From: Craspedostauros australis
Taxonomy: Eukaryota
Reading direction: 5' to 3'
Assembly (NCBI GenBank): GCA_030167865.1
Contig: JALAGF010000903.1
Span: forward strand, 1-46,934
Length of the DNA: 46,934 nucleotides
The translations under genes and the position numbers were made by a program. The stretch's first letter is position 1. The number at the start of each line of letters is the position of its first letter. The notes beneath the pieces were generated by a model, which made no database searches, was not told where the DNA came from, and saw nothing but the letters and a program-made list of their open reading frames with translations. This document shows, piece after piece, positions 1 to 46,934 of the stretch.

Positions 1-620
1 TTTGGGGAAATCTAGAGTGGGAACACATACAAGGCAAGTGCTACATATGACCTGTATGACAGAAACACGGAAACGGAACAGTAGACAGTGATCCCAACAA
101 GCACGAACATGCATGTGGAAGCGTTGAGCATTCATTTTTGTTTGCTGTGAATGGAAACAACAAGTGGAGAGGAAGGAACTTCCTGTTGTCATAGTCTTCC
201 ACCGAGGAAGGNTACTCAACAGCATAGATTAGGCTAGACAGTATTGATGACGTCATTGTATGATTAATTTGATTATTTCAGTCCCTCCAAGATCCAACAC
301 GAACGCGAACATTTGGGGAGAGCTCCCCACTAGTTGTCACCACGACAGGTTCCAGGGGTGGCTTCATTTTACATGCGATATCTCCCTATTGTCACCCACC
401 ATCACGAAGCAGTTACCAAAATGTGGTGGCGGCCGTTCTCGTTGTTGTTGCGTTGTTGCATTCTCGTACTCTTGCATTCCCAAGGGGGCGTAAACTCAAC
501 CACCAACACCAACACCAACGCCCCATCCCATCGCTTGGGCACAGACTTGCTCGTATTATATATGAAATGATAATATAGTAAAATAGAACGCAATCCACGC
601 AACCCCAAGAGAAGGTCACC

Positions 621-3482
621 ATGGCGATTATGCAAACGAAGGCCCAAAAGCGCAAGGAGGAGCGAAAGAACAAGCGCAGCAAGAGGACGACCAATGTAAA
701 GCACTCTCATCCCACTACCACGAAGTCGAAATCAAAATCGCACAATCATGGAACCATCAAAGCCCAACTGACGAAACGAAAGGCTTCCCCCACGAAGCAT
801 TCATCCTCTCAATCATCCCCCAAGGCAACCCCGAAGGCCGCCAAAAGTCGCACCAGAAACTTCCGGGTGGACACAACGACATCGGCAGCGTTGGAACGAG
901 ATGACATGGAAATCTCGTACCTCGAATCCAAGATGGGGCTTTCGTCCGCAAAGTCCAAGAAGAAGTTGAACAAGGAGTACGCGAAGCTGGAAGGGTTCGG
1001 CGATGACTTTGGCGATTTCTTGGAAGGTCTGGATGGGATGATCGGACGATTGTCGTCGGATGCTGATGCTCAAGATCCTCCTTCCTCAGTCGAGGGCGAT
1101 GATGACGACGCCAACTACGACGACGGAAATCGCGATCCAATGCAGGCTGATGATGACGACGACGACGATTTCCATGATGGCCGAGAATTACAGGATGCCC
1201 ATCGACCTGGGCGGATTGACCAGGATCCATCGTTGCAAGCAATGCTGCAGCAGGATGATCAAGAGATCGCCTATTTAGAAAGGCAGATGGGATTGAAGAA
1301 CAAGGCAAAGAAGCGCAAGCTCAACAAGGAGTTTGCGATACAGGACGGTTTTGGTGACGATTTCGGGGATTTCCTGGATAACATCGACAGCATGACAGCA
1401 TCTGTCCTGAAGGGGACCAAGACTTCGGGCAAATCGACGCTTATCGAAGGCACCACTGATAAATCATCTGTCGACGAAGATGGGAGTGATACTGATCCAC
1501 GCTGCAACGGCAGTGACGACGACGACATCGATGATGACAACGGTGGTGACGACAGTGATGACGGTACCCGGAACGGAGCTAGTGACGAAGGAAATAGCAG
1601 CGACAGCGATGATGATGTCGCTCCTGATCTTTCCCAAGTACCAGACCACGATGTCCAATTCACGTACAAACCGAGTGAAGGGCAGGACATCTATGGACGT
1701 AACACCGCCACAGAGGGAGGGGATCAAAGCGCGACTGCTTACGTGCCTCCTCATCTGCGGAAAACAAACATCTTGGCTGACGAAGATACCCAGGAACAGA
1801 CGAAATCCATAAAACTGATCGTCACTCGATCGTTGAATCGTCTTTCGGAGGATACGCTGGTGTCCGTAGCTCAATCAATCGCCGGTTTGTACCAGTCCCA
1901 CCCAACGAGACTCGTGGATGACGTGCTGTGGACAAGTACGAAGACGTTGTGTATCGACCGCCCGATGTTGATGGAAGGATTGATACCACTATTTGCCGCA
2001 TGCCTGGCCGGAATCCACATCCAAACCAGCGACACCGTGCAGCTGGTAGCCGATATCTTAGAAAAGAGCGTTGAGGCAACTTGGGCTGCTTTGAAGACAG
2101 CAAGGCTGTCAATTCAAACGAACAGAGGGGATAGCGAGAACGAGAGTACAGAAGATTCAGCGCAGCCCCTTGCGCCTGCAGAGGACAAGACGCTCGAGAA
2201 TTACCTGCTCGTCATCTGCTATCTCTACAACTACGGTATCCTGCATTCGTCGTTGATGTACGACGTCGTGAGGCACTTCCTCACGCACTTTACATCGATC
2301 GATATTGAATGCCTGCTTCTTATCCTTAATCACAGCGGCTCCGCCCTCAGAGCGGACGATCCCGTCTCATTGAAGGAGATTGTGCTGAGCGTCCAGGCAA
2401 AGGTGAAGGAAACGCACGGGACGAAGTACACGCCTCGGGTCGAGTTCATGATCACGACGATCATGGACCTCAAAAACAACAAGCGGAAGTCGAAGGCGAC
2501 TGTCCGAAGCAACAACGCCGACAAATTCCGAAGGATTGTGAGCAGAATAAAGGCTCGGCCCAGCTCGTCTTCGGCGAAGTCAGAGAAGTGCCTTCGAATT
2601 CCCTTGCAAGACTTGCTGCAGGCAAGCACCAGAGGGCGTTGGTGGAAGGTGGGAGCATCATGGATGGGGAAGGCTGACCAGCTAGAAAGAGAAGGATCAG
2701 GTGCACCAGCGCGCAACAGCAACCGCCGATTCTCTGGCGGACTGCTGGCAAGCGACACAGATCCATCGTCTTCGCGTTCCACAGAGATCTCGGCAATGGA
2801 AGCCAAGCTCCTGAAGAAGGCCGCCAAGTACCGAATGAACTCCGAAACGAAGCGAAGGATCTTCTGCATCCTCATGTCCGCCACTGACTGCGATGAAGCG
2901 TTCGAAAACCTATCCAGAAACGAGCTGCTTCAAAACCGCAACGAACGAGAGTTGGTGCGTGTCATCATGGAGTGCTGCCAGCATGAGAAGGCCTACAACA
3001 GCTACTATGGCCACTTGGCTTCCAGAATCTGCGAGAGTCAGCCGCAGAGCAAGTTTTCCTTCCGCCTCGCGTTTTGGGATGCCTTCAAGAACTTCGAAGA
3101 AATCAAGATCCGAGCGGCGGCCAATTTGGCCAAGCTCCTGTTTCATCTCGCCGTCAAGGAAGACTGCCTGAGGGTGAGGAGCGTCATCAAGACGCTGGAC
3201 TTGGTTGACAGCAAGCCTGATCAGTCGACAGAGGTCTTCTTGACTGTGCTGTTCTCAATGATCTTTGATCACTTTGATGACCCCACCAACGTCAAGGACC
3301 TCTTCCGAAGCGCTTCATCGAAGTTGGATGATGTGACAGCCAAGCCAAGTGCCGACGATGGGCTCAACGTGAGCATTCTGATGTTTCTGGTGGAGCGGTT
3401 CAAGAAAAGCCCCAAGAACGTCAAAGGGTCACCATTCCGGTCAAACCTCAAGGCCGCCGTGAAGGTGCTTGGTGCGAAGTAG
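621..3482 (+). CDS. NOM1: Nucleolar MIF4G/MA3 domain protein (NOM1/Sgd1-like), ribosome biogenesis
   Basis: 953-aa ATG ORF. Basic N-terminus, acidic linker, 'YVPPHLR', MIF4G-like start 'SLNRLSE', 'DLKNNK', 'RGRWWKVGASW', MA3-like 'MNSETKRRIFCILMSATDCDEAFENL...ECCQHEKAYNSYY'. Confidence 0.9.
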   Translation: MAIMQTKAQKRKEERKNKRSKRTTNVKHSHPTTTKSKSKSHNHGTIKAQLTKRKASPTKHSSSQSSPKATPKAAKSRTRNFRVDTTTSAALERDDMEISYLESKMGLSSAKSKKKLNKEYAKLEGFGDDFGDFLEGLDGMIGRLSSDADAQDPPSSVEGDDDDANYDDGNRDPMQADDDDDDDFHDGRELQDAHRPGRIDQDPSLQAMLQQDDQEIAYLERQMGLKNKAKKRKLNKEFAIQDGFGDDFGDFLDNIDSMTASVLKGTKTSGKSTLIEGTTDKSSVDEDGSDTDPRCNGSDDDDIDDDNGGDDSDDGTRNGASDEGNSSDSDDDVAPDLSQVPDHDVQFTYKPSEGQDIYGRNTATEGGDQSATAYVPPHLRKTNILADEDTQEQTKSIKLIVTRSLNRLSEDTLVSVAQSIAGLYQSHPTRLVDDVLWTSTKTLCIDRPMLMEGLIPLFAACLAGIHIQTSDTVQLVADILEKSVEATWAALKTARLSIQTNRGDSENESTEDSAQPLAPAEDKTLENYLLVICYLYNYGILHSSLMYDVVRHFLTHFTSIDIECLLLILNHSGSALRADDPVSLKEIVLSVQAKVKETHGTKYTPRVEFMITTIMDLKNNKRKSKATVRSNNADKFRRIVSRIKARPSSSSAKSEKCLRIPLQDLLQASTRGRWWKVGASWMGKADQLEREGSGAPARNSNRRFSGGLLASDTDPSSSRSTEISAMEAKLLKKAAKYRMNSETKRRIFCILMSATDCDEAFENLSRNELLQNRNERELVRVIMECCQHEKAYNSYYGHLASRICESQPQSKFSFRLAFWDAFKNFEEIKIRAAANLAKLLFHLAVKEDCLRVRSVIKTLDLVDSKPDQSTEVFLTVLFSMIFDHFDDPTNVKDLFRSASSKLDDVTAKPSADDGLNVSILMFLVERFKKSPKNVKGSPFRSNLKAAVKVLGAK

Positions 3483-3762
3483 CGTGGCATGGCAAATTGG
3501 GACCATACTTGGACGATTGCCAAAGGAGCGGAGTGGCGCATCTTGCTCGTACGGAGGAAGACATCATACTTGTGTGGTATGGCACCGGTAATCAAAGTTT
3601 ACTCGAGTTGCAATCGTACCGGAGGTGCACTCGCGCCACACATCGCACGTTCTCGTAGATCGTACTTGTAGCGCTCGAAATGCGATGTACCCAAATGACA
3701 CAGCGCCGACCCTATTGATGTTATTTATGCTTCCTGGTACTCTCTAGAAAGTTGCGGCATCC

Positions 3763-4746
3763 TCAGCTCTGTTTCTCCTCGACATTTTTTCGCTTGGGCA
3801 GCACCGCAAGCAGCGCCGCCTTCCAATCCTGCAGTTCCTTGAATTTGAGCAGGATGTCGAATACGTGATTTGTTGTGAGGACCTTCGTCGTGACCAGATG
3901 CAAGAAGTCTGCAATGGGAAGCTTGGCAGTGGCGATGCCAAGTCCTTCCGCCCGGTCAATAGCCACCCGCTTCAGTCGGTTCCGATCAACGATCCCGCCG
4001 ATGCAATATATCTTATCATCGTCTATGGATTCCAGTACATGTTCCGAGTCGCTGGTGAGGTAGACTATCTTGGAGGGATCGGAATATGCCTTCTCCAAGG
4101 ATTCGGATGTGTTGAGGAAGGCTCTGTCAGACCAATTGGGAAATCCTTCGACGTTGTCCAGAAACTTCCGCGTTTCACCTCCGAGGCTGGTGACGGTGAC
4201 CGTAGCGGGATGGCGCGACTTCTTGTTGGCCGCGTAGCAGAAATGTATTTGCAAGCCCAGGCTATTGATCTCTTTCGGCGTCATGAGATGATCGAAGGAG
4301 CAATCGATGCAGATCTGGTACCCAGACGCCTCCCTGCGAAATCTTTCCAGCCATTTCTGATTCCGCTTGGCGCGTCCTGACCCATCCAGTCTGTTCTTCT
4401 CGACCTGCCGTCGTTCCGCGTCGAGGTCGCGACCTTCGGCCTTGGCCTTCTCTGCCTTGACCTGTTTGTCCCGCAGCTTCTTCTCTCGCTTCTTTTGCTC
4501 CATCTTCTCCCACTTTCGTTTCTTCCGCAGCTGGTTCTTTGATAGCTTGCTCTCATCTTCCCCTTCCCATGATTTTGTGCTGCCTTGCGCGGATCGAGAG
4601 TTCTGTGTCGTCTGCGGCAATGCCGAATCTGGTGGCGCAGCCAGTTTTGCCGTTGCAATCGAGGAAGCGAGCAGCATATCACTGCTCGTGGAACCATGGC
4701 GTGTGTCATCATCGGTTGGTTGCGCTGGAACTGAAGATCCCGACAT
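3763..4746 (-). CDS. TRM10: tRNA (guanine(9)-N1)-methyltransferase Trm10 (SPOUT family)
   Basis: Motifs 'LSKNQLRK', 'ICIDCSFDHLM', 'IVYLTSDS', 'YCIGGIVDRNR', 'TAKLPI', 'VLTTNHVFDIL', 'VLPKRK'. First ATG at 4746 gives 327 aa; the frame stays open upstream to a GTG at 5127. Confidence 0.92.
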   Translation of the reverse strand: MSGSSVPAQPTDDDTRHGSTSSDMLLASSIATAKLAAPPDSALPQTTQNSRSAQGSTKSWEGEDESKLSKNQLRKKRKWEKMEQKKREKKLRDKQVKAEKAKAEGRDLDAERRQVEKNRLDGSGRAKRNQKWLERFRREASGYQICIDCSFDHLMTPKEINSLGLQIHFCYAANKKSRHPATVTVTSLGGETRKFLDNVEGFPNWSDRAFLNTSESLEKAYSDPSKIVYLTSDSEHVLESIDDDKIYCIGGIVDRNRLKRVAIDRAEGLGIATAKLPIADFLHLVTTKVLTTNHVFDILLKFKELQDWKAALLAVLPKRKNVEEKQS

Positions 4747-5358
4747 GGCGATGTCTGAGCTACAGATGTAGTTGGGGAACACCTGTGGAAGCCCCGTGTG
4801 TGTTTCGACGCAGCCAATTGTGCTAAAGGCGCGGATCGACAGGCGGGAGACGAAGCGCGCAGAAGAACGGCTTCCTCCAAAGGCTCCGTCGAAAGGAGAC
4901 CCCGACAGATATCTTCTCGCCAAGTTTGCAAATGCGGCCTTTCCTGCGACTCGCCGGGAAAGGCTCACGCACGTACGTATGGTGCGAGCTCCGAGTACTT
5001 CGATTTTCCGCCACCCACTCGTGCAAACTGAAGCTCGACGTGGAGTGCTGGCCGTCGGCAGAAGCAGGCACTCTGTAAAACCTATCAGTGCGCACCCGGA
5101 GAGCAGCAGAGCAATGTAGCTTGGCACGAGTACGACCTACTCAATGAATGGGTCCGTCACGGGGGATGGTTGGTCCCGTCTTCGTCTTTGTCTTCCACAG
5201 ATCTATTGTATAATATCGACGTCGCACGTCGCACGTCATGATCGTTGTGGATGTTGTGGATGTTGTGCTCGTGAGATGCCCTCTCTTGATTCATCTCTGT
5301 GCGCGCATTTGCGTGAGCCGGAAATGTTTGTTGTGCTCTCTCCTCCTCTCTGGTTGGT

Positions 5359-5398
5359 GGTCTGATTTGGTTTGATTTGGTCTGATTTGATTTGATTT
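5359..5398. repeat. Degenerate pentanucleotide (GATTT/GGTTT/GGTCT) microsatellite
   Basis: ggtct gattt ggttt gattt ggtct gattt gattt gattt; a similar shorter tract lies at ~36256-36273. Confidence 0.7.
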
Positions 5399-6166
5399 CG
5401 TGGTTTCCGTCCGCACCCGTGTCTTCGTATCTTTCGTGCCGACAGTGATACCATACATCATACCGAAACAATACTAATGTCGTAGTATGCACGCACGTTT
5501 CGACACAGGCAAGAATCTGACCTGAGGACAAACCCATGTGTGTGAATCCTACTCGAACACGGTGGCTGGACAGACCAGAACGAAGATACTAAAAGAAACC
5601 CCTCCAACGTATCGTTGAAATGTCGCAGTATCCAATGAGAAGAGTTGATGGAACAAGCGTTACCCATGACGCAGTCGTGGTACGAGCCCGAAACAGATAT
5701 CTCCTTTTTAGTCTCGACACGTGACAGAGGTACATCAGAAAAGGTATCCAGATCGTGTTCCTCCCACAACCATCAACCAAAATGCATCGGCCATCACAGA
5801 TCACCCATCATCAACCATCACACAAAGCGGAGAAGCGAGAGCGAGAGGCCAACACCCAGGATCTGCCAGCGTCACCACCACCTGCGTGATGCTGGGTTGA
5901 TGGGAAATTCGCGGCGTCGGCGATCGGCTGCTTCGCACAAAATGTGACCGTGTGTGCTGCCATCATCAACGTTGGCAAGTCAGTGCAAGACCAGAGAGCG
6001 AGACTTCCAGCAAGTCGGAGAGGAAGGAGAAGAGAAAGCGTGCACCACTCACCAACAAGCGAGCATATCTGACACTGCGTCTTATCCCAGCGCTCTGAAA
6101 GGTTTTCTTGTGGAATTCCATTGAATGGAACGGCCCAAAACATCCAAGGTGGTAGCAACGACCAGG

Positions 6167-9100
6167 ATGGTGAAGATGCAAGTGAAGACCATGACCGCAC
6201 TTGCGGTCTACCTTGGATTGTCATGGTTGGCATCGGAAGGCGGAAGCGGCGCGGTAGCCTTCGCACCAAGGCTCCAAATGCAGTCCGCAAGCGTCGCTAA
6301 GCTCCAGGCTACGAACGGGATCCGTGCCGTGCGCGCAAGGCAGCAACGACTGCCCGCCGCAACATCGTCATTGTTATTCATGTCTGCCTACGAGAACGAT
6401 GCGGATGATGATGCCGACATCGACGATTGGAACGCATTGGTTGTGGCATTTAAGATTTACAAGGCATCATACGGCAACCTCAAAGTGCCCCTGCGATTCG
6501 TCATACCCAAAAGTCCTCCATGGCCAGGTAAGACCAGACCGTTGTCAAGCAGTGCGATGGATTCATTGCACAGACATGTTGTTTCTGTGAACGGTGACTT
6601 TGCTGGGAAGTTCCGTCTCTTCTTTCGCTGGCTCGTTTCGCTGGCTCGAGGTGCTCGGATTGAAGCATGAATCAAACCAACGATACCACTCCGATGAAAC
6701 CTTTGCTCTTCACGATCCATGACCTATGATTTGTTCCTCGTGCACTCCCTCTCACGCTTCATTTCCCTTCATCGATTTGACCCGCGTCAATACGGCGGGC
6801 CCATACCTGCTTATGCCTCGCTGGGATCATACCTCAACATTGATTTCTGAACCATGTTACGGATTGTGCATTCAACTTGTGGTATCGCTGCGACGCATTC
6901 TCGTGCGACGAATGCATCGCGGCTGAAATTGGTAGAAAGCGCCTGGGAGATGAAGCTCGGGCTAAGGGTGAGCCAGATCCGATCCACTGGCAAGTACGTC
7001 AACAATAACTCTGAGCGCCGCAAGACCCTTGACGACCTCGGCTTTGTGTGGAGAGCCCGTGTAGCGTCACCAACGAACGACCCAACCATTGACAAAGGCG
7101 TCACATCCGATCAGCTCTTCGATGCTGTCAAGATGTACCGGATGCAAACCAAGCCAGAGGGTTCTTTCATGGTCCCAGCTGATTTCACCGTCCCCAACGA
7201 GGAACCATGGCCCGTCAACACAAGAGGCCTCCCCCTGGGTAGCATACTATTGACAATGAAAACGGCCGCATTCCGGAAACAGCACCCCGAGGCTACAGAA
7301 CAGTTTGCGGTGCTAGGATTGCAAGCCAACAAGAAGGAGGTTACCAACGATGCCCGATTCCAAAAGGTCTTCTCCGCACTAAAGACCTACAGAGAGATCT
7401 ACGGCGACCTCCTCATCCCACAGCCGTTCGTGGTCCCCTCTGATTCTCCTCAATGGGCCGAGGAGACGTGGGGACTTCGCCTGGGCGCCAGAGTCAACGC
7501 AATTCGGAGTCAGGGGACCTTCGTCAAGAACAACCCCGAGCGCCGTCAGATGCTGGACGATCTTGGCTTCATATGGAGTCCACCGCAAGCTCGGAGAGGC
7601 CGCAAAGCAGCCGGCACTGATGCCGACGTCGATGTCGACGTCGACGAAGATCCAGCAGCTGTAGTCGCCGACACAATTCCAGCTGCACCGATGGAGGAAG
7701 CGGCGCAGGTCGACACGGAGGAAAGGTCGCCCGAGGCCGGCGCCAGCACGATGGATGCCATCAACGCTCTTGACGACATCTTCGGCGCGGACTTTGGTCT
7801 GGATTCGGATCTAGACCCGCAGTCTGCCCAACCTACCGCGCCGACGTGGGGGATTGACGGCAGCGTGAATATGGATGAATTTGGGATGAGCGAGGAGGCG
7901 GAATCACCAGCCGAAGAGTACAAACCACGACCAATGCTCAACGAAACCTTGGCTGCTGCCATGAAGCGCGCAGAGGAATGCGGCATTATTGAGAAGGTGC
8001 AGGACGGGTAAGTTCTCTTTGATTGCGATGCATAGTTGCGGGGTGAATGCTGTCGAAGGACAGAGGTCTCTGTCAAACCTCAGCGAAAGCAAAATTGCCA
8101 GTTTGTCCCTCACGCCCTCGAGCGGGCGGACGAACAAACGATGTGTGCGGACTATACACGCATACCCGCACACATACACGTACGCACATACAAGTGTACC
8201 CATTCATGATCGTTTGTTCTCACATCCCACCACCAATTTGATGCCTGTGATCACGCGCACAATGAATACCGTCTCTTTCTATGCCACGCTCCGATGTCAT
8301 ACTGTTATACATCTTTCTCCTTCTGCATCAACAGCGAACATGCACGTATCGTGAAGGGAAAGCGACATAAGGAAATTCCATGGTTCAACGACGACTTTGG
8401 CGGTGAGTGGGTGTTTGAAGACGTTGTCGAAGCCCTCACGTTGTACAAATCATTCTACGGAGACTTCGCCAACCTCACCACAGCAGACTATGCCATCCCT
8501 CTTCAGGATTATGATGCCGAGATGGACGAATTCGGCATCCCAGATTTCGATATGGAGATCGAAATGGATGCATCCAAACGTGCCGCCGCTGCCATATCCC
8601 GGCTGGAGGAGGCCGAATCGGCCATGACGGAGGATATCATCGAGGCCGATATCCTTCAGCTGCAATCAGAACTTTCCGATACAGACGATGGCACAAAGGC
8701 AGTCGACGCGAACTGGCCAGATTACCTCGGTGGCATGCCGCTGGGAAATATCGTTTGGCGAATCCGAGATGGAAGCCTGGAGGTGAAGCACCTGGAGGAA
8801 CGCAAAGCACAGCTCGATGCCATTGGCTTTGATTGGGGCGATCCCAAGTACTTCATCGACATCCCATTCGAAAAGGCCATGTGCGCAATGTACGCATACT
8901 ACTTGGTCCGCGGAGACATGTTCGTCGCGGCGGACTTTGTCATGCCCGATGAAGATCCTTGGCCAACTGCGTTGGCTGGGTACGAACTGGGCAAAGCTGT
9001 AGAACGCGTGCGCCAACTTCAGAACTTCTTGGAGGCGTACCATGTCGACAAGGTCGGTCTGCTGCGAATGATCGACTTCGTTTGGTTCCCGAATCTCGCC

Positions 9101-9817
9101 ATGCCGATCGATCCAAACGAACCCGAGATGACATCAGAGACCCTCCTTTTGTGCGCCATGGGACACCCGGACTACTCCAAGATGAGCGACGTCCCGATGG
9201 GCCTGACAGACAAGATCATCGCGGACGGGCCGTTCTTCGAGACAGATGATCCGAAGCTCTGGTGGCGCAAGTGGCACAATTGGGACTATGTCAAGGATTA
9301 CTGGTACGAGCTGGGGCGTCGAGACAATGCGTTCGTGCTGAGACGCAACGGGTACCCGCAAATGGCCGCGGAGCATGAGGAAAAGTATGGCCCAGGTCTC
9401 TTCCAGCAGATAGATGAGACCTTGAAGGAGCTGGAAGATTCACAAGTTGCTCTCAATTCGGACACGGGCAAGGACGAGATGTTGCAGAAACTGAAGTACT
9501 TCCGCACAGAGATGACCGGTTGTACCGATCTGCATCCGAAGACCATCGAGAAGATGCTGGAGGATATTGACACGCGCATTCTGGAGTTGGTGACTGGGAA
9601 CAAAGGCGGTTCCGTCCAAGAAAACCTCGAGGCCGCCATGGTGGCAGAGTACGAAGAAGAGAGCGTCGCAGATGATACCGATGCTCTGTTGGCAACAGAC
9701 GCGAACGGAGCAAACGGCGAAGGCCAAGAAGTTGAGTACGAATACTACGGTGAGGAGTACGAGGGCACGGAGGAGGAAGATGAATCCGATGTTGATTCCA
9801 GTCTCGGTCTGCAGTAG
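6167..9817 (+). CDS. Predicted plastid-targeted protein with five helicase-associated (HA-like) repeats; 3 exons (6167-6527, 6936-8007, 8335-9817), ~971 aa
   Basis: ORFs 6125, 6854 and 8294 join in frame via introns 6528-6935 (GTAAGA...TAG) and 8008-8334 (GTAAGT...CAG), giving PPWP-E-SAWEMKLG and VQD-G-EHAR. Hydrophobic N-terminus followed by AVA-FAP. Repeats of the form 'AL..Y...YG.L.VP..F.VP...WP....G..LG..V..IR........ERR..LD.LGF.W'. The start could be 6167, 6176 or 6191. Confidence 0.8.
6528..6935 (+). other. Spliceosomal intron (408 nt) of HA-repeat gene
   Basis: CAG|GTAAGA donor and TAG| acceptor; phase-1 join restores a complete HA repeat. Confidence 0.85.
8008..8334 (+). other. Spliceosomal intron (327 nt) of HA-repeat gene
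   Basis: GG|GTAAGT donor, pyrimidine tract and CAACAG| acceptor; phase-2 join is in frame. Confidence 0.85.
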
Positions 9818-10136
9818 AAGCACACAAACAACCACGCACACCCAACGATGCACAACAGAAATGACACCAGGACGGCGGCGACATCGGATACGATCGCTCC
9901 GAAGATCGTTCAACGCCAAGCGCTAGCTAGCAGTGTAGAGTTATCATAGTATTATTTGGTACTGCCTCTTATTCTCTACACCTACATGATTGGATAAGCA
10001 CATTTCTCACAAGTGGGTGGTAGTGTGCTTGTCTTGTGTTTGTTGACGATTGGTGGTCGATTGTTTGTATCAGTGTCACCGTCGCTGCTGTTATTCTGCT
10101 GCCCTGTTGCGTTTCAAACCGTCGCTGTTCGTGTTC

Positions 10137-12206
10137 CTATTCCACCGTCTTGCTGGAGCGCGCTGGCGCTGCCGCTTGTTTTTCGCTGGCGTCGGCTGAC
10201 AAAATCGACATCATCACAAGGCCCAAGACCACGAGACCGATGAGGATGAGGAAAATGTAGAATAGCGCACCACGCCCTGGGTCGTCCTCGCCTTGCTTTG
10301 TGCCTGTGTACAGCGGTGGCGTCGTTGCTGTTGACGTTGGTGCGGGTGTTGCCGGTTGATCGGGTGGGTTCGTTGTTGTCATGTCAAATCGGGTGACTTG
10401 CACCGTCGGGTTGCTGGTGGGAGCATTGGATGGGACACTGCTTCTTCTGAGCGAGGCACCGCTTGTTGACGGCGGTGACGTCGACGGCGCACTTGATATC
10501 GGGGGCACGACTTCGTGGAGTGTTGCAGATCCTTTCCAAACACAAGATTGGTAGTCACCTGAATGGAAGACTTGTGTCTGAACGCACTGTGCCGGAGACG
10601 CGATGGAGACGATACCATGCTCCCGGCATTGGCGTCGATCGAACGCTTCCTTCACGATTGCGGTGCTACCGTGTTGATTATCGGAAGAGGTTGGCACACT
10701 GCAATATCCCGAGTGATCCAAATAGAGCGAGACGCGGGCGCGCTTATGCTGGTCGTTGCTTGGGGGTTCGGACCCGATCGCAATGACGGAGCCTGACGGA
10801 TTCAATGACAAGGACAGCTGTGTCGACCGGTGGTTCGTCGTTCGTGAGCGAACATACGATGATACTACCGGTGCTGCCGATGCAGAGGATGTGATCATCA
10901 TCTGTGGCCCATGCATCCATTGCTGCTGATCGAAACGGTCATACACAAAAACTTGCCGTGGATGTGATGTTGTCTTTTGCGATGGCGGTGAAGTAGCAAG
11001 GGCGACGATTCGATTGCCTTCATCTGTCATCACCACTTGTTGAACGATGCTGCGAGCAGGGCCGAAGCCCTCGTCGGATGTCACCACGGTTTCAAATATC
11101 AGGCTCCAGCCACTTGGTGCGTCAAAATGGGCTTTCATCCAGTGGAATACCCGAAGGTCTGACGGCGAGGCGGCTTGGAGGGAGGAGGCCCCGCGTGCAG
11201 TGTTGGAACTGGTATTGGTGTTGGCCTCGGTGTTGTTGTAGTCGTTGCGCCGCATGCCTTGATCGCTGCGTTGGATTGACGACGCCACGATGTAGGGGTC
11301 GGCTGTGTTGCTCATGTCCATGAACTGGCCAAGCTGCTCTCCTGGCGCGTGGCCGACGATGGCACTGCCGAATTGAAACCATTCACCGTTGACGAAATCA
11401 AATACTTGGATCATGCCACGTTGGCCATCGAATCCGGGTGCCGACACAGCAATCCGAAATGCGCGTTGGGTTTGATGCAGCGACGATGGAGCTTCAGCGA
11501 AAACTACTTGCGATCCAAATCGCGCACCGGAGTGCTGTCCCTGGAGACGGGAACCTCGAAGCTTCCAGCCACGTTCTTGCGGGTGGTACGTGTGAGACTG
11601 GACGAAGCCGCGATATCCATCGGATGAATCGCATGCTGTGATGAGATGGTACGCATTTCGTTGCTGCTCCAGGTCGAATGCCTGCGCGATGGATATGGAC
11701 GTGTCAGAGAGCGGCCCGTCGCAGATGCGGACACTGTTTCCAACTTGCACGTTGTTGGGAAGCGTGGAGAGGACATCGACGTAGCTTTGGCCGTCGCTGC
11801 CTCTTCGTCCGACTGCGAGGAACAACCCGTTATCCGCCATGTCGAAATAGTTGCCCATGTGCTCCTCCGACGATCCACGGAGAGTGGCTATCAATTTCCA
11901 GTCGCATGATGTGACGAAGTCGCTGTCGCTGTTGGTGCCATTGCCAGCGCCGTTGTCAGCGCTGCCAACCGTGCAGCTGGCGCGATGGTACAAGAAAATG
12001 GCACCATCGCCATTCGAAAAGTCGGGATCTCCCACGGCAACTCGGTCGGATTTCTCGGAGATCTTGACAACGGTACCGAAGGCGGAGGATGCCTGCGGCT
12101 CGGAGATGGAGCTCAAAAGATTGAATCGTTCTTGAGAGGCGCCAGCAATGCCCATCAGGCAGGCAAGGAGCATGGATGAGATGGTGAAGTCGATGCCTCG
12201 CATCAT
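10137..12206 (-). CDS. Type I membrane/cell-surface protein with FG-GAP-like beta-propeller repeats and Ser/Thr/Pro-rich stalk
   Basis: ATG at 12206 (689 aa). Signal peptide 'MLLACLMGIAGA'; repeats 'FGTVVKIS...VAVGDP....GAIFLY' and 'FGSQVVF...IAVSAPGFDGQRGMIQVF'; STP-rich linker; C-terminal TM 'ALFYIFLILIGLVVLGLVMMSIL'; short cytoplasmic tail. Confidence 0.7.
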   Translation of the reverse strand: MMRGIDFTISSMLLACLMGIAGASQERFNLLSSISEPQASSAFGTVVKISEKSDRVAVGDPDFSNGDGAIFLYHRASCTVGSADNGAGNGTNSDSDFVTSCDWKLIATLRGSSEEHMGNYFDMADNGLFLAVGRRGSDGQSYVDVLSTLPNNVQVGNSVRICDGPLSDTSISIAQAFDLEQQRNAYHLITACDSSDGYRGFVQSHTYHPQERGWKLRGSRLQGQHSGARFGSQVVFAEAPSSLHQTQRAFRIAVSAPGFDGQRGMIQVFDFVNGEWFQFGSAIVGHAPGEQLGQFMDMSNTADPYIVASSIQRSDQGMRRNDYNNTEANTNTSSNTARGASSLQAASPSDLRVFHWMKAHFDAPSGWSLIFETVVTSDEGFGPARSIVQQVVMTDEGNRIVALATSPPSQKTTSHPRQVFVYDRFDQQQWMHGPQMMITSSASAAPVVSSYVRSRTTNHRSTQLSLSLNPSGSVIAIGSEPPSNDQHKRARVSLYLDHSGYCSVPTSSDNQHGSTAIVKEAFDRRQCREHGIVSIASPAQCVQTQVFHSGDYQSCVWKGSATLHEVVPPISSAPSTSPPSTSGASLRRSSVPSNAPTSNPTVQVTRFDMTTTNPPDQPATPAPTSTATTPPLYTGTKQGEDDPGRGALFYIFLILIGLVVLGLVMMSILSADASEKQAAAPARSSKTVE

Positions 12207-13102
12207 GCTTGGATGCACGCGTATCGTATGCGTTACTTGTTCGTTGATTGTGAAGCGACTGCAACTTTATGAGGTTTGCCACTTCAAGATCTGATGTCTG
12301 CGTGGCGTCGCGTGCTTGAGTATGGACGGACGGTCGATAAACTCGGTCGCTCCATAATTTGCAACAGCGCAGTCTCGCAGCATACTGTATTGTCGCGCTG
12401 GTACGTGTATGGTACCTCTTGGCAGATTGTTTCGTCTTGGCCTTGATGAGGCAGGAACGGCTAGTTTCTCAGTTGTCTCACCAATCCGAAACGTCCCGCC
12501 CGTTTTTCGACATTTTGTTTTCTGTCGCATCGCATCGCATGAAGTTGCTCCTTCCCGCAGACAAGTTGCGAGACACCCTGTCGATGAACATCATCTCCTT
12601 TATTGTGGAGGAAGTGTTATGTGTGCTCGTAGGTGAAGAGAGCGGATCGTGCCATGGATTGCGCTTCTGTTGTTGCCTTTTGTTCCTGGCTCTCTTCTCG
12701 GTGGCCTTTGTTGTGAGCAAAACGGTGTCCAGATCGTACGCAAAAGTCTGAGCCACGATAGTGGGGTGTTTTTGCCCAACGCTGGATGGGGCCTCCATCA
12801 GTACGTCGTCGTACACGAATGTGCAGGATCGTTCGCCAGACGCAGAGAAGGAAACTTGGTTGTTCTGTGGCCACACCGAACCAAACCCACCATTTTCCGT
12901 GTTGGGTTTGTCGCTGCGATGTGCCTCTCAGCGGTTCCCAAGCACTCCATTGCGACAATAACTGCGTCTGCATCTGCCACTCCTACAACTACAATTCCTG
13001 TTACTGTGATTCACATCGGTACTGTAACTACCACTGCCGCCGAAACTGCTAGTGGTGCTCACTTATAACTCGACCAGGCCAAGACCATGAGGAGTGAGAG
13101 CA

Positions 13103-14272
13103 ATGGCTGCCACCAACGCTGAAATCACGCTTTACGGGCAGGTGGTGGTGGGGCCTCCCGGATCTGGCAAGACGACGTACTGCACGGGGATGCAGGACTA
13201 CCTGCGGTTGCTTGGGCGGGATGCCTGGGTCATCAACCTCGATCCCGCCAACGAGGTCCCCACATCGAAGCCAGGTTCATCCGCAGAAGCCAAGCCAAGT
13301 TCAGACATAGGCAAAACTTCCCATTCGAATGCGCTGCCCTACGAGACCTTGCTGGATGTTTGTCAAGACATCATCAACCTGTCATCTGTCATGAAGGACT
13401 TGCACTTGGGACCCAACGGTGGTTTGGTGTACTGCATGGAGTACATCACCAAACACGTGGATACGATCATCGACATGATCAGCGCTCGCATCCAGGAACG
13501 CTTGCCCAACAGCCGCCCCTACCTCATCTTCGATCTGCCGGGTCAGGTGGAGCTCTACACCCATTCCGACACCATCCAATCCCTGTTTGCGAAATTGATC
13601 GCACGCCTACGGCTCCGCTTGGTGGCGGTGCAGCTGATCGACGCGCACTATTGCGCGGAACCGACGAACTTCCTTTCCGCCGCCTTGCTCGCGACTAGCA
13701 CCATGATCCGGCTGGAACTGCCGACGGTCAGTGTCCTTTCCAAGGTGGATCTGTTGGGGAATTACGGACCGTTGCCACTGGCGTTGAACTATTTCGTCGA
13801 ATGCAATGATCTTGATCGGTTGCTTCCCTTCCTGGAAGGCAATCATGCCGGGGGCACGTCGGAAATGAACGATGGCACGTTGTTCGCCCTCGATCTCGAT
13901 GGCGATGGGTACAATCCCAGCAGCATCGACGTCCAGGACACGTACGCGGATGATCCGGATTTCCAAAAAGCACGCAAGCGCCGGAGGAACACACGGTTCT
14001 CCAAAAAATTCGAAAAACTGCAAGGTCTGTTCGCTGAAGTGGTGGACGACTTCGGGCTGCTGTCCTTCCTCATGCTCGACATTTCGAAGGCAGAGTCTGT
14101 GGGGAGGGTCGTGGCAGACATTGACAAATGCAACGGGTACATCTTCACCTCCAGCGAGACGAGCAACGCCAATCACGATCTATTCCAGTGCGCTGTGCGG
14201 GGCGACGCGGGGGCCTACAACGACCAGGAGACGATCCTGACGATCACAGAACGGTTGAACTCCATCCATCGT

Positions 14273-14308
<36 letters not shown>

Positions 14309-14329
14309 CAACAAGTACACGGGGACTAG
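13103..14329 (+). CDS. GPN2: GPN-loop GTPase 2
   Basis: 'YGQVVVGPPGSGKTTYC', 'INLDPAN', 'LGPNGGLVYCMEY', 'FDLPGQVELYTH', 'VLSKVDL', 'IDKCNGY'. First ATG 13103 (408 aa). Confidence 0.92.
14273..14314 (+). repeat. CAG/CAA trinucleotide tract encoding Q14 at GPN2 C-terminus
   Basis: (CAG)10 CAA CAG CAA CAA. Confidence 0.95.
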
Positions 14330-15266
14330 ACGACCGGTGCCGATCGACGAAGTAACTTCAGGATCAGCAACAGGACATGGCCGAAGCATTGGCACTGCGT
14401 GCGTTCAGCAGCGTCTCCCTCTCGAATGAACGAAAGAACGAACGAAACAGACGAGCACCACGAAGAAAATTGAGCAGAAGATACAATTGCGCCCCAGTCA
14501 AGTCACGTTCAATATGGTCGAGTACGTATTCCAGTCTCCGCCCGCAGCCACATTGTGATGCTCGGTTGCGCTGTGGCGATTAACTTTGCAATCGGTGCTC
14601 GACGAGCATGATGTTCCCAGGCCCACTGCCTACAAAATATATAATATTGCACGACGATGGATAGGGATCAAGAGTAAAAAGTAGAGCAGAGTGAGTAGTC
14701 ATAGTAGTACGGGTATAACATGAGGAACTGCGAGGATTGCATCCCGACGAGCATTCCAATTGACATTTTACTGCATCATCTGTCCGTCTGCCGATTTACA
14801 CGAACGTCCGTGTTTGTGGAAAAGGTTGCTGGTTGTGGCGAGCAGAGTAATCGAGTTGGTCAGTGCCAGAAATCTTGTACGTACAAACACACAGCCACGA
14901 CAACGGCGATACGAAAAAGAAACAGGGCCGACAATGACGGAAAAAGTCGCATGACCCATGCGGAGCAGAGACACACACTGCCAAACCGCACAAGTCTTGG
15001 CAGGCGCTGCCATCGCCCACAGATTGCAACCGTCACTGTGGACAGCACAATACTGCTGTGGTCTGCTATTCTATTATTCAACTCAACTCAACTCCCTACC
15101 AACAGAGAGTCTAAGTCAGATTAGATCGTGCAACAGCTCATCTTGCATATTACTACAAGTAGAATACATTGGCAATTGCAGCTTGGGTCATCCCTTCCCC
15201 TTCCCACGGTGGCTGCCTTTCACAACGCAACAGCTCGCCCGCAACGTGGCGAGTAGCGAGAGAGGC

Positions 15267-17774
15267 ATGCGCGAAATGGGAAGTCCCAGATCGCCTCGCC
15301 AGATGGGTGCCTCGCGCAGTGCCTCGTCACCGCAGAGCATGCCCCGTCCGCCCCCGCTTCCGCAGTCACCACCGAAGGAAACACGGCTGGTGGCACTGCC
15401 GCCCCCGCGTTCGCCTGGCGCCGTGCGCATAACGAATGCGTCGCCACAAGCGTTCAAGACGAAGTTGAAACCGTCGCCGCGAGCATCGCCGCTACGAACG
15501 AGCCATCCTGAATCTGCGATCGGAAGCGTGGTCGCCGACATCGCCGCAAGTCACAGCACCAGCAACGGCATCAGCAACGGCAAAGCCATGAATCTTACCA
15601 GCACAGCAGACGCACCGACGCCGACGCTTAGTTTGCTGCCGCGCATCACCGTACCGACGGTCGATGAAATGAAAAGCGAGGGGAAGACGAACGGCGGAAA
15701 GGAAGACGAAGAAAAAGATCAGGGCACAGGCGAGGAGGAGGGCGGGGATGCGGCACAGAGACAGTCGCCGCTCAAGGCAGCGTCGGAACTCATTCGGTCG
15801 CTGGATACAGCGTACACTCAGGTCAGCTCGGTCGCCATCAACACAGCGAGGAATGCCGAAGACGCGAGGCGCAACGCCAAGGCAGCGTCAGAAATTGCCC
15901 GTCGGTACTCATCAGGCCGCAGCATCTCGTCGACGACATCCCGCAAGCACTTGCCATCGCCCATGAACGGCGGGGCGTCCATCGCGAGCGCCACCATTTC
16001 CATTGGCGGGGTGTCGCTCACGAGTCCGTTGCGGTCGCCGGCCAACAGCGAGCAGCTCTTGTCCACGAAGAGCCGTGGAAGCTACGCTCCCTGGGATGAC
16101 ATCAACACGGTCGATGATGCTGGAGGCCCGCCAGCCTTCGCCACGACACCCGAGGACTCGAAAACAGCAACCACACCAGCCAACGGTAACGATCCGAAGC
16201 ACGGCGGCCCGCACTTTTCAGAATCCACCCCGCTCTCCATGTCCAGCGCCATGTCCAACGGAGGTGGGAGCAGATGGCGGCGTCAGCACAAGCCACCCAG
16301 TTCTGTCGGCCGTCTGGCACAGAGCCACGCGGACGAAGTCCTGGCGCTGTCCATAGAACTCGAACGGTCCAAGCAGGCCTTGCAGACGGAGCAGCAACTT
16401 CATGACGACTCCAAGGCAGCCCTGGCAGCATCGCGCACCAAGAACAAGCATCTCGAGGGTCAGATTCGGAAGATGCTGGAGGAGCAGGAATCTCGCCGAG
16501 ACGAGGTGGGGCACAAGTCAGAGCAGCTGGAACAGGAGCTCTCACGAGCGCAGTATCGCGTCCAAGCAGCCGAGGAGGACGCGCAGTTGGCGTTGGACCT
16601 GGCCAAGCAGAATGCGCAGACACGGGAGCAGACGGAAGGTCGTCTGGAGGATGCGATGAAGGAAATCCATCGTCTGCGCCAGCTCAACGAGGCGCACATG
16701 CAGAATCACCCCATGAGTGCTGCATCCCAACTTGTCGCTAGCGACCCCAACAGTGGCAAGCATGTGCGCTTCGCGGACGAGGCCAGACCCGCAAAGTCCA
16801 ACCTCAAGCAGCCGCAACAATCGTCTTTGAAACAGGCGGTGCAGGGGGAGATGGAGAAGGCGCAGCAAACCAAATCAACCATAGACATGCAATCGACACA
16901 GCAGGACGAAGCCGCGGGATTCGATTCGCCAGCGCGAAGCAGAGCCCCGCGATCCATGATCTCCGCAGGACGGCACTTGTTGCGCCGTGCCAGGGCGGAT
17001 GCCACCAAAACGGACATATGCACAACAGTGGAGTTCACACCCACCAAGTCGGCAGAACGAAGGCGCAGACTCAAGCAGCGGTTGGAGCATCTGACTTCCA
17101 ACGAATCTCCGCTCATGCGAATTGCGAACAACATCCCCCCGAGCCCAGGCATGGGGCAGTCCACTGCCTTGGTGTCATCCAGTCCAGCACGCGGTGGCGT
17201 GTTCTCAGACGAGGTCCGCAATGCCGCCAAGCTGCTGCAGGACAGCGGCAAGCGATTGCAGCTGGCGGGGCACTGGTGGAGAAGCAAGAGCGCAATCCAG
17301 GACATTCGGCTCGAGGCCATGACACGGCAGTACTGCCAATCCGTTGAGGTAAGCACCGTGGCGGCGTCGGCCTGCAAAAGTGCGCCTTCCCATGTACAAT
17401 GCCACATTCTTTGCCACCCCATCGTGGGAACAATCACCCAACTCAATCCTCGTTTCTCACACTCACCCGTTTTTTTGTCGGTGTCATTGCCGTTTTCACT
17501 TCTCTCCTCGTCCTTCTCCTTATTCCATGCCCACAACGCAACCTATGATGATGGCATACATGCGTACTACACACACACAAACAACAATATGCACTTCACC
17601 TGTGTGGGATTGTCACAGTTCAAGATGGATCAGCACAAGAAGCAGATTGATGAGCTTGACGCACTGTGCGGATACCTCGAGCGCAGCATGGATGTCACAA
17701 TCGCCACCAAGAAGGATGGCGATGCGCAACCCACGGAATCAGAAGAGAAGGAGATTGCAGAATCGTTGGTCTAA
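15267..17774 (+). CDS. Hypothetical coiled-coil protein (Ser/Pro-rich N-terminus); 2 exons (15267-17348, 17619-17774), ~745 aa
   Basis: Long ORF with heptad-rich E/Q/L segment (~16330-16700). Probable intron 17349-17618 (GAG|GTAAGC...TCACAG|) whose translation is not protein-like. Start chosen at MREMGSPRSP and is uncertain. Confidence 0.7.
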   Translation: MREMGSPRSPRQMGASRSASSPQSMPRPPPLPQSPPKETRLVALPPPRSPGAVRITNASPQAFKTKLKPSPRASPLRTSHPESAIGSVVADIAASHSTSNGISNGKAMNLTSTADAPTPTLSLLPRITVPTVDEMKSEGKTNGGKEDEEKDQGTGEEEGGDAAQRQSPLKAASELIRSLDTAYTQVSSVAINTARNAEDARRNAKAASEIARRYSSGRSISSTTSRKHLPSPMNGGASIASATISIGGVSLTSPLRSPANSEQLLSTKSRGSYAPWDDINTVDDAGGPPAFATTPEDSKTATTPANGNDPKHGGPHFSESTPLSMSSAMSNGGGSRWRRQHKPPSSVGRLAQSHADEVLALSIELERSKQALQTEQQLHDDSKAALAASRTKNKHLEGQIRKMLEEQESRRDEVGHKSEQLEQELSRAQYRVQAAEEDAQLALDLAKQNAQTREQTEGRLEDAMKEIHRLRQLNEAHMQNHPMSAASQLVASDPNSGKHVRFADEARPAKSNLKQPQQSSLKQAVQGEMEKAQQTKSTIDMQSTQQDEAAGFDSPARSRAPRSMISAGRHLLRRARADATKTDICTTVEFTPTKSAERRRRLKQRLEHLTSNESPLMRIANNIPPSPGMGQSTALVSSSPARGGVFSDEVRNAAKLLQDSGKRLQLAGHWWRSKSAIQDIRLEAMTRQYCQSVEVSTVAASACKSAPSHVQCHILCHPIVGTITQLNPRFSHSPVFLSVSLPFSLLSSSFSLFHAHNATYDDGIHAYYTHTNNNMHFTCVGLSQFKMDQHKKQIDELDALCGYLERSMDVTIATKKDGDAQPTESEEKEIAESLV
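17349..17618 (+). other. Probable stop-free, frame-preserving (270 nt) intron
   Basis: Canonical GTAAGC donor, pyrimidine-rich interior, CACAG acceptor; join reads YCQSVE|FKMDQHKKQIDEL. Confidence 0.7.
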
Positions 17775-17965
17775 CGATCTTCGCATGCTTATTCGTACTC
17801 CTCTGTAGAGATACAATTATGTACCATTATTACCCACTGATTGGAATTCCGCCTCTCAACCATACGAGTGCTCATATTGGCGCAAAACAATCACTCACGC
17901 CGCAACAAAAGAGGAAAGCGATATGTGATCCTTGACTCCTCTCTATTCGTATTCGTGGCAGATTA

Positions 17966-18110
17966 CACTGTACTCGCGGACTTCGGGTACTCTATTTCGG
18001 ATCAACCGGGAATCTAAAAGTATCCGGAGTCCTATCAGGTGTGGTTGGGCACCGCCGTTCTCGTACATGCCATCGGGGGCCACAGCATTCCTGGCGTGGT
18101 ATTTTCAGTG
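17966..18110 (+). ncRNA. Candidate structured RNA element (three-way junction), family not recognised
   Basis: 14-bp stem GGACUUCGGGUACU (17978-17991)/AGUAUCCGGAGUCC (18019-18032) with G-U pairs; second arm 18036-18093; closing stem 17966-17977/18094-18110. Confidence 0.4.
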
Positions 18111-18245
18111 CTCTCCATCACATGATATTGTGCGAACGCTGTTACAATAATAGTATCTTCAAAGTCACAAGCTCATCCCTTCCAGGGCTTGCCACTGTAC
18201 AGCTACTATATCGAGAGGGAGAACGTACAAGTACGAGTACTTCTC

Positions 18246-19712
18246 TCAAATGTTAACGGCTGCGGTTTTGCTCTCCCGTTCCCGCAACCCATGCAACAAT
18301 ATCCCGGCAGCGATGGGCACGCTCAGCGAATCAACGCCATCCTCCATGGCAATCCTCACCTTGTAGCTGCATGCCTCCCTCGTCGCTGCGCTAATCCCGA
18401 TGCCCTCATTGCCGAAGCAACAGCACCAGTTGGACGGAATCTCGCCTTTCCTCACATTGCTCAAGAGAAGAACACTGCCGTTTCTGTCACCATTCTGAGC
18501 AGCTGATTCATCTGCAACAGCCGCAAACGAAGCGATCTGCAAGGGCCCCTCTTTCCATCGCCGAAGTGTGCTGGCCAGGTCTTCCACACGCACGATAGGC
18601 ACCCGGAAGATGTGTCCCATGGAGACACGCACCGAACGTCGGTACCATGCGTCGCAGCAATCTTTGGACAACACTACAGCACAGATCCCGAATGCGGAGG
18701 CACACCGTATCATGGAACCCAGATTGGACGTATCGCAGATTCCATCCAACGCCAAAATACGGATGGGCTGACACGGTGATGATGTTGGTTGTTGCTGTCT
18801 CATTCGCGTCAGCAGAACGTCCAGCCATGCCTCATCCCTGCATGTCGGCACAATGCCGCACGCCAGAATGCCCCTCGTCACTGGATAACCAGCCACCATG
18901 CTGATCACTTTCTCTTCTGCCAACATCACGTGGAACGGCGGTGCATTGGCCTCGTTCGTCTTCGCCTTCACTTGCTCGATGTCATGGAGCAAATGCACTG
19001 GCGGTTGCAGCACAAAACTGGGCTTGCAAAAGATGCTCATCGCGCAGATAGCCATGCTCCTCCCAGGCTGTCCATGTGGCCCATGCTGCCCATGTGGCCC
19101 ATGCTGCCCATCATCACCCAAGCTCCCTCCACACTGTTGAATCAGCAGCCGGACAGTCTCTGTGCCTTCCGCAAAGAAGATCTGGTCTCCCGATGACTTA
19201 TTGGCGGCGGCTGCTGCTGCCGCTCCAGGATCGCTTCTACTGCGATCATGCTTCGTGTCTACAATGTCGAAATACGGGCCTAGCAGCTTCCCCAAGCTGG
19301 AGTCCGGATATTCCCTGGCGGCCCGCACCGCGTCTTCATCCACTTGCGTCACAAAGTGGCAGTTTCTCCTAATCCAATCTTGAACGCCTTGCTTGGCAGC
19401 AACCTCTGCCTTCTTGCGGCCCTGTTTTACCAGCCACTTGCGTCGCTTTTCTTCCTTGATGGCCTTTCCATCCACGCTCTTTCGCTTGTTGTCGCGTCTT
19501 TCGGCGCTGCGCTCAGCTTTGCTGTCAACCTTGTTGCTGCAACCGTTGCCGTTCCCGGTGCCGGCGGTACCACTATTGGCGTCATCGTGCTGAGGACACG
19601 TGAGAAGTTGCGATGATATTGACGATGACGACGTTCCCGATGCCATCGTTCCCAGTCCTTCTGGTCCATGTTCTGTTGCTTGATTCTTTCGATTTGTGCC
19701 TGCCTCATCCAT
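18246..19712 (-). CDS. SpoU/TrmH-family RNA 2'-O-methyltransferase
   Basis: SPOUT motifs 'ILALDGICDTSNLGSMIRCASAFG', 'RSVRVSMG', 'FGNEGIGIS', 'VRIAMEDGVDSLSVPIAAGILL'; N-terminal 'FFAEG'. First ATG 19712 (488 aa). Confidence 0.9.
   Translation of the reverse strand: MDEAGTNRKNQATEHGPEGLGTMASGTSSSSISSQLLTCPQHDDANSGTAGTGNGNGCSNKVDSKAERSAERRDNKRKSVDGKAIKEEKRRKWLVKQGRKKAEVAAKQGVQDWIRRNCHFVTQVDEDAVRAAREYPDSSLGKLLGPYFDIVDTKHDRSRSDPGAAAAAAANKSSGDQIFFAEGTETVRLLIQQCGGSLGDDGQHGPHGQHGPHGQPGRSMAICAMSIFCKPSFVLQPPVHLLHDIEQVKAKTNEANAPPFHVMLAEEKVISMVAGYPVTRGILACGIVPTCRDEAWLDVLLTRMRQQQPTSSPCQPIRILALDGICDTSNLGSMIRCASAFGICAVVLSKDCCDAWYRRSVRVSMGHIFRVPIVRVEDLASTLRRWKEGPLQIASFAAVADESAAQNGDRNGSVLLLSNVRKGEIPSNWCCCFGNEGIGISAATREACSYKVRIAMEDGVDSLSVPIAAGILLHGLRERESKTAAVNI
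19072..19107 (-). repeat. 18-bp tandem duplication encoding (GQHGPH)n insertion in the SpoU protein
   Basis: ccatgtggcccatgctgc x2 on + strand; protein GQHGPHGQHGPHGQ. Confidence 0.85.
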
Positions 19713-20130
19713 CGTTGCAATGGTTCCGTTGCTGCTTTGCCATGTCGGGACAACTGCCTTTCGTTGCTCGAACGTGCGGCGATGCCCAAAGCCTCCGTAC
19801 TCGAAACCTGTAGTTGTACGCAGCGCGAGACGATCACACACTTCGAGTCCACCGTGGCCAACGAGTGCGAGCAGATGATGGCCTTGAAGATCTTCCAGAG
19901 CGCACCGAATTTTTCACGCAATCTGGTACACTCTAGACCAAATACGAAGCTAGAGAACAAGAGGTAATGTTGGTGCAATCTTCTGCATTTCACCAAAGCA
20001 GTACGTACACTTTAGGAGACAGTACGGCACGACTGCACAGCACCATGCATGCGCCACACTCTACTTCAAAGAAGCACCAATCAAACTTCAAGACTATACG
20101 GGATTGCTGCCCGAATATGTACTCCACATT

Positions 20131-23100
20131 CTACAGAACTAAAGGCGGTTCAAGGCGGTTGGCTGCGGCGGTTATGGATTGCGAGTCGCCTCCGCCTTGG
20201 AACTCCAATTCGATCAGGGCGTCTCCCTTTGCCAAACGTCCGGTTGGGCCGCCCGACAGCAAGAATGCCTGGAATATCTTGGCTTGAACCGATCTGTGAA
20301 ACGAGTACGTATGATGATATTGGGCGAATATCACAGTGTGGATAGTACAACACAGCCACCCGGCCAGGATGGGTACCATAAAAAGTGATGTCATAGGTGA
20401 GCAAGCAGTTGAAACGCAAGCAAAAGTGTGGGTATGGCGGGTGAACAAAAATGTGTCAATAAGACGATGACATGTGTACGGATGGTGGAGCAGTGGTGCA
20501 GTAGTAGCGGAATGGTATCCACACAGTCTCCTTCGATTCGCCGGTCAAGTCGTCTCTGAGAGTCACACAGCACCCCACCGAGAGCAAGAACAGCACGTGT
20601 ACTTACAAAATGGGGCCGTCATCGCCCCCCTTGCTTTGTTTTGCGTCTGCCACGATCCGAAACACGCTGGTGGATTCCACAACGACCTGGACTGTCGGCT
20701 CGCGTTTTCCCTGAATATTCCTCGTGCTCGTAATTAGCATGTCGAGCTTCTCGGTAGGAGTTTTGGAGGGCCGCCCTCGTTTACCCTCGTTCTTTGGACC
20801 GCGGATGCTCTTTGCGACCTTGCCAGATGCCTCCTTGATGGACTTCATTCCTGCATTCGTCGCGCCCTTCATGGCCTTCATCCCACTGGCGGTGGCCCCT
20901 TTCATCGCTTTGATGCCACCGCCTGCGGCATCCTTGAGCATCTTGACACCGGCCTCGCCTGCGCTCTTCAGCTGTGAGCGTCTGGATTTGCCGGAGTTGG
21001 ATTCCGACGGCTGAGAGTTCGGCCCTGCTACCACTTCTGGGATGGGGACGTTCATGCCTGTGGAGTCGATGGTTCGCAGCAGAACTTCTCGCCACTTGAT
21101 GAAGTCGCCTCGGCTGTTGAAACGAAGCTGGCGTTCGTGGTCGCGCTTCTTGGTTTGGATTTGCAAGATCTTGTCGTCGAGACTCTTCATGGTGGCCCCG
21201 CCCAAGACCATCTGCCCCCGCAGTCCGTGCGGTCTGGGAGTCGCTTTCTCGTACAGCGACAGGACTCCCTCCGAAATGACGAAGAAACGTTCTCTCCACT
21301 TCTTGGTCTTCCTGGTCTTCGTTGTTAGCCATCCTGTCACGTCATTGGTCCGTGGCTCGTACTCTGAGAAATCGTCGCCGGCAAAGGAAACATCGATCCG
21401 TACGATGGGGTCATCGGACATTTCCTTCACGCACACAACGCCCTGATTTGCGCACATGTTGCGAAGACAGGCCAGAGCATCCTTCCGATTTTTGTACCGA
21501 AGGATCGACGTGAGCAATGTGCGAGAGTACGACATGGCTTGAACCTCCGTCATGACATCCTTCATGTCAAACCGACTTATGGACGCGGCACGCTTGAAGG
21601 ACGGCAAGTCTTCTTCAAGCGGATCGCATCGATCGTACTCCAAAATGCAACGTGTCAGCGCCCCGATGACGCGTTCCGCTGAATACGAGCTCCTTGCCTC
21701 AACCAAGTGCCCATTGATCGCGACTGAGGCGTTGCTCAAATTCTTCCAAAACTCAGATATCGAGGTCTGCACACGTTGCTTGGATTTGGGAGGCATCGGT
21801 GCGCTGTCGTCGTTCTGATAATCACCGTTTTGCAACGATATCATCTCTCTGACCCATTGCAAAGGTACACGGAGCGATGCTGCGGCACGTTGCTGGTACA
21901 CGACCGACTGCGCCGCGACGCGATACTCCACTGCAGAATCCACGCCCTGGAAGGACGAGCGGTAAGAATGGTATGCATCGAGCGCGCTCTCGTGCGTGTT
22001 CAGGTCCAGGGGTTCTTGCATTTCATCCTCCAGATCACCGACCATTGCTTGGTTTATTGCCCGGATCCATCCCTGCCGCTCTTCTTCGGACTTCGCCAGC
22101 CAGCGGGTCTTTTGACCTTCGGAGATGATGTCGAAGCAGAACCCGCCGCTGCTCCCGTAAGCGCTGTCACCCGAGATCTTGCACTTGCAGGTGTACCTGC
22201 GAAGGTGGATCATCTTCCTGCCTTTCTCTTCTCCGCGGTCCGTATCTTCGTAGTACACGAGGTTGCCCTTGCGAATTTCCACGTACTTGACGAAGTAGAG
22301 CTTCGCGAATTTCTTCTTCAACGGTCCCTTCTTGACGATGTTTGTTTCGTCGTTGATGTCTGCCTCGACGCCGATATGATCGCGTTCTGCCAACAGCTGC
22401 AGCACACCCTTGACCATCATGTGGTGTTCCCATGCGAATACGGAGAAATCCTGGGCCTTAATGTTCTTTACCAAGTCCTGATCGAGGTAGTCATAAAGAT
22501 CGGGCGTGATGTTGAGGAAAGAATTTGGAAGTCGGGACACGCTGGTTGTAATGTCCTGCTTGCTCGCGAAGGCTTCGACCACGGCATCCTCATCGCCCCA
22601 AACGTCCATGGAATTCGAGGCCAGACCGTGCGACGATGACCCTCCTCCCGCAGCGTTGTTAAGAGGTGCATCCGAGTGGTCTGATTCCGAATCTGACGAT
22701 GACTCCCCGAAGTCGGAACCTTCGTCATTTTTCATGTCGAGCTCGGAGCTGTTCAGATCTGGAACTTGGATGCTCATGGCGGCGCCACGTTTCCGACTAG
22801 AGCGTTTGTGAGAGCTGCCACCGCCCAGCGCAAGTGCTTTCATCCGTTGCAGCGGTGTTCCGAGGGGAGATTTCCCCATCTCGGCGGATCCCATCTTGCG
22901 CCGTCGACCTTTCGCGCTGCTTGATTTGACCCCATCCCCGCGAGGAGACTTCGGTTGTTGCGAGCTGACGACCTTGTTCTTTCGTCGGTGGGGAGAAACC
23001 CCTGGCAACATCATGCTGAGGACTCCACGATGTTGCGAGGAACTTGGTGATGCCGGTTGCATTTCGGCCGATTCGGTCTGATGATCCAACCCACCAGGCA

Positions 23101-23656
23101 CCTTCAGACTTGCTTTGGATGATGACCTTGCTTTGCTGCTTGTGGGCGTCGTGGTCCCATCGCCCTGTGCCAGCCCATCCGTGTTCTTTTGCGTGAGCTT
23201 GGAGGCATCGATTGCTCCTGGTCGCTTGAACTCTTCCGACATGATGTCATCGATGTCATCATCTTCTATAATTTCCACATCGTCTTCGATGCCATCATCA
23301 TCATAATCGTCATCGATCTGCACCTCAATCCCCTCAGCCTCGTTGTCAGCTCTCTCTTCGTCGTCATGATCGTCGTCGTCTTCTTCATCATCGGTGAGAA
23401 TCTCGCAGTCCGCCGCGGAATCCGGGTCGTCCACATCAAATGCATCACTCTCCGATGTCACCACCCCGGGTCCAACACGGGATGTCACCCCCTCTCGGAA
23501 GATGGCTTGTTCGTTGCTTTTCTGCATTGAGAGCGTGCACTCCGTACCGTCGGTTCCCTTGGTGAACACCAGTTTGGTTCTATCGTTGCTGCTGGAGGTT
23601 GTGCTGCTGCTGGCCATTCGGTCGTCCACAGCCACGTCCTTGGATGCTTCTGACAT
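20131..23656 (-). CDS. Double pleckstrin-homology (PH) domain protein; 2 exons (23656-20607, 20293-20131), ~1070 aa
   Basis: PH1 'IVKKGPLKKK...YVEIRKGNLVYYE...SEEERQGWIRAINQA' and PH2 'VTGWLTTK...KKWRERFFVISEGVLSLYE...FIKWREVL'. ORF 20603 ends at a TT|GTAAGT donor; the acceptor TTTCACAG| joins in frame (GPI-L-SVQAKIFQAFLLSGG). Confidence 0.82.
20294..20606 (-). other. Spliceosomal intron (313 nt) of PH-domain gene
   Basis: GTAAGT donor, TTTCACAG acceptor, phase-2 in-frame join. Confidence 0.8.
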
Positions 23657-23999
23657 GACGGCTGTTCCTCCCAGCTTGGTTCGCGCACTTGTGCAAGAAT
23701 GCGAAATAGATTGTGGTCTTCCAAAATCCAGGATTGACGAAAGAAAGGAGAAGCCAAGGTCTTCGTCTCTCCAAGCACTGCGGCACCTTCTCCTGTTGCG
23801 GGGGCTTGCAGCAAGCGAACTTGGCGATTGAAAAACCAAAAAAAAAACTCGACTATCGGATGACGCCTGATGCAACCACCACCTCCTTTGTAGTGAACCC
23901 TGCCGTCGTTATGATCTCTGGTTCACCCTTGAGCTGCCTGGGTGGAGGCTGCTGCCTGGGTGGGTGAGGTTCCTTTTCCGTGATCTTTTGTCGGGGCCT

Positions 24000-24002
<3 letters not shown>

Positions 24003-24033
<31 letters not shown>
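24003..24033. repeat. (TC)n / (GA)n dinucleotide microsatellite
   Basis: About 15 perfect TC units, ~350 nt upstream of the PH gene ATG. Confidence 0.95.
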
Positions 24034-24038
<5 letters not shown>

Positions 24039-24753
24039 TGATGGTGGGTACGAACCGCGTCATGGGCATCACCACGGCTGGTCACGCGTGTATCGACACT
24101 CGTGCGGAGATCGTATAAAAACGGTGTCTCATCCTCCCACACCAAACTCCACAAACACAGATCCGGAGAAGGCCATCGTTCCGCACACAAACACCGTTGT
24201 TGGCGTGCCAGTTTTTGGGTTCACAGCAGAAGTCATTCGGGTGCCAAGTCGTGGATAGTTTGGCCTCTTCGATTCCATCGATCGCTCTTGTGACATCAAC
24301 TTCAGTCGATGGAGTCGGTGGCGTTTTGATTTGCTTCCCGCCATTTTTTGAATGGTCAAGACATGATCTGCGCAAAAAAACTACACGTAAAGTTGTTCGT
24401 ACCGAAGCCTTTCCCATGGTGGTGCCGACAGTGCGACTTTTTTGAAATGCCTGGCAGGGGGTTGTGTTTGAACCATAGTCGATGCGAATCAAAGTGACAC
24501 AAAGAACAATTGTGACGGAGCTGGCGACGCATGCTCACATTATGAACGACAAAGGCCTCTGTGGCATTTCAATTCTTTTCGAATGTATTCGCAGCCATCA
24601 TCATGCCGTTGCTGTGGCAACATTCTGTGATGGTGTTCTGTGGCGACATCTGCACAGATCAACAGATAATTTCATCAACTTCTTTGGATGATTCACACGC
24701 CGTCACCTGACTATCTCATTCGGCGGCAGCAACACAACGTGACACAACGCATC

Positions 24754-24826
24754 GTAACGTAACGCAACGCAACGCAACGCAACGCAACGCTCCGCAATGC
24801 AACGCAACGCTCCGCAATGCAACGCT
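24754..24826. repeat. (GCAAC)n pentanucleotide satellite with higher-order 20-bp unit
   Basis: gtaac gtaac (gcaac)5 gctcc gcaat gcaac gcaac gctcc gcaat gcaac. Confidence 0.9.
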
Positions 24827-24924
24827 GCAGGTCTCTCAGTATCGCTCGGTATTTATTCAGAAAACTCCAGATCCCATCACGTGGCATTTGAACGCATTTT
24901 CGGCGTGACAGAATTGCGAGAAAG

Positions 24925-27246
24925 ATGGAATCTGCAACGAAACGACGCAGCAGTCGCAGCCGCAGCGCACGGAGGGCATGCCATGAGGATCGACCAACGG
25001 AAGTCAGAACCGATGAACGCCGCATGAGCAAAAGAAGAAGCAAAAGCAGACAGAAGCGGAGCCGCAGAACAAGCGAACGCAGGCAACCCAAAGGCAGCAG
25101 CAACAGCGACACTATCAGCGTGAGCAACAGCATCGTCGATAACGGGGTCGATGACGAAGTCGACCACAAAAGAAGAAGTCGAAGCAGAAGTCGGAGCACA
25201 CGTAGGAGAACGCGCACGAAAAACCATCGTGCCAAGCCTGGTCAAAATGGAACGGGCGTAGACATCTGGTTCGGAGGCCTCTCATATCTGGATTCCATGT
25301 TCCGAGATAATTACGCATCGAGCGATGAAGCCGATGAAGCCGATGAAGCCGATGAACACGACGAAATTGATGAATATGATGAACAGGACGAGCATGGTGA
25401 ACAAGATCACCACATTGAACAGGATAATTACGGCAGCGAGAATCGAAGGATAGGCCACGATCGTACCAACGATGAAGCTATTGGCAGCGGCGGATACTGT
25501 CTATCGCCAGTGGATGATTCGCATCTCCACGATGCCATCCTTGCTGGATTTTGCCGACCGATGAACATTCACAACAAATCACCCTCCGCCAGCAGCGAAT
25601 CCAATAGCTTTGCAGATGCCATTGACGACCGTGACGGCGACGACGACGACATTGCTGCTGATACCAATCGCGAAAAAGAAGACAAAGAAAATGCTTTACC
25701 TCACCTCAGTTTCGAATCGTATTCGACAACACAAACGGCCAAGGTTACCAATTGCAGCTCAGCCAAGCGTACGCTGCGATCGTCGTTGGCGAGAATGCCT
25801 TTAGACGAGGACGGCGCTTTCGACGGCGGTAATGATGCCGGCAGCAATGATCAACATGGCATGCGTTCCGCGTACCACGCTGTCGCCGTACTAGGACAAA
25901 AGCCATCAACAATCAATCAAAACATCTTCAACGTTCCAGAATCCCACAGCCAGAACACCACGCGCAGATACGCTGAGTCATCGCTGTCTCTGCCTCATTC
26001 ATCGTCGACACGTCCGCGACTGGCTCATCAGAACAAGGCTATTGCACCAAAGGGGGGCTGTGGACATTCATCTCTGGCACACCAGCCCCCCTTCGTTGCA
26101 AGCGATGGTCGAGATGCGAACGATCCACGTCAGGAACTTGTGGAAGGAAGAGAAATCGCCGCAATACAATCGACAAGTGGCATACACCATCACCCACAAG
26201 AGAAGCATCAGCATCAGCATCAGCATCGTCAAGGACGAAACTCCAGCGTTGAGCGCACTGGTCTCGTCCAAGCAGACATGAAAAATGGAAATCGCCCTCA
26301 GGCGTTGTCGCTGCAGGCCGACATCGATGATGCTCTCCTGGATGACTTCATTGAAGAGTTCTTGACCGACGAAGTTGTGGCCTCATCTCAGCTATATCGC
26401 CAACAATCCTCTCCACCAGTGCAACAGCTTGTCTGGAGGATTACTCCACCCTGCACCCTCAGCGAAAGCGATGCGGACCAGATGGCTCACGAAATGTGTT
26501 CCGCTCGAGATGCTCAGAGCGCTGCTGTCGCAACATCCACGGCTGAAATGAACCGCAATTCCAACGAAAGCAAGCCTCCAGTGCAACCACCGGGGCACAA
26601 AGCTGGGCATGGTGGGACCACTTCGATGGGTCAAGACATCCTAGCGTCATTCCTCACATGTGCTGCCCCGAAATCCTCAATCGCGCAACTTGCGATATGG
26701 CCAAAAGCAACAGGGTACTCGCCGCCTGCGCCTTCTCTGGTGCCTCCGCTGTCCCGAAACGCGGCAGGCAGACTACTGAAAGCAAAGCACGGATTAGAAA
26801 CGCCAATCGTTCCTGTCTATGAAGAAGTTGCGCGTCCCGAGGATCTGAGTGGAACCAAGAAAGACAAGCAGGTCGAGCTGTTGATCAACAAATTGAAGAT
26901 CACATTTCAGCACGTCGAGCATGACGACGCCTCCAGCATCGCTCTCTCCGATACAGACAAATCGTTGACTTTGAACTCTTCGTTGATCTCGACCCAAGAT
27001 GCGTGGATGAACCAGGAAGTCACATGGGAGGATCACTCCAGGATGAAGACAGAGCGGCTGCGGAACAAAATCCGCAGATACAAATCTATCGTCATATCTG
27101 GCATCGCCACTCGTCCTTCCAGCCACTTGGTAGATCTTGCCGTCAAACGGCCGTTCAAGGAACACGGAATGATGCGCCCATTACGAGATGCGACACAGGG
27201 AAATAGCGTACGAGGCTTCCGCTTTGGAGCTAATAGCACAAAGTAG
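24925..27246 (+). CDS. Hypothetical low-complexity protein (Arg/Ser-rich basic N-terminus, acidic DE repeats)
   Basis: 773-aa ATG ORF with no recognisable domain; the last ~130 aa look more ordered. Confidence 0.6.
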   Translation: MESATKRRSSRSRSARRACHEDRPTEVRTDERRMSKRRSKSRQKRSRRTSERRQPKGSSNSDTISVSNSIVDNGVDDEVDHKRRSRSRSRSTRRRTRTKNHRAKPGQNGTGVDIWFGGLSYLDSMFRDNYASSDEADEADEADEHDEIDEYDEQDEHGEQDHHIEQDNYGSENRRIGHDRTNDEAIGSGGYCLSPVDDSHLHDAILAGFCRPMNIHNKSPSASSESNSFADAIDDRDGDDDDIAADTNREKEDKENALPHLSFESYSTTQTAKVTNCSSAKRTLRSSLARMPLDEDGAFDGGNDAGSNDQHGMRSAYHAVAVLGQKPSTINQNIFNVPESHSQNTTRRYAESSLSLPHSSSTRPRLAHQNKAIAPKGGCGHSSLAHQPPFVASDGRDANDPRQELVEGREIAAIQSTSGIHHHPQEKHQHQHQHRQGRNSSVERTGLVQADMKNGNRPQALSLQADIDDALLDDFIEEFLTDEVVASSQLYRQQSSPPVQQLVWRITPPCTLSESDADQMAHEMCSARDAQSAAVATSTAEMNRNSNESKPPVQPPGHKAGHGGTTSMGQDILASFLTCAAPKSSIAQLAIWPKATGYSPPAPSLVPPLSRNAAGRLLKAKHGLETPIVPVYEEVARPEDLSGTKKDKQVELLINKLKITFQHVEHDDASSIALSDTDKSLTLNSSLISTQDAWMNQEVTWEDHSRMKTERLRNKIRRYKSIVISGIATRPSSHLVDLAVKRPFKEHGMMRPLRDATQGNSVRGFRFGANSTK

Positions 27247-27884
27247 ACGCACTTTGCAATCCCCAATCATCCTTCATTTTGAAATGCACACGTACGACCC
27301 TTGACACAAAGGGGCGCATTAATGGAATCCCTGCGTTGCATCACGCCAGGGCTCCTCTTCGCGTTCTGGAGTCAGATGAGGTTCCGCAAAGGTCAAAATG
27401 TGAGGTCGCGATGGCAGTTACTTGATTGTCTGCGCGTGTCTCGCTTAACAGATCAGCGTTCAAACATGTATCACGTTCGCTCAATACGAATGCGTGTGTT
27501 GAATGGTGAACAAGAGGAACCACCCACCCATCCATGCATGTACTAGGATGAGCAGAGAGCCGATTGTTGCAATCTACGCACACTGCTCGAGCTTGTGGTG
27601 CAACCAACAGCAACCCCTGACTCTACTCTGCCCAACGATACTCTATTCCGTTCCACCTCTACTACAAGCCCAACACAGCTACTGGGAAATTCGAAGACCA
27701 GAGAGACGCGGGACCGCCATCTTTCCACAAGGGAATGTTCTCAAACGCTTGATATGCCATAACTGCACTCGTACGTAACTACGTCGGTAAGCGCTACTCT
27801 CTTCATCTTCGTATGTTGCTCAACTGGATGCAAGCACCCCGCCGATATCTCGCTCTGCTACCCTACCGTATTCCATAGTTCCGC

Positions 27885-29357
27885 TCAATGAGCGGCTCCA
27901 GCCTTCTTCACTCGCAACTTGACGTTGAGGTACTTCCATGTCAAGAAGAAGTCGATGTCGCCCTCCTCCACGAGTTCGAATTCGTACTTTGAGAGTATGG
28001 TCGGCAACACAGAATAAAGCTCTGCGATTGCCAAAGACTGTGCGATGCAGTTGCGGTTTCCAAGCGCGAACATTGTGACAGTTTGCATCATCTCTTTTGA
28101 CGCATTGGTCCAACGATCAGGCTTGAACTCGTCCACATCTTCTCCAAACACGGAAGTATCCCGATGGGCGAGGACTTGCGGCAAGCACACCATTGCACCG
28201 CTTGGGATCTTCACCTCGCGGTTGGATTCGTCAACGAAGACGAAATCACGCTTGGGCTGGCGGATGGACACCGCCGCAGCTACTGGCATCAGGCGATTGG
28301 ACTCGGCGACCACGCGCTTCATGTGCTCGTCTGCAGCATTGGGTGATTGATTCGTGTCTGCCGTCAACGACTTTTGCAAGGCTTTCATTTTGTCGGGGTG
28401 CTTCGCAAGAAGTCTGAGCGTGTTGGAGATGGTGTAGCCAGTTGTGTCGTAGCCGCCGGTCATGTAGACAAACATCTCGGATTCCTTTTCCTTGTCAGTG
28501 AGGTTGCCTGAGTTGTTCTCGATAAGCTTGATGAGGGTGTTGTTTTTGGACTTGTTGGGGTTGTTGCGGTATGCCACAAGCACCTTGTGGGCAAAGTCAG
28601 CGAGGCCTTTTGCCGCTTTATGTGCGTTTTGTACTTCGGGGATCATGAAGCCAAATGCCTTGCGCAACGGATTGACAGCCTGGCCGTGGGTGAACTCACG
28701 GAAGCCCGCGGTGGCGTTGGCCGAGAATGCGTGGTACTCTTCATCAGTGGAGATGTACTCGAAGCTTGCCTCCATGACGGAATGGAAGATGAGCTTGGGG
28801 CACTCGATGGATGGATCGAACGTCTTGTCAGTGCCAGCCAAGGACTCCAACACTTCATCTGCGAACTTGTTGGCGTACTTGGCACAGATAACGTTGATGC
28901 GGTTGATCTCGCGAGATGCGAAAGCTGGTGCTGTACCCTTGCGAACATGTCTCCATTGCTCATCGAAAGTGGAACGACTGAACATGGAAGGGCCTCCAGT
29001 AACACCTTCGAAGGGCTTGTACATGAAGGTGGCCTTGTCGGTTGCCTTGTCGAGTTGGATTTCGCGTTGGTGCTTGGTCTTTCCAACGACATAGAGCCCG
29101 CCAGGCAAGGGGACATTGAGCTGGAAGATGGACGTGCCCATGGTTCGTTGCAGATCGAGCAAGAACCAAGGAGCATCCTTCCCGATGAAGGACTGGACGG
29201 TTTGGATCACCCCGATAGTGGACTTCGCGGGAGCATCTTTGGCAGGTGTCTTGCGCACGAAGTAGAGGAGCACGAGAGTAAATGTCGCGGCACCAATAGT
29301 CGCGAGAGCTGGCGTGTCCAGAAGGGCGGTGAGAAGTTTATTTGAGTTGTTGAACAT
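27885..29357 (-). CDS. Cytochrome P450 (membrane-anchored)
   Basis: N-terminal TM 'ALATIGAATFTLVLLYFVR', C-helix 'WRHVRK', I-helix 'GGYDTT', K-helix 'ESNR', 'FKPDRW', heme motif 'FALGNRNCIAQ'. Probable start MFNNSNK at 29357 (490 aa); an in-frame ATG also exists at 29525. Confidence 0.93.
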   Translation of the reverse strand: MFNNSNKLLTALLDTPALATIGAATFTLVLLYFVRKTPAKDAPAKSTIGVIQTVQSFIGKDAPWFLLDLQRTMGTSIFQLNVPLPGGLYVVGKTKHQREIQLDKATDKATFMYKPFEGVTGGPSMFSRSTFDEQWRHVRKGTAPAFASREINRINVICAKYANKFADEVLESLAGTDKTFDPSIECPKLIFHSVMEASFEYISTDEEYHAFSANATAGFREFTHGQAVNPLRKAFGFMIPEVQNAHKAAKGLADFAHKVLVAYRNNPNKSKNNTLIKLIENNSGNLTDKEKESEMFVYMTGGYDTTGYTISNTLRLLAKHPDKMKALQKSLTADTNQSPNAADEHMKRVVAESNRLMPVAAAVSIRQPKRDFVFVDESNREVKIPSGAMVCLPQVLAHRDTSVFGEDVDEFKPDRWTNASKEMMQTVTMFALGNRNCIAQSLAIAELYSVLPTILSKYEFELVEEGDIDFFLTWKYLNVKLRVKKAGAAH

Positions 29358-31582
29358 CTTGGCGGGAAGAGTTGTTGTTGTCGTTGCTACCACGACTTTT
29401 GAATACTCTACCTGTGTTTGAGGCTTTGTGCTGGTGGAGGATTTGCAAATTGTGAGAGGTAGACAAGGACTGGCGTACCATTTCTCCCCTTCTTGGTTGA
29501 TCGTGAGAGGAGAAAATGAAGACATCTTCAGAGCACTGTTGTGCGCACGAAGGCCAAGATACTTCTTCGCGCTTGTCGGCCCGGCCGTACACTACCTACA
29601 AGTTTTTCGTGACTCTAAACATCCCTCTTTTGGTTGCTGTCGTTGAATGGACAAGGCACGCACTTATATCTACTTGTTAGAAGTCTGTTCTTGGCCCACT
29701 CTAGCAGATACATTCAGTCTCTCCAGTTGTCTGCATCTGTTCTGCATTAATCGTGCATGCATTCAGATTTATCGACCACCTTGCCAAAGTTCACGTTTGT
29801 TGATGGGCACTCCCAGCGATACTCCCAAGTAACCCCAGCAGCACCTTGTCCTTGTTGTTTTTATAGCGATTTCCCTGTCTGCTTCATCACTGCTGGTCCA
29901 ACCAAGGTATCCTTGAATCGTCATTTTTGGTCTTGCGGTGGGCTTGTCTCTCTTCGTACGAGGAGATAGGCATCGCTTCCCCGGAGTCCCTGCGCATCAT
30001 CAGCATCGGCTTCAGCTCGCGTCCACCTCGCTCTTTGTATTGGTGGTGACCGTTGCCGCAACGTTCGTAGCACATCAGAAGAACTGCACTAATACCATCG
30101 GAATTTGCCGGACGGGTACACTTGGGGTTCCGCGGTTAGTCAAACTTCTCGACCCGATCCTCCTCTATCGCGACAAATCTTCATCCACGTCCGCGGATTA
30201 ATCCAGCGGAGGGAGTACCTGATCGTGAGATGGCATGAGGATGCACATGGAATGGCAGTGAAACGCGGAATGTTGGTGTACCGGTGCGCTCTGCTCCCAC
30301 AAGACTTCGTGGGACATCCTTATTGCAGGAGTTATGCTGCAATCGGAGCCTTTTTGCCAGGCATGGGATGGAGCACAGGAGGACAAACGAAAGAAAAACT
30401 GGAATCATGAGGCAGTGGATCCGGATGTTCTCTTCGAACTTGCATGGGATACATGTTGAAGCAACGAGGGAATTCGCTCACCGGGTCTGGGAGGTCAAAG
30501 TTCACTAACCAGGCCGTTTTGGTGCCTTACGCATTGATTGGATGACTGACATGACCGGCGTATCACAAAGACAACATCGAAAATATTGTCTTCGCCACGA
30601 AGTAAACTCATCGTTGAATTTCAATAAGGGACGGGCTACATTGAAGGTCACAGTTGAAGTTCACTTAAGAACACACTACTGTCCACCGTAGTGTGTCCTA
30701 TGTCGTTCCTTGAAGAATGAATTCCGATGCTTGCAAGCTGGTAGGTGCTGCAAAGGAGAGACCTCAAGACACACAGAAGACGATCCTATCTAGCGTTAGT
30801 GGTTGTTGTTGTTGCTGCTGCTGTTTCGAGCTGTGGTCCTCGAAATTGTGTGTTCTCTCCTGCTCTGACAGGATTCTGTTGCTGACACATGCTCACGTAC
30901 GAAACTGCTACACCGTTGGCGCGTAGGAGTCATTGCACAAGACCAGATGACCGCAACAGCCGACTGACAGACGGCTTGACCCGTAGTAGTATGATCTCAA
31001 TACTCGTTCTCTGGTGTCGGTCGTTCGCTCGTTCGCTTTCTCTCTCTCTTTCTCTCTAGTCTCCATCAGTGATGCTATGGGATGCACGGGATTTGGCGCC
31101 AGAACCGTTTCCAAATCGATTCATGCGACTGTACTACACAAGTGACTCGTGAAGGATTCCGAATGTCCTTTTTGGCTTGTGGTGACTGATGCCGCCCATC
31201 CGGCCACACGCTGCACCACTCACAACGCGCAGATACATCAGTATCTGTGGAGCAACGATCACCACATTGTTCGCCTCTCACTCCCCTGCCTCCGTCTTCT
31301 GTAACGCCATTTGCCGCAAGCTCTGGCCCACCATCAACGTGACGAGGATTGCCTACTGCTACATCCACATATTTCTCGACCAATCATACAATCATAGAAT
31401 ACATAAGTGTAAGACATCCGCGCCTCACAGGTAGACTCGAATAATAATATTAGTACGATTGCCGCCAACGCGACGACTGCATATCGCAGTTCCCATACTC
31501 ATACCATACGTACGACAGCTCGTAGAATACGATAACACATTATACTCTGTGGAGAGAGAGAGTGCTGAGCGATACCAACACG

Positions 31583-32719
31583 ATGGAAAGCAACAACAAC
31601 ATCACCGTCGGCGTCGGGAGGAAGCGATCCGCCTCGCACGGCAAATTGAAGATCCATGGCGACCTCAACACAGACGAGCTGCACGAGCTTCTTTGCAACG
31701 CCGTCGAGTCCAAACAACATGGCACGCTGAGCTGCGACGAAGTCACCTTCGACAGCCGCACGACAGCGCTCCTTGTGGAATTCTTTCGCGTCTACAATCG
31801 CGTGTGGGATCGCATGGACTTTGAATTTTGCGACGGATCCCAGATGGAGCTCGTCATCACAGCAGCTCTGTGCCTGGAGTCTGTGCGACGACTCTTCGTA
31901 GCAGGCGAAGATGACACGAGCAACCAGCAGGATGTGGAGCACCTCTTGCAAACTATGGCGACCATGATGCAGGTTAACACCTCCTTGGCCTCATTGTGGT
32001 TCCTGCTGCCGATATCGACCATCTCATCCAGGTGCCTGGGCGACATGCTGGCAAATGCCAAGAGCCTGCAGAAATTGAGCTTGAGCGGCAGCCAGTTTGC
32101 GGAGGAACCGGCGGTATGCGAAGAATTGTCGCGCGGGCTGAGAGAAAACCGAACGCTGCACACGCTGGACTTGAGCTGCTGCGTGCTGGACGATGCCGAT
32201 ATCAGAGTGCTGCTGCAATCGCTGCAGCATCACAAGCGATTGCGCAATTTGGACATCAGCCGGAATCGATGCAAGGCGCCGGCGATCCGCGCTGTGTCGG
32301 AGTTGCTCCTGTCAGACGATTGCGATTTGCAGCGGCTCGACCTCGGCGAACAGGATTTGGAGGAGGACGAAGCATTGGAAATCGGGAGCTTGGCGACGGC
32401 GCTGGGCGCCAACCGCAAGCTCAAGACGCTTAAACTCAGCCGCAATAATCTGAAGGACGAGCAGGTGTTGGAATTGGCGGAGGCGTTGCGGACGAATGAG
32501 ACGCTGTCGGCGCTGGATTTGCAATGGAATAAGATCACCGACGAAGCGCTCAAAAAGTGTTCCTCGTTGCTGTCGGAGATGGTAGGCCTGGAAGTCCTGC
32601 TGCTTGGCGGCAATAGCATCGGCAAGGAGGGTGTCACGTTGTTGGAATCGTTGCCTGGGGATGATCAAAGCATTTGCACCGTCGAAGACGATGCTCGTGG
32701 CAATGATGAAAACGAGTGA
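31583..32719 (+). CDS. Leucine-rich repeat protein (ribonuclease-inhibitor/NLRC3-like 28-aa repeats)
   Basis: Repeats 'LQKLSLSGS', 'LHTLDLSCC', 'LRNLDISRN', 'LQRLDLGEQ', 'LKTLKLSRN', 'LSALDLQWN', 'LEVLLLGGN'. ATG 31583 (378 aa). Confidence 0.88.
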   Translation: MESNNNITVGVGRKRSASHGKLKIHGDLNTDELHELLCNAVESKQHGTLSCDEVTFDSRTTALLVEFFRVYNRVWDRMDFEFCDGSQMELVITAALCLESVRRLFVAGEDDTSNQQDVEHLLQTMATMMQVNTSLASLWFLLPISTISSRCLGDMLANAKSLQKLSLSGSQFAEEPAVCEELSRGLRENRTLHTLDLSCCVLDDADIRVLLQSLQHHKRLRNLDISRNRCKAPAIRAVSELLLSDDCDLQRLDLGEQDLEEDEALEIGSLATALGANRKLKTLKLSRNNLKDEQVLELAEALRTNETLSALDLQWNKITDEALKKCSSLLSEMVGLEVLLLGGNSIGKEGVTLLESLPGDDQSICTVEDDARGNDENE

Positions 32720-32910
32720 ATGAGTGGCCAGCAAACGCAACATCATCCTCAACAACTCCTAGCATAGAGTGAAGCATGAGCGAGTGATCTTAAGGTGAAC
32801 TACTCTTGTCTAGAAAGTTCCACTCTGCCGGGAGCTTGTGATTGTATGATAGACTCAATGTGTGCAAGCAATCTATCCATCGCGTTTTGTGAAACAATAC
32901 TTGCTTGTTC

Positions 32911-34491
32911 TCAACGCATCAATCCACGGAATGTGTCGGAGCAGAATGTTGTGGCGACCCTGACGGTCGCTCCAATGCTCCTCCCCACGATGGTTCCGTA
33001 GGAGACATGCTTGACTTTGATTTGATGGACCGACAATTGTCCCAGCATGCGCTGTTCCATGTACACGGACTCGACGAAGCGTCCTGGGTGCTGGCTGCGC
33101 TCGTACAGAGCGGACACGATGGATGACGGTCTCTGTTGACACCCAATTGACTTTGACGTCCTCTCTCCGCCGATGATACTCCGTAGCAACAGCCATGGCA
33201 AAATCCATGTGCATTGCGCCACGGTGCGATAAAACGAAAAGTATGCAAAATACACGAAGGCGGTTGTCCAGCTGAAGATGCAAACGCAAAAGCAGATGGT
33301 TCCCAGCAGCAGCACCTGGATGGAGTCGTACTTCATGGAGTCCGTTCGGCGCCGCAGAATATTGTACTTCTTGCCACGAAACAGCCGAAGGAGGGATGTC
33401 ATCATATAGTTCTCCAATCGGAATACTGCTCGGAATATCCGAAACAGCAGCGTGATGTGAAGGCAATGCATCTGGAGGATATCCATATGCAAGGACAGCA
33501 TTGTGGAAGCACCGAATGGAATGCACATGGTTTTCCAAACGACACCAGCGTACGGGGATCGCACTGAAATGACGTCACTTTCGCGCAGGTGTCCCAAGAC
33601 CCAATCCCGCATTCGCAGGGCAAGCCGCACCATCCTTCCCATGCTGCGGGTCAAGGTCGAATTCAGTTTGAATCCCATCGGATTATGCTCCAACCATGTG
33701 AGGTGCGTTGTGAAGGAATGCAGCAGTGCCTGCGGAAGCACAATGTCGAATTGACACTGGATGATGCAAAGTCCGAAAATGATATCCAACATCGTGTCGA
33801 TGAGGAAGCATGACGATGACGACGACGCCATAGTGGCGAGTGGCATGCGAAAGATCGAAATGATATTGGAATCATCCGATAGCAGCGATTGTAAGTGTTG
33901 CAGGAGATACGATGCATTCCAACATCGGCTCCAAAGACCTTGCTCGATATCATCTTGGACTTTGCCTGCATGAACCGCGGTGGTTGCTCGCAATGGAATG
34001 CATGATGCCACTGATTTTCCTGCTTGCTCATCATCTTGGATGCATTGGAGTATGCGGGACAGTGTCGTATTAGCTCGGATCAAACTATGGCTGTTCGGAA
34101 GGATGCCCTCGTTGGCATGACCATCGTAGAGCAGAACGCACTTCGCGATGCATCTGTGATGTTGCGATTGCGATTGCTTGTGTACTTGACGATTATCGTG
34201 GGCGTAGACAACACCAAGAGACACGTGATGCTTCAGATGCTGCTGCTGATGATGATGATGATGCGCACTCGTGCGGTTGGCTTGTTGGTTGGATCGTGTG
34301 GGAGATGATCGGATCACTTTGATTTGTGAAATCGTGATGGCTTCTGCAGAATCCGCTGCTTCTCGGCCAACAACGAGGACGTCGCTGCGTCGCAACCCAC
34401 ACCATCGCGAATCCTCAGAACTTCCCTTCAATACACTCTCCAACACGTGCGTAGGCACCACAAGGATTACCCGCTGGCTTTGTTGCGTCAT
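32911..34491 (-). CDS. PIGQ: GPI-GlcNAc transferase subunit PIG-Q/Gpi1
   Basis: Gpi1 signatures 'WLEHNPMGFKLN..L', 'FGASTMLSLHMD', 'SLLRLFRGKKYNILRRRTDS..YD....LLLGT' and several TM segments; N-terminal half divergent. Confidence 0.82.
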   Translation of the reverse strand: MTQQSQRVILVVPTHVLESVLKGSSEDSRWCGLRRSDVLVVGREAADSAEAITISQIKVIRSSPTRSNQQANRTSAHHHHHQQQHLKHHVSLGVVYAHDNRQVHKQSQSQHHRCIAKCVLLYDGHANEGILPNSHSLIRANTTLSRILQCIQDDEQAGKSVASCIPLRATTAVHAGKVQDDIEQGLWSRCWNASYLLQHLQSLLSDDSNIISIFRMPLATMASSSSSCFLIDTMLDIIFGLCIIQCQFDIVLPQALLHSFTTHLTWLEHNPMGFKLNSTLTRSMGRMVRLALRMRDWVLGHLRESDVISVRSPYAGVVWKTMCIPFGASTMLSLHMDILQMHCLHITLLFRIFRAVFRLENYMMTSLLRLFRGKKYNILRRRTDSMKYDSIQVLLLGTICFCVCIFSWTTAFVYFAYFSFYRTVAQCTWILPWLLLRSIIGGERTSKSIGCQQRPSSIVSALYERSQHPGRFVESVYMEQRMLGQLSVHQIKVKHVSYGTIVGRSIGATVRVATTFCSDTFRGLMR

Positions 34492-34956
34492 TCGTCGTTC
34501 TTCTTGGTGTTGCTACGGTTGCTGCGGTTGCTGCAACTGCCGACCTGTGCGGTGGCTGCCATTGCTTTGGTGGTAGATTTGTGTTCATTTCTGGTTTGGA
34601 TCCATCCGTGGGAGTTACGGTAAATTGGATTCTGCATAATTTAGCGTGGGTGTTCCTTTGTGTAAAAAATTCTACGCAACCTCTTGAGAGATAGGGATGC
34701 AAGTGCGCGATGAACATGATTGCGTGGTACAAATGTATGGTAAGTAGCAGTGCACGCGGGGTTACATCGTGTCTGTGTATGGTAGCGGAGCATTTCATTT
34801 TCATTTCGCACCCCCATGATGTAGAGTAGAGTACAGTGTGGTGGCATACTGCCGTGATATCCTGTGAGCTGCTGACTGTTCTCCATCTCTCTCCTCCTCA
34901 TTCTCCTCCCAATCAATCGCTACGAGTCTGCACCGTATGTCTCGTGATCTCAGAAA

Positions 34957-37158
34957 TTAGGCGACCTTGTTGGCCACGAACTCTTGCACAGCCTTGACGT
35001 CGTTCGGACAGTTGCTCAGACGGGTGGGGAGCTCGCCCAAGCACGCCAGTTCCTTGGGTGCTTGCGGAAGTGGATCGATGGCTTGCTTGACGGCGGCTGG
35101 GAATTTGGCATCGTGGGCTGTTGCGAGACAAACAGCGGTGGGCTTGACGAGATCCAATTGCTGGATGGCGCTGACGCCGACGGCGGAATGCGGGCACAGC
35201 ACGTAGTTGTGCTTCTCGTTGTACTCCTTAATGGCGGCGAGCGTCATGGCAGTGTCAGCGCGTGCGGAAGAGAAGTCGGAGCGGGCCTTCTCCAGAAGGT
35301 CGCCCTTGATGTCCAGTTTCTTCGTTGATTCGAAGTTCTTCATCCATCCGGCGAGGACGCCACTGTCGTCTCCGGCGAGGTGGAAGAGGTAACGTTCGAA
35401 GTTGCTGGAGACGCAGATGTCCATACTGGGGGAGATGGTCTTGGCGATGGACTCGCGGTGGTACTCGCCTGTGGAGAAGAAGCGGTGGAGGATGTCATTT
35501 TCGTTCGTGGCAACAACGAGCTTGCCGACCGGAAGTCCCATCTGCTTGGCATAGTACCCGGCGAGGATGTCGCCGAAGTTACCGGTTGGCACGGCGTAGT
35601 CAATCTTCTCGTCCTTGAGGTCGGCGTTGTCGGTGACCCGCAGGTAACTCCAGAAGTAGTACGTGGTCTGCGCGAGGACGCGGCACCAGTTGATGGAGTT
35701 GACTGCACCGAGCTTGACCTTGTCGCGGAATTCGGGGGTGTTGAAGGATGCCTTGACGATATCTTGGCAGTCATCGAAGGTACCCTCGACGGCGACACAG
35801 TGGATGTTTGAATCCTGCACGGTCGTCATTTGGCGTTCCTGGATGGGCGACACACGACCGAGGGGGAAGAGGATGACGCAGTCAATGCCCTTCTTCCCGC
35901 GGAGGCCGTAGATGGCGGCAGAACCGGTGTCACCGGATGTGGCACCGAGTACAGTGAGTTTTCCATCGTTGGAACCAGTCTCGAGGAAGTACTCGAAGAA
36001 GTTGCCAAGCATTTGCAGGGCGACGTCCTTGAACGCGAAGGTTGGTCCGTGGAAGAGCTCCTGTGGTGCATTTCCGAATATGCATGGTTGAAATTCGCAC
36101 CGTATTTTGTTTTTGCAATGCGTCACGCATTTGACAGTTGTTCCAATGACAGACGATGCGAGATCCACAGTCCATCAATCCATCAATCCAAATTAAACCC
36201 ATGGATCGACCACGCATTCGTTGATTGGTTTGTGGATTTCGTATGCAGTAATTTTGATTTGATTTGGTTTGATCCCATGCGATATGATGCGATTCCATTT
36301 GATTGAAAGTCATTGTAGCCGCACATCAACAAATTGCGTTGATGGAGTTGGCCGTCATGTTTTGTGGCGATGCATCACATCGTTGCAGATTGGAGAATAA
36401 TGCATCGCAGGTACATCGTCGCGTTCATTTGACGAATGCCAACATCGTTTCGGGATGATGAGTATTCGTTGCAGCGTTGAATGTTCATCGTCGACGTTTG
36501 CATCATGATTGATCGTACATGTGTGACAGTGCATAACATTGATCGTTTTCGTTGAAGTTCAGTGTTGTGGTTTGACGTCGAGGTTTTGGGTGAGACAATG
36601 GATCCAATCAGCGTATTGGGAACGGCATACGGTGTTGCATTGCATGATGCATTCCATTATGCGCATGTTGATGTATCAGATGTGGCGGATGATTGGGAAA
36701 GAATGAGACGAGACGGGTCAGGAAGTGTCTTGGGTTTGACATAAACTGTTCCAATGCGCATGGATGGCATTCCAACTATCCGAACTTCAACAAGTTGTTG
36801 TTTACGACTGGCTGATGGATGCTAAAGAAGTGTGCCAGGAACGTACCAGCACAGCGTGCCCTCCGACATTGATGACTGGCGTGACCTCCTCATGGCGAAA
36901 CGCAGCACACGATCGCGTGACGATGTCCTTGAGCTTGTCCGCGGGGACCTGATCCTCCTGCACGAACTTGGCGATGACATTGACGGCGAGATCGGCGTAG
37001 GACAGGGATCTCCAGGATTCAATTTCTTCGAGAGTGACGGTGGGGTAGGAATCCGGAACGAAGAGACCGCGATCGTGGGCGAGGCCCGTCATGACGACGG
37101 TGCGGAAGTCCAGGTTCTTTTGGCCGCCGCGGGTGGATGAGTACGTGATGGATGGCAT
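34957..37158 (-). CDS. THR4: Threonine synthase (Thr4/ThrC long form); 2 exons (37158-36847, 36060-34957), 471 aa
   Basis: Exon 1 'YSSTRGG...GLAHDRGLFVP'; exon 2 PLP-lysine motif 'ELFHGPTFAFKD', 'ATSGDTGSAA', 'GTFDDCQ', 'NSINW', 'VPTGNFG', 'SSNFER', 'LATAH'. Phase-0 intron 36846-36061 (CTG|GTACGT...CCACAG|GAG). Confidence 0.95.
36061..36846 (-). other. Long spliceosomal intron (786 nt) of threonine synthase
   Basis: GTACGT donor, CCACAG acceptor; join gives GGHAVL|ELFHGPT. Confidence 0.88.
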
Positions 37159-38178
37159 GATGGCTTTTGTTGTTGTTGTTGCGGTTGCGGTTGTTGGAAT
37201 GAGAAAGTCTGCGGAATCGGTCAAAGTCAATCGGCGTGTCCTGGTATGGTCGTGGATGATGATCGAGGGCTGTGAACTTGAACGTGAGCTTGGAGCTGTC
37301 GCTTCGTCGAGGAATTGTTGGGTTTGTGAGAATGGAAATGAGGCTTGGGGATGTGGCTTCGTTCGATTCGGTACGTTTGGAATCGTGAAACGGCGGACGT
37401 GGCGGCCGCAACGTCCATTCCTCCCCCTTGATGTCAGCGAGATTGTGCGGATGGTGGCACTCACGTTCACGTCACCAACCACCATCATCATCTTTGTTGT
37501 TGTCTTTGTTCCTCCTTTGTTGGTGGTGGTGGTGGGTGTGGAAGATTCTCCGTCATTCCTCTCTCTGACCGTTTGCGTCATTCTCCATCGTTCAACCTGC
37601 GACGGATCCACAGACAGACGACGGCGGAGAACAAAATGACCGGAGCTCGTGGCTCCTGTGAGTCACGATACGATAAACTCGGGAATCGGCAAATTCAACA
37701 TCGATTCATGGCTCGCACGTGACTCATTCTCGAAACGTCCGTGAATCATAATCGTGTGTTTGTTGCCGTTTTTCGGCGATTTGCACGCCTTTTCGTGGTG
37801 TGTTGCGGTTGTGGCGCGAAGAAAATGAGCGTTGGGTTTCTGTGCCTGTGCTTTGCGCTCGTACTTTGCACGGAAAGAGTTGATTGGAACAACGACGACT
37901 GCGACGACACGCGAGAAACAGAGAAGAATAGTGGTGGGGTGGTAAGATGGATTGGCTGATGTTGCAATCTTGGCGCGCAACTGCGGACGGGTAACACCGC
38001 ACTGCTACACGTCTTGCCACGCAGTGAGCTGCACCAAGATACTCTACTTTTCTCTCGTCTAACAGGAGAATGGAATAGAATGGAATGGGACGGAAATCAC
38101 GAACGTTGCCTCAACTGACGACAAATCCAACTGACGGCGATCAGTGGATCGAATGGCAGAAGGGGGCGAAGGGGTTCC

Positions 38179-40545
38179 ATGCCAACGTACTCTTCCCAAA
38201 CATATCTACATGGTCGAGGAGCGCTGAACAACATGACATCGAATGAGATGGACAGGGAGACCGGGGAAAGCAGCATGGGGGATGCAGGGGAAACCAGCAC
38301 GAGGGATGCACCGGTGTGCGCAGATGAACGGGACAACGGACCGGGCGCCTCCGCCACAAGAATCGTTGCTGCAGATAGCGGGGTGGTGCGAGAAGACAGC
38401 GAGACAGGGGGGAACAATGGTGCGCAGGAGGTGGCGCCAAACCGGGTCTCTGGAGAACAACAGGTACGAGTCGAGCAACCGTTGACCCCAGCGCGAGCAT
38501 CGACGTCCAGAGAAGAACGCACACACGCACATGCACACGCACATGAACATGAACAGCTGCGCTCCGCCAAGACCAACGAACACAACGTGTACTTGGGACG
38601 ATCGAGCGCAAGCAACACGAGCACGGGTCTGCAGCACAACAAGTTGTACCGTCAGCTGATCGAGGAAAACGCGCTGGAGTACGCGACGCTGCGTGCTCTG
38701 GACAAGCGAGACTTCGCATGGAGCAAGGTCGTGGTGCCCATCGTCGACGCCAAAGGATCCTTCCAGGAATGGGTCGACGGCAAGTTCAGGGAGGTCAATG
38801 CCGCCAAAGTCGTCACCACAGTCATGCAAGCGCTCCGTGATTGCCGCAAGAAGAAGATGAGGCAGCAGAAGATGCAGCTGCGCCAGAAACGACCCAAGCG
38901 CGCCAAGCAGCATAGAAACAGCATCCAACTCAAGCAAGAACAATCGACCCAAGATCATCAGGAACCTGCACTCGACATCGCCCAAATGCAGATGCAGACA
39001 CAAGCACCGCCGCCATCGAACGTCGGGACAGACGAAGACATGCAGCAGGAGCAGCTGGAGCAACAGCATCCGCATGCGCTGAACGAGATCGATTCGGAGC
39101 CACAAGGTATCGTTGACGACGTTGTCCAGCGTGACGAAGATGGCGGTGGTTACCGTGGTCACGATGCCGGCCACAAAGACGACAAGGAACAGAGCGTGCA
39201 CGATCATGAGGATGAACATGAAGAGCGAAATGGGCATGACCAGCAACCACAGAAACAAGGATGGTCGCACCCAGAGTCGCAACCACAGGTATCAGCGACA
39301 CCTCGGACACGAACAAGAGCACAGCTACAAGCTGAGCTCATGGCTGAGAACATCGCAGGACCGAATGCCGAACACGCTGCTACTACCGCGCTACACGATT
39401 CCATCGATCCGATCAGCACACTTTTCTCTCTTGAAACCAAAGATGCCACCAAAGATGCCACCAAAGATGCTGCAGAGGCCGGGGCCTTCGGCAGTTCTGC
39501 AGACACAAACCCGGAAATCATCAACATCACAGACATGCACGCAGCCGCGATTGCAATCGCAACCACCATCGGCAATCAGGATGATGACGATGCCAACATT
39601 GTGAACAACGAAGATGAAGGCAGCAACGACAAACCTGCCCAAACACTCACAACAAACCGAGAAACAGACAAGAATCATCCATTGTTCCAGGCTACAACAA
39701 CAGCAGCAGATGTTGCCGCCGCAGAAACTTCACTCATCTGTGAGAACCAAGAGAATGAGAGACCACCGAAGAGACAGCGTGACGAGGCCGAGGAGGAGCA
39801 TCGTAGTGGAAAGCACATCGCTATGTTCCGCCACATACAGCGAGTCTCTCCGGCGAACGCCGCACGTCGGAGCTGCGGAGTTGCGGAGATCTTCGGAACT
39901 GTCATGGCGCACTGCGACGATCACAATGACAACGTCAACGACAATGTCGACGAGATCCATCGACACCAGCCCTGGCAACCACAAGGATCAGCCCAACAGC
40001 TACAGCAACCTTCAGCGTCACCAACACCAAGCAGCGCAGCCACCACGCACGACGGACATCGCGTGCACCACGTGCATCACGTAGAACCAACAGGTACTGC
40101 AACAAGCGTGACAGCTGTGGCAGCCCCAACCATGCTGCCACCACAAACGCAACCTCAACCGCGAGCACAAGGACGACCACAGTCACAGCCACACTCACAC
40201 TCACAGCCACCACAATTCTACCCAACGACGCCGCACCCAGAACCGAACTTTGGACATGCATTCCAAATGCCTCCACCACCTGTGCCAGAGGCCCCGCCGT
40301 CGATCTTTGGCTGCCTCGTCACGGAGTTCGTCACCCGGATCCAAAAATTGGAGCTGCTGGTGCACACGCTCAAACGGGAGAACGATTTCCTACGGCGCAG
40401 CTCGCCATCGCCTGTGATGATGGCGCATCCTGCACCGCCAACAGGACCACCAGCACCAATAATGCAACCGTCGCCTCAAGAAGTGCAGCAACTGCGACAG
40501 CCACGACGGAACTGGGATGAGCAAAGCGCCGAGACAACTGGGTAG
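38179..40545 (+). CDS. DUF6824-like domain protein with Gln/His/Pro-rich regions and C-terminal leucine zipper (putative nuclear regulator)
   Basis: 'NEHNVYLGR...HNKLYRQLIEENALEY...DK...VV..I....GSF......FREV......V.QALRD' (38569-38841) matches my recollection of the diatom-expanded DUF6824 pattern. A basic NLS-like run follows; zipper at 40339-40392. Confidence 0.72.
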   Translation: MPTYSSQTYLHGRGALNNMTSNEMDRETGESSMGDAGETSTRDAPVCADERDNGPGASATRIVAADSGVVREDSETGGNNGAQEVAPNRVSGEQQVRVEQPLTPARASTSREERTHAHAHAHEHEQLRSAKTNEHNVYLGRSSASNTSTGLQHNKLYRQLIEENALEYATLRALDKRDFAWSKVVVPIVDAKGSFQEWVDGKFREVNAAKVVTTVMQALRDCRKKKMRQQKMQLRQKRPKRAKQHRNSIQLKQEQSTQDHQEPALDIAQMQMQTQAPPPSNVGTDEDMQQEQLEQQHPHALNEIDSEPQGIVDDVVQRDEDGGGYRGHDAGHKDDKEQSVHDHEDEHEERNGHDQQPQKQGWSHPESQPQVSATPRTRTRAQLQAELMAENIAGPNAEHAATTALHDSIDPISTLFSLETKDATKDATKDAAEAGAFGSSADTNPEIINITDMHAAAIAIATTIGNQDDDDANIVNNEDEGSNDKPAQTLTTNRETDKNHPLFQATTTAADVAAAETSLICENQENERPPKRQRDEAEEEHRSGKHIAMFRHIQRVSPANAARRSCGVAEIFGTVMAHCDDHNDNVNDNVDEIHRHQPWQPQGSAQQLQQPSASPTPSSAATTHDGHRVHHVHHVEPTGTATSVTAVAAPTMLPPQTQPQPRAQGRPQSQPHSHSQPPQFYPTTPHPEPNFGHAFQMPPPPVPEAPPSIFGCLVTEFVTRIQKLELLVHTLKRENDFLRRSSPSPVMMAHPAPPTGPPAPIMQPSPQEVQQLRQPRRNWDEQSAETTG

Positions 40546-41090
40546 AGAAGAGGCAGCGCATCATCTTGCATCCACGTGAACGCGGTCCATCCTCACATGA
40601 CAGCAACATTGGACTCCGCGAAGCAAAAATAGTATTGCATTTTGCATGATACATGGAAAGGTCTTCTTTGGCACACAGTCAGCAGCCAAAGCAATTGCCG
40701 CTCACTCTGGATGTAGATCCTCCAAGTAGGTAAGAATATCCTAATAATCCACATCACGAAGACGAGCAAATGCAACCCAGCTTGCCCTATTGGTGCGCTA
40801 CACCTCCCGTTCCGTCCCATCATATTTGCATGTCATGGTGCCCTTTGCGTTTAAAATGTAGGTCGTACGTCCAGACTGCGTGCTGTCTTGCAACCTGCGA
40901 TAAAAATAGGAAGGTCGTGCAGAAAGGTGCAGTGGGCGCACCATCTCATGATGAAAGACATAGAGGGTACCCCTACTACGACTCGCACGAGCTCGAGTTC
41001 GTGTCCGACCGCGAGTACTACTCGTCCGGATGGAACGGAGCGCCATCGTGATGCCTCACTGCACGTATGCAACAAGCGCCAAATGCGCAA

Positions 41091-44000
41091 CTACTTCATC
41101 GCATTGCGTACCCTTGTGAAGTACTTCCGTTTCTCCAATGATGCCCGCAGATCCTTGATGATGGTCATATTCGATGGCATTGGCTTCTGCCAGACGTGGT
41201 CAGCTCCAGCCTCGAAGAACTGCGTGCTAATATCGTTTCCAGAGCAACCGATGATGACGGAATCGATGCCAATCCGCCGCATCGCGAATACGACGTCGGT
41301 CCCCACCATAACGCCGCCCGCATCTTCCATGAATTGATCCACTACGAGGACGTCGAATCGTCTGTCGCCGCACGTCGTCAACGCTTCTTCGCCAGTCTCG
41401 GCCTCTGCGATGACAGAATTCGGCGCGATTCCCTTCTTGATGCGTCGTTTCAGCATGGATCGATTCATCTTGATGTCGTCGATGATGAGGAAGGAGACAG
41501 GTTCCTCGATCAACGCCGTGCTCTCCTCGATGGTGGTTTCGGGAGCATCGCACAACGGCAATGGCATCCTGACGATGCACGTTGTGCCTGCGCGCACCGT
41601 GGGATCGCTCTCAAAGTGAATGGACCCCATGGTAAGATCGACAAGGTGCTTAGCGATGGCCAAGCCCAGACCGGTGCCAGGCGCGCCGCCGCGTTGCACG
41701 AAGCGCTGGAACAGGATCTTTTGAGCGCTCTTGGGGATGCCGGGACCCGTGTCGATGCATTCGAATCTAACTTCCTTGCCTTCCCAACCAACCCGTAACG
41801 TGATGGAGCCCTTCACCGTGTACTTGATGGCATTGGTCACCACATTCGTCATGACCTGTTGGATGCGATGGGCATCGCCGAGCACCCAGTCGTTGCGCTT
41901 TTCGGTCGTGCAAACCTTGAGGAATTGCACACCGGTTCGCACGGACGGCAGCAGCATCTTGTGCACGCCGTCGAGGATTTTGCGCAGTGAGATGGGCGTC
42001 TTGCTGAGACGCATCTTCCCCTCTTCCATCTTGCGCACGTCCAGAAGGTTGTTCATGATCGATGACATGAAGCCTGTGCAGAGCTGCATGCCAGAGATTA
42101 AGGATTTGGCGGTCTCCGGCAGATCGTCGGGCATGGCGTTCAGTGCGCTGTCGATGGCGCCCAACGGATTTCGCAATTCGTGGGCAAAGTACGCTGTCAT
42201 GTTGCGCTCGGTCTCCACCTTGGCCTCTTGCGATGCTCGCATGTACTGCATTTCTCGCAGCGCCTGCGCATGCTTGCGATCCTCGGTGACGTCCTGCGCC
42301 ACTCCCACCACGCCGACGACTCGGTTTTCAGGATCGCGTCGCGTGGTCGCATTGACCAGCAGGAAGCGGGGTTCGCCATCCTTCGAGACGAATTCTAGCT
42401 CGTAATTCGACGTCTCCTTCCCTTCCAACGCGGCATCCAATATTTCCTGCACCTTCTCTCTCATCGGCTCCGCGATGAACTTGTCGACCAACGGCTCATC
42501 GAAGGCATTCTCCTTGGAGTACCCCGTGATCTCCGAAGTGCGCCGGTTCCATTCGTTGACGTTGCCATCGATGTCGATGCCAAATATGGGAGCATTCGCC
42601 GTGTCGATGAGCTGCCGCAGCTCGGATGCCATCCCCGCGACGGCGCGGTCGCGCTGCACGGCCTCCGTCACATCCTGCGCCACCCCGACCACACCCACCA
42701 CGTTGTTGTCAGCATCACGGCGTGTGGTGGCATTGACGAGCAGATGGCGGATCTCGTTGGTCTTGGTGCGGAATTCCAGCTCGTAGTTCGACGTCCCGCG
42801 GCCTTGCAGGGCGGAGTCCAGCACGTGTTGCACGGATTCCTTCATGTGAGGGACGATGAATTCTTCCACCAACGAACAATCGAAGGCTTCATCCTTGGAA
42901 TACCCGGTGATTTCGGCCGTCTTGTCATTCCATTCGTTGACGTCGCCGTCACAGTCGATCCCGAAAATGGGCGCGTTGGCGGTGTCAATCAGTTGGCGTA
43001 ATTCGTTCGCCATGGAGGCAACGGCGCGATCGTGCTTGCAGGCCTCCGTGATGTCCTGCGCGATCGCCCAAATCCCGATGACGCCGCTGTCCTGGTCCAT
43101 CATATCCCAGGCCGGATCGGCATCACCATCTGCGAATGCATCACTCTCCTTGCGTCGCCGGGGCATGAAATTGACAAGCAGAATCTTGGTCGTTTCGTAC
43201 TTGGTCCAAATCTCCAGCTCCATGTTGGACGTCCCCCGCCCCTCCTGCAAGCAGATGCCGATGACTGATTCCATCGGATTGCGGAAGGACGGATCGACGA
43301 AGGAGTTGAGGAAGGATTCGCCGTAGACGTCCTCTTCCGTGAAACCAGTGATATCTTGCATGGTGTAATTCCAATCCATGATGCAACCTTCGGTGTTCAG
43401 AGAGAAGATCGAAACGTTCGCGGATTCGATGAAATGTTGCAACGATGCGTCAAGGCCGGAGACGTCACCATCGTTGCTCCGACCACCAAATCCACCATCC
43501 TCGCGGGGAAGTGTCAATGGACCGCCACTGGTGTTGTCGGCGTCGGTGTCGACGTCATGGTTATCACCGCTATCACCAATGTCGTCATCGAAATGCATCT
43601 GACGTGACTGTCGTTGATCTTGGTCTTGCTGCGGTCGTTGGAATAGATCCTCTTCCTCGCGTTGCTGCTCCTGCTGTTGCTGCTGCCCCCGCTCCTCCTG
43701 GTGTTGAGATATGGCAGGCGCCGATGCAGGATCCACGACGCAGTATATTTCGTCCGTGTCCGTTTGGGGGACGATCGTGACCATGAAGATCGCGTCGTCT
43801 TCATCATGCAATGACAACTCTATGGGCACGGTTGCAGTTGTGCTGCTGGCGCTGCCGTTGTTAGCATTCTCGATTTGGACTTCCAATTCGTCCATGTTGT
43901 CTTTTCGGAAGCTGTCGATGAAGGATTCGCCCAGGATGTAGTCTTGCGGTGTCTGAAAGAAAGATTCGCAGCATGCATTCCAATACACAATGGTGCCGGA

Positions 44001-45830
44001 CCCTCGATGCACCGCAAAGATAGGGATCTTTGAAGCAACCGACGACAGAAGAAAGGATGAAAATTCTTGGGAGGCACCGTTCGTGCTACTTTTGTTGCTC
44101 GTGTTGCTGCCGACCGTGCGGACGTTGTATGCATCGTCGGCCACGACGTGTGCACTTGTGCCATTGTGACCGCCATAGTTGTGGTTTGCATTTGCGTTGC
44201 CATTGATGTGGATGGCAGCGTTGTTCATGGTGATGCCGCCTTGATTTAACTCTGCTGGCGTCATGTGCGGTGTCGGTTCAGCGTGGCCGTTCATTTGTGA
44301 AGCTGCAGCATTCATCACATGAGGAACGAACGGCGACGTGGCAGTGACTGCGGGATATGCTGGCTGCACGAAGACGAAGCAGCCAGTTCGTCTGCCGTTT
44401 TCATTGTGCCGCATCGAAAGACGCAAAGCGACGGGAACGATTGGTACGTCACCTCTGTTGGTTGTGATCGCAGTGTCCATCCGTTGGTATTTTCCAGTGA
44501 TGTGGAACCTTTGTAACCAGGAATGTACCTTCTGTCGATCTTCCGCGACGATCGAAGTTTGCACGAAGGACATGCCGAGGACGTCATGGTGAGTGTATCC
44601 GGTGAGCTTGGTCATTTGCAGATTCCATTGATCGATCTTGCCCTCCGCAATGATGGAGAGGGAAGGATACGGCAGCAGATCAAGGCACGGCGATGACGTT
44701 GTCTGTGTTGTGGTTGGTGCTGGTGCTGATGTTGCTGCTGGCGTCGGTGTTGTACTCGGTGCGGAATTCGTTCCCGCGTCGTATTTCGTGCTGATATCAG
44801 CGGGATTGCCGGTGGCCGCCGGTGAAGACAATGCTTCCTTTGCGCCATTGGAGCTGCGACTATTTATGTTCGCATGTGAGGTGCAGTGGTCATTTGTGCT
44901 GATCGCAGTCAGACGCGGTGTGATATCGGTGACCATGACGACCCAGGCAGATGGCTGGAGTTGCGAGCATTGGAATATGAAGGTGCGTATGCGGCCATCA
45001 TTGGCGCGGAACTTGAACATCGATTGGCGGCTGTGTTGCTGCTGATCTTGCTGCAAATGAGCAGGTCTGTGAAGCAGATGGTGGAATCGTTGAATATCGT
45101 GCGCGTGGAGAAAGTACCACGAGAGGGGAGTGTTGATGACTTCCGCCGATTCAAATCGTGAAGATGTGGCCATGGACTTGTTCCAGAATTGGATTGTGTA
45201 TGCCACATCGGCGTGAGCACCAGCACTAGCACCAGTACCACCATCAACATTGATGCTGACGGCGTGATCATGACCGGTCTGTCCGTTGCAATGGTCGATG
45301 TGCTCGTTGGCGTTGCTGTTATCATCTGTGGTGCCGTCGATCATGCTGATTTCGTTGGCGTCGTTGGTATCGTTGGTGACAGTCCTAGCGGTGGCGGCGG
45401 TGATGCTGGTATGAGAATCCAGCGAAACGCCGAATGCTGGTATCGAGAGCAGATTGAAACTGTTCCACAAGGGCTGCAGCGCGGCAGGCGCGACTGCAGG
45501 ACCTTGCTGTAGTGGTGTTGATTCGCCAGCGACGATGGTTGGTCCCTCTCCCGCATGGTGATCAGGGGTCATAGTGAGCACAGCACCATCTGCCATTGCA
45601 GTGGCAGCGGCATTGGCTGCGGCTGATTGTGATATCTGCGAAGGTGCGTATTTGTGACCATCCTCCCCATTCTGTTTGCTGACGCTTTGAGGGGCAGGTG
45701 CTTGCTCTGTTGACACAGAGTCATGGTCCAGCGGAAGCTTGTCAACAACCATTGCCACGCATCCGTCTGCCTGCCGTTCAGATGCGACAAGATTCATCGG
45801 ATGATGTACCTCCTGGTCAACCCCGTTCAT
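41091..45830 (-). CDS. Hybrid sensor histidine kinase: ~6 PAS domains + HisKA + HATPase_c + receiver
   Basis: H-box 'YFAHELRNPL', N-box 'NVVTNAIKYT', G1 'DTGPGI', F 'FQRF', G2 'GTGLGLAI', REC 'IIDD...VVDQFM...QKP'; PAS repeats 'LIDTANAPIFGID..G.VNEWN....EITGYS'. First ATG 45830 (1579 aa); the true 5' end may include an upstream exon. Confidence 0.92.
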   Translation of the reverse strand: MNGVDQEVHHPMNLVASERQADGCVAMVVDKLPLDHDSVSTEQAPAPQSVSKQNGEDGHKYAPSQISQSAAANAAATAMADGAVLTMTPDHHAGEGPTIVAGESTPLQQGPAVAPAALQPLWNSFNLLSIPAFGVSLDSHTSITAATARTVTNDTNDANEISMIDGTTDDNSNANEHIDHCNGQTGHDHAVSINVDGGTGASAGAHADVAYTIQFWNKSMATSSRFESAEVINTPLSWYFLHAHDIQRFHHLLHRPAHLQQDQQQHSRQSMFKFRANDGRIRTFIFQCSQLQPSAWVVMVTDITPRLTAISTNDHCTSHANINSRSSNGAKEALSSPAATGNPADISTKYDAGTNSAPSTTPTPAATSAPAPTTTQTTSSPCLDLLPYPSLSIIAEGKIDQWNLQMTKLTGYTHHDVLGMSFVQTSIVAEDRQKVHSWLQRFHITGKYQRMDTAITTNRGDVPIVPVALRLSMRHNENGRRTGCFVFVQPAYPAVTATSPFVPHVMNAAASQMNGHAEPTPHMTPAELNQGGITMNNAAIHINGNANANHNYGGHNGTSAHVVADDAYNVRTVGSNTSNKSSTNGASQEFSSFLLSSVASKIPIFAVHRGSGTIVYWNACCESFFQTPQDYILGESFIDSFRKDNMDELEVQIENANNGSASSTTATVPIELSLHDEDDAIFMVTIVPQTDTDEIYCVVDPASAPAISQHQEERGQQQQQEQQREEEDLFQRPQQDQDQRQSRQMHFDDDIGDSGDNHDVDTDADNTSGGPLTLPREDGGFGGRSNDGDVSGLDASLQHFIESANVSIFSLNTEGCIMDWNYTMQDITGFTEEDVYGESFLNSFVDPSFRNPMESVIGICLQEGRGTSNMELEIWTKYETTKILLVNFMPRRRKESDAFADGDADPAWDMMDQDSGVIGIWAIAQDITEACKHDRAVASMANELRQLIDTANAPIFGIDCDGDVNEWNDKTAEITGYSKDEAFDCSLVEEFIVPHMKESVQHVLDSALQGRGTSNYELEFRTKTNEIRHLLVNATTRRDADNNVVGVVGVAQDVTEAVQRDRAVAGMASELRQLIDTANAPIFGIDIDGNVNEWNRRTSEITGYSKENAFDEPLVDKFIAEPMREKVQEILDAALEGKETSNYELEFVSKDGEPRFLLVNATTRRDPENRVVGVVGVAQDVTEDRKHAQALREMQYMRASQEAKVETERNMTAYFAHELRNPLGAIDSALNAMPDDLPETAKSLISGMQLCTGFMSSIMNNLLDVRKMEEGKMRLSKTPISLRKILDGVHKMLLPSVRTGVQFLKVCTTEKRNDWVLGDAHRIQQVMTNVVTNAIKYTVKGSITLRVGWEGKEVRFECIDTGPGIPKSAQKILFQRFVQRGGAPGTGLGLAIAKHLVDLTMGSIHFESDPTVRAGTTCIVRMPLPLCDAPETTIEESTALIEEPVSFLIIDDIKMNRSMLKRRIKKGIAPNSVIAEAETGEEALTTCGDRRFDVLVVDQFMEDAGGVMVGTDVVFAMRRIGIDSVIIGCSGNDISTQFFEAGADHVWQKPMPSNMTIIKDLRASLEKRKYFTRVRNAMK

Positions 45831-46194
45831 CTCAATCCCCACGAAGGCTTCCTTTGTCGTCGGTATGGCTGGTGAAGCTTCTTGAAGTGATGATCGTACC
45901 CGCACCTACACCTGTACCCGCACCTGAAATGCACGGAATGGGAATAGACTGGACGGATTGGATCAGTCGGAGACCTGAATGGGTAACCTGTCTGCCTGCA
46001 AACCTGCCTGCCAACCTGGGCTACTGCTGACGACGATGGCAAGGAGAGGGCGGAAGCAAGGGCAATAGCCAAGATCCTCTGAGTGCTGCTGTCCCTGTGC
46101 CGTTCCTCGTAGTTATGATTGCGCTCCTGCGTGTGCTTTGTATCAGAGAGCTTGTTGCTGTTGTTGTGGTTGCGGATGCTATTTCAGCGCTTCT

Positions 46195-46266
46195 GTTGTT
46201 GTTGTTATTGCTGTTATTGCTGTCGTTGTTGCTGTCGTTGTTGCTGTCGTTGTTGCTGTCGTTGTC
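46195..46266. repeat. GTT-rich microsatellite with (GTTGTTGCTGTC)n 12-bp units
   Basis: gttgttgttgttattgctgttattgctgtc (gttgttgctgtc)3 gttgtc. Confidence 0.85.
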
Positions 46267-46934
46267 GATCGAGATGTGATTGAAGAGAGCGAGGTGCGGT
46301 TAGAGGAACCTTTGGATGCCGACGTCCTCCTTGAGATCTTTTGTTGACACGTCCTTCAGTTCGTCGGTACCATCCGATGTCTCCTTGTGCGGTGCTGTTG
46401 TGAGCGGTTTCTTGTTTCTTCCTTCCTTTGGTGCCCTCTTCGCAGACAGTGGTGTGTTGTCTGCAGCTGCGCGGGTAGATCGTACAGGTATGACACGATG
46501 CTGGACAGATGCAGATAGGGTTCCTAGTGGTGGTTGTACTACTACTCCGACCGGAAAGGATTCAGCCATCACGCCGACCAGGCGGAAATGTGTCCGCCGG
46601 CCATGCCCAACGGACAAAGCAGCGGTAAAATACAACATTCGTATTAATGTCTCTTATCGTCCAACAGGAAAACTAGATCCGGGTTCTTCCCATCATGTGA
46701 CATCAATCCCGACTTCGGTTTCAGTTCTATCGGTCTTGTAGGGTATGCCTTCATGTCAGTATCTTGTGTTGTCTTGTTAGTCTGTCTGGTAGTTTGTGTG
46801 TGTGTCTGCAAAGCGGTAGTGCTCCTTCATCTTGCGGAAGAGAAGTGCGTGGCGTTGACTTCAGTAGAGTGCGATTGTGCAATGCAGTACTATTGTAGAC
46901 TCTACTACAGTGTCATCATTGTTCGCCATCTATT

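Follow-up and report, generated by a model that had tools for sequence, protein, structure and literature searches.

TPP aptamers have been predicted in the 3'UTRs of diatoms (PMC9544697), and canonical miRNAs are described as not detectable in this group (PMC4247016, PMC4156623). Replication template switching is reported to create hairpins de novo (PMC8794818, PMC10710096). Here we compare with these systems a 145-nt element (17966-18110) in a 46.9-kb window, that is, the whole stretch of DNA that was analyzed. The original prediction described the element as an RNA three-way junction, with a closing stem and two arms (arm 1 and arm 2), and proposed that it is a novel ncRNA or a 3'UTR cis-regulatory element.

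The locus resembles algal structured 3'UTR elements, such as TPP aptamers and SECIS, in its probable 3'UTR position, but its hairpin matches neither of the corresponding Rfam models. As in miRNA-like or Dicer-substrate hairpins, a Pol II transcript would contain a stable hairpin and the G-U wobbles would be on the transcribed strand; however, arm 1 has only 20 bp, divided into two helices with a 3/7-nt loop between them. MITEs and foldback elements are similar in their inverted-repeat architecture and in termini of the CACTG/CAGTG kind, whereas the element lacks a target-site duplication and is present as a single copy in the 46.9-kb window. Like template-switch hairpins and generic 3'UTR stem-loops, arm 1 is a short near-perfect inverted repeat with a small spacer, apparently transcribed, non-coding and without a family; its origin by template switching is only presumed.

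Flanking genes and contigs

A spacer of 471 nt, which contains the element, separates the stops of the convergent ORFs 14958-17774 (+) and 18246-19841 (-) (Table 1). The element is 191 nt from the end of the + strand ORF (17774) and 135 nt from the end of the SpoU ORF (18246), close to the ~190 and ~135 nt given originally, and the sequence and coordinates first reported for 17966-18110 agree with the window. The + strand gene, introduced in the original prediction as a "coiled-coil" gene, has no Pfam family in its ORF (14958-17774). Six relatives were found, the best of which is 61% identical and on record as a protein alone; one of the six is labeled "chromosome segregation ATPase" by its source. 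The opposing gene encodes a SpoU-type RNA 2'-O-methyltransferase. Among the 120 relatives listed of 217 in a collection of 5.8 billion proteins, the best are from pennate diatoms (Cylindrotheca, Nitzschia, Seminavis and Bacillariaceae MAGs), all that carry organism names are diatoms, none is more than 58% identical, and full-length relatives reach at most 53%. To judge from these sequences, the organism looks like a pennate diatom that has no close relative among the sequences of these collections, and its lineage seems to be poorly sampled. By gene content the window is eukaryotic, encoding a MIF4G/MA3 protein, a cytochrome P450, Gpi1 and a split threonine synthase, together with HA, DUF6824 and PAS histidine kinase domains. 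A bacterial promoter and terminator scan of the locus was set aside as meaningless for a eukaryote.

Table 1. Positions, in window coordinates, of the element, its parts and the neighboring genes.
Feature	Position	Strand	Basis or remark
+ strand gene ("coiled-coil" gene of the original prediction)	14958..17774	+	ORF
Intron of the + strand gene	17347..17616	+	270 nt, GT..AG, joint 17346->17617 in contig
Putative 3'UTR of the + strand gene, to contig end	17775..18147	+	531-nt contig
Closing stem, 5' strand (CACUG + UACUCGC)	17966..17977	+	Partner 18094-18110 in isolated fold
Arm 1, stem-loop	17978..18032	+	55 nt; sole part above chance
Proposed arm 2 (CAGG/CCUG + inner helices)	18036..18093	+	RNAfold MFE
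Closing stem, 3' strand (GCGUGGUA-uuuu-CAGUG)	18094..18110	+	T4 run 18102-18105
SpoU-type RNA 2'-O-methyltransferase gene	18246..19841	-	PF00588, E 1.7e-25

Transcript evidence comes from the contigs of one sequencing run (X1) that is only guessed to be RNA, and these contigs carry neither strand nor expression level. The run contains 82% of the sampled words from 17300-18800. Over 14500-20500, one of its contigs joins 17346 to 17617, skipping 270 nt with GT..AG borders; thus, spliced RNA of the + strand gene is present in the run. This intron (17347-17616) has a length that is a multiple of three and is open in frame, so the ORF list runs straight across it. Another contig of 531 nt matches 17617-18147 with no differences and no gaps. 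It starts exactly at 17617, the 3' splice site and first base of the last exon, and crosses both the stop at 17774 and the whole element, while a separate contig (18230-19099) covers the SpoU gene. Because the 531-nt contig continues directly from the last exon, and the spliced form occurs in the same run, the hairpin is probably located within the 3'UTR of the + strand gene; arm 1 ends ~115 nt before the contig end at 18147.

An intron-bearing contig (17460-17646, with 10 loose letters that match 17449-17458) indicates that pre-mRNA or DNA is also in the run, and the occurrence of both spliced and intron-bearing contigs at 17347-17616 could reflect intron retention or DNA. Given this contig and the guessed RNA status of X1, contig cover of the structure falls short of proof of transcription. 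The parts not covered by X1 (14701-16911, 17347-17448 and 18148-18229, among others) were left out as evidence. Run X2 gave no contig, and the one contig of the third run (X3) had matches of 18-21 nt only and was treated as spurious. Of the two natures first proposed for the element, the spliced joint and the 531-nt contig support a 3'UTR location, whereas independence as an ncRNA and a regulatory role are unsupported.

Folding of the element and of its parts

Folded as an isolated + strand RNA, 17966-18110 has an RNAfold minimum free energy (MFE) of -57.0 kcal/mol (z -3.55; 0/200 dinucleotide shuffles as good), and the fold of the - strand is weaker (-41.6 kcal/mol, z -2.02, 6/200 shuffles as good). 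The MFE structure of these 145 nt is the Y shape that had been drawn by eye, with the closing stem, arm 1 and arm 2. A folding z-score had been suggested as a check on that drawing, and it is significant for the whole 145 nt, but all of the excess stability resides in the 55 nt of arm 1. The lower part of this arm, an uninterrupted 14-bp helix (17978-17991/18019-18032) with two G-U pairs, and its upper part, a 6-bp helix UUUCGG/CCGGGA with two further G-U pairs above a 3/7-nt internal loop and closed by the loop AUCAA, both appear in the MFE as first described. Alone, arm 1 folds at -25.1 kcal/mol on the + strand (z -4.84), a value equaled by none of 200 shuffles; on the - strand it is 7.9 kcal weaker (-17.2 kcal/mol, z -2.18). 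The 14-bp helix has a pair probability of 0.99 in all seven sequence contexts (7/7) and of 0.98 in windowed local folding.

The remainder of the Y shape behaves differently. When the other 90 nt were shuffled around an unchanged arm 1, the real sequence had a z of only -1.09, and 77/500 shuffles folded as well or better. When arm 1 was given real flanks from elsewhere in the window, 36/500 combinations folded as well, and shuffling the strands of the closing stem only gave an equally good fold in 63/500 cases. Arm 2 alone (folded as 18033-18093) is equaled by 43/200 shuffles (z -0.73), and its pair probability ranges from 0.05 to 0.99 depending on context, with 0.38-0.46 in local folding. For the closing stem, the mean pair probability falls from ~0.95 in the isolated 145 nt to 0.67 with 50 nt added on each side and to 0.26 with 100 nt; it is 0.10 in 17775-18147, 0.00 in 17617-18147 and 0.63 in 17775-18245, and windowed local folding with limited span gives 0.33-0.57. 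Under such local folding, the Y shape still accounts for ~40-50% of the ensemble. Folded as a whole, the 373-nt stretch 17775-18147 has a z of -1.22 (10/100 shuffles as good). A 145-nt three-way junction as a unit is therefore not supported, as its closing stem and second arm do no better than chance and vary with the flanks chosen. Most likely, the Y shape is a chance completion around arm 1, the outcome varying with the cut points of the sequence; the closing stem and arm 2 are most likely one among several competing chance-level pairings, and a defined three-way junction is unsupported.

How unusual the element is within its own window was assessed with a scan of 145-nt segments on both strands (step 10, 9328 grid windows, z regressed on composition). 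Optimally phased, the element has a z of -2.71 against this background, and it is equaled or bettered by 43/9328 windows, which fall in 19 other distinct loci. A finer scan for 60-nt hairpins (step 3, both strands, 47 kb) ranks arm 1 as the second-best locus (z -4.88) and as the best hairpin outside any ORF. The window contains 11 uninterrupted helices of at least 14 bp with a loop of at most 40 nt, compared to 2.4 +- 1.3 in Markov shuffles, and among these 11 arm 1 has the fewest G-U pairs (2). Arm 1 is thus a real and unusually clean inverted repeat, and such repeats are commoner than chance in this genome. By coordinates, the majority of the 30 best 60-nt hairpins fall within long ORFs, and a link between strong hairpins and convergent intergenic regions was rejected on that ground.

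Known families were searched for across the locus. Rfam 15 (4227 models, among them those of snRNAs, snoRNAs, SRP, RNase P/MRP, Y and vault RNAs, TPP, SECIS and hammerhead) gave no match at the gathering score anywhere in the window. Over 17000-19000, with E up to 10, the sole match on the element is mir-1013, with 17.3 bits against a cut-off of 60 bits (E 6.6). ARAGORN found no tRNA or tmRNA gene in the whole window, and the five stop-to-stop ORFs across the element contain no Pfam family at E up to 0.1. The Rfam result agrees with the earlier statement that no snRNA, C/D, H/ACA, TPP, SECIS or hammerhead signature is visible.

Several classes were also considered on their structural features and rejected. 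An H/ACA snoRNA consists of a hairpin, an H box (ANANNA), a second hairpin and an ACA 3 nt from the 3' end; here only 3 nt (UAU, 18033-18035) lie between the arms, there is no ACA within 3 nt past arm 2, and no Rfam H/ACA model matches the element (E up to 10, 17000-19000). C/D box snoRNAs have a terminal stem and next to it two boxes, RUGAUGA close to the 5' end and CUGA close to the 3' end; neither TGATGA nor CTGA occurs in 17940-18130. For SECIS, no AUGA...GA quartet flanks the hairpin, and neither the SECIS nor the TPP model of Rfam gave a match in 17000-19000 with E up to 10; no hammerhead model matched the element in that search. A miRNA precursor was rejected since stems of 14 bp and 6 bp, split by a 3/7-nt internal loop, are short for a duplex of ~21 nt.

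Explanations for the hairpin

We consider it fairly probable that the feature is a stable 55-nt stem-loop in the 3'UTR of the + strand gene that arose by local inverted duplication and has either no dedicated function or only a generic one, with the Y shape around it due to chance. The non-random feature would then be a single imperfect inverted repeat at 17978-18032, which would be transcribed within the 3'UTR of the + strand mRNA and fold into a stable stem-loop. The repeat may have originated through local inverted duplication, for example by a template switch during replication. A generic effect of such a 3'UTR stem might be that of a local barrier to exonucleases or of a platform for double-strand RNA-binding proteins, and the hairpin would not be a separate RNA gene. 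A neutral origin accounts only loosely for the rank of arm 1 as the second-best hairpin in 47 kb and the best one outside ORFs.

It is possible but rather unlikely that the stem-loop, as the hairpin alone or as the Y shape, is instead a functional cis-regulatory element of the 3'UTR, bound by a dsRNA-binding protein or cleaved by an RNase III-type enzyme, and that it sets mRNA stability, localisation or 3'-end formation. Its place in the putative 3'UTR, ~115 nt before the contig end, its high and context-independent stability and its standing as the best non-ORF hairpin of the window are consistent with such a role; however, it contains no known motif (the Rfam models, including those of SECIS, TPP and hammerhead, are negative), and similar hairpins occur within ORFs of the same window.

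The wobble pairs bear on the same question. The MFE of the 145 nt contains seven G-U pairs among 50, confirming the count of seven on which the original argument for an RNA-level structure was built; four of these are in arm 1 and three in the chance-level helices. Arm 1 departs from perfect complementarity by four transitions (17983/18027, 17987/18023, 17996/18010 and 17997/18009), all of which are G-U on the + strand and none A-C, so that 4/4 wobble pairs favor the transcribed strand. Under strand-symmetric mutation this has a one-sided probability of 1/16, which rises to 1/8 when the choice of strand is made post hoc. The argument does not hold in its original form, because the significant hairpin contains only four G-U pairs and the strand was picked after looking. 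It is further weakened by the energy asymmetry between strands, which is common across the window: in the 145-nt scan, an asymmetry of at least 15.4 kcal favors the + strand in 5% of windows and occurs in either direction in 10%. We regard the G-U pattern of arm 1 as a weak hint of selection at the RNA level.

A scan of metagenomes for the SpoU domain yielded three loci, two of which (L001 and L002) are 47% identical to the gene in the window and one (L003) a partial match with 34% identity. In L001 and L002 the downstream neighbor is a Q-rich gene different from the + strand gene of the window, and synteny is absent; the best BLASTP match between the L001 neighbor and the + strand gene (E 0.008) extends over 38 low-complexity residues. 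A covariance model was built from the single sequence of the element and run with filters off against the window and these three loci. It gave 31 matches with E of 10 or less, of which one is the element itself (180 bits) and none falls in L001 or L002. The next match (L003, 1167-1229; 15.2 bits, with a roughly calibrated E of 0.025) is a GC-rich stretch of 63 nt spread across the 145-position model and was rejected as noise. That the SpoU relatives in L001 and L002 have a different neighboring gene, with no match to the model, may count against a regulatory role.

That the locus is what remains of a small mobile element of the foldback or MITE-like kind, either with CACTG...CAGTG as terminal inverted repeats or with arm 1 as the element, appears improbable. 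The 145-nt unit does open with CACTG and close with CAGTG, but this terminal repeat is only 5 bp long and is followed by a 4-nt bulge. A core inverted repeat (12/14 + 4/6 positions) and the frequency of helices of at least 14 bp, ~4.6 times that in Markov shuffles, would also fit a mobile origin. There is, however, no target-site duplication: the borders GATTA/CACTG...CAGTG/CTCTC contain no direct repeat of at least 2 nt, the flanks ...GATTA and CTCTC... having nothing in common, and the same is true of the flanks of arm 1. Dispersed copies, named originally as a sign of a MITE, were sought within the 46.9-kb window, which sets the scope of this result, and neither a seed search nor the covariance model found a second copy there. 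The element is likewise part of none of the 20 largest direct repeat families (32 in total) and of none of the 25 longest inverted pairs (71 in total).

We would give only a slim chance to the idea that the hairpin, possibly with its Y extension, is a lineage-specific regulatory RNA, either a 3'UTR switch for the coiled-coil gene or a source of small RNAs. As a switch it would be recognized by a protein or by RNase III; as a small-RNA source it would stand in a group reported to be without canonical miRNAs. Pol III transcripts usually end at a T run. Very improbable is an independent small RNA gene, either a miRNA-like precursor or a Pol III-type transcript with paired 5' and 3' ends that stops at the U run 18102-18105. 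In its favor, the T4 run directly follows the inner closing stem, and arm 1 resembles a miRNA precursor model at noise level. Against it, the contig extends past the T run as far as 18147 and joins without a break to the last exon of the + strand gene, neither an Rfam family nor a tRNA-like gene was found, and the closing stem does not exceed chance. For a 21-nt duplex, a stem of 14 + 6 bp interrupted by a 3/7 loop is short, and canonical miRNAs were reported as not found in diatoms (PMC4247016, PMC4156623).

The stem-loop of 3'UTR and local duplication origin, our preferred reading, is probably an ordinary and possibly functionless feature. As it stands, one stable stem-loop in a probable diatom 3'UTR, without a family and present as a single copy in the window, matters little. 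Post-transcriptional regulation in diatoms is poorly known, and if the hairpin were conserved or processed it would join the very small number of cis-acting or small RNA elements that have been defined in this group. The most useful outcome is a negative one, namely that both the junction and the G-U strand argument fail controls in which the strong hairpin is held fixed.

Other hairpins and features of the window

The top 60-nt hairpin of the window is on the - strand at 26041-26100 (-33.8 kcal/mol, background z -5.66), within the + strand ORF 24925-27246, which has no Pfam family. The best-folding 145-nt stretches are at 8021-8250 on both strands, with z to -4.47 (+) and -3.49 (-). They occupy the spacer between ORF 6854-8011, which encodes an HA domain, and ORF 8294-9817, an intergenic region of palindromic or structured appearance. 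At 9992-10034 (+), a 13-bp helix around a 17-nt loop is present in the convergent spacer between ORFs 8294-9817 (+) and 10137-12218 (-). It provides one more case of a hairpin in a convergent spacer, and a general pattern of this kind was not found in the window.

Among the genes, threonine synthase is divided over two - strand ORFs (34957-36168 and 36802-37611), with Thr_synth_N on one side of the division and PALP and THR4_C on the other, and an intron of ~630 nt probably lies between them. The - strand also encodes, at 41091-45905, a hybrid histidine kinase of 1604 aa in which five PAS stretches are combined with HisKA, HATPase_c and one receiver domain. A (CT)n microsatellite (23979-24039) and an array of GCAAC/GTAAC pentamers (24729-24823) are both located in the spacer upstream of ORF 20603-23875 (-) and ORF 24925-27246 (+).
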